This document shows, piece after piece, positions 1-64,000 of a DNA stretch of 64,000 nt (within the stretch, counting starts at the first letter, position 1; every line of letters starts with the position of its first letter). This DNA is from Naegleria gruberi. Lineage: Eukaryota. The notes under the pieces were generated by a model. The model saw only the letters and a list, made by a program, of their open reading frames with translations. It was not told the origin of the DNA and did not search any database. Both the position numbers and the translations under genes were made by a program. The DNA is taken from the NCBI GenBank assembly GCA_000004985.1, contig GG738920.1, one strand, 5' to 3'.

Positions 1-716
1 ACTTGCAGTAGTTGGAGTGAAAGAACCTTCCTTGAATATGTCCTTCTTGAGAGGTGGTTGGATCTTCTTTTTCTTTTTCCTATTGTTGAGACCCAAATCC
101 TTTGATGCGAGAGGTTGAGCAGATCCTAGAATGGCAGAGACATTACTCGTGTTGAGTTCAGGTGGGCCAGTTGTTGAGCCTGGTGTTGTGTTATTGGAAG
201 AATTGAGATTATTACCCTTTGCTGGTTGTACTGCTGTGAGTGGATTTTGTCGAGCTGTTATTGAAGCAAGAGGTACATTCACTCTCTGTTTCTTTCCTCC
301 AGAATTTTCCAAATCAGAATCAGAATCTCCTCCAGTCATCTCAATACCATTTGAATAAGCAAGAATACTCGAAGCAATACTAATCTCTCTAATGTTATTT
401 CCAATTTGTACAGAACCATCGGAGAGGATTTTACGTGGAAGATTTTGACCACTTGATTTCTTACCTCCCTGTGTTGTTGTTTGTTCTTCATTGAGATCTT
501 CCTCCCTAGGTCTGACAATGATTGGATGAACTCTTTCCAATCGATTGCATAATTCTCTTCCTGATTCCAAATGAATGTTGAAAAGTTCTATTTGTAATTT
601 TACATCTCTTAGCTGTTGATTTGTTTCCAATAAAATTGAATAAGACAGAGTAAAACGAGAAAATTTTGATTGATGAAACTGAATGAGCTTCTATTATTTG
701 TCTTAAAACTTACCAT
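1..716 (-). CDS. hypothetical low-complexity protein, partial (C-terminus runs off the left edge). ATG at 716..714 is followed directly by a 101-nt intron (613..713). Exon 2 runs 612..1.
   Basis: Stop-free minus-strand frame from 612 down to 1 (more than 200 codons, N/S/T/G-rich). GTAAGT donor sits immediately after the ATG and a ...caacag acceptor precedes 612. No family recognised. Confidence 0.4.
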
Positions 717-1123
717 ATTCTCCTTTTGTCTTTTAGTTCTAGTCAGTTTATGTAACGATGCTTCCCAATACCTATTTCCGTATCTATTATTTCATCACAC
801 AGAAATTAAATAATTCACATGATTGAATATTTATACCATTGATCCATTCAAAATTAACTTACCTTTTTATAAAGGTATGAATAACATCCATATCAGCATC
901 AATTTGTTCCAACTCTGCCACCAGAACAGTATAATATGTATCCAAAGTATTTACTACCTATTTAAATAGCATCCAAACACGATCAATTACAAGTTTTATC
1001 ATTCAATATTAATGTAATAAGGTTCGTTAAATATCGGATTAAATATTCATCAATTAATTAATCAAGTTACATACGGAGAGAAGGCTTTCAGTCATTTTTT
1101 TAAATTTAATAACAACAGTAGAT

Positions 1124-1137
1124 TTTTGGCGCGAAAA
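1124..1137. promoter_or_regulatory. E2F-like palindromic motif TTTTGGCGCGAAAA in the divergent promoter shared by H2B and the leftward gene
   Basis: Direct read of TTTTGGCGCGAAAA. It resembles the E2F consensus TTTSGCGC(SAAA), and it lies about 390 bp upstream of an S-phase histone gene. Confidence 0.3.
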
Positions 1138-1525
1138 TGTTTTCAAAAACCATCACTTTTAGAGAATTACACTTTACGATTGATTATTAAAATAATTTGA
1201 TGTTGTTCCGATATAATTTGTTCAAGAAGTGTTGACTACAAGTAAAACATTTTGTTATCGAATTGACTGGTGGCACTATTTATGCATAACGACATTTTGT
1301 TTTTTTCTATCAAACTTTCGATCCACTCACCTCCATTGTTGATTCAATCAGATTTTTCAAGCCAGGTCATCACCACATTAGCTAAAAAAAATTGGATCCA
1401 CTTTGAATTTTGTAAAGTCAAAAAATGAGAAAGACGTTACGGGTTTTAAAAGCTTATTTAAAATGCAAAGGCCTTCCAGCAATTACCAACACAAAACAAA
1501 ATTCACAACAACCTAGATAAATAAA

Positions 1526-2017
1526 ATGCCAGCCAAGACTAAGAAATCCACTGAAAGCAAGGATAAGACCAAGGAAACCAAGAAGGACAAGGTTACCAAG
1601 AAGACCACAAAGGCTTCCGGTGATGGTGAAGAAGGTGAAAAGGACGACAAGAAGAAGAAGTCTAGACATGAATCCTACTCTTCATATATCTACAAAGTCT
1701 TGAGACAAGTCCACTCTGATATTGGTATTTCCACCAAGGCTATGTCTATCATGAACTCCTTCATTCAAGATATCTTTGAAAGAATTGCCAATGAAGCTGC
1801 TCAATTGTGTAGAGTCAATGGTACTAAGACTTTGTCTTCTCGTGAAATCCAAACTGCTGTCAGATTGATCCTCCCAGGTGAATTGGCTAAGCACGCTGTT
1901 TCTGAAGGTACCAAGGCTGTTACCAAGTATCAAACTTCATCAGGAAAGACTGCTCCAAAGAAGAGAGAGAAGAAGGAAAAGAAGGAAAAGTCTGAAAAGA
2001 CTACTGAAAGCAAGTAA
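1526..2017 (+). CDS. H2B: histone H2B with a long K-rich N-tail and an extra K/E-rich C-terminal extension
   Basis: Translation ...[90 protein letters not shown] matches the canonical H2B histone fold almost residue for residue. About 28 extra residues ([28 protein letters not shown]) follow the usual end. Single exon. Confidence 0.9.
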
Positions 2018-2357
2018 TTCGATTACTAACATGACACAATTACCTTTTTGTAAATATCATTTACTGGGATGTGTACTGCATCCAACCTAGATTTCACAAC
2101 TTTTGTAACTCATTAAAACAATAACTTAAATTATTTCAATTTGTGTGAATTGTTTTAATATATTTCCGAATCAAAATTGCTAGATTTAGGATGGTGGTAT
2201 CAGTATGGACTTGCACCTTGATGAATTGCTCACTAGTGGGTTTTACACTAGATCAGTGATAATCAAACTTGGATGGCTTGCTCAGGTAGACACTCGATAA
2301 GTTGATTAGTCAGATAATCTATTTCAATCATAATCAGACAAGTCTTGGTGGTAAAAG

Positions 2358-3182
2358 TTAAATATTTAATGATGAAAGAACTCTCTTGAAGAGAATGTTA
2401 TTCTCCAAATGAACATGAATGTACAAGTTTTCTTCCAACTCGGTGAGCAATCTCTTTGTATTCTCCACAGTTTTGCAATAGTCAGGCAATTCCTTTCTCA
2501 TAGAAGCCAACAATTTAATCAACTTGCCAGCTTCATCATGATCCTCCATCAATGATGCTAGTTTACTCTTCAAGAATGGATTACTTTTATCTTGTTGTTC
2601 ATCATATTGAATGATTAGTGGAAAGACATCCTTCTCCTCCTTTACCAAGTGTACAAGCAATTCAGTGGCAAGACTTTGGAAGATCTTGTACATCTTCTCC
2701 ATCAATAGAATAGAAGGATGAGTTGAGGCTACATCTTGCTCATTCTCTCCTGATGATTGTCTGGCTTGTTGAATTAACTTTCCCATATGAACAGTGTAAA
2801 TCTTGAGTAAGAGTTGGGAAAGAACAGGAATATTCTCCCTGAGGTAATCATGATGATGATGAATAATGTGTTGTACAAGTTGGGAAGCTTTCCAATCAAC
2901 CATTCCTTGTTGAAGAGAGGTAGAGGTGTTGTTATTGTCTTCTTGTTGTTGGCAACATTGAATTTCCATCTCTTGTACTTGTTTAATGATTGAAAGACAT
3001 TCCTCTTCAATGTTACTAACAGAAGATGATTCTTGAACAACACTAATCAAACTTCTCTGACCACCACAACAATAGTCAATACCAAGCTTGTTCAATATGA
3101 GAGGTCCTCCTTTTGGATATTTGGCAATCAAATCACCGAGAAGAATTGATGAAGAAAGGTTGTTTTCAGTTTGTTGTTGCAT
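2358..3182 (-). CDS. RIC/ScdA/YtfE-type di-iron (hemerythrin-like) iron-sulfur repair protein
   Basis: N-terminal ...LGIDYCCGGQRSL... matches the ScdA_N hallmark motif DYCCGG. Downstream are His/Glu-rich hemerythrin-like motifs (HIIHHHHDYLRE, MEDHDEAG, HVHLENNILF). 274 aa, single exon, AT-rich eukaryotic codon usage. Confidence 0.7.
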   Translation of the reverse strand: MQQQTENNLSSSILLGDLIAKYPKGGPLILNKLGIDYCCGGQRSLISVVQESSSVSNIEEECLSIIKQVQEMEIQCCQQQEDNNNTSTSLQQGMVDWKASQLVQHIIHHHHDYLRENIPVLSQLLLKIYTVHMGKLIQQARQSSGENEQDVASTHPSILLMEKMYKIFQSLATELLVHLVKEEKDVFPLIIQYDEQQDKSNPFLKSKLASLMEDHDEAGKLIKLLASMRKELPDYCKTVENTKRLLTELEENLYIHVHLENNILFKRVLSSLNI

Positions 3183-3574
3183 TGTCAGTATTGTTATTGT
3201 ATTTGTTTTCTAAATTGATAATAACTTCTAATGACCATACAACAGCCTTTAATACTATCCATGATGAGCCATTATTATTTGTGGGGTTTCTTCTTCATTC
3301 CTTATCTATTAACCCATTTGTCCTCCATGATAAAGCCACTGAAGATTATTGTTGGAGAATTTTTTGTTATTTTGAAAATTTTCTCTTCTTGATTTCTGGC
3401 GAAGATGTTCTCAAGTTGTAGCACCAACAAAACCAATTCAACAACAATTCAATTCAATATATAAATAACTAAATATCCACTTCACTCTACTTCTCATCAT
3501 CTTTAAATCTTTCATCAAAATAAAAGAAGCCAAACAAAAAATAAAAAATTGTAAAAAATTTGAAAATATAAAAA

Positions 3575-6500
3575 ATGTTAAAAAGGGTCGCCTCTGTTGG
3601 AAGCAAAAATAATAAACTTGTCCGTAGACATTTGTTGGACGGGCGACTCTATCAAACTGCCTTCTTCAACACAACAAAGCCAAGTCTTTCATTGAAAAAA
3701 ACACTGGGAGTTGATTCAAAATTACAAAAGGAAGCTGATGAAGTTTCTTCGGCAACTATCGCTGAAGAGCTTGATGATATACAAATGGAAGCTGATGCTA
3801 AGGATTTTGATACTGAAGTCTTGGAAGAAATTTACTCTGGAGAATTGTTCGACGCCTATAGCAGAATGTCCTTGTTAGTTAAAAGAGAAAAGAAGCAAGG
3901 AGATGTTCCTTATGCTGAAGAACCATCTCTTGCTCCAAACTTCTCTGACGAGTTTGCATTGGAAGATGCCGATGCTGATAATGATGCAGACTTCAATGAC
4001 GCAAATACATTGTTGGATGCTGAAGAAACTGTAAAGGAAACCGGAGAAGAAGAAGATTATGAAGATATAGACGACTATGAAGACGTTGAAGATATAAATC
4101 CACACCAACAAGCTATGGAAGATATGGCTCTCCTCCTTGAAAAGAATGACCTATTGGGTTTAACTGATGCAGATGTTGCTGAAATGACAGCAGTGGACCA
4201 AGAATTAGATACTTTTGATGTTTCTGAATTTGATATTCATGCTAAACTTGTAGATAGAGTTTCTACCATCTCACAAAAAGCACCAAAGCAAGTTATGAAT
4301 GCCACAGTCTCGGAAAACGCTAAGGATGTTTCCAATACTATTAGCGAAGTTGGTAAACTTGTTCAAGAAATGTCTCCAATGATTAGTGTTGCTATTGGTT
4401 CTCTTGATATGACTGATAATAATGCTGCTCAAGATCCTCAATTTGTTAACCAAGCAAACAAGATTAATGAATTGGCCAAGTACTTGATTTATACTACCTT
4501 GATGAGAGAAAATCCAAAGGAAATTTCACCAGAACTTGCCAACTCTGCCAAGAGATTTGGTATTGATATTAGTGCTCTTCAACAAGAAGCTGCTTCTGGT
4601 AAGCAAATTGCTATTCCTTCTATTTTACAACAAGAATCAAGCACTTCCTCTTCGGAAGAATTTTCTTCATCTGAAGAAGAAGAGGTTAGCAAGGATATTT
4701 TGAGTATTCCAATGATTGAAGAAATTCAAAAGGAAGCTGAATTGGAACAACAAGCTGAAGTTGCTAAGGCTCTTGCTATTGAACAAACCTTAGCTGTCAG
4801 AGAAGCTGATGAAGTTGTTGAAGAATCGGAAGAAGCTGAAGAAGAAGAGGGTATTGATCTTTTCGATGATGAGGAATATCCAGAAGAAGAAGATGAGGAT
4901 CATGCTAGAGAAAAGGAAGAAAAGGAAATTAAGGAAAGATACAACTCTCCAGATTTGAGCTTAATTTCTCAATTTAACTTGCAAATGGGTGATGCTAAAG
5001 TTGAAGATGTTGTTGAAGAAGAAAGAGGAAAGCAAAGACCAGACGCTACTGTCAAATTCCCTAACTTTAGAAACAAGCCACAATTCAACAATAGAGAAGC
5101 TATTCCAGATTATATTCACGAACAAGATATTACCATTTCTCAATATTGTAATGTCTTTGATGCTGCCAAACAATTCGGTATTGAAGTTGATGAAGATGCC
5201 ATGTTGCCAGAACTTGACAGTTTGACTCAAAGTGAAAAGGCTGATTTCATTGAAAGACAACTTGAAATTGCTACCATGCCATTCCAATCTGTTCAAGCTC
5301 AAAGAAAGGAAATTAAGGAAAGACAAGCTCAAGAAAAGGGAGAAATTTATCAAACTGAAGTTGATCAATTTATGGAACATTTGAATGATCCTATTATTCA
5401 ATCACTCACAATTGATGAAGATGAATTGTTGGAAGATGATTTAGAAATTCAAGCTCAATTGAAGGAAGAAAGTGAAGAAGTCTTTGAAGTTGATTCTTTC
5501 CTCGATGCTGTCATTCTCAAGCAAGATAATCCATACGAACCATTCATGCTTGCTACTCATCCACATCTCTTTGTTGAAGGTTCAACTCATTTGAGAGAAA
5601 CTGATGTTGGTAAGATTTTCATCATTTCCCCAGAACATCATAAGAAGTACTTTGGTGTTACTGGTACTGGTGGTGATTTGGATAAGTCATTCGAACAAAT
5701 CTTACAAAGAGGTTTGCTTGTCAGAGAACCAGTTTTGCCAATCGTTAACGAAATTCAAAGCTTGTCTAAAAATAAGAAGAAGTTGACTACTGATCCAGGA
5801 TACTTGCTTATGGGTATTCAAGGAAGTGGTAAATCTGCTTGTTTGGCCACCTGTGTTTTCAATGCTTACACTAATGGAGTTTTGGTTGTTCATATTCCAT
5901 CTGCTTATCACTGGACTCAAGGAATTCACTTTGTTGAACCATCACCTGTTTTGCAAGGATACTTTGATGCTCCACTCCCAACTAGAGACTTTTTGAAGGC
6001 ATTCATGACTGCCAACACTGAAATTTTGAAGGGAATGAAGTTGAGCAGAGAATATACTCTTCCATTAGAATCTGGTCAAAAGGTTCCAACGACGCTCTAC
6101 GAATTGTGTGACTATGCTCTCCTTTCTGATGGTAATATTTCTGTTGTTTTCAAGTTTGTTCTTGATGAACTCATCAATGATAAGACAACTCCAATGCTCT
6201 TTGCTATTGATGATTATAATTTCTTACACGACTATACATGTTATCAATATGGTAACCTTGACGATTTCACTACAACTGTTCCACAAAAGGTACATGCTAA
6301 GAATTATACATTGGTGAGAGCCTTGTCAAGAATAATTCAACAAAATGCTCCAAACAAGCTCATTGTTGCTGCTAACACAAATAAGAATAAGACACCAAAT
6401 AAGGTTTACCTCATGGAAGAAAACGTTTTGGACCCAGTTTATGTTTCATCTAGATACTCATACCCAGAACTTGAAAACATTGTAGAATATTACCAAAGCT

Positions 6501-6601
6501 CTGCATTTGTGTTCGGAAATAAGGAAAACTTTATGGAAGATTTACTTTTCATGTCAGGTGGTGTTCCACAAAGAGTTTTCAAGCACATGTCTGTGTTCTA
6601 A
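3575..6601 (+). CDS. large acidic protein (1008 aa) with a C-terminal P-loop NTPase domain, possibly mS29/DAP3-like
   Basis: N-terminal ~550 aa are extremely D/E-rich and coiled. The C-terminal ~450 aa contain a Walker A motif (LLMGIQGSGKSACLAT) and a hhhhDD Walker-B-like motif (LFAIDDYNFLHD). The DAP3-like assignment is tentative. Confidence 0.6.
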   Translation: MLKRVASVGSKNNKLVRRHLLDGRLYQTAFFNTTKPSLSLKKTLGVDSKLQKEADEVSSATIAEELDDIQMEADAKDFDTEVLEEIYSGELFDAYSRMSLLVKREKKQGDVPYAEEPSLAPNFSDEFALEDADADNDADFNDANTLLDAEETVKETGEEEDYEDIDDYEDVEDINPHQQAMEDMALLLEKNDLLGLTDADVAEMTAVDQELDTFDVSEFDIHAKLVDRVSTISQKAPKQVMNATVSENAKDVSNTISEVGKLVQEMSPMISVAIGSLDMTDNNAAQDPQFVNQANKINELAKYLIYTTLMRENPKEISPELANSAKRFGIDISALQQEAASGKQIAIPSILQQESSTSSSEEFSSSEEEEVSKDILSIPMIEEIQKEAELEQQAEVAKALAIEQTLAVREADEVVEESEEAEEEEGIDLFDDEEYPEEEDEDHAREKEEKEIKERYNSPDLSLISQFNLQMGDAKVEDVVEEERGKQRPDATVKFPNFRNKPQFNNREAIPDYIHEQDITISQYCNVFDAAKQFGIEVDEDAMLPELDSLTQSEKADFIERQLEIATMPFQSVQAQRKEIKERQAQEKGEIYQTEVDQFMEHLNDPIIQSLTIDEDELLEDDLEIQAQLKEESEEVFEVDSFLDAVILKQDNPYEPFMLATHPHLFVEGSTHLRETDVGKIFIISPEHHKKYFGVTGTGGDLDKSFEQILQRGLLVREPVLPIVNEIQSLSKNKKKLTTDPGYLLMGIQGSGKSACLATCVFNAYTNGVLVVHIPSAYHWTQGIHFVEPSPVLQGYFDAPLPTRDFLKAFMTANTEILKGMKLSREYTLPLESGQKVPTTLYELCDYALLSDGNISVVFKFVLDELINDKTTPMLFAIDDYNFLHDYTCYQYGNLDDFTTTVPQKVHAKNYTLVRALSRIIQQNAPNKLIVAANTNKNKTPNKVYLMEENVLDPVYVSSRYSYPELENIVEYYQSSAFVFGNKENFMEDLLFMSGGVPQRVFKHMSVF

Positions 6602-6631
6602 ATCAGAAAAATAATAAAAAATTTGGCTATT

Positions 6632-9255
6632 TTATGCAACATAATTGTATGTCTTGTGATCTTCAACTTCCCTTGATAAAAAGTCTCTTTCAATTAAATT
6701 CTCAATTCTTCTCTTGACTTCTTGAGGGTTTGGTACAAACCTGCTTTGTAGTTGCTTTACAACTTCTGACATGAGTTCATTGTGGTGGAGCTTCTTTCTC
6801 GCTTTCATTACTCTCACAATAACAGCCTCAATAACAGGTTTTCTTTCCAATTCAATCTTGGATTCAGTTTCTTGAACTTCCTCAACAGTTTCCTTGGTGG
6901 AGGTGATGGCTAATCTTACTCTATAATTGGCATTCTTAAAGTCCTGATTCAAGACAAACTTGTGATTATCTTCCAAATTCTTTGTCTTTGGTTCTTTGGA
7001 AAGGATTTTGGTCTTGTTCATACATAAAATTGTAAGAGTCTTTTTTAAATCCTTTTCTGGTATTTGAGTTAATTCCTTAATCTTTGCATAGGTATATTCG
7101 GTATGTTCATTGTACAGCATTAAAATACAAATTTGATAGGTAGAAACGACAAGTTCATGTTTTTCACTCGAAAATCTTGCTGTCAAGATACCATCTCCCA
7201 GACTGGTTTGCCAAGTAAGTTTTCTTCCACTATGTACATGATTGTAAAATTTGGCAAATGACTCACAGCACAAATTAAGATCTGCTGGGAGAATGATGTT
7301 ATTGAGGGTATAGGCAGGCCAGAAAGAGTGAGTGAGAATATTTACATTAAAGTCCATTCTTTCTGGTTTGAGTTTGAATGCGTCATGTTGTTGATATTGT
7401 TCGTTGGTTTGGGCTGATATTTTCATATCATTGAACATGCCTTCAATTTTTGATGTAAAACTGTATCCACATTCCTTTTTCATTTTCAAGATGAACATTT
7501 TCTCAGAGTTTGCTTGATGTCCCTTGGAGAGTAATCTCTTTGAAAGATGAACCTTGTAGTAATTCTCAAAAATATCCTTGTCTCTCAAGAATCTGAAAAG
7601 AGCCATAGCATCCTCCATGATTGGTTCCAATTCTTGTTCTGAATCACCAAGAGTTCTGATTGTATTGTCCAAATAGAGGGAAAGATATTCTGAAACTCTC
7701 TTTTGTCTGGTACCATCTGAAAAGATGGAAAATCCTTCCTTTTGAGCTTGTTCAAATTTTGAATTGCTCTTGAAAGATTCTCGAGTAATTCTGTCGTATT
7801 TTCTCTTTTGTTCTAATAGACCTTCAATGAAGGTTACTGCAGATCCCTGTAATTTCTCTTCATCCATTACATAGGCAATACCAACATCGGTAATGTATTG
7901 CTTGTAGAGCTTTATCATGATGGATAAATGTTCTTCTTCATTACCCAAAAACAAATTGTACATTCTGTGCAATTCTGAAATCTTGTCATCCTTGAGGAAG
8001 GAAATGTATCCACTTGGACTCTCTGTAATAGTGTCCAAATGTTTGGTAATCATTTCTTGTCGTAAGATTTTTGAAATTTTTGGTTTTGTTGTAAAAGAGA
8101 GATAGTACTGTACACGGTTATCCTCCTCTCTTAATCTTTCATCGACTAGTTTCAAATAGTCGGTAATTGATGTCTGTGCCAATAAATCACGGGACAATTG
8201 CAAGTAGTATTGAGCACTGGTTTCTAAAAATGGTTCTTCCAATACATCATTATAACAGTTCATTTCACATAGCATTCTCACTACTTTTTTCAACAATAAT
8301 CTATCTACATATTCTCCACCTCTTTCCTTTCCAATCATTTCAATTACAATATTTTTAATTTTAACTCCTGATTGACTTTGATAAATAACTACTCTTTTGA
8401 ATATTTCTACACCATTATCATAGACGAATAATGTGTGTTTAACAGGTGTTTGATTTGCACCATTTCCACTACTTTGAGATTGTTGTTGCTGTAATTGTTT
8501 GAGAGCATAATTTGTATTCAAATACATCAAAACACTGCTCACTACAGATGTTTCTGTCTTGTATTCCTCCCAAACATTGCATATTGTCTTGAGAAATAAT
8601 TCATCAGGACACTTTTTCAAAACCTATTATTAATTCCGATCATCAATTAGATAAAAATTAAAATTTGCACACTGATTAATAAAAGGAGAAATCAAAACTT
8701 ACACTACTGAGAATGAATTCTACTTGCTCCAACATGCAGGCCTCTACATTTTCATAGAGTGATTCGCCATGTCTATTCAATACTATTTTATAGGTATTTC
8801 TATACAATTCCTCATAGGAAAGTTCAGAGCTCTTGTTGTGATAAATTTGTTGAATAGCTTGCTTGAGAAGTGTCCAAGTAGTGGAAAAGAAAGCCTCTGT
8901 TGTTGTACTCTCTGCTCGGGGAGCTTTAATCTCAAATTTCTTTCCTATTAATTGCCAAATTCAAAACAAGAAATAAACATGTTGTATACACAACCACCAT
9001 CATTGTGATCCAAAATTATTGATCATAAATTTGTATATTTTCATCATCCGATCCACACAATTCCAAAAATAACAAAATAACAATTCATGATCATCATCAA
9101 TGGTCATAATGGTAATACAATATTAAATAAAACATTAAAATTCCGCCATCAAATGTTTGTCATTGTGATCAAAATGAACAACAAGGGAATTCAGAACAAT
9201 TTTTAGAACAAAATCAGAAAGAGAGCGAGAACTTACCCGTTTGAACTTTTCTCAT
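6632..9255 (-). CDS. cullin (Cul3-like). Exons 9255..9237, 8944..8703, 8623..6632. Introns 8945..9236 (292 nt) and 8624..8702 (79 nt).
   Basis: Exon 1 is ATGAGAAAAGTTCAAACGG followed by GTAAGT. Spliced N-terminus is MRKVQTGKKFEIKAPRAESTTTEAFFSTTWTLLKQAIQQIYHNKSSELSYEELYRNTYKIVLNRHGESLYENV..., a Cul3-type signature. The C-terminus has the cullin-homology/neddylation region ...IVRVMKARKKLHHNELMSEVVKQL... Confidence 0.8.
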
Positions 9256-9268
9256 TTTTTTTTGATAA

Positions 9269-9283
9269 GTTTTGGCGCCAAAC
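9269..9283. promoter_or_regulatory. perfect palindromic E2F-type site TTTGGCGCCAAA, 14-28 bp upstream of the cullin ATG
   Basis: Direct read of GTTTTGGCGCCAAAC. The core TTTGGCGCCAAA is the textbook palindromic E2F element. Confidence 0.3.
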
Positions 9284-9471
9284 TGTAAAACTTTTTTCAA
9301 TATCTGCTGGATTGACTTGTGAAATTTTCTTCACTCCAAATTGACCTTATTTATCAAACAAAGTTGTGTTAGAATTGAGACAAGAGAGAACAGACACCTT
9401 TTAAATCAGTCCTCTAATTTATTTGAGTTTTAAACTTGTCAAACATTTGATGGTTTTTTGTCAACTAAACA

Positions 9472-11230
9472 TTAAGGATTTGACTGATTGGTCTTCCAAG
9501 GATTATGAAACGATGAAAATGATCTGAAATCTTCACGAGAAGCAAATATTTGACATCCAAAGAATGCTTCCTTCGCATCACAAGATTCAATGATGGTGAG
9601 ATTTGAAAGGATTTTCTGAATGGAAATAAGAAAATCCTTTTCTAAATTCACAATAATGAGGTGAGTGGTTGTTTCATTCGTGATGATACTTGGCAGTAGG
9701 TCAATACATTCTGTAGAAATGGTTTCTAATTTTGGAGCACTGAATGAGTGGATATCGTCAGCAAGTGATTGATTATTCGAAACAACACTAATTGTAACAT
9801 TTACTCCACAATTCATGTCACCTACATCCTTTTCTATTACAATGCAATTGGGAGTGTTATGATAGTGAGCTAGCATGACATGTCTAGATACGAAACAACA
9901 CGCAGGCACTCTAGAATAAAGAACATAATCACTGAAATTTGAAAAGTAATCAGAAATGAGAAAACGTGGAGGAATTGAAATCACCAGTGAATGACCTTTT
10001 GATAGCTGAACTTTCGAATAAATTTCAGAAAAGAATCCATTCACATCTTCTCTCCTGTCCAATTTGTGATATCTATCATTTTTGTACATTGAATTAAATA
10101 AGAAAGTTGAACCAGGATTCAAACCAAGATAAAAGTAAACTTGCATTTCTGAACTTTAGTTGTTGGTTGACTGATAAAGAAAATTAAACTTACTGATCTA
10201 AAAGTTTGAAAAAGTATGGCTCAACAGAACGAGGTGTTTTCTCATTGAATAATTGAAAGAATGTCATCTCACTTGTAATATCAATACATAGTGGTGAAAA
10301 TAAGCGTTCTGTGAAGTTTCGAATATTATTGCAACAGTAATACCAATCTGTAAAGTCATTCCCTTCCCAAAATGAGTTAAAAGAAGTATCAGTCCAATAT
10401 CTCTGATAGATGGGTTTCCATACATGTGATGATCGTCCTGCACGATTCAAATTTCTATTCAATGGTAAAATCAATGAGCATATTTCACTTTCCTTCAGAT
10501 ATGAGAAAATAATTGCGAGTATTTCATCTGGAAGTTGTTCGAATTGATTTTCATATGTGTTTCTTTTCAATTCATCTTGTGGTCTGTTCAATAGATATTC
10601 GAATGTCTTGCCACTTTCAACGAGAAACTGTTGGGCAGCTCTATAACTTTTTGAAGCTGCCATGACGTCGCCATTCTTTTCCTGTTCCCTACTCTTCCTC
10701 AATAATTGCTCAATTTTCTTGTAGATTTCTGATTGATCGAATTTGTCATCTCTTGGACATGAGCTTGCATCCACTCTAAAATACATTATTTCAGTTCTAA
10801 GAATAAACTTGGTTCCCTTCCTAACAGAACAACCTTCATGGGCAAAATCTTGATTGAATAGAACAAGTTTACCCATGCTAGGTTTCACAGTATGAACGAG
10901 ATTATAGTAGGAGGAACTATTTCCATCCATCATCTCTGGATCATTGTAAAATCGCGTCTCTCCTCCTTTAAAATCATCATTCAAATAAATTAGTAAGGTA
11001 TAGATACTTCTTTCATTATTGTTTCTTTTGAATTGACCATCAGTGTGAATTTTGAAATATTCTCCGATTTGGTACTTGTTAAATCGCATCATTTCATTGA
11101 CTCCACAAGCTTTCCAAGTTCCTGCACTATCCACACCGAAAGGAGTTACCATTTTACTAATAGCATCCAAATCAATCCTAGTTTTCAGCTTATCAAATAT
11201 TAAACTTGCAAGATCGGCATCAATCATCAA
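9472..11230 (-). CDS. 2OG-Fe(II) oxygenase (prolyl-4-hydroxylase-like) / F-box fusion protein with a C-terminal beta-rich domain. Proposed 40-nt intron at 10154..10193.
   Basis: N-terminal region has HTDGQF...GGETRF...FAHEGCSVRKGTKFILRTEIMY (HxD...H...R of the P4H-type double-stranded beta-helix). An F-box follows: LPDEILAIIFSYLKESEICSLILPLNRNL. The ORF track gives two ORFs (10190..11230 and 9472..10146) only 44 bp apart on the same strand. A CA|GTAAGT donor overlaps the apparent TAA, and the ...ctaaag|TTCAGAA acceptor joins them in frame (...FKLLDH-SEMQVYF...). The join is inferred; the two ORFs could instead be separate genes. Confidence 0.5.
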
Positions 11231-11420
11231 CTCTCGGGTTGAATTTCTATACTCTTTTGGATATTCATCTTGAATTTCCTTAAAATGCTCCTCGGAGTTA
11301 TATTGTAAGATAGAGATTTATAAATTTCCTTGCAAGAGCCAGTTGGTAAGCAAAAGGATTGTTCCACTTTGCTATCTGGGATATTTAATAAATGAGGAAT
11401 ATTTTCAAAGTGAATAAGAT

Positions 11421-11492
11421 TCCCGTGTAGTCCAATGGCTAGGATACCTGGCTTTCACCCAGGAGGTCCGGGTTCAATTCCCGGCATGGGAG
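11421..11492 (+). tRNA. tRNA-Glu (anticodon TTC)
   Basis: TCCCGTGTAGTCCAATGGCTAGGATACCTGGCTTTCACCCAGGAGGTCCGGGTTCAATTCCCGGCATGGGAG. The 7-bp acceptor stem pairs (one G-T wobble). Anticodon loop is CTTTCAC, T-loop is GGTTCAATTCC. Confidence 0.85.
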
Positions 11493-11589
11493 AATCATTT
11501 TGTTCATCTGGTGTTTTAATTATTTTGACATGCCAATAATTACAATTATTATCACTCAAGAAAAACCTTGAATTGATGAACAGCTTATC

Positions 11590-11673
11590 GTTTTCTTATT
11601 CAATATTAAGATTTTGAGAAATTTCAAGGGGATTTTTCTCTTATTTCAATATTAAGATTTTGATGATTTGAAT
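11590..11673 (+). repeat. tandem ~25-nt direct repeats (TCTTATT(T)CAATATTAAGATTTTGA) immediately upstream of 5S copy 1
   Basis: Two copies are read directly, with AAATTTCAAGGGGATTTTTC between them. One copy plus the AAATTTCAAGGGGAATTCC element also precede the second 5S copy (24453..24560 on the other strand). Confidence 0.6.
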
Positions 11674-11791
11674 GGCTACGGCCATATCACGATTCATGCA
11701 CCTCATCCCGTCCGATTTGAGAAGTTAAGCATCGTCGAGCCACATCAGTACTGAGGTTGGAGACAACTTGGGAACCTGTGGTGCTGTAGTC
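11674..11791 (+). rRNA. 5S rRNA gene (118 nt)
   Basis: GGCTACGGCCATATCAC...CCCGTCCGATTTGAGAAGTTAAGC...CAGTACTGAGGTTGGAGACAACTTGGGAACCTGTGGTGCTGTAGTC. Conserved 5S blocks are present (GGCCATA, GAAGTTAAGC, AGTACT, TGGGAA). The 5' and 3' ends pair over 9 bp (helix I). A T-run (TTTTAATTT) follows. Confidence 0.85.
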
Positions 11792-11800
11792 TTTTAATTT
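11792..11800 (+). terminator. T-rich Pol III terminator after 5S copy 1
   Basis: TTTTAATTT directly after the 5S 3' end. Confidence 0.4.
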
Positions 11801-11911
11801 TTCTTTCGTTATGAAAAACCGATTAGCAATCGATATCTTTATTTGAAATGTTGAAGTAGCTCACTTCTATGTTCTCCAATCTGTTGCAGATGAAATTTGA
11901 ACAGCCATCTG

Positions 11912-12889
11912 TCATTGTGCAAATGCTAACTTAAAATAACAACCAGATTGCTTAACAGCTGTAAGAACAACCTCTCTATCAACAGCCAATTCCTCAGAAG
12001 CATACATTCGAGCTTGGTAATCTCTCTTGACAGCTGTCATGACTATTTCTCTATCATTCTTCAATTCATCAGATGCAAACTCGAGTACTTTACCATATTG
12101 CTCCACAGCCAACATTACAATTTTCCTATCATTCCTACTTTCTTCAGAAGCATTTTCAAGTGCCCAACCATTTTGCTTAACAGCTTCCATAACAATTTCT
12201 CTGTCACTTTTCAATTCTTCAGAAGCAAATTCCAGTGAACAACCTTTTGATTTAACTGCTGCCAAGACAATTTCTCTATCTTTTGTTATCTCTTCTGAAG
12301 CAAACTGGAGTGCATAACCACAGTGCTCAACTGCAAACTTGACAATTTCTCCATCTTTTTGAAAATCAGTGGCATATCCTAAAGCATCAACACTTCGTTG
12401 AACTGCCAATAAGACAAATGGTCGATAATTCCACAAGTTGAACAATGAAGCAAGCCAACACATTTCGCTATTGCTGAATAGAGAAATGCACAAATCACAA
12501 AGTTGAAATCTTTCTTTTTTACTGTCAATTCCTGATTCTTGAATCAATTGAATTGCTTCTTCTTCTTGTTCGAAACCGAGTTTCAATATGCGATAGGCAA
12601 ATTTGCGGACTTTCTCCTTGTTTCGATCATCTCTACCACAAAATAAGTGTTGTTTCAGATAAGTGGATGCGATATTCGAATCAAGAGTTAGTATTACGGA
12701 ATCTGAATTATCAATATTTTGAAATGAGAATGATTCAGTGTTTGTTTTTTGTATCTTTGAGGATCGACGTTCGTCCTCACTTTCGAATAGTTTTGAAGAA
12801 TCCTTTCTTTTCATTTTTTCCAGTAAATGATTATTTAAAGCATTTAACAAAATTGTAAAATGGCTATTCGATTTTGTAAAACAATTCAT
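11912..12889 (-). CDS. DUF4116 repeat protein (about seven tandem ~37-aa repeats)
   Basis: Repeated units read ...DREIVLAAVKSKGCSLEFASEELKSDREIVMEAVKQNGWALENASEESRNDRKIVMLAVEQYGKVLEFASDELKNDREIVMTAVKRDY... The same repeat family occurs in gene 30205..32028. The ATG at 12889 lies only 15 bp from the divergent ATG at 12904. Confidence 0.75.
   Translation of the reverse strand: MNCFTKSNSHFTILLNALNNHLLEKMKRKDSSKLFESEDERRSSKIQKTNTESFSFQNIDNSDSVILTLDSNIASTYLKQHLFCGRDDRNKEKVRKFAYRILKLGFEQEEEAIQLIQESGIDSKKERFQLCDLCISLFSNSEMCWLASLFNLWNYRPFVLLAVQRSVDALGYATDFQKDGEIVKFAVEHCGYALQFASEEITKDREIVLAAVKSKGCSLEFASEELKSDREIVMEAVKQNGWALENASEESRNDRKIVMLAVEQYGKVLEFASDELKNDREIVMTAVKRDYQARMYASEELAVDREVVLTAVKQSGCYFKLAFAQ
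11940..12420. repeat. coding tandem repeats (DUF4116 units, ~111-nt period) that generate long spurious antisense ORFs
   Basis: The periodic protein repeat is visible in the translation. ORF-track entries 11948..12238(+) and 12027..12317(+) are antisense to it. Confidence 0.6.
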
Positions 12890-12903
12890 AACCTTAAAAA
12901 AAA

Positions 12904-13520
12904 ATGAATCAACACATGAGCTTCATTAGCGAGGAGGAATTTGTTTTTTCATGTTTGGACACTGATCGAGTGGAAACTGTGAGAACCATGCTAGAAAATG
13001 GCGCCAATCCAGAATCGGAATTTGTAGGTTATTTTGCTGCTAACCACCAATGTGAAGAATCAACTCGTCGGATCACGAATATTTTAAATTTATTTTAAAT
13101 TTATTTGATGATGATGGAATTGTTATTGATGAATGGAATAATGAAAATTATAATAATAATAATGAAGAATGGATCGAGTGCATTGATGGTTGCTTGTTTT
13201 TCTGGAAATTCAAAAGTTGTCCGAATGCTTATTCAATGTGGAGCAAGCCTTGATAGGAAAAATCAGGAAGATGAAGGTGTTGTATTTGTGGCTGCAAAGA
13301 ATAATCAAGTGGAAGTGTTGAGGATTTTACTGGAGCATATGGCTCCTCTTCTTCCCAACAAGGTAATTGTCATAATTTAAATTAATATTATTAATTTAAT
13401 ATTTAATTATTGTATAATTGATAATATTAGGATGGTTTAACTCCGTATCAAATTGCTTCAAAACTTAACCATGTGGAATGTGCAAGAACAATCAGTGATT
13501 ATATGAAATCCATTTATTAA
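12904..13520 (+). CDS. small ankyrin-repeat protein. Exons 12904..13023, 13168..13362, 13431..13520.
   Basis: Spliced product is MNQHMSFISEEEFVFSCLDTDRVETVRTMLENGANPESEF|NGSSALMVACFSGNSKVVRMLIQCGASLDRKNQEDEGVVFVAAKNNQVEVLRILLEHMAPLLPNK|DGLTPYQIASKLNHVECARTISDYMKSIY. Donors are GTAGGT and GTAATT, acceptors are ...aatgaag and ...atattag. Ankyrin consensus (G-TAL--A...LL--GA) is visible. Confidence 0.65.
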
Positions 13521-13700
13521 TCATGTAATATTTTGTAATTGAAAGTTAAAATTAAAAAAATGGAAAAGCAATGAATCACAAAACGATAGAGAAATAATTC
13601 GAATCACTAATTCACACAAAAAGAACGAGTAACAATAATATTAACTTATTGTGAGGAAGGACCCGGTCGGAGAATTCACATTGAAATTCACCAAAAAAAA

Positions 13701-16700
13701 ATGCACAACTCCTCACCACAATTCCTTAATAACATAACAAGGAACATCACAGGGAGAAGAAATTCGCTTTTCCTTTTTATGATGATGACTGTCATCATGA
13801 TCCTAATAACAAATTCATTAGAAATAACTGGTAGTGCAAATAATCAGATGAAACCACTCTCTTACAAGATATCGACAATCGCTGGTCAGGGTTTGATTTC
13901 GGAACAAGATAATTTGAAAGCAAGTTTTGGTTTTGCATCAATGATCTTTATGAATAGGAATGAGAAGGGAGAACAAGTTGAAGATATACTTCTTGTTGAT
14001 GATATCAATTTAGCTGTTAGGAGATTAACTTTTAGAAAGAATGATCAGAATGAGTTCATACCTTCGACAGTAAAAGTATTGGCTGGTGGTATTCCTATGG
14101 AACCTTCACTAGCATATATGAAACCTAAGTTATTGACAATTTCTGAAGGAGGTGATGATGATGAGAATGGTAGAGGAGAAATTTATGTGTTTGAGGAGAG
14201 GAATGGAGGAATGATCAAGAAGATTGACAGGAAGGGAGATTTGCAATTAATTGCCAAATCCTCGAGTGATTCATTCGTATGTGAAGAAGTGAGCTTGGAT
14301 AAGGCAAATTGGGTCTCAATTTCGGATATGAAATATTCAAGAGAAGGAATGGAGGAGGTTTTATATCTTGTTGATTCTAAAAAGATTATTTTGAGAGCTT
14401 CCCTAACAAGAAGAACTATCAAAGCAATAACTAAATGTGTAAAAGATATTACAAATGCTATAATTGATAGTGCCGATCCTTCAGATTTCATTGAAATTAA
14501 TAGTATTTTTGTAAGAAAGAATAGCGAAAATAAGGTAATTCTATATGTTGCTGACAGTAACTCATTGAAAAAGATTGAGCAAGATGGAAATGTATCCAAA
14601 ATTGCTGGAAATGGAAAAGATTACCTGACTGATGCAGATGTATCTACCAACGCACTAAACACAACAGTTTATCCAACCAAGATATTTGTAAATTCTGGAG
14701 GAGAAATTTTATTCACAGAAATGAAGTTTAACAAAATCAGAAAGTTAGACATTCATGGAAATGTTGTATCTATCCAAAGAAATCCGTTTGTCCTCTCGAA
14801 GGGAGTGCTTCAGTCACCTCTCACTAATAATATTTACTTTGAGGAACATAATATAATTTACAAAATGACAGATAAGGGAAATGAACCAATGTTTGGAAAT
14901 GGAACTATTAACAGTCTTAATGGAGTACATGCCATGCAAGCAAGAATTAATCCAATTTCAGTACAAGTTTCATCCAAATCTGGAAAGGATATTATTACTG
15001 TTTTGGATTCTGAGGAATATTTCAAATCAAGAGTAATTGATGAAAATCAAATTATTCAAACAGTAATAGGAGGAGGAATATATAATTTATTGGATATTGA
15101 AGGGATTGATGCATTGAGTGTTCAATTTGTAAAGAATGTTAAAAATTCATTCAGATCCAACAATGGAGATCAATATATTGTGCTGAGCTCAGAATTATTC
15201 AAAATCAATGATGAAGGTAAACTGGTTAGAGTTATTGGATCTGGTTCAAAATTTGCAGGAGATGGTCATAGTGCTTTGTCAGCTATCCTTAATGAACCAA
15301 GTGGTGTTTTTTATTCGAAAACATTAGGAAAAACCTTTATTGCAGATTCAAAGAATGACAGAGTTAGAGTTATTTCTAAAGAGGGTGTTATCTCAACTAT
15401 CATTGGTAAATTGGAGGGCACTGTAGATAACCCAAGAGATGTGATGGAAAGAAATGGATATTTGTACTACGCTGAAAGATCAATTATTTGCAAAATTGAT
15501 TTGGTATCGAATGAACTAGAAGTTATGGTTGGTAATAGACAAACTTCTTTTAATGGTGATGGAAAGAAAGGAAATGAAACATCTATTGGTCCAGAGAGTA
15601 TTTATGTGACTGAAGAAGGTGATATTTACTTTGCTGACATTTCAAATCATCGAATTAGAAAGTGGACAAGAAAAACCGATCTAGTTTCAACAATTGCTGG
15701 AACTGGTGTGCAAGGCTCCAGTGAAGATGGAATTCTGGCAACAAATTCCACAATTGACTCACCATCTGGTGTCTATTTGAATAGAAAGGGAGAGGTTTAT
15801 TTTGTGGAAAGTGAGAGCCATAAAATCAGAAAGATTACATCTGAAGGCAAACTCTTAACCCTCTTCCAAGTGAGATCTCCACACCGATTGATTGTTACAA
15901 GTAATGACGAAGTTATTGTTTCACATGATGCATTCATTACCAAATATTCGAATGGTGAGGTAACAGCAGTTGCAGGATCTAGAATGAAATCGTATCCCGA
16001 ATTGGACGATGATCCATTCGAAACATATTTTGGTTCAATTGGTGGTCTTTCATTTGGAGAGACAGAATCGGATTTACTCTTTGCCAATCCAAAATTTGAT
16101 TTAATTAGAAAGATTTCAAATGGATCCCTATCGAATGTTGCAGGTAGTCATGGAGACGGATTGAATGCACTCGAAGCTAGATTTATGGATATTTCCTCTG
16201 TGGTAGTGAGTCCAGACAATGAGTTGTTCATTGCCGATTCAATGGATCATACTATTAGAAAAGTTTCTAGTGACGGTATTGTTTCAACCATTGCTGGTGT
16301 CTCACAAATTCATGGCTATAACTTATATGATCCACAAGAGAGCATTCTCAATGGACCTACTTCACTTTCTAGTGCAAAAAATGGTGATTTATTCTTCATC
16401 GATCAAAAGAATTATGTCATTCGAAAGATTTCCAATGGAATAGTTACCACAATTATTGGAACACCAAACGAGAGATGCGATATGGAAGAAGGAAAGAGAG
16501 GAAGAGAAACCTGTTTGAGTATGCCACAAAGTCTCGCAGTTTCACCAGGAGGAGATGCTCTTGTTTTTTCTGATCTCTCAACAATAGGAATTTTCCATTA
16601 CAACCTCAATGATGAGAATGCAGTTATTAGACGAATTGCTGGATTTGAAAATGTTATAGGATATAATGGAGATGGAGAAGCCACTACAACATTGATTTCA

Positions 16701-17168
16701 CATGTGCCAAGTTTGGCATTCTCTAACGATGGTTTATCCGTCTATTTTGTTGATAGCAGTAATAATCTTATTAGAAAGCTATCACCTTATTGTCCAGAGG
16801 ATTATGAACTCTCTGAAAAATTACAACAATGCACTGAGAAAGTCATTCCACATCCTAACGAGAGTCCAAAGAAACCAAAACCTCATTTCTCAATGTTCAT
16901 TCCAGGGAATTCTAACATGAGTGGAATGATTAGTGAAAATCTTATGGCTCTACTTCTAGTAACAATTGGATCTGTACTCATTTTGTCAATCATTCTGGCA
17001 GGAGCTATTTATTACTTGCTCAAGAATAGAGAAAGTCAAAAACATTATCAGAAAGTTGAAAGAGATGAAATTCCTGAAGATGTGGATGATAATGATATAG
17101 GAAAATTCTCACTTGGAGCTGATCTTGAAGAAGAAGAAGAAGAAACAGAGGATATTGAAATGATTTAA
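13701..17168 (+). CDS. NHL-repeat type I transmembrane protein (1155 aa)
   Basis: Hydrophobic N-terminal signal (MMMTVIMILITNSL). Multiple NHL-like units end in h-x-R/K-I-R-K motifs (NDRVRVIS, NHRIRKWT, SHKIRKIT, DHTIRKVS, NYVIRKIS, NNLIRKLS). A C-terminal TM (LMALLLVTIGSVLILSIILAGAIYYLL) is followed by an acidic cytoplasmic tail. Single exon. Confidence 0.75.
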   Translation: MHNSSPQFLNNITRNITGRRNSLFLFMMMTVIMILITNSLEITGSANNQMKPLSYKISTIAGQGLISEQDNLKASFGFASMIFMNRNEKGEQVEDILLVDDINLAVRRLTFRKNDQNEFIPSTVKVLAGGIPMEPSLAYMKPKLLTISEGGDDDENGRGEIYVFEERNGGMIKKIDRKGDLQLIAKSSSDSFVCEEVSLDKANWVSISDMKYSREGMEEVLYLVDSKKIILRASLTRRTIKAITKCVKDITNAIIDSADPSDFIEINSIFVRKNSENKVILYVADSNSLKKIEQDGNVSKIAGNGKDYLTDADVSTNALNTTVYPTKIFVNSGGEILFTEMKFNKIRKLDIHGNVVSIQRNPFVLSKGVLQSPLTNNIYFEEHNIIYKMTDKGNEPMFGNGTINSLNGVHAMQARINPISVQVSSKSGKDIITVLDSEEYFKSRVIDENQIIQTVIGGGIYNLLDIEGIDALSVQFVKNVKNSFRSNNGDQYIVLSSELFKINDEGKLVRVIGSGSKFAGDGHSALSAILNEPSGVFYSKTLGKTFIADSKNDRVRVISKEGVISTIIGKLEGTVDNPRDVMERNGYLYYAERSIICKIDLVSNELEVMVGNRQTSFNGDGKKGNETSIGPESIYVTEEGDIYFADISNHRIRKWTRKTDLVSTIAGTGVQGSSEDGILATNSTIDSPSGVYLNRKGEVYFVESESHKIRKITSEGKLLTLFQVRSPHRLIVTSNDEVIVSHDAFITKYSNGEVTAVAGSRMKSYPELDDDPFETYFGSIGGLSFGETESDLLFANPKFDLIRKISNGSLSNVAGSHGDGLNALEARFMDISSVVVSPDNELFIADSMDHTIRKVSSDGIVSTIAGVSQIHGYNLYDPQESILNGPTSLSSAKNGDLFFIDQKNYVIRKISNGIVTTIIGTPNERCDMEEGKRGRETCLSMPQSLAVSPGGDALVFSDLSTIGIFHYNLNDENAVIRRIAGFENVIGYNGDGEATTTLISHVPSLAFSNDGLSVYFVDSSNNLIRKLSPYCPEDYELSEKLQQCTEKVIPHPNESPKKPKPHFSMFIPGNSNMSGMISENLMALLLVTIGSVLILSIILAGAIYYLLKNRESQKHYQKVERDEIPEDVDDNDIGKFSLGADLEEEEEETEDIEMI

Positions 17169-17254
17169 AATTAAATTATATAATACTTAATACTTTACAA
17201 TCACTATTTAAAAAAAATATAAAAAAATATAAAAAAAAAAATTTAAAAAAAAAT

Positions 17255-17641
17255 ATGGCCAACACCTCACGAAGCCTTCTCGATCTAGGCGTTCTCATCA
17301 AATTCCTCCTCCAACTCCCGGTTCGTCTCCTCAACACTGCTACTACACTCTCCAAGAATGCCCTCTACATGATGACCCTAGTATTATTTGCCGATTACTT
17401 GTACCTGAGAAATCAAATTCTAAAACGACAATACAAACAATTAACAGGTCGGTTGTATGTTCCATTGCATAATCGATTGGGAGAGTTGGTTGGATCGGCT
17501 ACGTATCTTTCACTTCCTTCACCGAATACAACAAGATCGATTAGAATGGCTTCTGGTTCTTCTGGTGCTTCCATTGGAGGTGCTTTAGGAGAAGAGGAAG
17601 AGAGTGGTTCCTTGATTAATTATAATGGAAGAAGAAATTAA
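17255..17641 (+). CDS. hypothetical small protein (128 aa)
   Basis: ATG-initiated ORF after an A-rich tract. Composition is GC-richer than its surroundings. No family recognised, so it could be non-coding. Confidence 0.3.
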   Translation: MANTSRSLLDLGVLIKFLLQLPVRLLNTATTLSKNALYMMTLVLFADYLYLRNQILKRQYKQLTGRLYVPLHNRLGELVGSATYLSLPSPNTTRSIRMASGSSGASIGGALGEEEESGSLINYNGRRN

Positions 17642-18117
17642 TTATTGTTGTTAATTTTGATGATGAAGATGATGTTAGTAAATGATGCTATGATATGATG
17701 AATACTATTTAATTGAGATTTTGATCAAAGATGCATGCAGAGATGATGTGGGACGGATGTGCATATCGGATTTATATTTCAATTAGATCTTTCTATATAA
17801 GAATTATTGAACGGACGTGAAAATCATGAATCCAAAATTGTAAATTATGAACACATGATTGATGATGATTGAATACACAAACCATGTTTTGTATTATTAT
17901 CGTGACTATTGCATGACGTTTTGCAGGACTCCAATCACATGATCAGTTGAGACCTCACTTTGAGACTCCAATCAAGAATGTGGCTGCCATGCTGAATATT
18001 TCATTGAGCATTAGCATGCATGAAATATCTAATGATATTTAAACTAGAGTAAATGCATGAGATGGATGAGAATGCATACATATATTAAACCAACTTGATA
18101 TAACATTTGGAATTACA

Positions 18118-19143
18118 TTAATGACCAGTTTTAGCTTTTACATATTGATAAAAATCAGAGCTGAACAATGAAACTCTCCATGTATGTTTGCTCTGCTTGA
18201 ATAGATGTGGATTCTCCTTAGCCAATCGTTTGAATTCCTCACTAGTTAGAACTAATTTACATTCCTTCTCTGGAAACTCCTTTTCAAACATGGGAACAAA
18301 ATTGACCAACACGCGAGTTCTGGAGCTGATTGCTTTGAATGCTCCCACGAGGTAATACGTTTTCGAACCCCAATTGACCACCATTTGAGAAGGATCAATC
18401 TCGCTATGGTCTGAACTAGATGATTCATCAAATGCCATTGAACTAAATGTAATGCATGCGGGTGTAGAAGATGATGATGGAGTTTTTCCATTAGAATTAG
18501 ATGTTTTTCTCTTAGTTGGGGTTGATTCTCGAATGCATTCATCTCTCTTCCTCTTAAATTGCGCAATTTCATCCTTTAATTGCTTATTTTCCATTTGTAA
18601 TTGATTAATAATTAGCATTTGCTGCTCACATCTATGTTCCAGATTAATGTTTTCAAATTGAGATTTGGACATGTGCATGTTAGATGTGTCCTGCATTTCA
18701 TTCTTCATGTTTACACGTTGATAATTAGTAGTGGAAAGTATTACATCTTGTTTTAACTCCATGATGTTAGATGGCGATGCAACATGTTGATGTAACATCT
18801 TACTTGGTTGTTGATAAGATGGAGCTGTGTAAATTACATGTGATATTTGAGAAGGTCGAAGAACTGGAGGTGATGTGTGTTTCAATGTGTCCATGCTTGT
18901 TACTACAAATGGGTTTGCAATTGAACCATTGCTATGGATATTAGGTATTGAGTTGATTCTTTGAGTGGAAAACACATCGTGTTGAGATTCATGTGGTGGT
19001 AGATGGTTAAGAGAAGGATGACTATTCGAAACTAGATCCTTTATGGATGGTAGCATGTTTGTTGTTGGTAAATGTTGTAAACATGTGTTGGTATTCATTG
19101 GGACATTATTTGCAATGACATTTGTTTGCTGGTTATTAGACAT
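18118..19143 (-). CDS. hypothetical coiled-coil protein with a conserved-looking C-terminal domain
   Basis: ATG (MSNNQQTNV...) lies within the longer track ORF, which starts at GTG. Central heptad/leucine-zipper-like segment is INQLQMENKQLKDEIAQFKRKRDECIRE. The C-terminal ~110 aa are non-low-complexity (WGSKTYYLVGAFKAISSRTRVLVNFVPMFEKEF...). Confidence 0.6.
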   Translation of the reverse strand: MSNNQQTNVIANNVPMNTNTCLQHLPTTNMLPSIKDLVSNSHPSLNHLPPHESQHDVFSTQRINSIPNIHSNGSIANPFVVTSMDTLKHTSPPVLRPSQISHVIYTAPSYQQPSKMLHQHVASPSNIMELKQDVILSTTNYQRVNMKNEMQDTSNMHMSKSQFENINLEHRCEQQMLIINQLQMENKQLKDEIAQFKRKRDECIRESTPTKRKTSNSNGKTPSSSSTPACITFSSMAFDESSSSDHSEIDPSQMVVNWGSKTYYLVGAFKAISSRTRVLVNFVPMFEKEFPEKECKLVLTSEEFKRLAKENPHLFKQSKHTWRVSLFSSDFYQYVKAKTGH

Positions 19144-19754
19144 TGCTATTTTTTTAAGTTGAGATTCGAATATTCGGCGCCAGCCGCACCTCAGCTTCAC
19201 GTTGCGGAGTATTCCTGTGCCACAACTTTTTCAAAAAATGGCACCAAACATCTACCAAAACATCGTTGATAGATGTCGACATGCATTTGAAATACTATAT
19301 ATTTCGAATAAATTGAATTCAATGATTGATCATATCTCTCAATTCTGAATGAAGATCATAAAATGACAACGTTCACCTTACGGTACCAATTAACTCTTCA
19401 TGAAGAAATGTTCTAAATGAGTGTAGAAAAAAGTAATTGAAGTCAATGATTCCTCTGTGTCCATTGACATCTAGTTACAGTAGTCGATGGTGTGTATGAT
19501 GAGTATGATGAAAATGAACCTTTTATTGATTTGTTGATGTATTCATAATTATCATTTATCGTCGATCAATATTTAATTCAGGTATGGAAATGCCAAATTT
19601 ATCATTTAGGTCGCGACAAAGTTCGGTAGCTCACTGAAATCTGGTTGCGAGAGATTTGTTGTGATTTACCAAACATTTATTAAAATTATCATTCAACATT
19701 TAAACATGTTTCAACTTTTCAAATGTTCATTTAATTACAAATTTAAGCTTCATT

Positions 19755-20348
19755 TCAACACAATTTTGAAACTTGTAAATTAATGCAAACTTCATTATCA
19801 GGCGTATAGACTCTCTCATGTGGAATGGTTTTTGTCTTTTTACTGATATGAGCCAATTCAGTACAATCTACAATCTCCACAAAATCCTCTCCATTCCTAA
19901 ATGTTTCTCTCTTTTTAATTCCTAATTGTAAATCCCTCCTCCTCTTAATTGGCTCCAATTCTGGTGAATAATCAGGATCCCACTGAGCTCTAGTCAACCC
20001 AGCTCCAGCTCCTTTCAATCTTGCCTTTTTCAAAATATCATCATAGGCACTTTTTTTCAACCACAACCCAAGAATTCTTGTCTGATTTTGCTTAGTTGCA
20101 TAATTTGATCGATACATCATCCATAGCCAATTGGATTTCACCCAGGTCATTCGGGTATCATTATACGAAGGACATCCATCAAACTTTTGATGTTTGACCG
20201 CATAATCTGCAATTTCATCATTAAATGCTTGATAAACAAGAACCGCATCCTCGGTATAGCTTGCAATTATGTGATTTCCGTCATCGGGCCACTCGTTTCT
20301 TGCCTCTCCGTACGGAATAAGCGTGAGGGTTCGTTGATTGTTTGCCAT
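19755..20348 (-). CDS. DUF4291-like protein (197 aa)
   Basis: Translation MANNQRTLTLIPYGEARNEW...RMTWVKSNWLWMMYRSNYATKQNQTRILGLWLKKSAYDDILKKA resembles the conserved core of DUF4291 proteins as I recall it. This needs an HMM check. Single exon. Confidence 0.6.
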   Translation of the reverse strand: MANNQRTLTLIPYGEARNEWPDDGNHIIASYTEDAVLVYQAFNDEIADYAVKHQKFDGCPSYNDTRMTWVKSNWLWMMYRSNYATKQNQTRILGLWLKKSAYDDILKKARLKGAGAGLTRAQWDPDYSPELEPIKRRRDLQLGIKKRETFRNGEDFVEIVDCTELAHISKKTKTIPHERVYTPDNEVCINLQVSKLC

Positions 20349-21850
20349 TTTTTTTTTGTTGAGATTTTTAATTTTAGATTTTGTAAATTTTATAAATTTG
20401 GAACTGAAAATTAAGGATTTACATTTGGAAATTGAAATTGTAAAGTTGTGTGAATTGACAAATAATTTTCAATAGAGGAATCGTCTATGCTATCTGAAAT
20501 ATCTGATGCCACGTCTGGAGATTGGCTTTGCACATGATTTTAAGCAATTTGGCAAAACAACTTTTTTGTGTTTTAAAATTCTTTATTTTGAAACAAGACA
20601 AGAAATCAAACAACAAGCTTTTGATAATTAGCTGAAGATTGAGCCAACTTTGAAATCTTTTCAAATAACATAAGTCTTTTCAATAATTGCCAAATCCTTA
20701 ACATTTTCATCTCACGATATGGCAATGAAATTTGATGTAAACGCGCTACATCTCAGTTCACAACCATCAATGATTGTTTTCGGACACCAAATCAATGACA
20801 CTTATTGAATTCACGTTCCATAAGTTTATTCTGAGTTTCGAATAATCTCTCTATTATCATCTCTCTCCTGTTGGCCACGTACGTTTGTCACAACACATTG
20901 ATGTGTTTTTCTGAGAAAAATACAATTTCCTTTTTTGCATTTTCATAAAAGGCATAAAAAATAGCCGTTTAATAACGAAAATTTGTAATTTTTATGAAAT
21001 TCATGGCATCGAACACACATCTATTTGATGTGAATTGATAAATTTGAATTGATACAATTCTCTTCCAAATTTGGAAAAATGTTGAATTTGGAAATTATTC
21101 GAATATGGTGCGAGTTGAATGTGAGGAATTATGCCTTACTATTGTACCGAAACGAAACTGAAATTTAGTATAGACTTTCTAATACTAAAATACTATTTAA
21201 TATATTTTTCAATGAAAATGAATGTATAATTTATCAATGCTTGTTAATCAAAACGTGTTTTTCAATTTTCATGTTACATTGCAAATTAATAAAAACAAGA
21301 TTGAGAACAAGTAATTATACTAATGGGTATTAAAGCTCAGGGACTGTTACACCTTTAAGGTGATTCAGCCTTGAGACCTGCTTTAATGGATATAAATCTT
21401 TATTAGCAGGTCCCGAGATTAATAAATATGGCTCTTATAAAAAAACTTATCAATAGTATTAGTAAAGATAAGAAAAAAATTAGGAGGTGCGAATAGGATG
21501 GCATAACTAAACTGAAATTAAAATAAAAAAGATATCATTTGATGATATCTGAAACCTCACTTCAATGAACACTTACCAAGAATCATTGAGAGCGTAAAAA
21601 AGGTTGAATAAGGGTGGGACTAATTGGGTGGGAGTTATCTGCAGAAGGTGAGCTAAGGTCTTTCGTTTTCTTGTTGTTCTTTGGTGTAGTTGGTGTTGGG
21701 GCCATTGTGATAATTTTTTGAGCATGGAAAAATACTCAACTTATATTTTATTAAGTTTACAATGAAAACAAGTCCATTCTTCACTTCGCTCAGAATTAGA
21801 CATCACGTTTGCTAAATTAAGAAAGATCAAAAACTTTCAAACATAAAAAA

Positions 21851-23164
21851 ATGTCAAATCTTCGCTCACGAATTAGCAGCTCCATTATTGATCAGAAAAC
21901 ATTGATTTCGACGGAGGATGAAGTGACCAACGAGTTGGAACACATTTTTCTCTACTTGTCAAATTTTAAACCATTGGAAGAGGAGAATTCTGATGGAGAA
22001 ATTGTTATTCGAAATCAGACGAATGATTCCAATGACCAGGAAGATGAACTGGATTCGAATGTTGATGATGATGATGAATTTTTATATTATAGAAGTGAAA
22101 TTGTTGATCAAATGTCTGAAATATTCGAAAGGAGAAGAAGCAATTCTTCATCTTTCGTATTAGTTTACAATAATGTTCATTATTTGAACGAACCAGTTGT
22201 ATTTGGTAATATTCTAGATTATTATTTCAAACCAAACGATTCAGATTTTAATCCAAAGAAAGCAGGCGGAACTTCTTCCACTTTCTTACACTTTCTAACA
22301 TTGAGAGAGGTCTGTAAATCTTGGAAGAAATACATAGACGAAAGGTATGGCAGAAGCTTCATTCTCTCCATTTTCCAAGACAGAATTCAATATCAAGATT
22401 GTAAACCAAATATGGATTTGTGTTTGTTTCGTCTATGTGGTCTACCTTTCTCCCTAGCTCTCATTCCAGCAGTTATGGCTTTCGAATATTCAAAAGATGA
22501 ATGCACACAAGCAATTTCTATGTGGCTCTCCTTTCGTCTAACTTGGATGATCGTGAGTGGCTATCCAGTTTTAGTTCCAGCTATTTGTTGTGCAACTTTG
22601 GTTGATTTGGCCATTGAAAAGATGCGTGAAAGAAGTTTCTTCCAAAGATTAGAAAGCAGATACGAAACTATGGAACACAGTGTCATGAGTGAAATTACGT
22701 ATTTTGAAAAGTGTGAGATTGTTGCAACCATTCAAGATTCCTCAAAAACATTTAACAAACATTCATGTTTCTATATCATTGAGGTTACGCTTAATGTGAA
22801 TGGAAAGTTGTTGGGCTTTCGAATACAGAAAAAGTATACTCAATTCAAAATATTGTTCGATATCATGTGTAAATGTGTTGATAATAATAATAATAGGGAT
22901 GGAACTTTAGAGGTCAATTCGAATGAGAGAATTGAATTTCCACTCAAGAGATGGTCTCTATTTACGAATCCAGACGAAATCATTGAAGAAAGAAAGCATG
23001 TTTTCCAGAAAATGTTGAATCTCATTGTTGAGCATTCGAATATTTTCCACAACTCTGAAATTTACACATTCTTTTACGATAGAAAAAATCAACAAGTTTT
23101 GTTGGGAAATTGTGCTAGAGAAAGTGGTGAAGAGGAGGGCTTTCTTCTAGTTGATAATGAATAG
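21851..23164 (+). CDS. PX (phox-homology) domain-containing protein (437 aa)
   Basis: C-terminal region ...CFYIIEVTLNVNGKLLGFRIQKKYTQFKILFDIMCK...RIEFPLKRWSLFTNPDEIIEERKHVFQKMLNLIVEH... fits the PX pattern (R-Y-x-F, proline-rich stretch, ...ER+..L..YL). The N-terminus is acidic and low-complexity. Confidence 0.6.
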   Translation: MSNLRSRISSSIIDQKTLISTEDEVTNELEHIFLYLSNFKPLEEENSDGEIVIRNQTNDSNDQEDELDSNVDDDDEFLYYRSEIVDQMSEIFERRRSNSSSFVLVYNNVHYLNEPVVFGNILDYYFKPNDSDFNPKKAGGTSSTFLHFLTLREVCKSWKKYIDERYGRSFILSIFQDRIQYQDCKPNMDLCLFRLCGLPFSLALIPAVMAFEYSKDECTQAISMWLSFRLTWMIVSGYPVLVPAICCATLVDLAIEKMRERSFFQRLESRYETMEHSVMSEITYFEKCEIVATIQDSSKTFNKHSCFYIIEVTLNVNGKLLGFRIQKKYTQFKILFDIMCKCVDNNNNRDGTLEVNSNERIEFPLKRWSLFTNPDEIIEERKHVFQKMLNLIVEHSNIFHNSEIYTFFYDRKNQQVLLGNCARESGEEEGFLLVDNE

Positions 23165-23393
23165 TGTAAGATTGTCTGATGTCTTGATGAATAAACTTGG
23201 GGATTGTTCCCTTCTTCATTGTCAATCGAGTTTGTGAAATAATAATTGATAAATGACTTATCAGATAGGAGAATTAAACAATTGACTGCAATTATTTCAA
23301 GATCAGCTAAAAAAGTTAGAATACAATTGATTTTTTCCAAATCCTGTGTGAGTATCTATTTCCATTCAAAAAAGACGTGAAACCAAAATGATT

Positions 23394-23465
23394 CTCCCAT
23401 GCCGGGAATTGAACCCGGACCTCCTGGGTGAAAGCCAGGTATCCTAGCCATTGGACTACACGGGA
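23394..23465 (-). tRNA. tRNA-Glu (TTC), second copy, inverted relative to copy 1
   Basis: Exact reverse complement of the 11421..11492 sequence. About 30 nt of 5' flank (ATGAGGAATATTTT.AAAG.GAATAAGAT) is also shared. Confidence 0.85.
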
Positions 23466-24321
23466 ATCTTATTCTCTTTAAAAATATTCCTCATCTATAA
23501 AATAGCATTGGTTGTAACGAAAAATTAATTATTCCAATCATTTAAGTTCTTTCTAGATCAGAAAGCATACAGTGTAGTAGTTCCTTACAAAAATCTAAAC
23601 CAAAACCATCTTGAAAAACAAGCTCTATACCTAGTCCAGAGTCTCAAGAAGAAATTGGACGAAAATTTATAAAGTTTTAAGAAAAGATAAAGTTGCAATA
23701 TTTCTGAGTTTTCTGGATATTCAAAAAGTGAAATATTCCGAATGTTAAATTGAAATACTTATTACCAGGTTAGCTAGCCATTCTTAAAATTCGTCATCAT
23801 ACATGCTCGGAATTTGACAAATACTCAATTTTGCTCTGATTGAGATTTCTTTGTGCAATGATTTTTCAATTAATTAAAAGAGTTAGGTGGCTCCTAATCT
23901 GACGGTTTGTGCAATGTCTGATTGAAACCAAATCAAAGTGAGCAATTAAGCTCAAACCCTGATCCCTACAAAAAATTGAGTTAATAGTAGATGCAACCCG
24001 TGAGCTGCTTTCAGCTATTAAACTGAAAAGAACAGATACTACACTCGATCAAAGCCAATTGGCCGAGAAAGATGGTTTTGAGAATTGCATAAGGAACAGA
24101 GTTTTTATTCTGTTGGTTGTGGAGCGAAGAATGGCAAAATGTTTGTGGTATTTTAATAAATTTTAATGCCTTGTTCGACTATTGATATTGAACATGTAGC
24201 GAATCTTAATAATCAATATTTATGATGGAGCAGTTCAATCAGAACTTGGAAAGAATGTGAGAAGCAAACTTGACCAACAATTAAGGGGGATTGATAAGTA
24301 AACGTGAACTAGTGAAAAAAC

Positions 24322-24334
24322 AAATAAACAAAAA
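24322..24334 (-). terminator. T-rich Pol III terminator after 5S copy 2
   Basis: Minus strand reads TTTTTGTTTATTTG directly 3' of the 5S gene. Confidence 0.35.
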
Positions 24335-24452
24335 GACTACAGCACCACAGGTTCCCAAGTTGTCTCCAACCTCAGTACTGATGTGGCTCGACGATGCTTA
24401 ACTTCTCAAATCGGACGGGATGAGGTGCGTTCATCGTGATATGGCCGTAGCC
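24335..24452 (-). rRNA. 5S rRNA gene, second copy (118 nt), inverted relative to copy 1
   Basis: Reverse complement is GGCTACGGCCATATCACGATGAACGCACCTCATCCCGTCCGATTTGAGAAGTTAAGC...GGTGCTGTAGTC. It differs from copy 1 only in the GATTCATGC / GATGAACGC segment. Confidence 0.85.
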
Positions 24453-24672
24453 ACTCAGATTATCAAAATCTTAATATTGAATAAGAAAACGGTCAGCTGT
24501 TTGAAGCTGTTGATAATCAGAAAGAAATCTTCCACTTGGGTGTGATAATAAATAAGAGGAATTCCCCTTGAAATTTTGGTACAAAAAGGTTGTTCTCTTT
24601 ATTAAATTTACAAAACATAGGATATCTAATATCCTCTTGTAACAGCAATGGTGTAAGATGAAATTAAAATTA

Positions 24673-24759
24673 TCCGATGAGACGGAATCGAACCGCCGAC
24701 CACAGGATGACAGTTTTTCTTGCTACAGTCCCATGCTCTACCAGCTGAGCTATCATCGG
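24673..24759 (-). tRNA. tRNA-Tyr (GTA) with a ~14-nt intron 3' of the anticodon
   Basis: Minus strand reads CCGATGATAGCTCAGCTGGTAGAGCATGGGACTGTAG[caagaaaaactgtc]ATCCTGTGGTCGGCGGTTCGATTCCGTCTCATCGGA. Acceptor is CCGATGA/TCATCGG. A GTA anticodon followed by an intron is typical of eukaryotic tRNA-Tyr. Confidence 0.8.
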
Positions 24760-25299
24760 TTACAATGAATTCAAAGTTATTAAGGATTGTCCAGAAATAA
24801 GACAACTCATTGTTTGGTTTTCGATAAATTGGGGCAAAATGATTTTTTAAAGGATTTTGTTCTCTTAATTTTCAATTTTGCTGACCATTTGTGGTCTTTT
24901 TTAAATTTTCATCGTCGTACAGATTAGGTGGTAAGGCTTTAATTTTGGTAATTTTCAAAATTAATTTATTGGAAAGTTGTTAATAAATTAATAATTTTTA
25001 TTATTTCACAATGTCCTTATTCTCCAAGCAAGATTACACTCAAGAGGAAGAAGCAACTGATGATACCAATGTGTTCGAGGAGGATGGATCGAAGAAGCTT
25101 ATTGATGAATCATCACAGAGTCAACATGATGAACAGTCGGGTTGACAGCTGTTTATGTAAATAACAATCATTGTTACTATTCATCTATTAATATTGTTAA
25201 TGTTACTCAATTCATATCCATTCATATCATGTGATTACATAGATGATAACCAAACAAGTTATTCAATATTAAACAGCAACCAGAAAATTAAAAATCAGA

Positions 25300-25373
25300 T
25301 ACCGACAATGGGGCTCGAACCCACGACCCCAGGATTAGAAGTCCTGTGCTCTATCCAACTGAGCTATGACGGC
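25300..25373 (-). tRNA. tRNA-Arg (TCT)
   Basis: Minus strand reads GCCGTCATAGCTCAGTTGGATAGAGCACAGGACTTCTAATCCTGGGGTCGTGGGTTCGAGCCCCATTGTCGGTA. Anticodon loop is CTTCTAA. There is one T-T mismatch in the acceptor stem, so a pseudogene is possible. Confidence 0.7.
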
Positions 25374-26386
25374 TTTATGATCACTATAAATTGTATTCCA
25401 ATAATAACTAATATTCTGTCCCAAGATTGTGGCATGTGTTATCCTTTATGAGCTGGCTAATGAAGCTCCAGAGGTTTTATCTCATTCTCCACTGTTTAGA
25501 AGCTAACCATACATAATTCATTACAATATTTGCAAATGATCGAATTTCATAAATTTTATGGGGAAATTCCTTCTTTTTTCACCTTCACAACGGCTCTTGT
25601 TCTTTACTTGTTCTCCTGAAGCAACGAAAGGTAATTAATTTCCATCAACAGATATAGATTTGATAATTCAGCACCTTGTTCGTTCACTCCATTGATAACA
25701 ATAATAATGACATTATTACAATGCTTTGTGAACAAGACCATATCGTTACATTATTCTAAAAAGGCAAGCTAGAGAATTGGAGCGAAACATTATGCAAACT
25801 CTCTTTACAGAAGAAACTCTATTCGATTTACAGCAAAGAGGTCCACAAAAACCTTGAATAGTCTCAATGTTACTAAGACTTTAATTGTCTTTCGAACCCT
25901 GAACAGTCATAGGGATCGTTCGAAAGTATTTTGTTGACAGGTCACGCTCACTTGTACTTTCTGGAAAAGGATTCCCATAAAATTCCAACTTGTAGAAATG
26001 ACAGATAATAATGCCAGGAACTTTTTGGAGTCTCTCATGATTTACAACTCCAATTGTTGTATTGACTCAAAGATAAATGAGAAGTTGAGGTGAATTTTGC
26101 AACAGCTATCAATTTGTTCTTCTTTTGGAGAATGGCTAGAATTTTGAGGTATTTTCACTATCAAAGAATATTATTGGGTTACCAGTACATCATGCTCTTT
26201 GGTTCAACTGTTTTGACTGGTAATTTAACGCATCCTTCACTTGTCAGCCTTCTTTAAAAAAAAATTCTAACGTAACTGCCGCGTCGCAAACAAAAACACA
26301 CTCATCAAACGGCAGAAGTGTTCTGAGTCATTCATCATTTAAAACATTCAACTCACAAACATCAAAACTTCATCAAAACATTTAAA

Positions 26387-28324
26387 ATGGGTCAAGCCTG
26401 TGGTCTAGGAAGTAACAACGGAAAACAAATTGACCAAAAGGTTAATGATATGCTCCGTGATGATAGATTAAACGATAGCGAGATTAAATTACTCTTGTTA
26501 GGTGCTGGTGAATCTGGCAAATCTACATTGTTCAAGGTATGTTGTTGTTAATGATGATAATTTGGTGGATAACAATAATGTTTTTAATGTCTTGTTGTCT
26601 TGTTACCCATTTACAATTTTATTCATAATTATATACTATGGATAATTCATATCTTCATTCCTAATCATAACAATCATGGCGATGACGAATGGCAATGAAC
26701 CTCATCCTGTGCTTGTGCTTGTTCTTTTTTACTGTAAATTTTGGCATCCCACATGAAACCGTTACTATTTGTTTCCCTCCAAAAATTATTTCTGTTTTAA
26801 AAACTTATTGCTAATGATGATGCTGTTATCCAATGATAATCATCATGATGACAATATGATGTTGATGACGATCATCGTTTGGGTTCATTCACCACCACCA
26901 AATATCAACTTCCATGGAATGTGAACACCTGTTACTACCACTACTACCTAACAAAATATGTGAACCGTATTCCATTATATTCTCTTCCTTCCTTTCTAAC
27001 GTCATTCATCATACTATCTATTCTATTATTATTCAATATTATATATTTATTATATTCACTAATCAAATTCTATAATTTATAATCATAATACCACAGCAAA
27101 TCAGAATTATACACGACGGAGGTTATAATGAACACGAATTACTTGGTTTCGTTGATACTATTCACTCCAACGTTCTCCAATCTATGCAAGCTCTTATTCA
27201 AGCCTCTCATGATCTCAACATTCCTATTGAGAACCCAGAGAATAGACAAAAGGCTGCTAAAATCCTTGAATTACAAAACGACTCACTCTTGAATATTAAC
27301 AAGGTCTACAATGAAGCCTTTGCCAATGACTTGAAGGATTTATGGGAAGATGCTGGTATACAGACTGTTTATAAACGTAGAAACGAATTCCAATTGTTGG
27401 ACTCTACTGAGTAGTAAGTATTTACTTAGAACAACAATAACAATAATTATTATTTAATTATTATTATTATATAATCATAACAATAACAACAACAATATAC
27501 AGCTTCTATACAAACTTGAAGAGAATCTCTCAAAAAGACTATGTTCCTAACCAACAAGATGTCCTCCACTGCAGAATAAAAACCACTGGTGTGGTTCAGC
27601 TGAGGTTCGAAATTGATGAACTCAAAATGTAAGTAACAAACACAATCCAAAATACTAATTAGATACTTTGACATTCTGATGACATTCCTTGATGTTTCCC
27701 TTCATCATACAACAATGATAATAATAATTACAATAATATAGGCTTCTCATTGACGTTGGTGGTCAAAGAAACGAACGTAAGAAATGGTACGTATTCTCAT
27801 CTCTCCCATCCTTTTATTTACCACATTAATTATACACACAATAATTTAATAATTAATAATTTATAATTTTCAATAATAATAATAGGATTCACTGCTTTGA
27901 TGATGTCACTGCCATTATTTTCGTTGCCAGTTTGAGTGAATTTGATCAAAAGTGTTACGAAGATGATAGTACAAACCGTTTGGACGAATCCATACTTTTA
28001 TTTGATGAAATTGTCAATTCTCACTTCTTTGAAAAGACACCTGTTATCTTGTTCTTGAATAAGAGTGACTTGTTTTCTAAAAAGTTGAATGAACGTGGTG
28101 TTTTCAAGAGAGTTTTCCCAGAATTTGAAGGAGATGACACCAATTTGAGACAATGTGCAGATCACATCAAGGACAAATTCATTTCTCGTGTTGAAGATAA
28201 GGATGAAAAGAAGATTGATGTCAGGATAACATGTGCCACTGATACTGAGGCCATCAAGACAGTATTCGACAATGTTAAGGAAGCCATTGTCAAGAACACC
28301 GTTATTGGTAAAAACAACTTTTAA
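26387..28324 (+). CDS. heterotrimeric G-protein alpha subunit. Exons 26387..26536, 27097..27413, 27503..27628, 27742..27786, 27886..28324.
   Basis: Spliced product: MGQACGLGSNNGKQIDQKVNDMLRDDRLNDSEIKLLLLGAGESGKSTLFK|QIRIIHDGGYNEHELLGF...DSTEY|FYTNLKRISQKDYVPNQQDVLHCRIKTTGVVQLRFEIDELKM|LLIDVGGQRNERKKW|IHCFDDVTAIIFVASLSEFDQ...VILFLNKSDLF...TCATDTEAIKTVFDNVKEAIV... All G-alpha boxes are present (GAGESGKST, DVGGQR, NKSD, TCATD). Intron 1 is 560 nt. Confidence 0.85.
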
Positions 28325-28967
28325 TTTCTAAAGTTATTACTGAGACAGAACAAAGTTTCATTCCTTTCCATATCATTGTCACATTTCAATGATTCCCTTT
28401 CCTTCTTTACAAGTTAATCCACACAATTTAATGTGAATATAATCTTCTAGACCACACACAGTATTTTCATCATCTTCACTACTACACACACAAGTATAAT
28501 AATATTATAAAAATAAAATTTAATTTATCATAAATTTAATTATTAATATTTCAATATGTTCAAATATATTGAGATCTGAAATAATTGAAGTTGAGTGTTT
28601 AATGAATGATGACAGGTAGGTGAACGGTAACATCAGAATCTCCTTAAAATCACTACAGAACAAACTCTACTATCTTGAGAATTATTCAATTGAAGAAGTT
28701 TTTGTAAAACATGAAGCCAAACCTCAATGGTTTTTGCATAACCTCTCAACCATGCAACTTTTTCTTGCAACTCTTTACAATTTCACATCATTCACTTACA
28801 AAATATCTTGCAATCAATTTCAAACTGCGGATCTGACACCCGCATGACAAGCATTCATTCCACCTCTATTGGTCCACTTCTCATATATTTTGTAAAATCC
28901 AGACAAATTTTAGCTTTAAAAACTACATATTCTCCCACAGGATTCTCATCAATTCAAACAAAAAAAA

Positions 28968-30158
28968 ATGTTTACACTCATTCTCATCTGCTTTTTGATA
29001 TTTTGCCTCCTATTTTACGTGGTTGCTTCTCGAGTGGGAGGACCATTGTTCTGTCTTGCAAAAATCATTCACTTCCTATTGACTATCAAGGAAAAGTTCA
29101 TCTCCGATACAAGGAAAATTTATGGAGATTTGTGTAGCCCCGAAGGAAGAGCTTTCATGTTGTTGGCCTCGACTTCAGTGAACGATTCGGAACCAAAGAG
29201 AAAGCTCAATCATGATGATTTTAAGAAAATTGTGGCCAAGTTGGAATTTGCCACTCGTGTCTTGTACAAATCAGATTTTGAAGTGGAAAGAGCTAGAAAT
29301 TCGAATGAAATTTCAATTGAATCATTTTCTAGAGGTAGAGAACGAAATAATGTGTGGATTTCACATAAGAAGGATGCCAAGGAGAGAAAGACTTTGATAT
29401 TTATTCATGGTGGAGGATTTTTCTTTGGATCAACTCATTCTTATGCTGGTCTTTTCATTCCATTTGTGGAAAAGTTTGGCATTAATGTTTATTTGGTTGA
29501 TTATGGATTATCTCCTAAGGTTGATTATAAGGAAATTTTCCCTGAAGTTCTTGGAGAGGTCAAGACTGCTATTTCAGAACTGGGTTTGAATCCTGAATTA
29601 GTTACTCTTGGAGGTGATTCTGCAGGGTAAGTTGATCAAATTTTTATTCGAAAGGATTGAAATTTAACTTGTTCATTTTCAAATAGTGGTAACTTGGTTA
29701 TGAACACACTGAGATTTTTAAAACAATCCAACTCTCCACTTTATTCTCAATTGAATAACATTTTACTGATGAGTCCTTGGTGTGATCTCTGTTTGGAAAC
29801 TAAAAGTATTGTGGCAGCTGGTAATAGAAATGAAATTAGTCTTTCTCGTCGTTTAATTCTCGATTGTGACAATTCGCAAGTTCCATTCACATCTGATCCA
29901 AAGGAATTCTCAATTGCTCACTGGCCAGAGATTGATGTTTTGCATGGAAAGAGAGTTTTCTTCAATTATGGATCTAAGGAACGTTTGATTGATGAATTGA
30001 GTGTTTTTGAGAAGAGATTGGTGAAAGATCAAGATTTGATGAAGGAATTGAAGATTTTGGTTGGAAGAGATTTGTTCCATGATTATCCATTGTTTTATAA
30101 TTTCATTCCAGAAGGAAGAGAATTCTTTGAGCAATTAGCCAAGTTCATTAAAAATTAA
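28968..30158 (+). CDS. alpha/beta-hydrolase-fold esterase/lipase of the HSL/arylacetamide-deacetylase type. Exons 28968..29627 and 29687..30158.
   Basis: N-terminal signal anchor (MFTLILICFLIFCLLFYVV). Oxyanion-hole motif in ...LIFIHGGGFFFGS. Splicing (GG|GTAAGT ... caaatag|T) rebuilds the catalytic motif LGGDSAGGNLVM (GDSAG nucleophile elbow). The intron is 59 nt. Confidence 0.75.
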
Positions 30159-30204
30159 TCCACCTTCTTAATTATTGTATTGATTATTAATATAGTATTA
30201 CAAA

Positions 30205-32028
30205 TTAATAACGTATTTGATAATATTTTTCTACATGTTCCAATTCAGGATAGGTGACTGATAATCTGTGATAATGTTGTTGTTTGGAATAGGTAGAAAA
30301 ATATCCAAAATGTTCCAAACCTATTGCTGTAATTTCTGGATTATTTTCATAAACAAAATCAATGACAAGCTTGAAATTTTGTTTTGCAATTTGCTTTACG
30401 AATTCAAAATTTCGTGACAAGTTTCCATATAATTCAGGTGAGGTAATTCTTCCAACACGAACATTCTTGATGACATCGATATCATTTTGCAACTCCTCTG
30501 ATGCAAATTGAAGAGATGACCCATCAATTTGAACCACCTGAATAACAAATTCCTTATCATTTTGCAACTCTTCGGTGGCATAGATGAATGGCTGAACGAA
30601 AGGTTCTGCCTCTTTCTTAGATTCCAAGATAATAGCTTCCAAAACAATTTCCTTGTCTGAGCGAAGCTCCTCAGATGCATAATCAAGGTTTGTAGTGTTA
30701 ATTCTAATGGCCTCGAGTACAATTTCTCTGTCTGCTTCTATTTCTTCTGAGGCATACTCCAAAGAACCATTATTTCTTAATGCTTCCAATACCATTTCTC
30801 TATCATCTTGAAAATGTTCAAAGAAAAAGAGTAAAGTACCATCTTGTTTGATTGCTTGCATGACCAACTCTCTGTCTTTTTTCAATCCAGAAGATGCAAA
30901 TCGAATGGAGCTTGCACACTTTTGAATGGCCGTACTAACAATTTCTCTATCATTTTTCAGTGCGGAAGAGGCATACTCCAGAGCTTCTCCATTTTGCTTC
31001 ACAGCAGCAAGTACTATTTCTCTATCTGATTTGAAATCAATCGATACTGATTTGAGGGAAGCACCAGAGTGAGAGACAGAGGATAGAATAATTTCTCTGT
31101 TAGATTTGAAGGAGTTTGGGGCAAAGTCTATAGGGAACTTTTTTGATTCAGGACTAGCTCTATATTTAACAGCTTCCACTATTATTTCCCTATCGAATAG
31201 AAACTTTTTGTCAATAAACTCAATGACCATTCCATTCATTTTGATACATTGTAAAATAAAGTCCCTATCAGATTGCAACTCCTCTGCTGCTTCTCTAATA
31301 GATTTAGGAAATTTTGCAACATGTTGCAAAGTAATTTCTCTATCAGATCTAATTTCATAAGAGGCCAATCCAAATGCTTGTCCATTATAACACCCATCTT
31401 GAATAATTTTCATAAAGATTTCCTTATCACTCTTCAAATGATTTGGCAAGAATGAAGATAAATTCGGATTATTCTCAATGGACAGCAACGCCAGCTCTTT
31501 ATCATTCTTCAATTCTTGTGGAAGCATATAATAGGCTCCAACATAGGTTTTCATCACCTTCCTAATCACCTCCTTATCAAAGCTATACTCCTTCGGTGCC
31601 CTATTAATAAAAGTTCCATTCACTTCCAATAACTTGTCGAGAAACTGTAAATTCATCACTCCTTCCTCACTCTGCAATAACAATGGAGAAAACTTAAATT
31701 GAATATCTCGATGAAAAAGTGAAACTTCCTTTCCCTTCCTTCTCAAAGCATCAAACAAATTAAACACATAGCCTCCATCATGATAATACTCGATCGGAAT
31801 AAAATCATCATTAATTTTAAAAGAATTTTCAAAGTATTTTCGGGTGGAGGAGGAAATTCTGCTCATCTTTTCCCGGAGATAATTGTTGTTGAGTTTTTGC
31901 AATTGGAATTGATCGGAGGCTTGATTATCGAGGAAGAGAATGACGCGCTCATTTTCTTCGTTAGCACTTTTAATTTTTTTAAAGTTTGTTTCATTGATTG
32001 AATTTGGCGGCAAATCGCGTTTGGACAT
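30205..32028 (-). CDS. DUF4116 repeat protein, paralog of 11912..12889 (608 aa from the ATG; track ORF starts at an upstream TTG)
   Basis: More than ten units of the type ...DREIVLAAVKQNGEALEYASSALKNDREIVSTAIQKCASSIRFASSGLKKDRELVMQAIKQDGTLL... The ATG giving MSKRDLPPNS is at 32028. Confidence 0.75.
   Translation of the reverse strand: MSKRDLPPNSINETNFKKIKSANEENERVILFLDNQASDQFQLQKLNNNYLREKMSRISSSTRKYFENSFKINDDFIPIEYYHDGGYVFNLFDALRRKGKEVSLFHRDIQFKFSPLLLQSEEGVMNLQFLDKLLEVNGTFINRAPKEYSFDKEVIRKVMKTYVGAYYMLPQELKNDKELALLSIENNPNLSSFLPNHLKSDKEIFMKIIQDGCYNGQAFGLASYEIRSDREITLQHVAKFPKSIREAAEELQSDRDFILQCIKMNGMVIEFIDKKFLFDREIIVEAVKYRASPESKKFPIDFAPNSFKSNREIILSSVSHSGASLKSVSIDFKSDREIVLAAVKQNGEALEYASSALKNDREIVSTAIQKCASSIRFASSGLKKDRELVMQAIKQDGTLLFFFEHFQDDREMVLEALRNNGSLEYASEEIEADREIVLEAIRINTTNLDYASEELRSDKEIVLEAIILESKKEAEPFVQPFIYATEELQNDKEFVIQVVQIDGSSLQFASEELQNDIDVIKNVRVGRITSPELYGNLSRNFEFVKQIAKQNFKLVIDFVYENNPEITAIGLEHFGYFSTYSKQQHYHRLSVTYPELEHVEKYYQIRY
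30390..31440. repeat. coding tandem repeats (DUF4116 units) with spurious antisense ORFs
   Basis: Periodic repeat in the translation. Plus-strand track ORFs 30844..31029, 31106..31360 and 31273..31455 are antisense artefacts. Confidence 0.6.
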
Positions 32029-32577
32029 TTTTTTTTGTAAGGATTTTAAAATTGTAAATTCGTACAGAAATTGTGTGAAATTATCATTGTAAAAATTATT
32101 GAAATTTGTCAATATTGAAGTTCAAAGTCTCATTTTGTAACTTGACAAACCAACTTGCTAACGACCAAAACCGAAACCATCATGAACAAGACATTTTACT
32201 TTTTAAAGCATTTCAAGACTTTACAATACAAAAAATCACAAACCATGAATTCCGTAAACCCTCAAAAAATCAAGTTAATCTCTCATCTTACCAAATACAT
32301 CTTTAATTTTCCCTTAATAGACTTTTACATTCCCGATTCGTTCTTCACAAACCAAATCAATAAGGTGAGAGAATGACCTTTTATGGTGTTTGTTGTAGAC
32401 ATTCGATTTTTTGCTGGACCAAAAAAACTACAAAAAATTGAAAAAGGCGCCAACACAAACGTGAACAGTCCAAAAACCAACTTGAAAAAAAAACATCGAC
32501 ACCAAGAGTCTTTTTTCGCTTGTACAAAAAATTGAAACTCTTCACTTCGTTGTACCATTACCACTTTAAGCTTAAAA

Positions 32578-34101
32578 ATGGAAGTTGCAGTTTCGTATTC
32601 TAATCAACAACAACAACATCTTGGAGGTGTTGTTGATGATCTGCAGCAAGTTGTCCTTTTGGAAGATATTTCTATTGGGTTGACTTGTGGAAATTCATAC
32701 AATACTTCTTTGGAGAGTATTGTGATGGAAGCATTCCGAGAATTTTCATCAGAAAGTATTGATAATTATTCGAAAGGAGTTACATTGATTCCTTTGGATT
32801 TATTGCTTGGTAAAGAAGAGATCAAGCAAGGAATTCCTATTGTAAAGTGTAAAACTATTTGTAAATATGTAGATAATTTGTGCCATTCCCTTTCAACTAA
32901 TTCAATGTGGAGATTTGTGGCTCCTCAAGCTTTGATGGACACAGTTTCGAATAAGATTATTTTCAAGTATTTGAATAGACAATTTTCACTGCTGCACTTG
33001 GCATGTATTTTCAATAGATTGGATCTGTTGGAATGGTTAGAAGCTTTATGTTGCGAGTTGAATATTTGTGATGAGATTAATCATTGCCCATCATGTCATC
33101 AGAGAAGAGAAAATTTGTGGTCAACTGTCAAAGATTCGAATGACGTGTTTCCTTTATTTTATTCGATAGAATTCGGCTCATTGGAATGTTGTGCCTTCCT
33201 GTGCTCTCAACCGATTGTGAGAGATAGCCAATTGAACTTGAAGAGGGATCACTTGGGTAATCTTCCAATTGCTTTAGCTTTACAAAAGAAGGATTATGTA
33301 ATGTGTGATACCTTGAGATTATTTGGCGCCTCGTTTGATGTTACGAATGGGTTATCATTTGGCCTGGGACTTGCTGAGAGTTTGATGCATCAAATTATGA
33401 GAAAGCAAGACTATGAAGGTTTCAGATATCTAGCTACTCATTCGCCTAAAGTTATTCTGAAAAAGAATCAGAGAGGTGAGTCTCCTCTCTTCTCTTGTCT
33501 AAAGGATAAGAGAAATAATTACAAAGATGATTTGGTACAAACAACTGCTAGTTTTGGAAGCGTGGACGGCAAACCAATCTATGTTCCTTCGTATATTCTC
33601 TTCTTTTCCAAAATATTGGAAAGCTCTGTATCTCTATTGGGTGAAGAACTCTTACAAAAGGCTCTCCTCTCTAGAAATAACTTTGGAAGAAATGTCTTAA
33701 TGGAAAGTGTAATCATGCACGACTTTGAAAGTTCCAAATTGTTGTGTAAATTCCTGATGAGAAATTACTTGTCTGAGGGTAATGCAAGATTTTCTGCTGG
33801 TGTTTCAATGAACAAGTACAACTTTTTGAAGGAATTAGTCTTTGATAAGGACATTACTGGAATGACAATCTTCTTTTATGCCTTTAGCACCACAGTGAGA
33901 TATATTTCTCTAACGAACGAGAGTGCAAATCAAACTTATCAAATGTTGACCAAACTGTACAAACATACCTCTGCCTCTAATCAGACACTAAAGGCCTATC
34001 TCAAAGAAAAGTACTCTACCAAGAATTTGGATGTCAAGACTCGTAATTTAGTATCTTCTTCATTCAAATACTGGCAGAAATTGGAAGATTCAACTGAATA
34101 A
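32578..34101 (+). CDS. ankyrin-repeat-like protein (507 aa)
   Basis: Several ANK-like units (FSLLHLACIFNRLDLLEWL..., FPLFYSIEFGSLECCAFL..., GNLPIALALQKKDYVMCDTL..., GESPLFSCLKDKRNNY...). Single exon. Confidence 0.6.
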   Translation: MEVAVSYSNQQQQHLGGVVDDLQQVVLLEDISIGLTCGNSYNTSLESIVMEAFREFSSESIDNYSKGVTLIPLDLLLGKEEIKQGIPIVKCKTICKYVDNLCHSLSTNSMWRFVAPQALMDTVSNKIIFKYLNRQFSLLHLACIFNRLDLLEWLEALCCELNICDEINHCPSCHQRRENLWSTVKDSNDVFPLFYSIEFGSLECCAFLCSQPIVRDSQLNLKRDHLGNLPIALALQKKDYVMCDTLRLFGASFDVTNGLSFGLGLAESLMHQIMRKQDYEGFRYLATHSPKVILKKNQRGESPLFSCLKDKRNNYKDDLVQTTASFGSVDGKPIYVPSYILFFSKILESSVSLLGEELLQKALLSRNNFGRNVLMESVIMHDFESSKLLCKFLMRNYLSEGNARFSAGVSMNKYNFLKELVFDKDITGMTIFFYAFSTTVRYISLTNESANQTYQMLTKLYKHTSASNQTLKAYLKEKYSTKNLDVKTRNLVSSSFKYWQKLEDSTE

Positions 34102-34245
34102 ATACTATTCCATAACCTTTTAATCTTACATGTACTATTATTGTTACTCTTTTATAATAATTTTAAATTGTTTTTATTTTATTTAGGATTTAGTGAGCTT
34201 AGTTGTCTAGGTCAATTTACATAGGTTTCTTTCTTCTAACAATAA

Positions 34246-36560
34246 TTATTTGAGAATAACAACTCTAGAATTGGTATAGTCAGCAAGGTACAAGTCACCA
34301 GTCTTTTCATCAAAGAAGGAACCAACAACACGACCGAATTGATCCTTACCCAATGAACCATTGTAACTGGCAGTGAAAACACCAGAATCCAAATTGAAGA
34401 AAGTGATTCTATTGTTACCACCATCACAGACAACAACATTCTTAAGAGTTTCATCAATGGCAATACCACGTGGGTTGATAAATTCCATACTTCCTTGGCC
34501 TTCCTTTCCGTAGACTCTCAAAGATACAAATTCGTGATTATCCTTATCAATACCAATAATGTGCATTCTGTGACTGCCATATTCCGAGACAATGAGATTA
34601 TTATTGATGGACAAGTAGATACCTTCTGGTTGATTGAAGAGAATACCGTCCTTATCATCCTTCTTTGAACCAAAGACCTTGAGTGGTTTACCATCAGAGG
34701 CCTTCAAAACCTTAACACGATGATTTTCACCATCACAAACAAAGACAGTGTTACCACCAGTTTGAGCCAATTCTGGGAACATTTGATTGATCTTTCTAGA
34801 GGTACAAACGATAACACCAGCAGGTTCATTGAACAAGGAAATATCGCTACCCTTCTTCTTACCTGAGGTCCAGATTGGTTCAACCTTTTCCTTTTCGTGA
34901 GCTGTCAACAATTGCTTCAAATTGTACTTGTAGACACAGTGATTGTCACAAGTGTAAATCAAAGCATCATTATTACCTTCAAAGTTTGGTTCAATGGCCA
35001 AATATCTTGGATTCTTTGGTGTCTTGTGAGTAGCCTTGTATTCCTTAGTTTTGAGATCAAAGAATTGAATTCTATTGTTACGACTGTCAGAGACAATGAT
35101 AACTCCACAATTGTGTGAAACTTTAACATCCCATGGACCCTTGAACAAGTCATTATCACTACCTTCCTTACCAGTCTTTCCAATAACACCAGCATGTTCA
35201 AATCTCATAGAATATTGTTTGAATGGAGTTGAAGCTTCGGTGACAGTTGGAGTGCTAGAAGCAGATGTAACAGTGGCAGTTGAAGAGTTGGCAGGTTGTT
35301 CGGAAACTGGAGTAGTGGCAGGTGACTTTGAAACTGGAGTTGGAGCTTTAGTCTTTGGATCAGTTTTGATGATTTCACCCAATTGTGCAATTTCACGTTG
35401 AACATATTTGAGCATGGTTTCAACATTGGTGAGTTGAACATCGTGAACTTCTTCCAAAAGTAAATACTTGAAGAAGGTCTTCAAATCTTCGAAAGATTGA
35501 AGTGTTTGTGGAAGTTTACCTAATTTTCTATCCATCATTTCAAAGCCAGACATTTCAGCCAATTTATCAAATTCAGCAATGTAATCGACGGAAATCTTCT
35601 TTAAATCAATAACTCTATTGGTATAGGTAATTTGTTTTTGACAAATTTCATCAATATCGGCATTCAATTGATCTTGTCTATCTTGTAAAGATTGTCTTAA
35701 ACCATCGAAAATAACTTGAACTTCTTCCTTCAATCTAGTTCTTTCCTTTTCAATCAATGTACTTTCTTCTTCTAATTCATTATCATGGGTTTTATGTGAT
35801 TCTTCCCATTCTTTCAATGAATCTCTCAAATTTTGCAAAACCTTTTCCAAATTGGCACGTTCTTCTGGTTCAATCTTTGAAATCATGTTGACTTCTCCGT
35901 GACCTTCACGATGTTCTTCAATAGCACAAGCAGAACAAACCAATTTCTTACAACTTCCACAGAAAGTGTTGATAGGAATGTGGTGAATTAAACACAATGG
36001 GGCAGGACCTCCAAAAGTACCTGTTGTGTTAATTGTTGAGGCAACCATTGGACTGGCAGTTGTTGATGAGCTGATACTTTGACGTGGAGTTGGTGGCAAA
36101 TGTCCTTCATGATTGTGCAAGTGTTGTCCCAATAGAATACCACTTCCTGAGAGTGATTGTGAGGAGGCTCCAATAAAATCGATCACTTGATGGGAAGGTT
36201 CTTTCTTTCTGTGGATAGCAGCATCACGAGCACACAAGAAAAGATTACAGTCTGTGTGTAAAATAGATGAAATTTTAACACATCACACAATGATTGACAT
36301 TTCGACCCATCATCATTGACGTTCAACAATAGCCATTGAAAATCAGCAAAAAATAGAAAATATCGTTAAAATCTTGTACAAATAAATTACTACGTACCAA
36401 TACATTGACTTTTTGCTTCTTGGAAAACATCAACTTCTTCCTTACAGACAAAGCAACATGGTGGAGCTACTTGTTGAGCAGAAAGTGAAGAAATAGACGA
36501 GCTTGAATCAGAGTGGGAAAGTGTGGAAATAGCAACTGGTGGAATGGTGGTTTCACTCAT
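34246..36560 (-). CDS. B-box / coiled-coil / NHL protein (TRIM-NHL-like but with no RING). Exons 36560..36398 and 36251..34246, intron 36252..36397.
   Basis: Exon 1 is MSETTIPP...APPCCFVCKEEVDVFQEAKSQCIG. Exon 2 continues |DCNLFLCARDAAIH... (first Cys/His-rich B-box-like unit), then a second unit LCLIHHIPINTFCGSCKKLVCSACAIEEHREGH. A long coiled coil follows, then five or six NHL units (SRNNRIQFF, ENHRVKVL, GSHRMHII, GNNRITFF, TNSRVVILK). Confidence 0.7.
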
Positions 36561-37203
36561 TTTTTTAAAGTGGTTTTTTAACGGTTGATGTGTGGCATGT
36601 GAAGAGACATTAAGTCTGACGGGGTTCAGAGAATCATCTTCCGCAATCAGAGTGAATGGTTCGATGTAGCTGACCTTGTGGGAAGGTGAATCGTACGCTT
36701 GATGACAAGTGTAAATTTTTGGTATGATGTTTGACGCTTTCAAAATGATTAGGTAAGGGGACAGTCCTTAATATTCTTTTGACCGTTTTTTTTCTAACAA
36801 TGCAACTACAGTTACCTCTTTGGAATTGATTCAGCATATTAGCATCGCCCAACAAAAGCAATTAGGACTTCATATAAAGAAATATTTTGGTGGCTACATT
36901 GTTTTGAAAAATTATATCAAGATAACTATCTTTCATGATCTTTCCGAGGTGTTGATTTACATGTACTTTGCTAATATATAATATTTAATTATGAATTTTA
37001 ATGATAAATATTTAAATATTATTAATGGTGAAGCCTTTGTTGCTTTATATTGGCCTTAAAAAAAATTCTCAAAACCCAAGAAGTGATTTCCCGCTATTTT
37101 TTTTTACGAACTGTACATGACTTGAGTTTGATAATGTAACCCAGCATAGATTGTTTATCGATGAATGTTTCATTGTTGAAGCAACTATTACAAACTTTAC
37201 AAA

Positions 37204-38265
37204 GTGAATGAACACAAAAAAATGCAAACAGCACAGCCTTCATCATATCATCTCGATGGAATTAATAATTGTTCAAACAGCTACCTATTCATTAAAGGCT
37301 GTGAAATGCCCTTTTCCGATGGTTGGATAAATATTGATGTTGGATTATCATCACTCCGATTATTTGAATTCAAATCAGAGGAAATATTTGGAAAAATTAA
37401 AAGAATTGGTATTAAAAAGATTGTATGTGGAGATTATCATGCCATCTTTTTATTAAATGATGGAACTGCTTTTGGGTATGGGCAACGAACAGAGGGACAA
37501 TTGATGGTTGATAGAAATTCGAAACAACATGTTGTTGAAATACCACTTTCCAATATTGAGGATGTTTATTGTGGAAGCAGTTTTACATATTGTTTGATTA
37601 GAAAATCAAAATGTGAGTTCAAAATGGTTTCTTTTGGGCAAAATATAAACGAATGTTGCTCACAAAGAAAGGAGGAGGGAGATAGGGATGTAATTCATTG
37701 TAATCTAGGAGATGTTTATTATTGGAATGATGGATACAGTCAACCAATGGAATTTCCTCCTCCAAATGAAATTGTTCTTGATGTGAAATGTGGAGCCGGG
37801 AAAGTTGCCATTCTCACAAAACACTACAAGGATAATCAGAGATTTCTATATTCGATTGGGATTTATGAAAAGAATTTTGGAATTCTACGAAACAAGTATC
37901 TCAGTAGAAGAATACTCTGGAGAACCTACGACAATACGGAATATTTAACGTTGTTCCAGAATTACATAGTATTCCACATGAAGGAGGGACTAAACTATAG
38001 TGATGAAGATATTGAAGAGTATTCCAATAGAATGTTTTCGGAAAGATTCCAGTTGGATTATTTTGGGAAATTATTTGAACTCCCGATATATTCATCTCCA
38101 CCAAGATACCAAATATTGCCAAACGTGAAAATAGAAAAGATTGTAAGTGATTTGGCAGCTTTATCCGCAGAAGGTGATGTTTATGATTTAATGAGCAAGA
38201 GAAAGATTGAGTTTCATGAATTACTTACTGATTTAGATCAGAAAACATTTAAAATGGATAAGTAA
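37204..38265 (+). CDS. RCC1-like repeat protein (353 aa)
   Basis: Units such as CGDYHAIFLLNDGTAFGYGQRTEGQL and KCGAGKVAILTK fit the RCC1/beta-propeller blade pattern (G-x-H-x-hhL-DG-V-x-G-N-GQLG). Divergent, so low certainty. Confidence 0.5.
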   Translation: MNEHKKMQTAQPSSYHLDGINNCSNSYLFIKGCEMPFSDGWINIDVGLSSLRLFEFKSEEIFGKIKRIGIKKIVCGDYHAIFLLNDGTAFGYGQRTEGQLMVDRNSKQHVVEIPLSNIEDVYCGSSFTYCLIRKSKCEFKMVSFGQNINECCSQRKEEGDRDVIHCNLGDVYYWNDGYSQPMEFPPPNEIVLDVKCGAGKVAILTKHYKDNQRFLYSIGIYEKNFGILRNKYLSRRILWRTYDNTEYLTLFQNYIVFHMKEGLNYSDEDIEEYSNRMFSERFQLDYFGKLFELPIYSSPPRYQILPNVKIEKIVSDLAALSAEGDVYDLMSKRKIEFHELLTDLDQKTFKMDK

Positions 38266-38966
38266 AGTTTCAATGTAGATATTTCAAGCAATGGAAAGGT
38301 ATTATTTATTCTCGTGAAGAGAGGGTTGTACAGAACAAAAGAGGTTATCAGATTTTGGGAATTAATTAGAAAGGAATCATTTCATGATATATTGTTCAAA
38401 CATAATGATGAAATATCTCAAACTGAATATCCTAAACCTTCAGTTGAAAAAGCACTCCAAAACGAATAGTTCTCAATCGAGTGTAGGATCTATTGGAAAT
38501 TTCTTTTCGAATTCCAAACAAAAAGATTTAGGATATCAGTAAGGTGTGGAGATAACTCAACAACTGCTTAGGTCTTATTTTGATGTGGCCTCAAATAAGC
38601 TTTGTTACATAGCAGGTCAATGCCGAATATGCAGATATTATCAAAAAGGAAGTAGGATGCATTGTTTGATTTGATATTCAATCACTATACATCAATTATT
38701 GAGCTGTATTTTACAATTGCTTATCTCTTCATATTTGTATTGTGCCAGGCAAACTTACAACAAGTTGATGCCGGTTGACTTGCTAACATTTTGTTATCAA
38801 ACCCCATCACATAGTCTCGTTATATACAATCAAAGATTGACGAGAATTATACAAAGAAAGTGATTTCCCGTATGAACTTTTCAATGGCAGATGACATTAT
38901 TGTTAGATAATTACAGTTTCATCTCCAAGGAGGATATCAAAAACTAAAAAACAAACTAAAGATACC

Positions 38967-41393
38967 ATGAAGATAGTACCAGAAGAAAGTATCAACGAGA
39001 ATGAAGAAGAAGTTGAATTGCTTCTTCCTTCTCAAAAGAAAGGCATTTTGAAAGGAATTATGCCACTCAACCTGTTCATTGTCTTTACAATATCCATTTT
39101 AATTTTGAGTGGCAGTTTATTGTTGTGGGGAGCTTCCTATGCATTAACCAAACAAGCAATTACAGAACTTTCCAATAGTTTAATCAGAGTTTCAGGTGAG
39201 AAAATTGTTGGTTTTTTGGATGGAATGCTAAAACCCGTGTCTATGGAAACTAGATCAATGGCCAGAGAATACATGCTCTCTACTCTAGATTTTAATATTA
39301 ATCAGCAACGTGGCTATCTGTATCCAAAGGTTTTGGACTTTGGCAACAATGGAGTTGGTTACTTTTTTGAAAAACCTTACAATGCCAGATATACCTATAC
39401 TTATCCAGTTGGGTCTGCATTCATGAATTATGTCTATCAAGCATTTGGAAGTCCACTGTCAATCACTGACAGAATTAATATCACAACAGCATATCCTGTC
39501 AAGTTGAATTATACAGTCAGCTCAACTCCTTATATTAACAATATTCAACCTTTTTATAACTATACAGTTGAGAGGACTAAAACTTTGGGAGTTGATGGAG
39601 TTTTTGGTGATCCATATGTTACAGGAGGTAAGTATCAACACAATTGATGAAATCAAACTCAATTGTTGACAGGTGTCATGACAATTTATTATTCTCATTT
39701 ACTCTTTAACCCAACACTTTATCAAAAGAATAGAACGAGAGACATGGTGGGTGTTGCAAAAATCAATCTTTCCCTCAAAGCTGTTGCTAATTACCTTTCC
39801 ACAATTAGACTTTTAGGAAGTGGCTATGTTGTGTTGGGAGACAACTCTGGAACCTATCTAGGAGCAAGTTTATTTGTCAATTCTACTACCAATACCATCT
39901 TTGATTTGACAGATCGAAATGCTGGTTTATTACTGAGACAATTCTTTAATATGAATGGAAATTCAACTAATTTTGATAATTCCACTTCCTTCATAATGGT
40001 TGGAGAGCTTGATGAAATTTCTTACATTATTACACCACTCAAGTATAGATTAGAGAATGTGGATTGGAATATTTTCTTTATATTGTACGAACAGGAAGTG
40101 ACAGCTACTTTAATGTTGACAACTTATATTTCGATTGGTGTGACAGCTGGTGTTGTGATTATTGGTTTATTGTCAAGTTTGTTTATAGGGTTGGTTGTTT
40201 CTAGACCTATGAAATTCTTGGAGAAGCAATTCAAGCTTATTAAGGTCTTTGATTTGGATAATGTTGTTTCGAATAAGTCAGTTTTCAGAGAAGTCAACTC
40301 AATTTTCAATAATCTGGACGAAACCATTGATTGGTTGAAGGAAATCAAATCGTTCGTTCCTCCATATATCCTTGAACAAATCCAAAACAGTGAACAAGTT
40401 CAAAAATCAAATACCCAGGAAACAGTTGGAGAAACCAACCGAAAGTCAGTCACTTCATTCCATTCCCAACCTCATTCCAAAGGTGAATCTGGAGCTAGTT
40501 TCCACACAGTTGCTCAATCTTCTTACAAGAATTCAAAGTCACTTTTCAAAATGGGATTAATTGAAAATCCTTCAGCTATCATTACTATTAGAACTGAAGC
40601 TGACAGTCCACATATTTTGGAAGAAGCTTTCAAAGAATTGGTGGTTGCTTTGGGACCTGTCGTGAAGGTTTCTCAAGGAAATTTGCAAATTATTTCATAT
40701 AATCATTTCCAATTGTCATTCACTGCCAATCAACTAGATTCTAAATTGGCTGAAAAAGCTTTTGAAACAGCACTCAAAATTTTCAAAGCTTCTCGATCCA
40801 TTAAGAATCCGATTGATGTAAGAATGGGTGTCTGTGTCAACAAGAGCCACTCTGGAAATTTAGGAACAAATACTTCAAGACATTACATGGTGGTGGGTAA
40901 AGCAGTTGAGCTCTCGGACAAATACTGTGAGTTAGCTTCATTGATGAAGGTGAACATAATTTCAGATTTAGCATCCTTCCAAAAATCAGAGAAATTCATT
41001 GCTAGACCTTTGGACAGGATTGGTTTTGATATGGAAAAAGTTATTGTCTGGGAAGTAATTGATAAGAAAAATGAAGAGAATGATGAATGGTTGTATGAAT
41101 TGGAACGCTCAAAGGAGAATAACAAGTTTAAGGAATACTCCAAAGTATTCGAAATGTTGGAAGAAAAGTTCTGGGAGGTAAATAGAGAAACTGATGATGT
41201 AATTGGAGAATTAGGTAAATCCATTTCAGTTCTGGAAAATTGGTTGAATTCTAATAACAAGGATTCAGGCACAGTTGAGAAATTGTTAAACCATCTCAGA
41301 AAAGTCATGAACAATTCATATGATAATATTTCTCAATTGAAAGATTTTGTTATGAGCTATTCGACAGCTTTTGTCTCTAAGAAATTAATGTAA
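38967..41393 (+). CDS. two-TM membrane sensor with an extracellular Cache/CHASE-like domain and a C-terminal degenerate class III nucleotidyl-cyclase-homology domain (ACG-like topology). Exons 38967..39627 and 39673..41393.
   Basis: TM1 LNLFIVFTISILILSGSLLLWGA; extracellular ~300 aa; TM2 LMLTTYISIGVTAGVVIIGLLSSLFIGLVV. The C-terminal block VRMGVCVNKSHSGNLG...RHYMVVGKAVELSDKY aligns with cyclase motifs R-I-G-I-H-x-G..G / YDVWGDTVNVASR, but the positions of the catalytic Asp, Asn and Arg are substituted. The 45-nt intron (G|GTAAGT ... ttgacag|GT) joins track ORFs 38967..39647 and 39663..41393 in frame. Confidence 0.65.
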
Positions 41394-41601
41394 AAATAGT
41401 ATTTAATAATTATGATGAATTGTTTTATTCTGTTTCGAGTGCAACAATTCTCATCTAAACAGGTAAGCTTCAACAAAATGGTGATCAACATTTTCGCATG
41501 GTAAACGCTGTTCTCAGAAAGAGAGAATCTGTCAACATGATTGTGTTATTGGTATAAGGAGCTTAGATCGTCCAGAACTCTTCTCAAAAGAGATTTAAAC
41601 C

Positions 41602-42339
41602 TTAGTGAACTCCAAAAATTCCTCTGACAAACATTCTGTTAATAACCATTGGTTCATTCTCCTCTTCATTCTCTTCAACCTCAACTGGAGGAGTTGGTTT
41701 CAACAGCTTTTTCTTTTCTAGTTTTCGTTCCTTTCTTTGTGCGTGATAGAGATGTTTGTGAATGGCATCAGAATTGTTAACAACCAACGGAACACTCTCC
41801 ATCATGAATTCTTCGTGAACTGGTGGATCACTCCTTATTGAAGGAGCTTCCATTGAGGCATAATGTTTCCTCAGAGAAGTATAATCCACACTCTGAGCAA
41901 CCATTCGCTTCTTCTTTTTAAGCTTTTCTTCCATTCTTTCATAGATTGCTCTGTCAGTGAGTGGAGGTTGAACATTTGGTGGAAGAACTTGCTGCTGTTG
42001 CTGTACTATATCTTCTTCTTCCTTAATGTTATAGATATTTAAATAGGGCACTATTCTTCTTCGATGATGAATATCGGGTAAGACCATTCTCGATTCTTGT
42101 TGATTGTCTAAGATTGAAGGTGCTTTGGTTGCCTCATTATTATTACGATGATGGCGATGATGATGCTTTCTATGATGCTTCTTATGATTTGTTAAGGCCT
42201 TTTGCTGAGGATGATTCCCAGTAGGAGTAGGAACAATATATCTTCTTATTCCTTGATGACATGTTGTTGAGGGAGTACTAGAGTGAAGTTGTTGTTCTTG
42301 TTTGTTAGTAACACTACTCGAAACGGCCATGTCTTTCAT
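41602..42339 (-). CDS. hypothetical basic, His/Lys-rich protein (245 aa)
   Basis: ATG-initiated ORF. Contains HKKHHRKHHHRHHR and K/E-rich stretches. No family recognised. Confidence 0.45.
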   Translation of the reverse strand: MKDMAVSSSVTNKQEQQLHSSTPSTTCHQGIRRYIVPTPTGNHPQQKALTNHKKHHRKHHHRHHRNNNEATKAPSILDNQQESRMVLPDIHHRRRIVPYLNIYNIKEEEDIVQQQQQVLPPNVQPPLTDRAIYERMEEKLKKKKRMVAQSVDYTSLRKHYASMEAPSIRSDPPVHEEFMMESVPLVVNNSDAIHKHLYHAQRKERKLEKKKLLKPTPPVEVEENEEENEPMVINRMFVRGIFGVH

Positions 42340-42906
42340 TCAAAATTTATCAATTTCTCTCTTCTAAATATTATAATGCCTCTTGATGTGTTTGTTGTTA
42401 ATTGAGGGCGATGGTTTTCTTCAAAATCAAACGTTCAGTTTTGCTTTGGTGTTGGCTGGCGAGTTTTACTTCTTTTTTTTTGTTGTTTTAATTTGCTTAA
42501 TAGAACCAAAAGGAGAGGACTTTTTCCTCATTGGTCGTTGTGGCAGTTATTAAGATTTCAAACCACCTGCAGGAAAAGACCTTTTATCTCCAAGCATCTT
42601 TTTCATTAAGGATTCTCGCAGTGTTTGTTGGTGACTGTTCACGAATCCATTAAATTGCAACTTTTGGAAAGGTCCAAACTTTTTCTAATTATATTTATTA
42701 ATTGTTCTTTCTTCATCATCGTGGGATTGTTGACAGTAGTGAATGCTCATTCACTCACAAAATTGAAAACTAATCCATCTAAAAATCATATTGTTCATCT
42801 AATGTACATTGTCTACAGAAAATTTCACATGTCTGAAGGTACTTCTTTCATCTTCGAATACTTCATAATATTTTCTAATATTTCGAATATCTTCGGTGAA
42901 AATCAA

Positions 42907-43719
42907 TTAACTTTGATCAATTTTGAAATCAAACAAGTTAATTCTCAAAAAGACATATAGAAATATTGAAAATCCTGCCATGAAAATCATCACCCCTCCA
43001 AAGGTCAATACAACAAACACTGAAAACATTGAAATCAAAAGGGATGAGAATGATCCCTCTCCAAAATATGAAATTCTAATGCTTCCATTTGAATCCTTTC
43101 CTCCTTTCCAACATGAATCCATATCATTGTGAATGTCTACGGTAAAAAGGCCTTTCTCTCTTAAAATGACACATGCCAAATTGTCATTTCCTTCCTTTTT
43201 CAAATTTGAGGTCACATAGCAGACATGTCTCGAAGTCAAACTGTCGTCACCATTCACCCGATCGATATTTTTGCATTCAGACAAGATCAACCTCTCATAA
43301 CCATTCATCATGGGCACAAATGATGAAATCACAATCGAATCCGATCCACCATCATTTTCCTTCCTCTCGTGCTCTGAATCTGAATGACTACCACTCTGAT
43401 ATCTCACAAATGTATTATAAATCGAACGATCCAACACATGTGCTGATAAATCACCTCTCTCAATAATTTTCTTCTTGAATTGTGAGGACGGAAGTGAATT
43501 TAATCTCGACTTGATCTCTCTGCTCTCATCAACTGTTGATTGTTTTACCGAAAAAGCAGCAGAAGGAATGTTTCCATTCAAAAGATTAGCTCTCCTACTC
43601 CAACTGTCAAGAACATGTCGTGGTAAAAGGGAGCCAGTGGTGATGGTAGAGTAGAAGGCATAGAAACCAACACAGAATAACAAAATGATTATCATAATTA
43701 TTGATACTGTTCCTCTCAT
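42907..43719 (-). CDS. hypothetical type I/II membrane protein (~271 aa from MRGTVSI; track ORF extends to 43806)
   Basis: N-terminal signal anchor IIMIIILLFCVGFYAFY and a C-terminal TM LLISMFSVFVVLTFGGVMIFMAGFSIFLYVFL. No family recognised. Confidence 0.45.
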   Translation of the reverse strand: MRGTVSIIMIIILLFCVGFYAFYSTITTGSLLPRHVLDSWSRRANLLNGNIPSAAFSVKQSTVDESREIKSRLNSLPSSQFKKKIIERGDLSAHVLDRSIYNTFVRYQSGSHSDSEHERKENDGGSDSIVISSFVPMMNGYERLILSECKNIDRVNGDDSLTSRHVCYVTSNLKKEGNDNLACVILREKGLFTVDIHNDMDSCWKGGKDSNGSIRISYFGEGSFSSLLISMFSVFVVLTFGGVMIFMAGFSIFLYVFLRINLFDFKIDQS

Positions 43720-43993
43720 TTTTTTTGTGATAAAAAGCACTTTGAATAGTGTGATGTTTGAATACAGTTGACAGGTTTGGCAAGTCAGAGTTGCAGAAAA
43801 GTACATCCGTACAAACAGAGCTTGAAATTTACAAGGTGCGGCTTCACTAGTTACAAAAATGAATTATCTTTGCTCCTTTTGTGAAAAAAACTGAAGCATT
43901 TTAATCTTCATGATTAGTTTCCAATAAAACTTTTAACACATTATATCATTGAACCTTCTCACCATCTATTGAGGTTTCTTGCCTCATCTTCAT

Positions 43994-44476
43994 TCATCTA
44001 ATACTTCCTTGCAACAACTTTCTTCTCCTAATGAAACAACAATAACATCCAAACACACAAACTGCCACACAACAACAACAAGCCACAATAAGAACCAACA
44101 TTCCAGCAGCAAAGACATTTCTCAAAAAGATTGATCTCTCACCTGGGCTTTCATAAACGAAAATTACATTGCCAGTCAAAATGTCACAATCTGGTTCAAT
44201 ATCAAAGTCTTCATCGACGAGACAATCATAAAAGTTGGTGTTCAAGCCAATTCTGAGTTTGTCATCCTTTTCTTCTATTTTGATACTGAACGGGACAACG
44301 AGAGTTGTTAATTCACTCACTGATGAGCAATTTATATTATTCAGGACAATCATCATTATCGTTGTGATCAGTATTAAGGCAACATTAAATGTGAACAAGG
44401 CACGCAGCGATTTTATTCTGTTCATTTTTTTAAAGTGTTTCATTGAAAAAAGAGAAATCAGAAATGAAACCAACAT
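43994..44476 (-). CDS. hypothetical small membrane protein with a Cys-rich juxtamembrane tail
   Basis: Signal/TM segment ALILITTIMMIVL. C-terminal TM plus a CCCC..C..C.CC cluster (a palmitoylation-like motif). Alternative in-frame ATG starts are at 44476, 44443 and 44425. Confidence 0.4.
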   Translation of the reverse strand: MLVSFLISLFSMKHFKKMNRIKSLRALFTFNVALILITTIMMIVLNNINCSSVSELTTLVVPFSIKIEEKDDKLRIGLNTNFYDCLVDEDFDIEPDCDILTGNVIFVYESPGERSIFLRNVFAAGMLVLIVACCCCVAVCVFGCYCCFIRRRKLLQGSIR

Positions 44477-44546
44477 TAATCTTTAATATTTACAGAAGGC
44501 ACGACTTGTTGGAATCAACCACCATTTTCTCCTTTTTTGGGTTTTC

Positions 44547-45287
44547 TTATTGTCTTAAAATCTTTTTGGCTCTCTTTTTTTGTTGTTTGGTAATTCCAAT
44601 TGGAACAATTCTTTCTCCTGAGGGTCTAATCTTTGTTGCTTTGGTACAATTTCTGTGAGCAACCATTCTAAATCCTGGATCACCTAATTCAGGAATATGG
44701 TTTGGTTTCTTTTTCATGGAAATGATAGGTGCCTCCACATGATTAACACTTGGCAGAATGGAGAGAGTCTCATCTACATTACTTGACTCTGGTTCCTTGG
44801 CAACATTATTGTTTTGTGATTGCTTATCCGACAGAGAAGTGGATGTTGAATTTTTATTGAAAAGATCATTCACCAACTCTTGGTTCAACATAATTGGTTT
44901 GTGTTCTTCATTGTGGTGGTGAATATCTGCATCAACTTGTTGATTTAAAACTGAACTGTCTTCAATTTCAACAACAGAAATAACAACCTTGTCTTCCACA
45001 CTTTCATCATCACTAATTTCAATATTTTCTTGATTAGAACATTGTGGCATTGATCCATTAGTAAGATTATCATTATCATCTTCGATAAGAATTGGTTTAC
45101 CCAGAGTGCTTCCTTCTCGTTGTTCAGCTTTAACCGATGGAATGTGAAAAAGTATTGCAGACGTGTTTGGAATATTCTGTTCTTCTGCTTCTGTTAAACA
45201 CTTAATCTGAATGGAGATGAAGCTTCTCCCGAGAGATGGATCATTACTGGTAATACTAAAATAAGTATCACAATTAAACATTGGCAT
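44547..45287 (-). CDS. hypothetical protein (246 aa), acidic middle and basic C-terminus
   Basis: ATG-initiated ORF. No family recognised. Confidence 0.4.
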   Translation of the reverse strand: MPMFNCDTYFSITSNDPSLGRSFISIQIKCLTEAEEQNIPNTSAILFHIPSVKAEQREGSTLGKPILIEDDNDNLTNGSMPQCSNQENIEISDDESVEDKVVISVVEIEDSSVLNQQVDADIHHHNEEHKPIMLNQELVNDLFNKNSTSTSLSDKQSQNNNVAKEPESSNVDETLSILPSVNHVEAPIISMKKKPNHIPELGDPGFRMVAHRNCTKATKIRPSGERIVPIGITKQQKKRAKKILRQ

Positions 45288-45620
45288 TTTGATGATATTG
45301 CAAAAGACGATGTGGTTACTAGAGTTTAATTAAAACAAGAATTAAAATTCCTGTATGATGAGTTTGTAAACTAAGAAAGCTTGAGAAATTTGGTGGCTTG
45401 AATGATGGCAATTTTTTGGAGAGCGATTTTTGAGAATTTGGCGGATTGGAGAAATTTAACTGGTCAAAATTTTCATTTTTTACAATCAACAAATTTTGAC
45501 GTCTTTTTCAAATTCTATTTTAAAAAGAAATGATTATTGGTTGAATGGTAGTTCTTAATAAGAAAACAGGAATTATGAACAATCATCTATATGATAGAAA
45601 TATTTTATTTAAACATGTAA

Positions 45621-45691
45621 TCGGGTGTGGTATAGTGGTAGCATTCCAGACTGTCACTCTGGCGACCCGGGTTCAATTCCCGGCACTCGAG
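45621..45691 (+). tRNA. tRNA-Asp (GTC)
   Basis: TCGGGTGTGGTATAGTGGTAGCATTCCAGACTGTCACTCTGGCGACCCGGGTTCAATTCCCGGCACTCGAG. Anticodon loop is CTGTCAC. The acceptor pairs with one G-T. The D-arm is slightly irregular. Confidence 0.75.
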
Positions 45692-47319
45692 TAATAATTT
45701 TACATTTTATGCTTTGTTTCGCATTATTTTATATTGATTTTTCATATTTATGTAGTATACATTGATGTCTTTTAAATTACTAATTTTCAATATTTAATTA
45801 TTTGTATTTCCAATTTTAGAAGCCTCGCCTTGTAGGTCATTTTTCACTAAAAAAATATCTAGTTGAAGAACTGTGCCATATCAGAATTTGACCTTATTGT
45901 CAGTTCTGAGTTTCAATCCATTATCTAGATATTTGGAAAGCATTGGACAAGGTGCATTTGGATCTGTTTTTAAATGTGTAATTATATCCACACCTCAATG
46001 CCCTCATTAATAATATTTTAAGAGTTTGGAAATGGACGAAATTTATATCAAATTACTGCTGATTTTGGTTCTATTCAAAAGTCCAATAATTCATGTGAAT
46101 GTAGTCAATCCAAAAGTATTTCATATCTCAATGTTAAATTGCAATCCAATCACAAAGAAAGGGAGAAGTTTCTCTGTCGTTTTGTTCTCCACTTGCATTC
46201 AGATAATAAAAATAAATTACAATTATATTCTCTTATTAATAGAACAAACTCTATCTACTGCGTGAGAAATCTCGTTGTTTTGGTCGACTTGACGTAGTGG
46301 AAAGTATTGTTATTGAAATTGTCAATCTTGTTTTAATTTAGCCATTGTAAAGAGAGCAGATATTTACCAGTGCCTCCAAATCGTGCACCTCTCGTGAGCT
46401 GAACGTAACCATCATTCATTGCATAGCTTGAGAATTGGGCGAGAATTCGAATATGTTTTCTATTATTCAACAATATCATGCTATTCACAAACTCGAATCC
46501 TTCCATAATTGTCCATTGATGTTGTGATAAGTGGTTTGCCTCATCCCTTCAAGCACTATGAGTAGTTTGCCTATCATGGAGAATGTAACACAATTTATCT
46601 TGGTCGATGATAATGAGTTCTTCCTCTGAATGTTATTCAACACACAATGATAAAAAGAATAGGAAGATGAAGAGGATGGGAGTAGCAAAGTACTAATAAT
46701 TAATTATTATAATATATAATATGTATTTAGTTCCAATGTGTGATGTAGAAGGTAGATGTTCCTCCTGTGCTAACTAATTGCTGTAGTTCGTAGATGATGA
46801 AGACAAAAAGAAGGCTTGACTTGGTTTATGATATGAAAACAAGAGATGAGGACGAACCAGCATATTAATGATCATTTGGGACTAGACGTGAAGATAATAA
46901 TACACAGCAATTCATGAAGTGAATACAACCATGGCCGTACAAGATGCTGGTTGGTTCTTTGATGATTTTTGTCATTCAAATTATTGAAAATTCATCAAGC
47001 CTCGAACATGAAACTCTTCATGATGACGGAACAAAAGATATGAAAGATAATAATGAAGAACAAAGACAATATTGATAATTTAAAGAGAATTTAATTTGAA
47101 TTGAGCAATGGATTGAGAAAGGCCGCAAAGGAAAAGCAAAATTGTTTTGATAATTAATTATATAATTATAGATACACACATGTGTGCATGCAGAGGAGAA
47201 AGGGAAATGGAGAAAAACTTAAGTAGGAGGAGAATCTGTACAAGTGGGAAGTGAAAGTTATAAACCTAGCAAGAGCATAATGAGTTGCCGAACAATTAGC
47301 CAAACGAATAATCATTAGA

Positions 47320-47910
47320 TTAATACCAAGACCACCAGGTAAAGCCATCTTCTAAACCAATTTCATACTTGGTATCATCATTGGCATGGAGAGAGGCTAT
47401 TTCCTCCTTGACTACAACACACTGCACACCATTCTTTGCCTTGCTCTTTCTCTTCTCAATTTTAACCTTATTACTTGTTGGATGATGAATGAATGGATTT
47501 TCATTCTTAATTAATGATGAAGATGAGGAACCACCAGTTTGAGCTGATTTATCAGCAGCTTGATAGTGATGATGATGGAAAATGGTAACACCACTTGGAT
47601 TGGATGAGTGAACACTCTTCTTCTTTCTCTTTGGATTGGATTGTTTGTATTGATTTGACATTTTGTCTTCAACAAAGACAAATGTTTGCTTATCTAATGG
47701 TGTTGCAGTTTGAGTATGATTTGGAATCGATTGATTATATCTGATATGATTACTTTTTACAAGATCAGTGGTTGGGGATGTTGCACCATTTGATGAGATG
47801 GTTCCCATCATGGAGATTATTCGGTTGTGATTTGTGGAAGAAACAGTATTATTATTGGAGGATGATGACATTAAATTGTTGGTGTTGTGGAAATTTGTTA
47901 AGAGAGTCAT
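47320..47910 (-). CDS. hypothetical S/N/H-rich low-complexity protein (196 aa)
   Basis: ATG-initiated ORF. No family recognised. Confidence 0.35.
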   Translation of the reverse strand: MTLLTNFHNTNNLMSSSSNNNTVSSTNHNRIISMMGTISSNGATSPTTDLVKSNHIRYNQSIPNHTQTATPLDKQTFVFVEDKMSNQYKQSNPKRKKKSVHSSNPSGVTIFHHHHYQAADKSAQTGGSSSSSLIKNENPFIHHPTSNKVKIEKRKSKAKNGVQCVVVKEEIASLHANDDTKYEIGLEDGFTWWSWY

Positions 47911-49559
47911 TCTTTCAATGAGTTAATATGGATTGAAACAGTTAGGAAAGAGTTTGTTATTATTCGAAAGTAATCAATTACTATTAGTTGTTTGTTTTTT
48001 CTGTGTCGTGACGAGAAGAAATTGCACACACCATCATCTCTTCACACAATAATTGAGGTTTTAATGCTTCAACACAACAACTCATAAAACTCTCTAATGT
48101 CCCGAACATAATGAAGTCAATTGTACAAATTTAATTATTGAGGAATAACTTTTTATCACACCCAAGTTGGGCCAATAGCTTTCTCATATCATGCTCGTCT
48201 ACTTTTGGACAAGATTTAGTGTGTTTCGAATTGTTGTCAGACATGTCATGATTTGGTTTTGTGGGTCATGATTCAGTTCTGCTAGTAAAAATGCAATTAT
48301 CAGACCCCGTGATATACCTCGAGATATCTAAACGACAAGTTTAGTCTTGGAATTCTAAAAAAGTAAACGAAAGAGCGGGCTAAACTTATCGCAATGGTAA
48401 AAAATACGGTATTATTAGTGAATGGTCCCTTTTAATTTCACATTACAACATTAATTTTGAACTGGAGAATTGGCCAACCAATGAAATTGTTGTTTATTGG
48501 TGTTTCTTGAGGAGAATGATAAAATACTATTCGGGCGAAAGTGTATTGAATTTGAGTTAACACAAGATTGTCAGATTGTGAGAGGTGGGTACATTTTGCA
48601 TTTACAGAAACAGTTGTGTTAAACAACAACTGTAGATAACAGTTGAAAGATTTTCGTTTGTGAAGTTTCACTTTGTTGATAAGCATCGTTTGGGTTGAAG
48701 ATAACCAAACGTTGAAAAATCTCGTGTGGGTGGCTAATGTTTAATTGCAATAATTTACAAAAAAGAGTTAAGATTGCTTGCACGATTGTTTGGCATGGAA
48801 CGAAATCGTTCATTACATTTAGCCTGTTGTTTGCCTTTTCGAATGGTTTCGACTCATTGTTAAAAGGTCAAGAAAATCTTTAGGATTTAAATTTATGGCT
48901 TGTGATCTATTTAATGGCTGTTTTGAATTCGTCCACTAATTTTAATACAACTACAGTTTTTGCTGCCTAACCAACTACTGCATTTATTTAACAAAACGAA
49001 ATGCAAAGAAAACCAACTGTGGATAATCCATCATTCATATCTTTACAATCCTCCAATTCCAAATATTGCACAATAATTGTCAGCCATCACAATAGTAACT
49101 TTCAGTCTGATAGTACTATCAAACATTCTTCCATTTCTCTTCTCTTTCCAAAGTCATATTCTCCCATGAGAACTCTTAATATTAGAACCTCTCAGTATTT
49201 TGCAATATTGTTATTAACAATGTTACCTCAACTTGTATGTTCAAACACCTGAAAATGAAACTCTGTCGCGCTTATCGTTGCCAATTAAATATCGCAATAA
49301 GCGCGAAGCACATTCTCTGAATTGCTTCATAAGAAGACGCTCGGACGTTACACATCATCAAAAAAAATCAGACAAAATATCTCACAGCTTTTTCATCGTT
49401 TTTTGGCCGTACAGCAGCAACGAACTTTTGTGGAAGGAATTTTAAAAGAAAAATTGAGTATTGTGAATATTCACAGTGTTGGAATTTATTGGTTAGGAAA
49501 TAATAATAATTTAACGGAATTAGTGTATATATTAAATTGTAAGATAGAAGAAGAAGAGA

Positions 49560-50243
49560 ATGGTTAATTTAAAAATTTTGGATTATATTTGTTGTTGTTT
49601 TGTTAGTCATGCTGATGAGAGGAGTGAGGTACCTTTCAGCCAATTGTCAAATCCTTCTCCCAATACAGAGAGATCCTCTGATTTGAATGATACAACTGAT
49701 GACTTTTGTGAGTCTTCCGAAATGATTATTGGTCTGTCAGCAGAACAATATGAAGTACTGTTGAACCAGGTACAACATGAAATTGATTTTGATGATGAGA
49801 AAATGAATCACATTACAGCATATCTGACGGAGAAGAATGTCTGTATTGATACAGAACAAGCATTGGCTTTTATTGGAACAATACACTTCTCAAATACTAG
49901 AATTGTATTCATTGAACGTTTGCTTCCTTTCATTATTGACTTGAAAGTGGGCAAGAAGAAAATTATCGAAACAATTGGATTTTATAACGACAAGATTAAA
50001 ATCAAGAAATTGATTAGTGAACATTTAAAGAAGAGAAAGATTGGAGATAATTTCATGAAGCCACCACCAGTCTCACCATCTCAAGCCAGAATGAATGCAC
50101 TCGGTGGATATAAGGGAACTACAAGTGACTATCTGGTTGGAGGAACAGAATTGGAATCATTTGGAAGTAAACAAATCAAACAATCTTCATCCACCAGTCG
50201 AAGTGCATCCCCATCTCCAAACTATCAAGCCAACAATAAATAA
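49560..50243 (+). CDS. hypothetical protein (227 aa) with a conserved-looking central domain
   Basis: Non-low-complexity segment IGLSAEQYEVLLNQVQHEIDFDDEKMNHITAYLTEKNVCIDTEQALAFIGTIHFSNTRIVFIERLLPFIIDLKVGKKKIIETIGFY. Family not assigned. Confidence 0.45.
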   Translation: MVNLKILDYICCCFVSHADERSEVPFSQLSNPSPNTERSSDLNDTTDDFCESSEMIIGLSAEQYEVLLNQVQHEIDFDDEKMNHITAYLTEKNVCIDTEQALAFIGTIHFSNTRIVFIERLLPFIIDLKVGKKKIIETIGFYNDKIKIKKLISEHLKKRKIGDNFMKPPPVSPSQARMNALGGYKGTTSDYLVGGTELESFGSKQIKQSSSTSRSASPSPNYQANNK

Positions 50244-50465
50244 GATAATGTAAATAAATCAGATGCATGAAAAACATGCACCTACCACCAATTTAATAAT
50301 ATTAATTCTATATTTAATTTATTTTCAATTATTTAAATATTCTTTGAAATGCATGTAGCTAGAATTATTAAATTAATTAAATAATATTGTACAATGAGAA
50401 TCATTCAACTCCGTTTCATGGATTTGATTTAAAGAATCCAAAAATCAAAAAATTAGAACATCACC

Positions 50466-51308
50466 ATGTTGTATTCTCTTGCCAGAAAACAATTCAAACC
50501 ATCAAGTTCTCTTATTGTCAACTCTGCCATCATTAAATTCACTCATTCATCATCTCCACTATTCACTCTCCACAGTAATAATAACAAAGAATATAAATCC
50601 TGCTCATCATTCCACACCTGCATCAATTCATCCTTCTACTGGCAAACACCTTCCGATATTAAAGATGGCAAAGTGAGTCGTGTTGCATCGTCATCATCAT
50701 CAAACAATCAAAAGAGAAAGACAAAATCAAAGGATCATCACCATGCATTGTTTTTGGAGGCCAATTTAATTCCTCTCAAGAAGAAACAATACAAGGAATG
50801 GAGCTCTCGGGAAGTTTCTCTCACTTTATTGAATAATGATCATGATGAATATGTGTTGGAAAGTTTGGAGAGGGAAATTCATTGTTTGTTACTTTCACCA
50901 AATGCCAAATCAATGATTTTACACTATCAAAATATTGAGGCTTTATTTAGAGAGAATAAGGAAAATAGACAAGTATTACAATACTTGTTGGAACAGTTTA
51001 CAAAAAAGAGTTTGGATGTTTCACAATCAATTGTTGGATATATTGGACGTGGATTAAGCTTACTCTATTTGCATGAGTTTGAAAAATCAAAAACTGTCTT
51101 TCTCACTCTCAATCTCATTGACAATCAAATGGGAGTTGAGAAGGGAGGAGTTGGAGAAACTGATTATCCAGCTCTGTACATGTCATTTGTTTATCTTTCT
51201 CGAGTTTATTCCAAATTGAACCAACAAGATCAATTAAAATCATGTCAAAAAGCCATCAAGGATATTGAGGGTCTCGACAATCCAATCCTCTCTAAATTTG
51301 AGTTGTAA
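50466..51308 (+). CDS. hypothetical protein (280 aa)
   Basis: ATG-initiated ORF with an S-rich N-terminus and a helical C-terminal half. No family recognised. Confidence 0.4.
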   Translation: MLYSLARKQFKPSSSLIVNSAIIKFTHSSSPLFTLHSNNNKEYKSCSSFHTCINSSFYWQTPSDIKDGKVSRVASSSSSNNQKRKTKSKDHHHALFLEANLIPLKKKQYKEWSSREVSLTLLNNDHDEYVLESLEREIHCLLLSPNAKSMILHYQNIEALFRENKENRQVLQYLLEQFTKKSLDVSQSIVGYIGRGLSLLYLHEFEKSKTVFLTLNLIDNQMGVEKGGVGETDYPALYMSFVYLSRVYSKLNQQDQLKSCQKAIKDIEGLDNPILSKFEL

Positions 51309-51744
51309 ATCAAATTCAGAAAATTGTCAATAAAAAATCAAATAGAAACTGAGACATTCTAATTCCTTTTACTAAAACACCTGTTCGCACTTATTATTCA
51401 CAACTAGTTGTTGAATTTTTACAACAGAAATCAAGTGCACTGCAGATGATTAAGGATTCATTGAAAATCAAATGTGTTTCTTTTGAAAGCACTGTAAAGC
51501 TCGAGTTCCAACTTCCAAAACCTCAACGTTTGTATGAAGTATTGGCTGTGGCTGAGAATTGTGAAGTTGGAATTTATTGCTTGTGTGGTTGTGTTGTATA
51601 ATTTGTGAAAACATTTGTTTCATAAGGCAATTCTTCACAAAGAACATCAAGCATTTTCTTATTTTGTCCTCCAGTCCGACAAAGATTGACAGTGAGGAAA
51701 TTTTTGACAAATCTTCATCCAAATAAAACCACAAATTTTTTAAA

Positions 51745-53493
51745 ATGAACCAACGCGAGTATGAAGGCGATAAACAACCGTACAGCTGTATGCGGTGCAG
51801 GAAACATCATCGAAAGGTAGGTTGAAAGGGATTTTGTGTGATCTTAGGAACAAACGTAATATTATTATTTGTTTATTTGCATGTGGATGTGCTTTGAAAA
51901 TTTTTAAATATCATGTGGCGGTTATTTGTTGCATGTAATATAATAATAATTGATAATGATATTATAGTGTGATAGGAATCCTAAGGGATGTTCTAATTGT
52001 GGAAATTCTGGAGTAAAGTGTATTGTAGGTTTTTGTTTTTTGGAAGGCTAGTAATTAATCACACATTTGAAATAGTATGCCGATCAACTTCAAAACTCAC
52101 AACATCAAGAAAAGAAGGATGAACAATCACAACAGCAGAATACTCAGCAACAACAACAAACAATGACACCACAGACTTTGGTAGATGTCTACTTTTCGAT
52201 ACTTTGTGGAACACATCCTTTAATTGAGAAGGAAAAGTTTAAATATTTTGTAAATAATTGCTTGAACCAGTATAATGATATCAAAGCTAACGAATGGATT
52301 TCTTCGGTTGGTGAACTGAGATGTATTCACTGTTTCTACATGTCTAACATGTCTTTGGCGCTACAGTTAACTTCAGATATTAATCACACAAAAACTATTG
52401 GAATAACAGAGGCTCTTATTTCATCATTGGAAAAGGAACAATCTCACGAGTTTTATTGGGTTGCTTCTTGTTTTACATTGGTCATGTACTTTATTGGAGA
52501 GGGAGACTTTACAAAGGTCAATCACTACAACTCTAAAGTTTTTGAATATTTGAAAGGAGGTTATCAACACAAATTCACTTTTCACTTGTTGAGATATCAA
52601 TCATTTGTTAATTCTGGATTTGTTCATCATATTACAACCATGCAAAGTTTAATCAAGGATATGTGTGAACAATTCTTTTATAGTACTGGGAAAAGGCTTG
52701 AGGATTGTGTACTTCCAGGTACTATTGAACACATGAGAAGTAATTCAATAACAATGGAAAATAACCAAATGTACAGACAGGTCCATAACTTTGTCTCTGA
52801 TACTGTTGTAAATCTTGAAGGTGAAATGGTTAAACAATTAATAGATTGCCATTCAACTACATTTTTCAAACATCAAAGAATAGTAACATCAATGATACGG
52901 TTAGGATGTTCTCTCATGTTATTCAAACAGTCAGATTACTTCCTCAATGATACATCAATTGAGGAAACAGCCCTAATGATAACATTACTAACTGAAGATG
53001 AACTCTTCCCGTAAGTAGTAGTAATATTTTTACAATATATTAATTAACAATGATTTTTTACAGTTTCTGCATGTGCTATACAATATCTCCTATTGTTGAG
53101 ACATGTATCTATCACAAACAGTTGGTTGAAAATTGTATTGAACGCGGTACCAAACCAATGACCTCAACAATCATGACCTCCTCTGGAAATACTGTGACTG
53201 TCGACTATTTATCAATCCTTAAGAAGGATTTGAAAGCACTGATATCACTTGCCAAGAGATTTAAACGAGTAACACTCCTCTACCAAAACCTTATTGAAGA
53301 AATGACTCAAACCATTATGAGAAATACTTCACGAAGTGCAAGTAGTGATACCCGTTCTACCACCAGCTCAACCACAAACCGAACACAAATCGAGGCCTTT
53401 GCTGATGACACTATGAGAGAAGTATCGTCATTCAACGATTCTGCTGTCAAGATGGCTGAATCAGTTGACAATTTCTTTTCTTTTCTGTTTTAA
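51745..53493 (+). CDS. Zn(II)2Cys6 binuclear-cluster transcription factor, paralog A. Exons 51745..51816, 51968..52024, 52076..53010, 53064..53493.
   Basis: Exons 1+2 encode MNQREYEGDKQPYSCMRCRKHHRK|CDRNPKGCSNCGNSGVKCI, i.e. C-x2-C-x6-C-x6-C-x2-C-x6-C, with an intron splitting the zinc cluster. Donors are GTAGGT twice and GTAAGT. The 51- and 53-nt introns join track ORFs 52163..53014 and 53050..53493. The body is homologous to paralog B. Confidence 0.65.
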
Positions 53494-53580
53494 TTATTAA
53501 ACTATTAATAAATAGTTTAATTTCTATTCGATGGACTATTGCAACATATACCGCGGACATGAATAATTATTTTAAAAAAA

Positions 53581-54870
53581 ATGAAAACAACACTCATCCA
53601 CAACTGCAACACTCAACCTTCCCTTGAGGAACTGATTGAATTCTCTCCGGTTGCCTGTCTTGATTGTAGAACCAACCATAGAAAATGTGACAGGAAGAAA
53701 CCAACATGTGCTGCATGTCAAATAAGAGGCTTCGATTGCACATACTCAAAAACTATGAAAAGAAAGCTCAAGAAACAAATCATCCACAACCAACTGGAAC
53801 AAGATTATAACATGATTGATTTTTATTTTAATTTGGCAAGTTATGGTCTTCCGATGGTTGGACGAGATGAGCTGAAAAGTTTTTTGACGTTGCTAGTTGA
53901 AAATGGTGGTGAAATTCCTAATAATGAGGATAAACAAGTACTAGAAATGGCTGCTCTTTTCTATTCAATTAAAGCCATTTGTGAATGCTTCACTGGAACA
54001 ATGGAAGATGCAGAGAAGGCAGCCACCAAATCAAAAAACTATCTGTCTCATGTATTTGATAGACATTGGAGTGTACTGGTTGTTGCCTGCTATTATTACT
54101 TGTGTTGGTTTGATTTTATGGTTGGAAAAGTGGAATCATCCCAATTCTATAGACAAATCTTAAAGTTTGCAAAGGAAAAGTTTGAGAAATCAACAAGACA
54201 ATTGAGTAATTTTGAGAGGAATGCCTACGAATGTATTTGTCATGTGGACGAATTCATGTTCAACGAAGAGGGAGAAGTCAGAGTGATGAATTTCGAATTA
54301 TTCATCCAATCTATTCCAAGAATGTACATTTTCGACAAGAGTAGTCTTCCTAATGGATGGAATTACTATATGAAAAATCCACACCTTATCGATTCCACAA
54401 ATTGTTTCGAAGTTTGGACCATGTTGGAGATGATTTTACATGAATCAAGGGAGAATGATCTCGAATTGATTCCAAACTTTGCTGAACTTATTAACTTGTT
54501 TTACAATATAACAGAGAATGGCACACGATTGGGCATACTATCAAAGGCCTCTAATGCATCTAGCTCACTATTGATAGAGCATGCAATGGAGAAGAGTGCA
54601 TCAGAAATAGCTTTCGCAACAACAAGTATCCACTTTAAAACCCTTCCAATAGAAATCATGATACATGTTTCAATTGCTACCAATTACCATCTCGAGAAGG
54701 TGAAGAGTGGTGTTCTCTTTCCTAAGAGAGGAGGGATAAGCTACTTGGATCTGCTATCTAAGGAGCTTCAGGCCTACAATTATTTTAAGCAAAAATTTTT
54801 GATTACTTCTCGTCATTTCTCAACCCTATTTTCACAAGTTGAACAGGTGGCAGGATTATTGAATGTTTAG
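53581..54870 (+). CDS. Zn(II)2Cys6 binuclear-cluster transcription factor, paralog B (429 aa, single exon)
   Basis: N-terminal ACLDCRTNHRKCDRKKPTCAACQIRGFDC has the C-x2-C-x6-C-x6-C-x2-C-x6-C spacing. Downstream ...HWSVLVVACYYYLCWFDFMVGKV... parallels ...FYWVASCFTLVMYFIGEGDFTKV... in paralog A. Confidence 0.75.
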   Translation: MKTTLIHNCNTQPSLEELIEFSPVACLDCRTNHRKCDRKKPTCAACQIRGFDCTYSKTMKRKLKKQIIHNQLEQDYNMIDFYFNLASYGLPMVGRDELKSFLTLLVENGGEIPNNEDKQVLEMAALFYSIKAICECFTGTMEDAEKAATKSKNYLSHVFDRHWSVLVVACYYYLCWFDFMVGKVESSQFYRQILKFAKEKFEKSTRQLSNFERNAYECICHVDEFMFNEEGEVRVMNFELFIQSIPRMYIFDKSSLPNGWNYYMKNPHLIDSTNCFEVWTMLEMILHESRENDLELIPNFAELINLFYNITENGTRLGILSKASNASSSLLIEHAMEKSASEIAFATTSIHFKTLPIEIMIHVSIATNYHLEKVKSGVLFPKRGGISYLDLLSKELQAYNYFKQKFLITSRHFSTLFSQVEQVAGLLNV

Positions 54871-55608
54871 CAATATACTTTCGAAAATTATTATTTGGCG
54901 TTGAACGGAAAATCAGTACATCTTTTCGCCTACTCATGCATGAGTTCATTAGATGAATAAGTTGCACTGAGTTGGGTATTTCACTCAATGATTTCCTCAA
55001 TTGAATATGCCAAAACCTCAAAATTAATCGAATCCATGTTTGAATAGTTTGCATGTGTGGACGTGCTATTTTTTAAACTGAAAATCAATAACAATGTTCA
55101 AAGAGATTCCACACTTTGCATGCAACCTGTTCAACAAAGTACATTGAATTTCATGTAACACACTGATTAATAAGAATTGAGAGATAGCTCCTTCTTGGAT
55201 ATATTATTGAAGGGGCTGGCACATACAATTACTTCACAGTAATCATTCCTCTTGTTGAACAAACTACCATTCCATCAATCAGTTGTGGGGATTGAAATCA
55301 TGAAGCTTCATGCCTGTAAAACCTGTTGAGTTATTGGCTTGTCTTCAGGTATTCATGGAAGTGTGAACATAATTAATTTTCTTCCTTTTCATTACACCTT
55401 GTTACAATGCATTTGTACGTTTTTCCTTAGACGTTGCGCATCATCCTACTCAACACTCGGAAGAGGAGAAAACCTTTACAAAAACTTTAAGGAACTTTCA
55501 CCACCTCCAGAAGGAAAGCTTCCAACCTTAAATAGTACACAAACGAGGTTTAGAATTGGAATATAAAAGCATTCTTGCAGATTTTCATAAGTTTTTGAAA
55601 GAAAAAAA

Positions 55609-58600
55609 ATGAAAATTCCTTCAGGAATAATTCTCCTCCTTCTACTCGGTTTTGCAGCAGCATGGTTGTTAGCAGAACATAAAGTAGAGTGCACTATCGA
55701 TCACAAAATAGTGGCAGGTGGTCTAGTCGATCCAATCACTGGTATCGATGCATCTGGTTTCAAATTCAAAAATCCTGCTTCTGCATGTGTAAATCCTAAA
55801 ACTGGTGATGTATTCTTGACTGATGCTGATACCATCAACAAACCAAGTTTAGGTTTTAATAGAATATTCAGGGTAAATAGACAAACTAACATCATTACTA
55901 CCTATGCTGGTAATGGTTACTCTTCTGTAACAAGGTAAGTTAATGAATGAGCATCATGTGATGCATACATGCATGAATGTTAATTTAACATGCTTAATCA
56001 TAATCAACACATCCAAACGTGAATTTATATAGTGGAGATGGTGAATTAGCAATTGATGCTGGCATGACTCCATCAGTTTGCACTGTGGACATGGCTGGTG
56101 ATTTGTATTTTTATGATATATCCAGTTCTGCCATTAGGGTTGTCAATGGAACAACTGGAAAGATTTCCACCTTTGCATCCGTTTCTAAACCATTTTCTCT
56201 TGCAAGTGATGATAATTTCATTTACTACTCTGCAACTTTTTCTGTTGGTAAATTCAATAAGGTTACTAAGGTTAAGACTGTTTATGATAGCAGTGTTGGT
56301 ACATCATATGTTGTGTTGGGTCTGGATGGATCATTATATTACAGTGCAACCAGTGAGAAGACCATTAAGAAGGTTGACAAACAAGGTGCAATTTCGATCA
56401 TTGCTGGTCAAACCAGTGTTGGTTGTGGAAACGGCAATAAGGATGTGTGCGGTGATGGTGGATTGGCTTCCAGTGCTCTATTTTATGTAAGTATTCACAG
56501 AGGACTAGATCCATATTTAACAACATGTATTTCCTTATTAACAATTAACAGCAACCAAGTAGTCTTCATGTACAAGAAAATGGAAACCTCGTCATTGCAG
56601 ACCAATACAGAGTAAGAATGATTTCTCCAAATGGAACCGTGTCAACTCTTGCTGGTACTGGCACTTTCAATTCTTACTTTGGTGGTGCAAACGGTGATGG
56701 CAGCTCGGCAATCACTGCTGTTCTTAAAGATGTTGGTGTTATATTTGGATACAACAATACTGTTTATATTCAAGACGCGTAAGTATTCATATTCAACTTG
56801 GTTCGTCTAATCATTTCAATAGAAGAAATCTTAGATACAGAAAGGTTGAGAATAGCATTATCAATCATGCATTTGGAACTTGTGACAAGGGAGTTGCTTT
56901 TGGAGAAGGTAACAGATTGATTAATACCAATTTGAATAGTGGTTTAGCTTCTCTTGCATTCGACTCTCAAGATAACATGTATTTGGCTTGGCAAAATATT
57001 GTTTACAAGGTCTACAATGGAATTGTTAAAAGAATTGCTGGAACTGAAATTGGTGATTATGGTACTAATGGTAATGCATTGAATGCATTACTTTCTGTTG
57101 GAAAGATTATTGTGAATTCCAACAATGATGTTATTTTCCCAGCAGTAAGTTGATACTTAATTCAATTTAACCAATTTTTGATATAGGTCAACAAAGTTAA
57201 AAAGATTGAAACCTCAACTGGTTTAGTCAGAGAATTCAATATTACTGGTCTCAATAGTCCTAAAGCAATTTGCTTGGATGCAAATGACAATTTGATCATT
57301 ATGGACACCAGTAACTGTGTCATCAAATATTTCGATGTAACAACTCAACAAGTTTCGCAACTTTCCAAGACAAATGCTGGATGCGATCCTGGAGCAAGTG
57401 GTTTTTGTAAGTTTGCACATTTTCATTGTTGATTTAATCTATATAATAGTTGTCAATTCAACATTATTTAGCTCACCTTCTGATTGTGCCGTTGATAAGA
57501 AGAATGGGGATATTTACATTTCTGAGAATAACAAGATTAGAGTTATTAGAAAATCAGATAGTAAGGTGTATACCATTGCAGGTAATGGAAACTATTGTTT
57601 GAAAACAACTTACAATACGAACAAATGTGGAGATGGAGGCTTGGCAACAAGTGCTGCTATTTCAAGTAATGGTTTGGCCCTCAATTCTGCAACTTCTGAA
57701 TTGTTCTTTTCTGGTAAGTATTTAAAATATTCTATTTCGACTAATTTCAAGATAGATCTTGCTTGGGATGGTGCTAATAATAATTATTATTCAACTATTA
57801 GAAAGGTAAATTTAACATCTGGTGTCATTTCAACTGTGGCAGGAACAGGTTCTTCACCACCAAAAACTGGTACTTACATTTATGGAGAATGGTCAGATCC
57901 ATTGGCTACTCCAATTTTAGTTTCCACAGTTTCTGTTTCAAATGGTGGAAAACTCTATTTCCCAGACGGTTCCGATCAAGGGTATATCAGAACTATTAAC
58001 TCCAATAATAGAATAGTTTCAATTACAGGTCACTATTATTCGGATTCCATTTATTACAATGGTGAAAACTTGACAGCTACCGAAAGTTATCTATGTAACC
58101 CAACAAGTATTGCCAAACATAAGAATGGCGACTTGTTCTTTGGTTTGACATGTAAAACAATTGTTCAGCAAGGTGCAGTTTGGACAACTTTTTCCAGAAT
58201 TGTAAAGTTGGATTCGAATACTGGAAGAATTAATACTATAATTGGTAATTTTAAGGAAACAACTTCTCCAGATGGATTGAGTGGATTACAAACAAGTATT
58301 AGTCCATATAGAGATGCTTCTAGCTATTTCCCATTGGGAGTTGTTGTTACTGATGCAGGTGAAGTAATTTACTCAGATTCTCAATCAAATATTATTAGAA
58401 AAGTAAGTTTCTTATAAGAATTTGTGAAATTAAGCAAATATTTAGTTGAATTTAAATGGAGTGATTGAAACTATTGTTGGAACCAATACCAGTTGTCCAA
58501 ATTCCACATACACTTGTGGAGACAATGGTGATGCCAAATTAGCAAGTAAGTTTCTTCCTAAATCTTTCCAATATTAAAAACTAATCATTCCTCACGTATT

Positions 58601-61600
58601 GGAAATATATAGATTTGAAACAACCAACTGGTCTCTTCTTGACAGAAAGTGGTGTTTTATATATTGCTGACTCTGGTAATCATAGAATTAGAAAAGTTGA
58701 AAATGGAACAATCTCAACAGTGATTGGTTCTGGATATTCTTGTTCATCTGCTGGAGCTGCTTCTTGTGATAGCACTGATCCTCTTTTGGTCAAGTTGTTG
58801 GTAAGTTATTCGACACTAGTTCGTATGATAATTTTGGTTAATAGACTCCTGCTGCTGTTTATATCACTAAATCAGGAGATGTCTATGTTGCTGATACAGG
58901 AGTAAGTTATTTGATTGATATATTTCAAAGTAATCCTATCAAATTAACTATTTAGAATAACAAAGTAAGAAAGTTGAGTAATGGAATTTTGAGCACTGTT
59001 GTTGGCACCTCGTTGGATCTTCCAACTGGTTTATTCGTCGATGAGAGCAACAATGATGTTTACATTTCTGATCGTGTAAGTTTTTCAATCTTCCTTTCAA
59101 AAATGTTTACATTTTCAATAATCTTTCAAATTATTTTAATAGACTCGTACTGTTAGAAAAGTTTCTAAAGGATTTTTATCAATCTATGCTGGTACGCTTA
59201 ACAATGCAGTATATTCAATCTCTGGAAATGTTTCTTTCTGCTATCCAACTTCAATTCTTCAAACTAATGATGGAATTCTTGTTGCTGACACTGAAAGTGG
59301 CTTGATCAGATCTGTCAAACTTTCCTGTCCAACTGGATACTATGGATTGAACTGTGAATATTACAACTGTTTTGGAATTAGCAGCTTAAACTCAAATACC
59401 TGCAATGGATTTGGTAATTGTTCAGCACCTGACGTTTGTAGTTGTGACAGCAGTCATGAAGGAAGTCAATGTGAAATTGGAAAGTGTTTTGGAATTTCAA
59501 AAAATAACTCAATGGTTTGCACTGGACATGGGTTATGTCTTTCACTTGATACTTGTTCGTGTAATGGTGATTATTACGGTGAAAAATGTAATTTACCTTA
59601 TTGTTTCTCAATCAGATCAAACGAAACTTCTGTTTGTTCTGGACAAGGCAACTGTGTTGAAAAGGATCAATGCTCATGTAGAAATAATTATTTGGGAGCA
59701 ATGTGTGAAAATGCACCATGTTTTGGAGTTTCTTACAACGCATCTAATGTTTGTTCTGGAAATGGAGAATGTGTTTCTCTCAATAACTGTACTTGCGATG
59801 AAGGTTATTATGGAGATTTATGTAATTTACCAATTTGTTTCTCTATCAAATCCAATGACTCATCAGTTTGTTCTGGACAAGGTGATTGTATTGGAAAGGA
59901 TCAATGCTCATGTAGAAATAACTATTTAGGAGCAATGTGTGAAAATGCACCATGTTTTGGAATTGTTTACAATGCAACAAATGTTTGCAGTGGACATGGA
60001 TTGTGTGTTTCAGGAAGTTGTCAATGTTCAGATAATTATTTTGGATCTAACTGTAGTGTCACCACTTGTTTTGGAACGGCCAGTAATGACAGCTCAGTAT
60101 GTAGTGGTAATGGTATTTGTTCTTCTTTTGATGAATGCAAATGCTCAACTGGATACACTGGAGTTAATTGCAATGTTTCAACTTGTTATGGATTACCTGC
60201 CACTAATGCAAGTGTATGTAGCGGACATGGATTGTGTACTTCTCCGAACCAATGTTCTTGTAATCAAGGTTGGAATGGAACTTATTGTAATGTTACTTCC
60301 TGTTTTGGTATTGTTTCTACAAGTGTTTCCAATGTTTGTAATGGACATGGTTCATGTATAGCTCCAAATGAATGTTCATGCAAACAAGGATATCTTGGTT
60401 CTTCATGTAATGTTACTTTCTGTTATGGAGTTTCTTCCAATGAGTCCAATGTTTGTTCTGGTCACGGAACTTGTGGAGATTTAAATTCTTGTTCCTGCTC
60501 TTCCGATTGGTACGGATCCAAGTGTAACATTACCACTTGTTTCGGTATTAAGGGAGACCAAAATACTGTCTGCAGTGGCCATGGCTCATGTCCATCAACC
60601 AATCAATGTAACTGTCAAGAGAATTATTATGGCACATCATGTTCTGTTCGTTGTGACTCTAATACCTGCAATGGACATGGTAACTGCTCATCAACAGGTC
60701 AGTGTCAATGTTTCTCAGATGTAGAACATGGTTTCTGGACCTCTTCTAATTGTTCGAAATGTGATTCGAATAGGTATGGTGAAAATTGTTGGGTCACTAT
60801 TGGAAATAGTTCAATGGTTACTCCAGATGGAATTGGTCTTTTATTGCAACTTGTTAATCCTAATGCAAATATTAAGAATTTGCAAGTCGATTGTAATATT
60901 TTACTTTCTTCTGAGACTATTAGAAAGTTGGATTCACCAATTTGTAGATGGACTAATTTATCAACAAGTGAATTGACCATTCAAATGGGTCTTGAAAATA
61001 GTATTCAATTAGGAGATTCTTTATATGTCAATACTAATTATTTCAACACAGCCAACTTGAAACCTTCTTACATTCCAATAACTGTCATGAAAAATTCGAA
61101 TCCAACTGTTTTACCAGAAGCTGTCATTTCCACAACTTCCAAATCTTTCAGTAATTGTGATTCAATTGTTATTCAAGGATCTGAAAGTAGAGACAAGAAT
61201 TATAGAGATTTGACTTTCGAATGGCGTTTCGTCAACTCTCCTCTTTCTCCTTCTGCCTTATCTCTCATTACGCTAACCAAACCAACACTTATTTTGGCAG
61301 ATAGTCAACCATCTGGAAATTATATTGTTGAACTCGTTGTCATTTCCAAATTTGGAGCAAGAAGTTTGCCAGTTTCTTATTCATTCAAGAAACTTTCTGC
61401 CAGTATGCCACAAATCAATGCTGAAAGCAATAGTATGGATGTATTTGTCGATAGACTTCCAATAATTGTCAAGAAATATGTTTCGTACAAGTCATGCTTG
61501 GGAGAAATTTTAAAGTCGAATGAATATACAGTGAATTGGACTCAAACCAGTGGACCAACCAATGCCAAATTCGAAACTTTACCTAACGGAGACTTGGCAA

Positions 61601-63942
61601 TTTATTCATTCCAATCTCAATTGTCCAATACTTTCACATTTGTTGCAACTTTGAATTATTCAATGGAAATTGCAAGCACAAAGGTAACAATCAATACTCA
61701 TGAACCTAATTTTGCAGTTTTGGTTTATCAAACTGATTTGAATTCAACTCATGTGACTGTCAATGTTGAAAGTGATCCAGTTGAAAGTTTGGCTCAATAC
61801 AAGGATAATATTCAGTTTACTTGGAATTGTAAGAATGTGGACGAAACTAATTGTGATTCTTCCATTTTGAATACTCTTGCTTATCACGGCAATGTTAAAT
61901 CGACCAAATTCATGTTGGCTCGTAAATCTTCATTGTCAATTCGTCTCGGATTGGATGTTACCTTATCAGGAAATAATCACAGCAATGAAATGGTTGTCAC
62001 TTTCCCTAAGGACGAAACTGTTCCAGTTGTTGAATTGGTTTCAGTTTCTCCAGCTGGTTCTCAACTCACCACTGAAGACATTTTAACCATTCAATTATTA
62101 GTTCGTGTCAGTGGTCAAATTGAAAATATCGATTCTTTAATTACAAGAAATTGGAATCTCAATGGTCAACCAATTAGTAACGATTTGGTTTTATCCCCAT
62201 CTCCATCTAAATCCAATTACATTTCTCTAGATTTATCCAAACTCAGTGCTGGTTCATCAAACACTTTGCTATTCAACGTTTCAAGTGTTTCGTCTAAGTT
62301 ATTCTCAACATTTACCTATTCCTTCTCACTTGCTCCAAATCCATTGCCATGTTCATGTTCTGTTAGTCCATCAACTGGTTTCGCTCTTGAAACTCTTTTC
62401 ACAATCAGTTGTCCTAATTGTTTGACTTCCAACACTGCTCTTCAAGTTTTATTCACAGATGTCAAGACTGGAGTCAGAGTTCCACTCATGGATGCAACTG
62501 TGTCTGAGTTGACCACTCAATTACCATATACAGGTGATGAACAACTTCCATTACATTTTGTTGTTAGAAATACCAAGACAGGAGCCAAGACTGAAACCTC
62601 AGTTTTACAATCGGCTAAAGTTCCATCCGCTATCTCATTGTCAGAAGTCAAGACAAAGAAGATGGCTTGGAATGCTTTTTATAGATCTCTCTATGCTAAT
62701 GATCCAAGAAAGGTTGTTTTCAATTATATTTCAACTGTTGTCAAAGAAATGACTAGAAGAAACTCTGTCACCAGAAGAAACTTGAAGGTAACAAACTGTT
62801 TAAATGGTGGAGTGTATAATTCATTCACCAAGATGTGTGCTTGTAAGAGTGGATTCAAGAAGATTGACTGTAGCATGACTCTTTCTGATTGGAATGCAAT
62901 TGTTTTGGATAATTACGAAACTGCCAAATCAGTCATTGAAGAATTGAATTCCAGAAATAGTTTAGAAGCCCCACAAGAATCCAAGATTGCCAGCCAAATT
63001 TCATCTCTCTATCACTTGCTGGAAACTGTCGACGAGAATAGTCCAGAATTGCTCGATCAAGTTCTTTCCATTTTCAACAATACCATTCAAGATGCCACCA
63101 AATTCTCTTACATTACAATTTCGAATTCATTGGCAAGTACAATGTCTGAAATTTTGGGATTACTTTACAAGAGTCAACTCTATAATGCTGGTAATGTGAG
63201 TGTTGAATATTTTGCAAAGATTAGAGAATTGCTCAACTCGGTTGCATCTATCAAGTACAGAAATCAATTGATTGGAAGTTCTATTGATTTTGATGCTGAT
63301 ATGTTCAAGTTGACTGGAACTAAACTCTATCCTATGGATTTATCTGGAAAGAATCTTGATACAATGATTCAACTTCCAACATTAATGACCAAATATTTGA
63401 AGAATGGAGACATGAGAAAGTCAATTAGTCCAAGAATTTTCAAGAATTCAATTATTCAATCCAAACAAACTTCTGAAATTATCAATAATCAAACAGTTGT
63501 AACATACGAAACCACTCCAGGTTACTCTCTTTCCTTAGAATTCATTAATCAAAATGTTGACATTCAAGAAAAAGTTGTTAATTATTACTTTAACCTTACT
63601 AAGACAAATATTTCTGCATACAGCAATATTAAGAACTTGGTCTCTGAAGTTGTTTGTGAAAGTGATCAACCATGTGAATTACAAACCTTAGAAACAAACT
63701 TTTATGCATGTAAATGTGCCCTTCCATCCCATGTAACAGTTAGAGAGAGAACTACGTTCACTATTGTGCCAATAGTTCCACAAAATTCTATTCCAACTCC
63801 TCAAAAATCAATTGTTCCAAAAGTTTCTCCAAAAGTTTCCAAGATTGCCACTGTTTCTGATGCTTTGCAATATTCTGGAATTAATGGATGTATTGTTGGT
63901 TTGTTAATTGTTTTATGGACCTCTGTTGCTGTCTTCTTTTAA
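55609..63942 (+). CDS. very large secreted/GPI- or TM-anchored protein with N-terminal NHL repeats, about 14 tenascin-type EGF repeats and a long C-terminal region. Twelve exons: 55609..55934, 56033..56486, 56552..56778, 56823..57144, 57187..57407, 57472..57713, 57756..58402, 58446..58545, 58613..58800, 58845..58901, 58956..59075, 59143..63942.
   Basis: Signal peptide MKIPSGIILLLLLGFAAAW. All junctions keep frame and use GTAAGT-like donors with introns of 42-98 nt. Spliced NHL units include LFYQPSSLHVQENGNLVIADQYRVRMIS, SGNHRIRKVENGT, TPAAVYITKSGDVYVADTG, NDVYISDRTRTVRKVS. The last exon merges into track ORF 59302..63942 with its C-x-G-x-G-x-C...C-x-C...Y-x-G-x-x-C repeats. A hydrophobic C-terminus ends in GLLIVLWTSVAVFF. 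The 57714..57755 intron is in frame and could be retained. Confidence 0.7.
59350..60700 (+). repeat. array of about 14 tenascin-type EGF-like coding repeats (~31-codon period)
   Basis: Repeating CFG(I/V)xxxNxSxVCSGxGxCxxxxxCxCxxxYxGxxCN pattern, read directly from the translation. Confidence 0.7.
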
Positions 63943-64000
63943 ATAAACAATTTTAATATTGCTAGACTTTGAAAAATGTTATTTATTCAAAAACTTCAGC

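What the first reader, a model, noticed from the sequence alone, without database searches (positions are those of the whole stretch)
2358..3182. Bacterial-type RIC/ScdA di-iron repair protein encoded as an intronless eukaryotic gene
The DYCCGG ScdA_N signature plus a hemerythrin-like HHE cation-binding domain define the RIC/YtfE/ScdA family, which is mainly bacterial and repairs nitrosative damage to Fe-S clusters. Here it is a single-exon gene with host-like AT-rich codon usage, sitting tail-to-tail with histone H2B. That makes it a candidate for an ancient horizontal transfer now domesticated in an amoebozoan genome.
Basis: partly seen in the sequence, partly recalled or inferred. Interest (0 to 1): 0.5.

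Follow-up and report, generated by a model that had tools for sequence, protein, structure and literature searches.

The report
Bacterial-type iron-repair gene in Naegleria
The amoeboflagellate Naegleria gruberi carries an intact, actively conserved copy of a mainly bacterial di-iron stress-protection protein (RIC/YtfE/ScdA), most likely picked up from bacteria before Naegleria and its sister genus split; this is a solid but fairly ordinary case of gene transfer into a family already known from a few other eukaryotes.

Summary
Window 2358..3182 (-) is a 274-aa single-exon ORF with DYCCGG, 340 bp tail-to-tail from histone H2B. It is a RIC protein: Pfam Hemerythrin 6e-12, ScdA_N 2e-7 (just under threshold), TIGR03652 2e-39. 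All YtfE metal ligands and cysteines are conserved. A confident AlphaFold model (pLDDT 89.8) matches only YtfE/ScdA in the PDB.

The host is Naegleria gruberi (XP_002669995.1, "predicted protein"). That is a heterolobosean, not an amoebozoan.

The gene is truly nuclear:
- Cullin-DAP3-RIC-H2B synteny is shared with N. fowleri and N. lovaniensis.
- Codon usage is host-like.
- dN/dS is about 0.09.
- An environmental relative has a 37-nt spliceosomal intron in the gene.
- Willaertia magna also has an ortholog.

In an exhaustive search, every hit below the Heterolobosea whose origin I could establish is bacterial (mainly Bacillota), apart from one RIC on an unidentified eukaryotic contig. Most hits are unnamed. 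Heterolobosean monophyly is strong (99%), but the clade's placement among the bacterial sequences is unresolved.

Bacterial origin by transfer before the Naegleria/Willaertia split is therefore well supported. Donor and depth are not. RICs are already known in Trichomonas and Cryptococcus, so this is a new member of a known kind.

The parts
2358..3182 (-). Complete single-exon CDS (274 aa plus TAA stop) of the N. gruberi RIC protein (XP_002669995.1 / NAEGRDRAFT_53830 / UniProt D2W0W5)
   Evidence: ORF. 100% identical to P0001 'predicted protein [Naegleria gruberi]'. TIGR03652 2e-39.
3027..3140 (-). N-terminal ScdA_N domain (aa 15-52)
   Evidence: Pfam PF04405 E=2.2e-7, 30.9 bits against a gathering score of 32.5. 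The AF2 model superposes on full-length YtfE over about 265 alignment columns.
3060..3077 (-). DYCCGG motif (aa 36-41). Cys38-Cys39 correspond to YtfE Cys30-Cys31.
   Evidence: D36, C38, C39 and G41 are invariant in the 100-sequence alignment A2. Mapping to YtfE C30/C31. The electron-delivery role of the di-Cys is reported for YtfE in PMC9052748.
2382..2870 (-). Hemerythrin-like HHE four-helix-bundle domain (aa 105-267). It carries the di-iron ligands H111, H132, H178, E182, H215, H256 and E260, plus C236.
   Evidence: Pfam PF01814 6e-12. Ligand mapping to YtfE H84/H105/H129/E133/H160/H204/E208 and C184. All are invariant in A2. Long helices 99-143, 156-196, 202-231 and 237-271 in the model.
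2018..2357 (.). 340-bp 3' intergenic spacer between the convergent H2B and RIC genes. In N. fowleri and N. lovaniensis a B9-C2 gene sits here.
   Evidence: tblastn of the B9 proteins against the window finds nothing.
3183..3574 (.). 392-bp 5' intergenic region shared head-to-head with the DAP3/mS29 gene (presumed divergent promoter region, inferred)
   Evidence: Coordinates. The same divergent RIC/DAP3 arrangement occurs in L001 and L003.
1526..2017 (+). Histone H2B gene, a conserved synteny anchor
   Evidence: Pfam Histone 1.3e-19. A histone gene lies on the same side of RIC in N. fowleri and N. lovaniensis.
3575..6601 (+). DAP3 / mitoribosomal mS29 gene (1008 aa), a conserved synteny anchor
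   Evidence: Pfam DAP3 3e-34. Orthologous neighbours of 1019 and 1009 aa in L001 and L003.
6632..8620 (-). Large exon of a cullin gene, a conserved synteny anchor
   Evidence: ORF translation. Cullin genes (Pfam Cullin, Cullin_Nedd8) sit next to DAP3 in L001 and L003. The cullin identity of the window ORF is inferred from its position and its sequence as read, not separately scanned.

Best explanation
The ORF is the Naegleria gruberi member of the RIC (Repair of Iron Centres; YtfE/ScdA) family. It is a two-domain protein: a small N-terminal ScdA_N domain with a vicinal Cys-Cys pair, then a hemerythrin-like four-helix bundle that binds two iron atoms through conserved His and Glu residues. It is a functional nuclear gene under purifying selection. 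It is shared by Naegleria species and Willaertia, and was most likely acquired from bacteria (the closest named relatives are mainly Bacillota) before those genera diverged. Since then it has taken on host codon usage, picked up lineage-specific Q/N-rich insertions and, in one relative, gained an intron.

Inferred mechanism. The protein has no N-terminal presequence, so it probably acts in the cytosol. There its di-iron centre, supplied with electrons through Cys38-Cys39, would handle nitrite/NO or labile iron so that Fe-S enzymes stay active under nitrosative and oxidative stress. Such stress could come from denitrifying prey bacteria or, for N. fowleri, from host NO.

Shown here: family membership, ligand conservation, fold, chromosomal integration and selection. 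Inferred: metal content, localisation, the stress-protective role, and which chemistry (iron donation or nitrite reduction) is used.
For: Family: Pfam Hemerythrin 6e-12 and ScdA_N 2e-7, TIGR03652 2e-39, and PDB sequence hits only to ScdA and YtfE at 1e-15 and 3e-14.

Ligands: YtfE H84/H105/H129/E133/H160/H204/E208 and C30/C31/C184 all map to identical residues in N. gruberi and four other heterolobosean sequences. They are invariant across 100 homologs. The channel residue E125 is conserved as E174, and E159 is conservatively replaced by D214.

Fold: the AF2 model has pLDDT 89.8 and pTM 0.83. The 12 significant Foldseek PDB hits are all YtfE or ScdA/RIC (prob 1.0, target-normalised TM 0.79-0.87), and the next hit has E>0.3.

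Nuclear gene: Cullin-DAP3-RIC-H2B order and orientation are conserved in N. fowleri and N. lovaniensis. Codon usage is host-like. dN/dS between N. fowleri and N. lovaniensis is 0.088. The environmental ortholog on L006 has a 37-nt GT..AG intron that restores the reading frame. A Willaertia ortholog exists.

Bacterial origin: in an exhaustive HMM search of 1.84 billion representatives, every hit below the Heterolobosea whose origin I could establish is bacterial, except one eukaryotic contig. The closest, P0004, has a Shine-Dalgarno sequence and an intrinsic terminator. Thousands of bacterial homologs stand against a handful of eukaryotic ones.
Against: The branch joining the heterolobosean clade to any particular bacterial group has 0-11% NJ bootstrap support, so neither the donor nor strict nesting inside bacteria is demonstrated. 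Only distance trees could be built. The known eukaryotic RICs (Trichomonas RIC1/2, Cryptococcus CNA2870) could not be retrieved and placed. The ScdA_N score is slightly below Pfam's gathering score, and the TIGR03652 score (135.6) is below the equivalog cut-off (204.7). No expression, metal-binding or activity data exist for this protein, and no paper mentions it. The biochemical role of the family itself is disputed.
Confidence: 0.78

Rival explanations
1. Mechanistic rival A: the protein is chiefly an iron donor or repair factor. Its labile di-iron site releases iron through a glutamate-gated channel to rebuild Fe-S clusters damaged by NO or H2O2. This is the classical RIC model.
For: YtfE promotes cluster formation on IscU, and this needs E125 and E159 at the channel entrance (PMC8117158). 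E125 is conserved as E174. E159 is an acidic residue (D214 in Naegleria, E in Willaertia and the environmental sequence). The eukaryotic T. vaginalis RIC is reported to restore aconitase and fumarase activity (review PMC9268430).
Against: Crack et al. found that YtfE donates iron only under conditions that damage its own centre (PMC9052748). The iron-donor model does not explain the invariance of the N-terminal Cys-Cys pair in every homolog. A eukaryotic cytosolic partner equivalent to IscU/IscS is not identified here.
Confidence: 0.35
2. Mechanistic rival B: the protein is chiefly a low-capacity nitrite reductase that converts nitrite to NO at the di-ferrous site. Electrons would arrive through Cys38-Cys39, and it would work together with NO-consuming enzymes.
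For: Nitrite reductase activity is shown for YtfE, with Cys30/Cys31 delivering electrons (PMC9052748), and for ScdA (PMC12412097). The di-Cys and all ligands are invariant in the heterolobosean proteins.
Against: I did not establish whether Naegleria has the NO-consuming partners (Hmp or Hcp type). No such gene is near RIC in the window. Producing NO in a eukaryotic cytosol has no obvious benefit without them.
Confidence: 0.4
3. Origin rival: RIC was present in an early eukaryote (or came with the mitochondrial ancestor), was inherited vertically, and was lost in most lineages. Under this view Naegleria's copy is not a lineage-specific transfer.
For: RICs occur in distantly related eukaryotes: Trichomonas and Cryptococcus and a second, unidentified eukaryote, L007. 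The deep placement of the heterolobosean clade is unresolved.
Against: In the exhaustive search no named eukaryote other than Naegleria and Willaertia appeared among the hits I could identify. The second eukaryotic RIC (P0124) is 46-52% identical to Clostridia and Bacilli but only 35-39% identical to Naegleria. Its nearest relatives sit in bacterial operon-like contexts. That pattern fits separate transfers better. The closest named bacteria are Bacillota, not Alphaproteobacteria, and E. coli YtfE is only 24-28% identical.
Confidence: 0.1
4. Artefact rival: the ORF is bacterial contamination or a misassembly in the N. gruberi genome.
For: The closest homologs outside the Heterolobosea are bacterial, and the gene has no intron.
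Against: The same gene lies between the same eukaryotic neighbours in two other independently assembled Naegleria genomes. GC is flat across the window. Codon usage is host-like. There is no Shine-Dalgarno sequence. Identity to any bacterial protein is at most 36%. An environmental ortholog carries a spliceosomal intron.
Confidence: 0.01

Closest known systems
Escherichia coli YtfE (RIC; PDB 5FNN, 7BHA and others)
   Same: The two-domain architecture is the same, as are the vicinal Cys pair, the His/Glu di-iron ligands, Cys184 and channel residue E125. It is the best structural match to the model (TM 0.82-0.86 normalised to YtfE).
   Different: Only 28% identical. The N. gruberi protein is 54 aa longer, with a longer interdomain linker and an insertion between the first two bundle helices. 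E159 is Asp. It is encoded in a eukaryotic nucleus with no NsrR-type operon context.
Staphylococcus aureus ScdA / Bacillota RICs (PDB 9R7J, 9J47)
   Same: The best PDB sequence hit (1.2e-15). The HVHLENN motif form is shared with Bacillota proteins, and the nearest named homologs are Bacilli and Clostridia at 30-36% identity.
   Different: No supported phylogenetic grouping with any particular Bacillota lineage. The heterolobosean proteins carry Q/N-rich insertions.
Trichomonas vaginalis RIC1 / RIC2
   Same: A eukaryotic protist with bacterial-type RIC genes. RIC1 is a di-iron protein that restores Fe-S enzyme activity (review PMC9268430).
   Different: A different supergroup lineage (Metamonada). 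I could not obtain the sequences, so the relationship to the Naegleria gene is untested. No named Trichomonas protein appeared among the top hits whose names I could check.
Cryptococcus neoformans CNA2870
   Same: A eukaryotic RIC-like gene, induced by NO.
   Different: Fungal, described only as RIC-like with two hemerythrin motifs. Not compared here.
O2-binding hemerythrins of Naegleria gruberi
   Same: They share the HHE/hemerythrin-like four-helix-bundle superfamily. N. gruberi has 5 single-domain copies (PMC4919030).
   Different: Those are single-domain O2-binding hemerythrins without ScdA_N. The present protein matches only RIC structures and RIC profiles.

Membership tests
RIC (YtfE/ScdA/DnrN) di-iron proteins | N-terminal ScdA_N (DUF542) domain with the vicinal Cys-Cys motif (D-x-C-C-G-G) | tested here: met
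   PF04405 E=2.2e-7, 30.9 bits, 1.6 bits under the Pfam gathering score. D36/C38/C39/G41 are invariant in 100 homologs. C38/C39 align to YtfE C30/C31. The domain superposes on YtfE in the model.
RIC (YtfE/ScdA/DnrN) di-iron proteins | C-terminal hemerythrin-like HHE four-helix bundle | tested here: met
   PF01814 6e-12, 46.6 bits against a gathering score of 25.3. Four long helices in the AF2 model, pLDDT 89.8.
RIC (YtfE/ScdA/DnrN) di-iron proteins | Conserved di-iron ligand set (YtfE H84, H105, H129, E133, H160, H204 per PMC9268430, plus E208 from my knowledge of the YtfE structure) | tested here: met
   They correspond to H111, H132, H178, E182, H215, H256 and E260. These are identical in all five heterolobosean sequences and invariant in alignment A2.
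RIC (YtfE/ScdA/DnrN) di-iron proteins | Overall 3D similarity to solved RIC structures over both domains | tested here: met
   In Foldseek against the PDB, ranks 1-12 are all YtfE or ScdA, prob 1.00, about 265 aligned columns on YtfE, target-normalised TM 0.79-0.87. Rank 13 has E=0.38.
RIC (YtfE/ScdA/DnrN) di-iron proteins | Binds two iron atoms (di-iron UV-vis/EPR signature) | not testable with these tools
   Needs recombinant protein. Only ligand conservation is shown.
RIC (YtfE/ScdA/DnrN) di-iron proteins | Induced by NO or oxidative stress and protects Fe-S enzymes, or shows nitrite reductase activity | not testable with these tools
   No expression or activity data were found. No paper names the locus.
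NCBIfam TIGR03652 FeS_repair_RIC equivalog (annotation rule calibrated on prokaryotes) | Whole-protein score at or above the curated cut-off of 204.7 bits | tested here: not met
   135.6 bits, E=2e-39, matched in two stretches because of lineage-specific insertions. This is an automatic-naming threshold, not a structural or catalytic criterion. It does show that the protein is a divergent member.
Bacterium-to-eukaryote horizontal gene transfer | The gene is physically integrated in the eukaryotic genome (not contamination) | tested here: met
   Conserved synteny in three Naegleria genomes, host codon usage, and an intron in the L006 ortholog.
Bacterium-to-eukaryote horizontal gene transfer | The nearest relatives outside the recipient clade are bacterial, and the distribution in eukaryotes is patchy | tested here: met
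   Exhaustive search: Heterolobosea first, then hits that are bacterial wherever an origin could be established, plus one other eukaryotic contig. Many hits are unnamed metagenomic proteins, so this is not exhaustive for eukaryotes.
Bacterium-to-eukaryote horizontal gene transfer | The recipient clade is nested within a specific bacterial donor group with statistical support | tested here: inconclusive
   NJ bootstrap is 99% for heterolobosean monophyly but 0-11% for any sister group. No ML program was available.
O2-binding hemerythrins | Single-domain O2-carrier hemerythrin matching hemerythrin or bacteriohemerythrin structures | tested here: not met
   The protein has two domains, with ScdA_N. 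No hemerythrin or bacteriohemerythrin structure appears among the significant PDB sequence or fold hits.

The most novel reading that the evidence does not exclude
RIC entered the heterolobosean lineage once, deep in its history, from an anaerobic Bacillota-like donor. Under this reading the slowly evolving copy on the unidentified eukaryotic contig L007 would be an ortholog from a distant heterolobosean. The only named clue to L007's organism is a Percolomonas best hit for a neighbouring sterol oxidase. The protein would now act as a cytosolic guardian of Fe-S enzymes such as Naegleria's cytosolic [FeFe]-hydrogenase. In N. fowleri it would contribute to resistance against host nitric oxide. 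Because humans have no RIC, that would make it a pathogen-specific vulnerability.
Probability: 0.2. Interest if true: 0.55.

Novelty: new member of a known kind. Interest (0 to 1): 0.3.

Why it matters
It adds a well-documented heterolobosean lineage (Naegleria, Willaertia and uncultured relatives) to the short list of eukaryotes with RIC proteins. It also documents the stages of domestication of the gene: amelioration, insertions and intron gain. N. fowleri has the ortholog and humans have no RIC, so the protein is a reasonable candidate for NO or oxidative-stress tolerance in the brain-eating amoeba and could be tested as such. A eukaryotic RIC in a genetically approachable free-living host could also help settle the dispute over whether RICs are iron donors or nitrite reductases. 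None of this overturns current understanding: transfer of anaerobic and stress-metabolism genes into Naegleria and other protists is well known.

Tried and rejected
1. An exact-sequence contig look-up of the window protein found nothing on record. The identification as N. gruberi therefore rests on the 100% protein match.

2. Literature searches for Naegleria with ScdA, YtfE or RIC, and for the locus tags and accessions, found no paper on this gene. Overton 2008 and Nobre 2016 are not held. The Excavata Fe-S review and the hemerythrin-evolution papers do not cover it.

3. I considered whether the 'CKTV' and 'LFKR' motifs shared by P0124 and Naegleria mark common ancestry. I rejected this as weak. 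LFK occurs in about a quarter of the bacterial sequences in the set, and CKT also occurs in three other sequences in the set, none traced to a eukaryote.

4. I suspected that the longer hits (281-350 aa) from the exhaustive search might be eukaryotic. By their sequences they are bacterial-style N-terminal fusions or extensions, not eukaryote-like.

5. Foldseek against AFDB50, which would have listed organism names for other eukaryotic RIC models, was not available.

6. NJ trees with two taxon sets could not resolve the sister group. No ML software was available.

7. I looked for the B9-C2 gene that separates RIC and H2B in other Naegleria species. It is absent from the whole 64-kb window.

8. 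I looked for stress-related partner genes near RIC. There are none among the window's large ORFs.

Full report
**Observation.** The minus strand of window 2358..3182 holds an uninterrupted ATG-to-TAA ORF of 274 aa. Residues 36-41 read DYCCGG (nt 3060..3077). Pfam finds the Hemerythrin/HHE domain at residues 105-267 (E=6e-12, 46.6 bits, gathering score 25.3). It finds ScdA_N at residues 15-52 (E=2.2e-7, 30.9 bits, just under the gathering score of 32.5). NCBIfam's best model is TIGR03652 FeS_repair_RIC (E=2e-39, 135.6 bits). That is below the 204.7-bit equivalog cut-off, and the match is split in two by insertions. Histone H2B (1526..2017, +) is convergent with the ORF, with 340 bp between the stop codons. 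A DAP3/mS29 gene (3575..6601, +) is divergent from it, 392 bp upstream.

**Organism and gene.** The protein is 100% identical over its full length to 'predicted protein [Naegleria gruberi]' (XP_002669995.1 / EFC37251.1 / NAEGRDRAFT_53830 / UniProt D2W0W5). The window is therefore from a heterolobosean (Discoba), not an amoebozoan. I found no paper that names this locus or discusses a Naegleria RIC.

**Family membership.** Sequence search of the PDB hits only S. aureus ScdA (1.2e-15) and E. coli YtfE (3e-14). I aligned the protein with E. coli YtfE taken from the MG1655 record. The conserved residues listed for the family are H84, H105, H129, E133, H160 and H204 (PMC9268430), plus E208 from my knowledge of the YtfE structure. 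They correspond to H111, H132, H178, E182, H215, H256 and E260. YtfE C30/C31/C184 correspond to C38/C39/C236. All of these are identical in N. gruberi, N. fowleri, N. lovaniensis, Willaertia and an environmental relative, and invariant in a 100-sequence alignment. An AlphaFold2 model built on that alignment is confident (mean pLDDT 89.8, pTM 0.83). In Foldseek against the PDB, the 12 significant hits are all YtfE or ScdA/RIC chains (probability 1.00, target-normalised TM 0.79-0.87, about 265 aligned columns on YtfE), and the next hit has E=0.38. The protein meets every sequence and structure criterion of the RIC family. It fails only an automatic-annotation score threshold, which reflects its divergence: 28% identity to YtfE and 30-36% to the closest bacterial proteins.

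**A genuine, selected nuclear gene.**
- N. fowleri (L001) and N. lovaniensis (L003) carry single-exon orthologs (51-52% identity). They share the gene order and orientations: Cullin, DAP3, RIC, (B9-C2), H2B.
- GC is flat at about 0.34 across the window.
- The RIC gene's GC3 (0.345) and RSCU (r=0.85 against the window's long ORFs) are host-like.
- There is no Shine-Dalgarno sequence upstream of the start codon.
- dN/dS between N. fowleri and N. lovaniensis is 0.088. dS is 1.49, which is high but calculable.
- On a JGI metagenome contig (L006, with other intron-split genes) the ortholog was called as two ORFs. They are separated by a 37-nt GTAGGT...TTGGTAG intron. Removing it restores the frame and the sequence ...DMYR|LFMKLS..., as in N. 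fowleri and N. lovaniensis.
- Willaertia magna, the sister genus, has a 308-aa ortholog (34-38% identity) in a different neighbourhood.

Contamination is excluded, and the gene predates the Naegleria/Willaertia split.

**Origin.** I ran an exhaustive HMMER search of 1.84 billion cluster representatives with a Naegleria profile. It gave Naegleria (508 bits), Willaertia (225 bits), the two halves of the L006 gene (168 and 156 bits), then a plateau starting at 151 bits. Of the plateau hits I could identify, the named ones are Anoxybacillus/Bhargavaea, Paenibacillus, Clostridium spp., Natranaerovirga, a Clostridia MAG and a Desulforhopalus MAG. The closest 90%-cluster hit, P0004 (36% identity), lies on a contig with an AAGGAG Shine-Dalgarno sequence and a stem plus T-run terminator.

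The top plateau hit, P0124, is an exception. It sits on a eukaryotic contig (L007, GC 0.33) next to ankyrin, RabGAP-TBC and sterol-type fatty-acid hydroxylase genes interrupted by GT..AG introns. Three independent assemblies of this locus are 100% collinear. P0124 is closer to Clostridia and Bacilli (46-52% identity) than to Naegleria (35-39%). Its nearest relatives lie in bacterial operon-like contexts. The best named match of L007's sterol oxidase is Percolomonas cosmopolitus at 49% identity. This is only a weak hint that L007 might itself be a distant heterolobosean.

Neighbour-joining trees (about 230 columns, 163 and 180 taxa, 200 bootstraps) recover Naegleria plus L006 at 100% and Heterolobosea at 99% (197/200). 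Their sister group is unsupported. Nominally it is a mixed set of Clostridia-type sequences, P0004 and P0124, and P0124 falls in a small sister group in only 22 of 200 replicates.

Bacterial origin is therefore strongly favoured. The evidence is the overwhelming bacterial diversity of the family, the patchy eukaryotic presence, and closest identifiable relatives that are Bacillota rather than Alphaproteobacteria. Three points remain open: the donor, the depth of the transfer, and whether P0124 marks the same event or a second one.

**Mechanism.** Shown: an intact di-iron ligand sphere, the vicinal cysteines, the RIC fold, and purifying selection. Inferred from the family: the four-helix bundle binds two irons, and the N-terminal domain's Cys38-Cys39 feed electrons to the centre, as shown for YtfE Cys30/31 (PMC9052748). 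The ScdA_N domain starts only about 8 residues later than in the bacterial proteins and there is no presequence, so a cytosolic location is likely.

Two chemistries are defended in the literature. One is iron donation through an E125/E159-gated channel to rebuild Fe-S clusters (PMC8117158). The other is high-affinity, low-capacity reduction of nitrite to NO (PMC9052748 and PMC12412097). The Naegleria protein keeps the residues needed for both: E174 (=E125), D214 (=E159) and C38/C39. Sequence alone therefore cannot decide between them. I lean slightly towards redox handling of nitrite/NO, because the Cys pair is invariant in every homolog, including the eukaryotic ones, and the pure iron-donor model does not require that. 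Either way, the expected physiological outcome is protection of Fe-S enzymes under nitrosative or oxidative stress.

**Comparison and novelty.** RICs are already known in eukaryotes: T. vaginalis RIC1/RIC2 and C. neoformans CNA2870 (PMC9268430). Bacterial-derived stress and anaerobic genes are a familiar theme in Naegleria. New here are the explicit recognition of a heterolobosean RIC clade, the evidence for its age and domestication, and a further eukaryotic RIC on an unidentified protist contig. That makes it a new member of a known kind, of moderate-to-low surprise.

**Limits.**
- There is no ML phylogeny.
- Many metagenomic hits are unnamed, so further eukaryotic copies may hide among them.
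- AFDB50 was unavailable.
- There are no expression or biochemical data.

Noticed in passing
window 2018..2357, compared with L001 9033..9572 and L003 8903..9442: In N. fowleri and N. lovaniensis a 179-aa B9-C2 domain gene lies between RIC and H2B. In N. gruberi that interval is only 340 bp, and tblastn of the B9 proteins finds nothing anywhere in the 64-kb window (best E=2.1). The gene has been relocated or lost at this position.
   Followed up: partly
L006 6575..7340 (JGI metagenome 3300002220 contig): An environmental Naegleria-like RIC ortholog (61% identical to N. fowleri and N. lovaniensis, 46% to N. gruberi) is interrupted by a 37-nt GT..AG phase-2 intron at 6991..7027. This is an intron gained in a gene of bacterial ancestry. 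Its neighbours (a split glutamate dehydrogenase and a 2OG-Fe(II) oxygenase) differ from the Naegleria synteny.
   Followed up: yes
L007 4230..4937 (Logan SRR32607924; also L008, L009): A second, intronless bacterial-type RIC (P0124, 235 aa) is embedded in a eukaryotic contig beside ankyrin, RabGAP-TBC and sterol-type hydroxylase genes that contain introns. It is 46-52% identical to Clostridia and Bacilli RICs but only 35-39% identical to Naegleria. The organism is unknown. The neighbouring sterol oxidase's best named hit is Percolomonas cosmopolitus (49%).
   Followed up: partly
L005 8001..8927 (Willaertia magna JBEGDK010000141.1): The Willaertia RIC ortholog (308 aa) has extra insertions, including an N-rich stretch of about 35 aa between the bundle helices. 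It lies in a very AT-rich locus (GC 0.25) between ERG4/ERG24 and TauE genes, so it is not syntenic with Naegleria.
   Followed up: partly
window 3575..6601 (+): In the DAP3 / mitoribosomal mS29 homolog, the DAP3 domain occupies only residues 714-1003. It is preceded by an acidic, low-complexity N-terminal extension of about 700 aa. The overall length is conserved in N. fowleri (1019 aa) and N. lovaniensis (1009 aa).
   Followed up: no
window 1526..2017 (+): The H2B gene encodes 163 aa, with a K/E-rich C-terminal tail (…[19 protein letters not shown]) beyond the usual end of the H2B histone fold. The H2B neighbours in the other Naegleria species are of similar length (158-160 aa).
   Followed up: no
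window 53581..54870 (+): A 429-aa ORF carries an N-terminal 'fungal' Zn(2)-Cys(6) binuclear cluster DNA-binding domain (Pfam Zn_clus 2.6e-9). This domain is mostly associated with fungi.
   Followed up: no
window 30205..32112 (-), 13701..17168 (+), 34246..36237 (-) and 59302..63942 (+): Several large repeat proteins are present: an 11-repeat DUF4116 protein, an NHL/teneurin-NHL repeat protein, a B-box plus NHL (TRIM-like) protein, and a 1546-aa protein with teneurin-type EGF repeats and a REJ domain.
   Followed up: no
window 11420..11493 (+), 23393..23466 (-), 25300..25373 (-), 45621..45691 (+): Four tRNA genes are present: two tRNA-Glu(TTC) copies in opposite orientation, tRNA-Arg(TCT) and tRNA-Asp(GTC).
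   Followed up: no
L011 1313..3533: In a bacterial relative (P0337), RIC is followed tightly by a DUF1858 gene and a DUF438-Hemerythrin-PAS_10 gene. This operon-like context is absent from the eukaryotic loci.
   Followed up: no

What the first reader, a model, noticed from the sequence alone, without database searches (positions are those of the whole stretch)
9472..11230. Prolyl-4-hydroxylase-like 2OG oxygenase fused to an F-box, lying next to a cullin gene
One reading frame carries a complete-looking P4H-type 2OG-Fe(II) oxygenase core (HTD...H...R-x-T) N-terminal to a canonical F-box and a C-terminal beta-rich domain. In amoebozoa and apicomplexans the F-box partner Skp1 is itself prolyl-hydroxylated by a cytoplasmic P4H. 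An F-box protein with its own P4H-like domain would place that chemistry inside an SCF complex, either modifying Skp1 in cis or hydroxylating substrates before ubiquitination. I do not recall this architecture being described. The cullin gene (6632..9255) lies immediately upstream on the same strand, but it looks Cul3-like rather than Cul1-like, so the adjacency may be coincidental. The fusion also depends on a 40-nt intron at 10154..10193.
Basis: partly seen in the sequence, partly recalled or inferred. Interest (0 to 1): 0.6.

Follow-up and report, generated by a model that had tools for sequence, protein, structure and literature searches.

The report
Prolyl-hydroxylase–F-box–actin-fold gene, 5′-truncated copy
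This Naegleria-type amoeba gene joins an oxygen-using prolyl-hydroxylase-like enzyme, a ubiquitin-ligase docking motif (F-box) and a degenerate actin-like domain, and it belongs to a widespread but unstudied protist and fungal family, although this copy has lost its first ~80 codons.

Summary
The gene is real and lies on the minus strand. One uninterrupted ORF (10194..11317) holds both a P4H-type 2OG-Fe(II) oxygenase domain (Pfam 53.6 bits; HxD…H…K intact) and an F-box. The oxygenase–F-box fusion therefore does not depend on the intron.

The 40-nt intron (10154..10193) only attaches the rest of the C-terminal domain. It is supported by an intron in the same His codon and phase in three relatives.

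The "beta-rich" C-terminal domain is a degenerate actin fold, not FBA. P4H + F-box + actin is a conserved architecture in Heterolobosea, Amoebozoa, chytrids, a choanoflagellate and a foraminiferan. I found no paper describing it.

The oxygenase is collagen-P4H-like, not PhyA/PHD-like. The neighbouring cullin is Cul3-like, lies downstream, and is not a neighbour in the three relatives' loci examined, so the adjacency is coincidental.

This copy lacks the ~80 N-terminal residues of its homologues. Duplicated tRNA-Glu and 5S rRNA units sit in their place, so it may be crippled.

The most likely family function is an SCF substrate receptor with a built-in O2/2OG-dependent hydroxylase. That is inferred, not shown. 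Precedents are JcdI/Fbxo13, KDM2A/B, FBXL5 and plant ARP8/SUSA2.

The parts
10194..11317 (-). Exon 1 reading frame. It is open from the stop at 11318..11320 and its first in-frame ATG is at 11225..11227. It encodes the N-terminally truncated oxygenase, the helical linker, the F-box and the first ~35 residues of the actin-like domain.
   Evidence: The family HMM matches 11290 downward (profile positions 82/83 onward), 625 bits.
10748..11317 (-). P4H-type 2OG-Fe(II) oxygenase domain. The Pfam core is 10799..11089, HTD is 11039..11047, the distal His is 10838..10840 and Lys(+10) is 10808..10810. It lacks the N-terminal strands and helix of its homologues.
   Evidence: Pfam 53.6 bits. Invariant H, D, H, K. 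Profile vs PDB hits collagen-type P4Hs. AF2 model pLDDT 79 and Foldseek hits to P4H-superfamily structures.
10544..10747 (-). Linker of two long helices between the oxygenase and the F-box.
   Evidence: AF2 helices 167-184 and 188-205 of the ATG-start product. Conserved in the family alignment.
10403..10543 (-). F-box (LPDEILAIIFSYL…HVWKPIY).
   Evidence: PF12937 at 23.8 bits vs cut-off 24.3 in this copy, 35.9 bits in the N. lovaniensis orthologue, and found in 41 of 65 family members. Family profile hits the F-boxes of FBXL5, FBXO3 and Cdc4.
10154..10193 (-). 40-nt phase-2 intron (GTAAGT…AAAG) that splits a His codon (CA|T) inside the actin-like domain.
   Evidence: Introns in the same codon and phase occur in N. 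lovaniensis (67 nt), N. fowleri (93 nt) and ENA contig L002 (62 nt).
9472..10291 (-). Degenerate actin-fold domain. It runs from LCIDITSE at 10268..10291, across the intron, to the stop at 9472..9474.
   Evidence: hhalign of the window-mastered family profile vs beta-actin: 97.7%, E 1.7e-12. Family profile vs PDB actins: E 7e-33. Pfam Actin in 30 of 65 members. Orthologue model vs actin structures: E 3.5e-14 for the top hit, ~1e-12 for most. Nucleotide-binding residues are lost.
11382..11502 (+). tRNA-Glu(UUC) unit (gene 11421..11492). It is a 96.7% inverted duplicate of 23384..23504 and sits where the 5' part of the gene should be.
11636..11795 (+). 5S rRNA unit (gene 11674..11792). It is a 95% inverted duplicate of 24331..24489.
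6632..8906 (-). Neighbouring Cul3-like cullin gene, downstream on the same strand. It is not part of the feature.
   Evidence: Pfam Cullin 508 bits. PDB scores: Cul3 403 bits, Cul4B 386, Cul1 276. tblastn with human CUL3. Not a neighbour in the relatives.

Best explanation
This is a two-exon minus-strand gene of a Naegleria-like heterolobosean. It belongs to a conserved and so far uncharacterised eukaryotic family with three domains in order: an N-terminal collagen-type prolyl-4-hydroxylase-like 2OG/Fe(II) oxygenase, an F-box, and a C-terminal degenerate actin-fold domain.

Inferred mechanism for the family:
- The F-box docks the protein on Skp1 in a Skp1–Cul1 ligase.
- The actin-fold domain has lost the ATP-binding residues and sits where F-box proteins carry their substrate-binding module, so it recruits the partner or substrate.
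- The oxygenase domain has an intact HxD…H…K site. It uses O2 and 2-oxoglutarate to hydroxylate a residue, most likely a proline, on the recruited protein or on the receptor complex.
- Ubiquitination, or the receptor's own stability, thereby becomes dependent on O2 and metabolite levels.

The copy in this window has lost the first ~80 codons, including the start codon and the first strands and helix of the oxygenase domain. They appear to have been lost in a rearrangement that placed duplicated tRNA-Glu and 5S rRNA units there. At best the copy makes an N-terminally shortened protein from the ATG at 11227.

Shown here: the domains, the intron, family membership, the truncation, and the non-PhyA type of the oxygenase. 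Inferred: Skp1 binding, catalysis, and the substrate.
For: Domains:
- PF13640 at 53.6 bits and F-box-like at E 3.7e-5 in the window product.
- H, D, H and K(+10) are invariant in 65 family members.
- The oxygenase profile hits B. anthracis, Chlamydomonas, P4H-TM and PBCV-1 P4Hs.
- The window's own model matches P4H-superfamily folds.
- The F-box profile hits FBXL5, FBXO3 and Cdc4.
- The actin fold is supported. The ATP-site residues are replaced.

Family:
- An exhaustive profile search gave 620 representatives at E<=1e-30, many of them 600-1000 aa and covering oxygenase plus F-box plus C-terminal domain.
- Pfam on 65 members found 65 with P4H, 41 with F-box-like (27 with F-box) and 30 with Actin.
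- Taxa are Naegleria (three species, at least 4 paralogues in N. lovaniensis), Willaertia, Physarum, Dracoamoeba, Arcella, Pyxidicula, the chytrids Nowakowskiella and Rhizophlyctis, Choanoeca and Bolivina.
- The two Physarum entries and the Dracoamoeba entry are transcriptome-derived single ORFs that carry the oxygenase and actin-like domains together, so these are on one mRNA there.

Intron: same His codon and same phase in four taxa.

Selection: dN/dS against the closest relative is 0.31 overall (oxygenase 0.21, linker/F-box 0.30, C-terminal 0.41).

Truncation:
- The N-terminal HMM positions 1-82 match nothing in the window.
- The orthologue model shows these residues as four strands and a helix with pLDDT above 90.
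- Duplicated tRNA and 5S units abut the breakpoint.

Precedents that make the mechanism plausible: JcdI/Fbxo13 binds Skp1 through its F-box and is an O2-dependent dioxygenase (PMC9485057). Arabidopsis SUSA2/ARP8 (F-box + actin domain) binds ASK1, and mutating its predicted nucleotide-binding residues did not impair its function (PMC7562919).
Against: - There is no transcript, protein, Skp1-binding or activity evidence for any member.
- The window copy's F-box score is marginally below the Pfam cut-off.
- This copy lacks N-terminal elements that are part of the catalytic domain in solved P4Hs, so its oxygenase may not fold or work.
- No ATG exists upstream of 11227 in frame, although the 29 upstream codons are still open and conserved. 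That fits recent truncation or an assembly problem.
- The locus is not syntenic with the N. lovaniensis and N. fowleri orthologues, so it could be a partial duplicate.
- The pTM of ~0.5 means the relative arrangement of the domains is not predicted. No geometric argument for action in cis can be made.
- In JcdI the F-box was dispensable for the O2 phenotype (PMC9485057). A receptor role is therefore not the only reading.
Confidence: 0.6

Rival explanations
1. This copy is a non-functional relic, a recently 5'-truncated pseudogene or partial duplicate. Whatever the family does, this locus does nothing.
For: The start codon and ~80 N-terminal residues are missing, with no counterpart in the 64 kb. 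Duplicated tRNA-Glu and 5S units sit at the breakpoint. The position is non-syntenic with the orthologues. The nucleotide-site and adenosine-loop region of the actin-like domain is more degenerate here than in most members.
Against: About 570 codons in two exons remain open in a 66% A+T genome. The splice sites are intact. dN/dS is 0.31 against the closest relative, although that mostly reflects older history. The catalytic residues are intact. An in-frame ATG at 11227 could start a shortened protein.
Confidence: 0.35
2. The family is primarily a hydroxylase, and the F-box is a regulatory handle. Binding to Skp1/SCF controls the enzyme's abundance or location, as proposed for Dictyostelium JcdI. 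The protein does not present substrates for ubiquitination.
For: [quoted passage not shown] The oxygenase is the best-conserved part of the family (dN/dS 0.21; invariant active site).
Against: The domain order, with an F-box followed by a large C-terminal protein-interaction fold, is the canonical receptor layout. The F-box + actin-domain protein SUSA2 binds ASK1 and its authors treat it as an SCF receptor (PMC7562919). Nothing here discriminates between the two readings.
Confidence: 0.25
3. One reading: the P4H domain hydroxylates Skp1 itself in cis inside the SCF complex, acting as a built-in PhyA.
For: The F-box would bring the oxygenase close to Skp1. Skp1 prolyl hydroxylation is established in Dictyostelium and Toxoplasma (PMC9485057, PMC8724618).
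Against: The oxygenase profile does not match DdPhyA (6T8M) or PHD2 at E<=10 but does match collagen-type P4Hs. It carries Lys at His+10, as collagen-type P4Hs do. At fold level DdPhyA ranks only 37th. Whether Naegleria has the Skp1 target proline or a PhyA/Gnt1 pathway could not be checked, and no paper links them.
Confidence: 0.1
4. These are two separate genes: translation ends at the TAA at 10190, and 9472..10146 is an independent gene.
For: Automatic models of the N. gruberi and ENA relatives stop there, ending in …GGQ* and …GVQ*. No transcript data exist for this organism.
Against: Those model ends are read-through into the same CA|GTAAGT donor. N. lovaniensis and N. fowleri are annotated as single genes with an intron in the same His codon. 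Physarum and Dracoamoeba transcriptome ORFs carry the oxygenase and actin-like domains in one ORF. The actin fold begins in exon 1 (LCIDITSE) and continues in exon 2, so exon 2 alone would be a fragment of a domain.
Confidence: 0.04

Closest known systems
Dictyostelium JcdI/Fbxo13 and JcdH (JmjD6-like JmjC dioxygenases with an F-box; PMC9485057)
   Same: A non-haem Fe(II)/2OG dioxygenase and an F-box sit in one polypeptide. The family is conserved across protists. JcdI binds Skp1 directly through the F-box and is O2-dependent.
   Different: The oxygenase there is JmjC-type, not P4H-type. Its F-box is N-terminal to the enzyme, whereas here the enzyme is N-terminal to the F-box. It has no actin-fold domain.
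Mammalian KDM2A/FBXL11 and KDM2B/FBXL10 (own knowledge)
   Same: A 2OG oxygenase domain lies N-terminal to an F-box, followed by a C-terminal protein-interaction module.
   Different: They are JmjC histone demethylases with CXXC/PHD and LRR domains and are chromatin-bound. They are not homologous in the enzyme or in the C-terminal domain.
Arabidopsis ARP8/SUSA2 (F-box + actin domain; PMC7562919)
   Same: An F-box is followed directly by a divergent actin-fold domain. SUSA2 binds the Skp1 homologue ASK1. Mutating its predicted nucleotide-binding residues did not impair function, which parallels the degenerate ATP site here.
   Different: It has no oxygenase domain. Its authors reported F-box + actin as plant-specific, whereas the family here shows the pair in Heterolobosea, Amoebozoa and chytrids. 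Common ancestry with ARP8 was not tested.
FBXL5 (hemerythrin–F-box–LRR iron/oxygen sensor; own knowledge, cf. PMC4919030)
   Same: An iron- and O2-responsive domain lies N-terminal to an F-box, with a C-terminal substrate-binding domain. It sets the precedent for an SCF receptor that senses O2 and Fe by itself.
   Different: The sensor is a hemerythrin that controls receptor stability, not an enzyme. The domains are unrelated.
Collagen-type prolyl 4-hydroxylases (B. anthracis P4H 3ITQ/5HV0, Chlamydomonas P4H 2JIG/3GZE, PBCV-1 vCPH 5C5T, human P4H-TM 6TP5)
   Same: These are the best sequence-profile matches (8e-10 to 3e-4). They share HxD…H and Lys at His+10 and the P4H fold.
   Different: They are stand-alone or ER/secretory enzymes without an F-box or actin domain. 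The window copy lacks the N-terminal strand and helix they all have.
PhyA (Skp1 prolyl hydroxylase) and PHD2–VHL oxygen sensing
   Same: They give the functional logic of prolyl hydroxylation coupled to a cullin-RING ligase.
   Different: There the hydroxylase and the ligase receptor are separate proteins. The oxygenase here is not PhyA/PHD-type by sequence.

Membership tests
P4H-type 2OG-Fe(II) oxygenases (Pfam PF13640 / SMART P4Hc) | Significant match to the family HMM | tested here: met
   53.6 bits vs cut-off 27, E 4.5e-14, residues 47-143.
P4H-type 2OG-Fe(II) oxygenases (Pfam PF13640 / SMART P4Hc) | HxD…H iron triad and a basic 2OG-binding residue | tested here: met
   H61, D63, H130 and K140 of the ATG-start product. 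These columns are invariant in 65 members. K aligns with the Lys of B. anthracis P4H, HGGAPVTKGEKW.
P4H-type 2OG-Fe(II) oxygenases (Pfam PF13640 / SMART P4Hc) | Double-stranded beta-helix fold | tested here: met
   AF2 model of the window's exon-1 product has pLDDT 79. Foldseek hits PiuC, PPHD, BaP4H, vCPH and PHD2 at E 3e-6 to 1e-4.
P4H-type 2OG-Fe(II) oxygenases (Pfam PF13640 / SMART P4Hc) | N-terminal strand/helix (…IPNFLSxEEC…) that completes the catalytic domain | tested here: not met
   It is present in all homologues and aligns to B. anthracis P4H residues 25-60. It is absent from the window in all six frames.
P4H-type 2OG-Fe(II) oxygenases (Pfam PF13640 / SMART P4Hc) | Prolyl hydroxylase activity | not testable with these tools
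   This needs an enzyme assay.
PhyA/PHD (EGLN)-type oxygen-sensing prolyl hydroxylases | Closer sequence relationship to PHD2/PhyA than to other P4Hs | tested here: not met
   The oxygenase-only profile finds no PHD2, DdPhyA (6T8M), TaPHD or OGFOD1 chain at E<=10. Bacterial PPHD appears only at 0.0018, against 8e-10 for B. anthracis P4H. Structural similarity exists only at superfamily level.
PhyA/PHD (EGLN)-type oxygen-sensing prolyl hydroxylases | Skp1 (or HIF) as substrate | not testable with these tools
   No biochemical data exist. No paper links Naegleria to the Skp1 pathway.
F-box proteins (SCF substrate receptors) | F-box motif recognised by HMM | tested here: inconclusive
   Window copy: PF12937 23.8 bits vs cut-off 24.3 (E 3.7e-5) and PF00646 13.2 bits. 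Orthologue: 35.9 bits. 41 of 65 members pass E<=1e-3. The family profile hits the FBXL5, FBXO3 and Cdc4 F-boxes at 7e-4 to 5e-3. The feature is met for the family and borderline for this copy alone.
F-box proteins (SCF substrate receptors) | Binding to Skp1 | not testable with these tools
   This needs co-IP or co-expression.
Actin / actin-related protein superfamily (PF00022) | Sequence homology to actin | tested here: met
   There is no direct Pfam hit for the window copy. The window-mastered family profile vs beta-actin gives 97.7% probability, E 1.7e-12. The family profile vs PDB actins gives 7e-33 over actin residues 4-364. 30 of 65 members hit PF00022, best 9e-36.
Actin / actin-related protein superfamily (PF00022) | Actin fold | tested here: met
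   Shown for the N. lovaniensis orthologue: model pLDDT 81.5, Foldseek top hits are actins at E 3.5e-14 (most ~1e-12), TM (target) 0.55-0.65. The spliced window sequence could not be submitted.
Actin / actin-related protein superfamily (PF00022) | ATP-binding residues (phosphate loops DNGSG and DSGDG, adenosine loop GG) | tested here: not met
   The window has DITSE and EKD…, and the GG loop is deleted. Across the family, G15, D154, G158 and K336 are mostly replaced.
Plant ARP8/SUSA2 (F-box + actin) | F-box immediately N-terminal to an actin-fold domain | tested here: met
   Description of SUSA2 is in PMC7562919.
Plant ARP8/SUSA2 (F-box + actin) | Specific shared ancestry with ARP8 | not tested
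   No ARP8 sequence was available. A search with the F-box + actin profile returned only 2 family members.
JcdI/Fbxo13 family | JmjC-type catalytic domain | tested here: not met
   No JmjC/Cupin_8 hit. The oxygenase is PF13640.
SCF gene pair (F-box gene next to its Cul1) | The neighbouring cullin is Cul1-type and the adjacency is conserved | tested here: not met
   Cul3 403 bits, Cul4B 386, Cul1 276. There is no cullin next to the gene in N. lovaniensis, N. fowleri or L002.

The most novel reading that the evidence does not exclude
The family is an ancient, self-contained oxygen-gated ubiquitin-ligase receptor. It is present in at least four eukaryotic supergroups, so it may date back to early eukaryotes. 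The built-in P4H domain would hydroxylate a proline on the protein captured by the pseudo-actin domain, or on the receptor or Skp1 itself. SCF-dependent ubiquitination would then proceed only when O2, Fe(II) and 2-oxoglutarate are available. That would be a one-polypeptide counterpart of the animal PHD→VHL relay, possibly aimed at the actin cytoskeleton or at actin/Arp-containing complexes.
Probability: 0.2. Interest if true: 0.8.

Novelty: new variant of a known kind. Interest (0 to 1): 0.55.

Why it matters
Coupling of oxygen sensing to ubiquitin ligases is known in three forms:
- as separate proteins (PHD–VHL; PhyA–Skp1);
- as JmjC–F-box fusions (JcdI, KDM2);
- as a hemerythrin–F-box sensor (FBXL5).

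A conserved family that puts a prolyl-hydroxylase-type enzyme, an F-box and an actin-fold domain in one chain would be a fourth solution. It occurs in free-living and pathogenic amoebae (including N. fowleri), slime moulds, chytrids and a choanoflagellate.

The family gives a directly testable handle on O2 and metabolite control of proteolysis in protists that lack HIF. It also shows that the F-box + actin combination, reported as plant-specific for ARP8/SUSA2, is much more widespread.

The window locus itself is a damaged copy and is a poor experimental entry point. The intact N. gruberi, N. fowleri or Physarum genes are the ones to study.

Tried and rejected
1. I looked for the missing N-terminus. 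An HMM of the homologues' first 135 residues was run against all six frames of 11150..12000 and of the whole window. Only 11317 downward matched. A hit at 3469..3609 (E 0.046) is low-complexity chance. My by-eye alignments of the other two frames upstream of 11317, and of a possible exon at 11860..11910 with a GTGAGC donor, were not supported by the HMM, so I dropped them.
2. tblastx of the relatives' loci against the window found no shared flanking genes, so there is no synteny.
3. The search for homologous proteins with the F-box + actin profile (A5), meant to reach plant ARP8, returned only 2 family members. The relation to ARP8 stays untested.
4. The search for related loci in metagenome contigs with exon 1 found nothing. 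An exact look-up of a window protein to name the organism also found nothing. The N. gruberi model was not on record in the gene-position index.
5. The spliced protein could not be submitted to the remote search or to structure prediction. I used exon-wise window references and the N. lovaniensis orthologue instead.
7. The weak Pfam Pox_C4_C10 and PRANC hits reflect the shared P4H-like fold and F-box-like motif, not poxvirus ancestry.
8. Literature searches for P4H + F-box (+ actin, + Naegleria, + Skp1/Gnt1) found no description of this architecture.
Full report
**What is in the sequence**

The feature lies on the minus strand. ORF 10190..11230 (346 aa) and ORF 9472..10146 (224 aa) are joined in frame by removing 10154..10193. 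On the minus strand that segment reads GTAAGTTTAATTTTCTTTATCAGTCAACCAACAACTAAAG, 40 nt, phase 2. The window has 34% G+C and its genes look like Naegleria genes.

The spliced product hits Pfam 2OG-FeII_Oxy_3 at E 4.5e-14, 53.6 bits against a cut-off of 27, residues 47-143. It hits F-box-like at E 3.7e-5, 23.8 bits against a cut-off of 24.3, residues 229-275. Both domains lie in the first ORF. The intron matters only for the C-terminal domain.

**Relatives and the intron**

The closest proteins are:
- an ENA metagenome protein (P0001), 61% identity;
- N. gruberi 'P4Hc domain-containing protein', 55%;
- N. lovaniensis 'F-box domain-containing protein', 743 aa;
- N. fowleri 'Prolyl 4-hydroxylase alpha subunit…', 744 aa.

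The two long proteins align with the window product over both exons. Their genes carry an annotated intron in exactly the homologous His codon and in phase 2. It is 67 nt in N. lovaniensis and 93 nt in N. fowleri. The ENA contig has a 62-nt GTAAGT…ACAG intron at the same CA|T His codon, followed by the homologous second exon.

The short N. gruberi and ENA models end in …GGQ* and …GVQ*. That is read-through of the same CA|GTAA donor. The intron is therefore supported by position and phase conservation in four taxa, although there is no transcript evidence for this organism.

**The C-terminal domain is actin-like**

Three lines of evidence support this.
- Pfam finds Actin (PF00022) above its cut-off in many family members: 62.7, 50.6, 55.3, 74.9 and 39.2 bits, and 30 of 65 members with a best E of 9e-36.
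- A profile of the family's C-terminal domains, with the window sequence as master, aligns to human beta-actin residues 6-174 with 97.7% probability and E 1.7e-12. The full family profile hits PDB actins at E 7e-33 over residues 4-364.
- An AlphaFold model of the N. lovaniensis orthologue (pLDDT 81.5) finds actin structures as its top Foldseek hits, at E 3.5e-14 for the best and about 1e-12 for most.

The landmarks of the fold are kept: DxG, HP(L/V)L, GG and the C-terminal GGxI(F/Y)xSL. The ATP-binding residues are mostly replaced. In the window copy the loops read DITSE and EKD…, and the GG loop is deleted.

**A conserved family, not a one-off**

An exhaustive profile search of 1.84 billion representatives gave 8207 hits at E<=1e-3 and 620 at E<=1e-30. 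Many top hits are 600-1000 aa and cover oxygenase, linker, F-box and C-terminal domain.

Named members come from:
- Heterolobosea: N. gruberi, N. lovaniensis (at least four paralogues), N. fowleri and Willaertia magna;
- Amoebozoa: Physarum polycephalum, Dracoamoeba, Arcella and Pyxidicula;
- chytrid fungi: Nowakowskiella and Rhizophlyctis;
- the choanoflagellate Choanoeca flexa;
- the foraminiferan Bolivina.

Several of these are transcriptome-derived ORFs. The Physarum and Dracoamoeba entries carry the oxygenase and actin-like domains in one ORF, so these domains are on one mRNA there. H, D, H and Lys(+10) are invariant across 65 members, which argues for active enzymes.

**What kind of oxygenase**

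An oxygenase-only profile was searched against all PDB sequences. The hits were:

| PDB relative | E-value |
|---|---|
| B. anthracis P4H | 8e-10 |
| Chlamydomonas P4H | 1e-7 |
| human P4H-TM | 2e-4 |
| PBCV-1 P4H | 3e-4 |
| Pseudomonas PPHD | 2e-3 |
| poxvirus C10 | 0.015 |

No PHD2, DdPhyA (6T8M, whose existence is confirmed in PMC7864055) or OGFOD1 chain appeared at E<=10.

The Lys at His+10 aligns with the 2OG-binding Lys region of collagen-type P4Hs. A model of the window's own exon-1 product (pLDDT 79) matches P4H-superfamily folds generally, with DdPhyA only at rank 37. The proposed kinship with PhyA-type Skp1 hydroxylases is therefore not supported at the sequence level. That lowers the Skp1-in-cis idea but does not exclude it.

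**This copy is 5'-truncated**

All homologues have about 80-100 more N-terminal residues. These include the (L/I)xxIPNF(L/F)SxEEC strand and helix, which align to residues 25-60 of B. anthracis P4H. In the orthologue model they form four strands and a helix with pLDDT above 90.

In the window the reading frame stays open and conserved (…EEHFKEIQDEYPKEYRNSTRE) up to a stop at 11318..11320, but it contains no ATG upstream of 11227. An HMM of the missing region finds nothing in any frame of the 64 kb. tblastx with the closest relative's locus starts matching only at 11284-11290.

Immediately beyond the breakpoint lie two pol III gene units:
- a tRNA-Glu unit (11382..11502), a 96.7% inverted copy of 23384..23504 including its flanks;
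- a 5S rRNA unit (11636..11795), a 95% inverted copy of 24331..24489.

A DUF4116 gene follows them. The locus is also not syntenic with the N. lovaniensis and N. fowleri orthologues, which share the order TMEM131-like, C2, Rit1, Exo_endo_phos, [gene], guanylate cyclase.

The remaining ~570 codons are intact. dN/dS against the closest relative is 0.31, with oxygenase 0.21, linker/F-box 0.30 and C-terminal 0.41, at dS of about 1.2. The truncation is therefore recent, or the copy works from the internal ATG, or the assembly is wrong here. I cannot tell which.

**The cullin**

The neighbouring gene (6632..~8906, minus strand) scores Cul3 403 bits, Cul4B 386, Cul1 276 and Cul2 251, and is 36% identical to human CUL3. 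On the minus strand it is downstream of the F-box gene, not upstream. No cullin flanks the gene in N. lovaniensis, N. fowleri or the ENA contig. F-box proteins use Cul1 (established knowledge).

**How it most likely works**

This part is inference. In the family layout the F-box would dock on Skp1–Cul1. The C-terminal pseudo-actin occupies the place of the substrate-binding module. The N-terminal P4H domain would add an O2/2OG/Fe-dependent hydroxylation step on the bound partner or on the complex.

Precedents support each piece:
- Dictyostelium JcdI/Fbxo13 is a JmjC dioxygenase whose F-box binds Skp1 directly, and its activity is limited by physiological O2 (PMC9485057).
- Arabidopsis SUSA2/ARP8 is an F-box + actin-domain protein that binds ASK1, and mutating its predicted nucleotide-binding residues did not impair its function (PMC7562919).
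- KDM2A/B and FBXL5 (own knowledge) show an oxygenase or an Fe/O2 sensor N-terminal to an F-box.

The main alternative is that the F-box is a regulatory handle on an enzyme, as argued for JcdI. None of this is tested for any member.

**Novelty**

I found no paper describing a P4H–F-box or P4H–F-box–actin protein. The SUSA2 paper states that F-box + actin is found only in plants, which the family here contradicts.

The proteins already sit in public databases with automatic domain labels, and the separate ideas have precedents. I rate it a new variant of a known kind. The family is worth experimental attention. This truncated locus is a weak representative of it.

Noticed in passing
window 23384..25373 (minus strand): A cluster of small-RNA genes: tRNA-Glu 23394..23465, U2 snRNA 23882..24075, 5S rRNA 24334..24452, an 87-nt (probably intron-containing) tRNA 24673..24759 that ARAGORN missed, and tRNA-Arg 25300..25373.
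   Followed up: partly
window 11382..11502 and 11636..11795 vs 23384..23504 and 24331..24489: The tRNA-Glu and 5S rRNA units next to the gene are 95-97% inverted duplicates of units in the 23-25 kb cluster, including ~38 nt of upstream flank. This points to recent dispersal of pol III gene units.
   Followed up: partly
window 11912..12889 (minus strand): An intronless gene for a 325-aa protein made of five DUF4116 repeats (239 bits), directly upstream of the 5S gene.
   Followed up: no
window 6632..8906 (minus strand): A Cul3-like cullin gene with at least one short intron (~8597..8687). Its N-terminal exon matches human CUL3 residues 24-101. Its start codon was not determined.
   Followed up: partly
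P0001 / P0002 (closest relatives), L002:1606: The intact relatives begin MGNKH(A/S)…, a candidate N-myristoylation signal. That would put the protein on membranes. The signal is absent from the window copy.
   Followed up: no
L001:10001-12349 and L003:8001-10389 (N. lovaniensis / N. fowleri orthologues): These orthologues have a ~55-residue charged insertion inside the oxygenase domain, with low pLDDT. They also have a second, phase-0 intron (50 and 61 nt) that the window gene lacks.
   Followed up: partly
family alignment A5; window 10194..10204: The family's actin-like domain has a conserved HPH(F/Y) motif where actin has R39-H40-Q41. The conserved intron of the Naegleria clade splits this His codon.
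   Followed up: no
window 3575..6601 (plus strand): A 1008-aa ORF with a long acidic N-terminal half and a GxxGSGKS P-loop near the C-terminal third. It is not on record in the gene-position collection.
   Followed up: no
P0014 (Pyxidicula), P0025 (Bolivina), other members of A3: Some family members carry extra domains: NADAR, a RanBP zinc ribbon, ankyrin repeats, or rhodanese. The P4H–F-box core has therefore been recombined with other modules.
   Followed up: no

What the first reader, a model, noticed from the sequence alone, without database searches (positions are those of the whole stretch)
11421..24452. Chromosomal, tRNA-linked 5S rRNA genes as an inverted duplicated module bracketing ~11.5 kb
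A tRNA-Glu(TTC) + 5S unit occurs twice in opposite orientation, at 11421..11791 (+) and 23394..24452 (-). The two tRNA-Glu copies are identical and share their 5' flank. The two 5S copies differ at a few positions. Both 5S genes are preceded by the same ~25-nt direct-repeat element (TCTTATTCAATATTAAGATTTTGA) plus an AAATTTCAAGGGGA box, which may be an upstream Pol III promoter element. In copy 2 about 860 bp of ORF-free sequence separates the tRNA from the 5S gene, against about 180 bp in copy 1. As I recall it, Dictyostelium discoideum 5S is carried on the extrachromosomal rDNA palindrome, so dispersed chromosomal 5S genes tied to tRNA genes would be a different organisation. The inverted pair could also drive inversion of the intervening eight-gene block.
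Basis: partly seen in the sequence, partly recalled or inferred. Interest (0 to 1): 0.55.

Follow-up and report, generated by a model that had tools for sequence, protein, structure and literature searches.

The report
Ordinary dispersed Naegleria 5S/tRNA/U2 gene clusters
The window is nuclear DNA of the amoeboflagellate Naegleria gruberi (not Dictyostelium), and the two 5S rRNA genes are two of about 279 scattered chromosomal copies already listed in a 2012 paper, sitting in ordinary small-RNA gene clusters rather than forming a special inverted module.

Summary
The raw observation holds. Two identical tRNA-Glu(TTC) genes and two 5S rRNA genes, which differ at 3 nt, lie in opposite orientation about 12 kb apart and share short upstream flanks.

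Three parts of the description fail:
- The organism is Naegleria gruberi, not a dictyostelid. A window ORF is identical to an N. gruberi cullin apart from one gap where that gene model skips 52 residues.
- The 868-bp "ORF-free" spacer in copy 2 holds a full-length U2 snRNA gene. An intron-containing tRNA-Tyr and a tRNA-Arg lie just beyond.
- The two units are not mirror images. Copy 1 reads tRNA→5S and copy 2 reads 5S→U2→tRNA. Homology covers only each gene plus about 35-100 nt upstream.

Chromosomal, dispersed 5S is the known state in Naegleria. Its rDNA plasmid carries only 18S/5.8S/28S, and Feng et al. 2012 list 279 5S genes on 117 scaffolds. Two of their entries (scaffold_76) match this window's copies.

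The best reading is independently transcribed Pol III genes, plus a probably Pol II U2 gene, in loose clusters that arose by small local duplications and rearrangement. A promoter role for the shared upstream element and an inversion of the intervening block both remain untested. The finding is ordinary and of low interest.

The parts
11382..11420 (+). Conserved 5' flank of tRNA-Glu copy 1 (ATGAGGAATATTTTCAAAGTGAATAAGAT; AT-rich core about -23 to -16)
   Evidence: Inverted repeat I2, 121 nt at 97%; alignment; blastn
11421..11492 (+). tRNA-Glu(TTC) copy 1, followed by a T4 run (AATCATTTTG)
   Evidence: ARAGORN; RF00005, 67.0 bits
11594..11617 (+). Distal copy of the 5S upstream element TCTTATTCAATATTAAGATTTTGA, with no gene directly after it. 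With 11579-11593 it is homologous to the region upstream of 5S copy 2
   Evidence: (I3, 42 nt at 93%)
11619..11632 (+). AAATTTCAAGGGGA box, 42 nt upstream of 5S copy 1
   Evidence: 28-nt 89% match to 24550-24576
11640..11663 (+). Proximal copy of the upstream element. Its AATATTAA core lies at about -26 to -19 from the 5S start
11674..11792 (+). 5S rRNA gene copy 1. It is a variant with 3 substitutions at positions 21, 22 and 24. One of them breaks a helix pair. A T4 run follows
   Evidence: RF00001, 100.3 bits, with two columns flagged as non-canonical; sequence comparison; fold of -37.6 kcal/mol with the canonical three-way junction
23394..23465 (-). tRNA-Glu(TTC) copy 2, identical to copy 1. 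The shared 5' flank extends to 23504
   Evidence: The same tRNA is at the same site in environmental N. gruberi-like contig L015
23882..24075 (-). U2 spliceosomal snRNA gene, full length, with the GUAGUA branch-point-binding sequence and a U-rich Sm site
   Evidence: RF00004, 115 bits against a gathering score of 46, model positions 1-192
24334..24452 (-). 5S rRNA gene copy 2 (closer to the consensus form), followed by a T5 run
   Evidence: RF00001, 105.2 bits; 1 nt different from the 5S of environmental Naegleria contig L006; fold of -40.9 kcal/mol
24463..24486 (-). Upstream element TCTTATTCAATATTAAGATTTTGA before 5S copy 2
24563..24576 (-). AAATTTCAAGGGGA box, 111 nt upstream of 5S copy 2
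24673..24759 (-). tRNA-Tyr(GTA) with a 14-nt intron at the canonical 37/38 position
   Evidence: RF00005, 54.8 bits. ARAGORN missed it. Anticodon and intron were read by hand from the sequence
25300..25373 (-). tRNA-Arg(TCT), the outermost member of small-RNA cluster 2

Best explanation
The window is a nuclear scaffold of Naegleria gruberi, inferred to be scaffold_76:32001-96000 of the JGI assembly. The finding covers two loose clusters of small-RNA genes.
- Cluster 1 (+ strand): tRNA-Glu, then 5S.
- Cluster 2 (- strand): tRNA-Arg, tRNA-Tyr, 5S, U2, tRNA-Glu.

Each gene is most likely its own transcription unit. The tRNA genes would use internal A/B boxes. The 5S genes would use an internal control region helped by an AT-rich, TATA-like stretch near -25. 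Every one of these genes is followed by a T4-T5 run that would act as a Pol III terminator. U2 probably has its own Pol II promoter.

The two 5S genes belong to a family of about 279 copies scattered over the chromosomes. This is the normal arrangement in Naegleria, whose rDNA plasmid lacks 5S. The two tRNA-Glu copies and the two 5S copies share only the gene plus about 35-100 nt of upstream sequence. This points to small DNA-level duplications followed by local rearrangement, not to one inverted segmental duplication.

Shown: gene identities, the extent of homology, the permuted gene order, the organism, and the prior catalogue. Inferred: which polymerase transcribes each gene, the promoter elements, and the history of duplication.
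For: -
- Organism: a cullin ORF is identical to the N. gruberi protein outside one 52-residue gap. DUF4116, NHL and F-box gene content points the same way, and GC is about 34% throughout.
- Feng et al. 2012 report 279 N. gruberi 5S genes that are not linked to rDNA.
- My analysis of their table gives 117 scaffolds, only one adjacent gap under 1 kb, and 99 of 279 copies with a neighbour within 15 kb. scaffold_76 holds entries 12,656 bp apart that map onto the window's copies.
- The Naegleria rDNA plasmid encodes only 18S/5.8S/28S (PMC12482156).
- Thirteen environmental contigs with Naegleria-type 5S each carry a single 5S, with unique flanks and no adjacent tRNA or snRNA.
- T-runs follow every small-RNA gene, and the tRNA and 5S genes have no internal T4.
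- Both 5S copies fold into the canonical three-way junction.
Against: - Two of two 5S genes in the window lie within 1 kb of the same tRNA-Glu isoacceptor. This looks more than casual, and genome-wide linkage could not be measured because the N. gruberi assembly was not retrievable.
- The identity of the window with scaffold_76 rests on matching coordinates, not on a sequence comparison.
- No expression data are available for either 5S variant.
- Feng et al. score N. gruberi 5S as 'tandem: yes', which their own table does not bear out.
Confidence: 0.85

Rival explanations
1. A single tRNA-Glu+5S module was duplicated in inverted orientation, and the two copies bracket the 11.6-kb block and can invert it.
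For: The repeats are in opposite orientation and nearly identical: 156 nt at 95% and 121 nt at 97%. Both units combine the same two gene types.
Against: The gene order is permuted, not mirrored. tRNA(-) at 23394 lies at a lower coordinate than 5S(-) at 24334. The spacers are unrelated: 181 nt against 868 nt containing U2. Homology stops about 40 nt upstream of the tRNA and about 100 nt upstream of the 5S. No other inverted homology flanks them.
Confidence: 0.07
2. The permuted order is the scar of a past inversion, or a still polymorphic one, of about 12 kb by homologous recombination between the inverted 5S copies or the inverted tRNA-Glu copies. Undoing a 5S-mediated inversion gives a compact tRNA-Glu-5S-U2-tRNA-Glu cluster. 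Undoing a tRNA-mediated one gives 5S-U2-tRNA-Glu-5S.
For: Either reconstruction turns one repeat pair into a simple local direct duplication within about 1.3 kb. This matches the 1-5 kb spacing class of neighbouring 5S copies in Feng's table: 32 of 162 adjacent gaps are at most 5 kb. The arm lengths are enough for recombination.
Against: There is no direct evidence. The environmental relative L015 covers only one side of one junction. Synteny with N. lovaniensis ends at the cullin gene. The block genes that were searched returned no N. lovaniensis or N. fowleri orthologue.
Confidence: 0.2
3. The shared upstream element (TCTTATTCAATATTAAGATTTTGA, with or without the AAATTTCAAGGGGA box) is a dedicated external promoter for 5S. 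This could be important because BLAST searches did not find TFIIIA in N. gruberi.
For: The element is exact in all three occurrences, and the two gene-proximal ones end 10 nt before the 5S start. Its AATATTAA core lies at about -26 to -19, where TFIIIB/TBP binds. Feng et al. report a TATA box upstream of N. gruberi 5S and no TFIIIA.
Against: L006 carries a 5S only 1 nt different, from a related Naegleria, and has an unrelated upstream flank. The box is at -42 in one copy and -111 in the other, in permuted order. One element copy has no gene directly behind it. AT-run enrichment at -35 to -12 across 13 loci is weak: mean longest run 7.1 against 4.7-6.4 in control windows. Flank conservation of about 90% fits recent common ancestry.
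Confidence: 0.15
4. Yarrowia-type dicistronic tRNA-5S gene, in which 5S copy 1 is co-transcribed from the tRNA-Glu promoter.
For: The order tRNA-Glu then 5S on one strand, and the reported lack of TFIIIA. Yarrowia uses tRNA-Glu, among other tRNAs, as a leader.
Against: The spacer is 181 nt, against 4-7 nt in Yarrowia. A T4 run follows the tRNA directly. Copy 2 has no tRNA-Glu upstream, only a tRNA-Tyr 220 nt away with its own T-run.
Confidence: 0.03
5. Trypanosomatid-like arrangement, in which U2 is transcribed by Pol III under the control of A/B boxes in a neighbouring tRNA gene. Naegleria and trypanosomatids are both Discoba.
For: U2 is embedded among Pol III genes, all on one strand, and is followed within 2 nt by a T4 run. 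In trypanosomatids all snRNA genes are Pol III-transcribed and depend on neighbouring tRNA gene boxes (PMC11894013).
Against: U2 contains internal T6 (Sm site) and T4 runs. These should stop Pol III if T4 is enough for termination, as it appears to be at the tRNA-Glu and 5S genes here. The upstream neighbour is a 5S gene 258 nt away on the same strand. The tRNA-Glu is 416 nt downstream, not upstream.
Confidence: 0.05

Closest known systems
Dispersed chromosomal 5S rRNA genes of Naegleria gruberi (Feng et al. 2012, PLoS One, PMC3369914, Table S1)
   Same: Same organism and same gene family. Table entries scaffold_76:43677-43793 and 56333-56452 coincide with window positions 11677-11793 and 24333-24452 at an offset of 32,000. 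The genes are not linked to rDNA, and the paper reports an ICR and an upstream TATA box.
   Different: That paper gives only coordinates and marks the arrangement as 'tandem'. It does not describe the neighbouring tRNA and U2 genes, the shared upstream element, or the orientation of the copies.
Dispersed 5S genes of Yarrowia lipolytica, including dicistronic tRNA-5S genes (Acker et al. 2008, PMC2566860)
   Same: 5S genes are scattered through the genome rather than sitting in rDNA or in tandem arrays. Some lie 3' of tRNA genes, including tRNA-Glu.
   Different: Yarrowia fusions have 4-7 nt spacers and are co-transcribed. Here the spacer is 181 nt with a T4 terminator, the 5S has its own upstream element, and the second 5S copy has a different neighbour.
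Trypanosomatid snRNA/tRNA gene association (summarised in PMC11894013)
   Same: Both are discobid lineages with a U2 snRNA gene physically clustered with tRNA and 5S genes.
   Different: In trypanosomatids, boxes A and B of a neighbouring tRNA gene drive Pol III transcription of the snRNA. Here no tRNA lies directly upstream of U2, and U2 has internal T-runs that do not fit Pol III.
5S rDNA linked to other multicopy small-RNA genes (snRNA, spliced-leader RNA, histone and tRNA genes) in various eukaryotes. This rests on my own knowledge of the literature, e.g. Drouin and de Sa 1995, and was not checked here
   Same: 5S genes lie next to U-snRNA and tRNA genes.
   Different: Those cases are usually tandemly repeated composite units that evolve in concert. 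Here the clusters are single, not repeated, and differ in composition.
5S on the extrachromosomal rDNA palindrome of Dictyostelium discoideum
   Same: Both organisms keep their large rRNA genes on an extrachromosomal element.
   Different: The organism is different. The Naegleria plasmid carries only 18S/5.8S/28S (PMC12482156), and the window holds ordinary nuclear protein-coding genes and no large rRNA.

Membership tests
5S rRNA (Rfam RF00001) | Covariance-model score above the gathering threshold over the full model length | tested here: met
   100.3 and 105.2 bits against a threshold of 38, model positions 1-120
5S rRNA (Rfam RF00001) | Three-way-junction secondary structure | tested here: met
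   The minimum-free-energy folds of both copies give the canonical Y shape. Copy 1 lacks one pair, G21-C58
5S rRNA (Rfam RF00001) | Expression and incorporation into ribosomes | not testable with these tools
   No RNA data are available. The two variants could be told apart at positions 21-24
tRNA-Glu(UUC) | Cloverleaf with a TTC anticodon, called by two independent programs | tested here: met
   ARAGORN and RF00005 at 67 bits, for both copies
U2 spliceosomal snRNA (RF00004) | Full-length covariance-model match, with the GUAGUA branch-point-interacting sequence and an Sm site | tested here: met
   115 bits against a threshold of 46, model positions 1-192. GUGUAGUAUCUGUUCUU and AAUUUUUUG are visible in the alignment
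Inverted segmental duplication (one module copied in reverse) | Collinear homology: the order of elements in arm 2 mirrors the order in arm 1 | tested here: not met
   Left arms start at 11382 (tRNA) and then 11645 (5S). Right arms start at 23384 (tRNA) and then 24326 (5S). This is the same order, not a mirrored one
Inverted segmental duplication (one module copied in reverse) | Homology continuous through the intergenic spacer | tested here: not met
   The 181-nt and 868-nt spacers do not align with each other, and the longer one holds U2
Tandem 5S rDNA array | Head-to-tail repeats of a 5S unit | tested here: not met
   The 64-kb window has only two 5S genes, in opposite orientation and 12.5 kb apart. 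Genome-wide, only one adjacent gap is under 1 kb
5S carried on extrachromosomal rDNA | Linkage to 18S/5.8S/28S genes on the same molecule | tested here: not met
   No SSU, LSU or 5.8S match anywhere in the window. The window is full of nuclear protein-coding genes. The Naegleria plasmid lacks 5S
Yarrowia-type dicistronic tRNA-5S gene | 5S immediately 3' of the tRNA (4-7 nt) with no terminator between them | tested here: not met
   The spacer is 181 nt and a T4 run lies 5 nt after the tRNA.
Trypanosomatid tRNA-dependent Pol III snRNA gene | A tRNA or tRNA-like gene close upstream of the snRNA that supplies A/B boxes | tested here: not met
   The upstream neighbour of U2 is the 5S gene, 258 nt away on the same strand. 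No tRNA hit lies in that 258-nt interval even at E<=0.1
Trypanosomatid tRNA-dependent Pol III snRNA gene | Transcription by Pol III | not testable with these tools
   Indirect evidence only: internal T6 and T4 runs argue against it, and the T4 run just downstream argues weakly for it
Upstream (type-3-like or TATA) Pol III promoter element for 5S | A conserved motif at a fixed distance upstream in independent gene copies | tested here: inconclusive
   The element is at the same distance in the two window copies but absent from L006. AT-run enrichment near -25 is weak across 13 loci. The other roughly 277 N. gruberi copies could not be fetched

The most novel reading that the evidence does not exclude
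BLAST searches did not find TFIIIA in N. gruberi. In that setting, the 5S genes might depend on the conserved upstream element, whose TATA-like core lies near -25, as an external promoter rather than on the classical internal control region with TFIIIA. A further possibility is that inverted dispersed Pol III gene copies such as this pair mediate kb-scale inversions that contribute to the fast loss of synteny between Naegleria species.
Probability: 0.12. Interest if true: 0.4.

Novelty: already known. Interest (0 to 1): 0.1.

Why it matters
It matters little beyond annotation. The check corrects the organism and adds a U2 snRNA gene and a tRNA-Tyr to the locus. It also shows that both 5S genes belong to an already published catalogue of dispersed chromosomal copies, which is the expected state for a genus whose rDNA plasmid lacks 5S. 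Two modest follow-up questions remain. The first is how 5S is transcribed in a lineage where TFIIIA has not been found. The second is whether dispersed Pol III gene repeats promote rearrangements in Naegleria genomes.

Tried and rejected
- Fetching more N. gruberi sequence through the look-up of encoding contigs failed for the N. gruberi cullin protein and for two window ORFs. Genome-wide 5S-tRNA linkage and conservation of the upstream element could therefore not be measured directly.
- The syntenic N. lovaniensis locus L001 has no small-RNA genes. It shares only the hemerythrin, DAP3 and cullin genes with the window, so it says nothing about the clusters or about an inversion.
- An orthologue search with the PX-domain gene next to cluster 2 returned only one environmental N. 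gruberi-like protein. Its 1.9-kb contig ends inside tRNA-Glu.
- An orthologue search with the G-alpha exon to the right of cluster 2 returned no Naegleria genome hits.
- A sensitive Rfam scan of 10500-26500 at E<=0.1 found nothing beyond the seven genes.
- A weak resemblance of the upstream element at 24202-24218, upstream of U2 (17 nt, 88%, E=0.34), and a 3-mismatch hit at 22386 were judged to be chance.
- The Fritz-Laylin 2010 genome paper is not in the held library.
- Considered and rejected: the dictyostelid origin, the Yarrowia-type dicistron, and the trypanosomatid-type tRNA-driven U2. See the membership tests.


Full report
**Observation**

ARAGORN and Rfam agree on two tRNA-Glu(TTC) genes, at 11421-11492 (+) and 23394-23465 (-). 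Both score 67.0 bits and are identical. Rfam also calls two full-length 5S rRNA genes, at 11674-11792 (+, 100.3 bits) and 24334-24452 (-, 105.2 bits), against a gathering score of 38.

The 5S copies differ at three clustered positions: 21, 22 and 24 (TCAT against GAAC). The change at position 21 removes one helix pair in copy 1. Rfam flags that pair as non-canonical, and the fold energy is -37.6 against -40.9 kcal/mol. Both copies still fold as the canonical three-way junction. The other Naegleria-type 5S sequences recovered here have GAAAG or GAAAA at this spot, so copy 1 is the derived variant.

The repeat finder gives inverted arms of 156 nt at 95% (5S plus flanks) and 121 nt at 97% (tRNA plus flanks). 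The element TTCAATATTAAGATTTTGA occurs exactly three times, at 11599, 11645 and 24463(-). About 0.33 matches at up to three mismatches are expected by chance. The AAATTTCAAGGGGA box occurs exactly twice, both times upstream of a 5S gene, inside a 28-nt 89% match.

- The 868-nt "ORF-free" stretch between tRNA-Glu and 5S in copy 2 contains a full-length U2 snRNA gene at 23882-24075 (-). It scores 115 bits against 46 and has the GUAGUA branch-point-binding sequence and a U-rich Sm site.
- Just beyond 5S copy 2, on the same strand, lies a tRNA that Rfam detects and ARAGORN misses. Read by hand, it is tRNA-Tyr(GTA) with a 14-nt intron at position 37/38. tRNA-Arg(TCT) follows at 25300-25373. Cluster 2 therefore reads, along the minus strand, tRNA-Arg, tRNA-Tyr, 5S, U2, tRNA-Glu.
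- The two units are not mirror images. A reversed copy of a tRNA->5S module would place 5S(-) at the lower coordinate. Here tRNA(-) is at 23394 and 5S(-) at 24334. Along their own strands, copy 1 is tRNA->5S and copy 2 is 5S->U2->tRNA.
- Homology is confined to the tRNA plus 39 nt upstream and 10 nt downstream, and to the 5S plus about 30 nt upstream and 4-8 nt downstream. Patchy, rearranged similarity extends to about -100 upstream of the 5S.
- The upstream pieces are themselves shuffled. Copy 2 reads box, about 60 nt, AACAGCT segment, element, 5S. Copy 1 reads AACAGCT segment, element, box, element, 5S. The box is 42 nt from the gene in copy 1 and 111 nt in copy 2.

**Organism**

GC content is about 34% across the whole window, which is too high for D. 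discoideum (about 22%, from my own knowledge). The ORFs encode DUF4116-repeat, NHL/B-box and F-box proteins. A cullin ORF is identical to an N. gruberi protein except for 52 residues that the public gene model skips. The next best hits are N. lovaniensis (69%), N. fowleri (68%) and Willaertia (51%). The window is N. gruberi nuclear DNA. No large rRNA gene is present.

**What is already known**

Naegleria keeps its 18S, 5.8S and 28S genes on a circular extrachromosomal plasmid that does not carry 5S (PMC12482156). Feng et al. 2012 (PMC3369914) searched the N. gruberi assembly and listed 279 putative 5S genes "not located with rDNA units". They reported an internal control region and an upstream TATA box, and found no TFIIIA.

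I analysed their Table S1:
- The 279 entries lie on 117 scaffolds.
- Only one adjacent gap is under 1 kb, so there are no tandem arrays, although the paper's summary table says "tandem: yes".
- 99 of 279 copies have another copy within 15 kb, against about 18% expected under random placement.
- scaffold_76 carries entries at 43677-43793 and 56333-56452. With an offset of 32,000 these fall on window positions 11677-11793 and 24333-24452.

Both 5S genes are therefore already catalogued, and a loose pair about 12 kb apart is typical of the family. The scaffold match is inferred from coordinates, not from a sequence comparison.

**Related sequences**

An exact-pattern scan of metagenome contigs with a Naegleria-type 5S core found 13 contigs. 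Each has a single 5S gene and no tRNA or snRNA nearby.
- L006 carries a 5S only 1 nt different from window copy 2. Its upstream flank is unrelated, apart from an AT-rich stretch near -25.
- Eleven contigs, sharing one more distant 5S type, have unique flanks right up to the gene boundaries. L014 has yet another 5S type and a GC-rich flank.
- Across 13 loci, AT-run enrichment at -35 to -12 is only weak.
- An environmental N. gruberi-like contig, L015, whose PX protein is 98% identical, keeps tRNA-Glu(-) at the same position as copy 2.
- The N. lovaniensis locus syntenic for the hemerythrin, DAP3 and cullin genes has no small-RNA genes, and synteny ends just before cluster 1.

**Mechanism**

The best-supported reading is a set of independent transcription units. 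All tRNA and 5S genes are followed within 10 nt by a T4-T5 run and contain no internal T4. This fits Pol III genes with internal promoters and a permissive AT-rich upstream region. U2 contains internal T6 and T4 runs, which argues that Pol II transcribes it despite the T4 run just after its 3' end. This step is an inference.

The shared flanks are about 90% identical, while the genes are 97-100% identical. This fits small DNA-level duplications in which the genes are held by selection or gene conversion while the flanks decay.

**Rival models**

- A Yarrowia-type dicistronic tRNA-5S gene is excluded by the 181-nt spacer and the terminator after the tRNA, against 4-7 nt spacers in Yarrowia.
- A trypanosomatid-type tRNA-driven Pol III U2 gene does not fit, because no tRNA lies upstream of U2 and because of the internal T-runs.
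- A dedicated promoter role for the shared element is possible. The L006 flank, the variable position of the box, and the element copy with no gene directly behind it all weaken this idea.
- One attractive but untested idea is that the permuted order is the scar of a roughly 12-kb inversion through one repeat pair. Undoing it would give a compact tRNA-Glu-5S-U2-tRNA-Glu or 5S-U2-tRNA-Glu-5S cluster. No outgroup or population data could be obtained to test this.

**Verdict**

The organisation described is the known one for N. gruberi. Novelty is "already known" and interest is low.

Noticed in passing
window 23882-24075 (-): A full-length U2 snRNA gene lies between 5S copy 2 and tRNA-Glu copy 2. 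It has internal T6 and T4 runs, and a T4 run begins 2 nt after its 3' end. Which polymerase transcribes U2 in Heterolobosea is an open point, given that trypanosomatids use Pol III.
   Followed up: partly
window 24673-24759 (-): tRNA-Tyr(GTA) with a 14-nt intron at position 37/38. Rfam detects it (54.8 bits) but ARAGORN misses it in both runs.
   Followed up: yes
window 6632-8620 (-) compared with protein P0001: The public N. gruberi cullin gene model lacks 52 residues that are in frame in the genome. The tblastn match to N. lovaniensis spans these residues without a large gap. The model probably contains a falsely called intron.
   Followed up: partly
window 11912-12889 (-) and 30205-32112 (-): Two DUF4116-repeat genes. 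The first shows a 75-nt periodic DNA repeat (5 copies, 11952-12358) directly next to 5S copy 1. NHL/B-box genes also occur twice, at 13701-17168 and 34246-36237. These are lineage-expanded families, in the region beyond the point where N. lovaniensis synteny ends.
   Followed up: no
L002, L003, L005, L007-L013 (metagenome contigs VFQM/VFQO): Dispersed 5S copies from one environmental organism differ from each other by compensatory changes in one helix: GCGTAG/CTGCGC, GTGTAG/CTGCAC, GCATAG/CTGTGC and GCTGAG/CTCAGC. Their flanks are unique right up to the gene ends, which would fit dispersal of the transcribed unit alone.
   Followed up: no
L015:1790-1810 compared with window 23350-23372: In an environmental N. 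gruberi-like contig, the 3' flank of tRNA-Glu copy 2 carries a 7-nt indel and 4 substitutions, while the tRNA and the PX gene end are unchanged. The contig breaks inside the tRNA, as assemblers often do at repeats.
   Followed up: partly
window 25010-25145 (+): A small acidic ORF of about 44 aa (MSLFSKQDYTQEEEATDD...) lies between tRNA-Tyr and tRNA-Arg on the opposite strand. It may be a short gene or a first exon inside the small-RNA cluster.
   Followed up: no
window 26387-28324 (+): A multi-exon G-protein alpha-subunit gene lies 1 kb from cluster 2. The word-based homologue search with its last exon returned no Naegleria genome proteins, only environmental fragments at 42-54% identity.
   Followed up: partly
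PMC3369914, Table 1 compared with Table S1: The paper scores N. gruberi 5S genes as tandemly arranged. Its own coordinate table shows 279 copies on 117 scaffolds with a single adjacent gap under 1 kb, so the genes are dispersed with loose clustering.
   Followed up: yes
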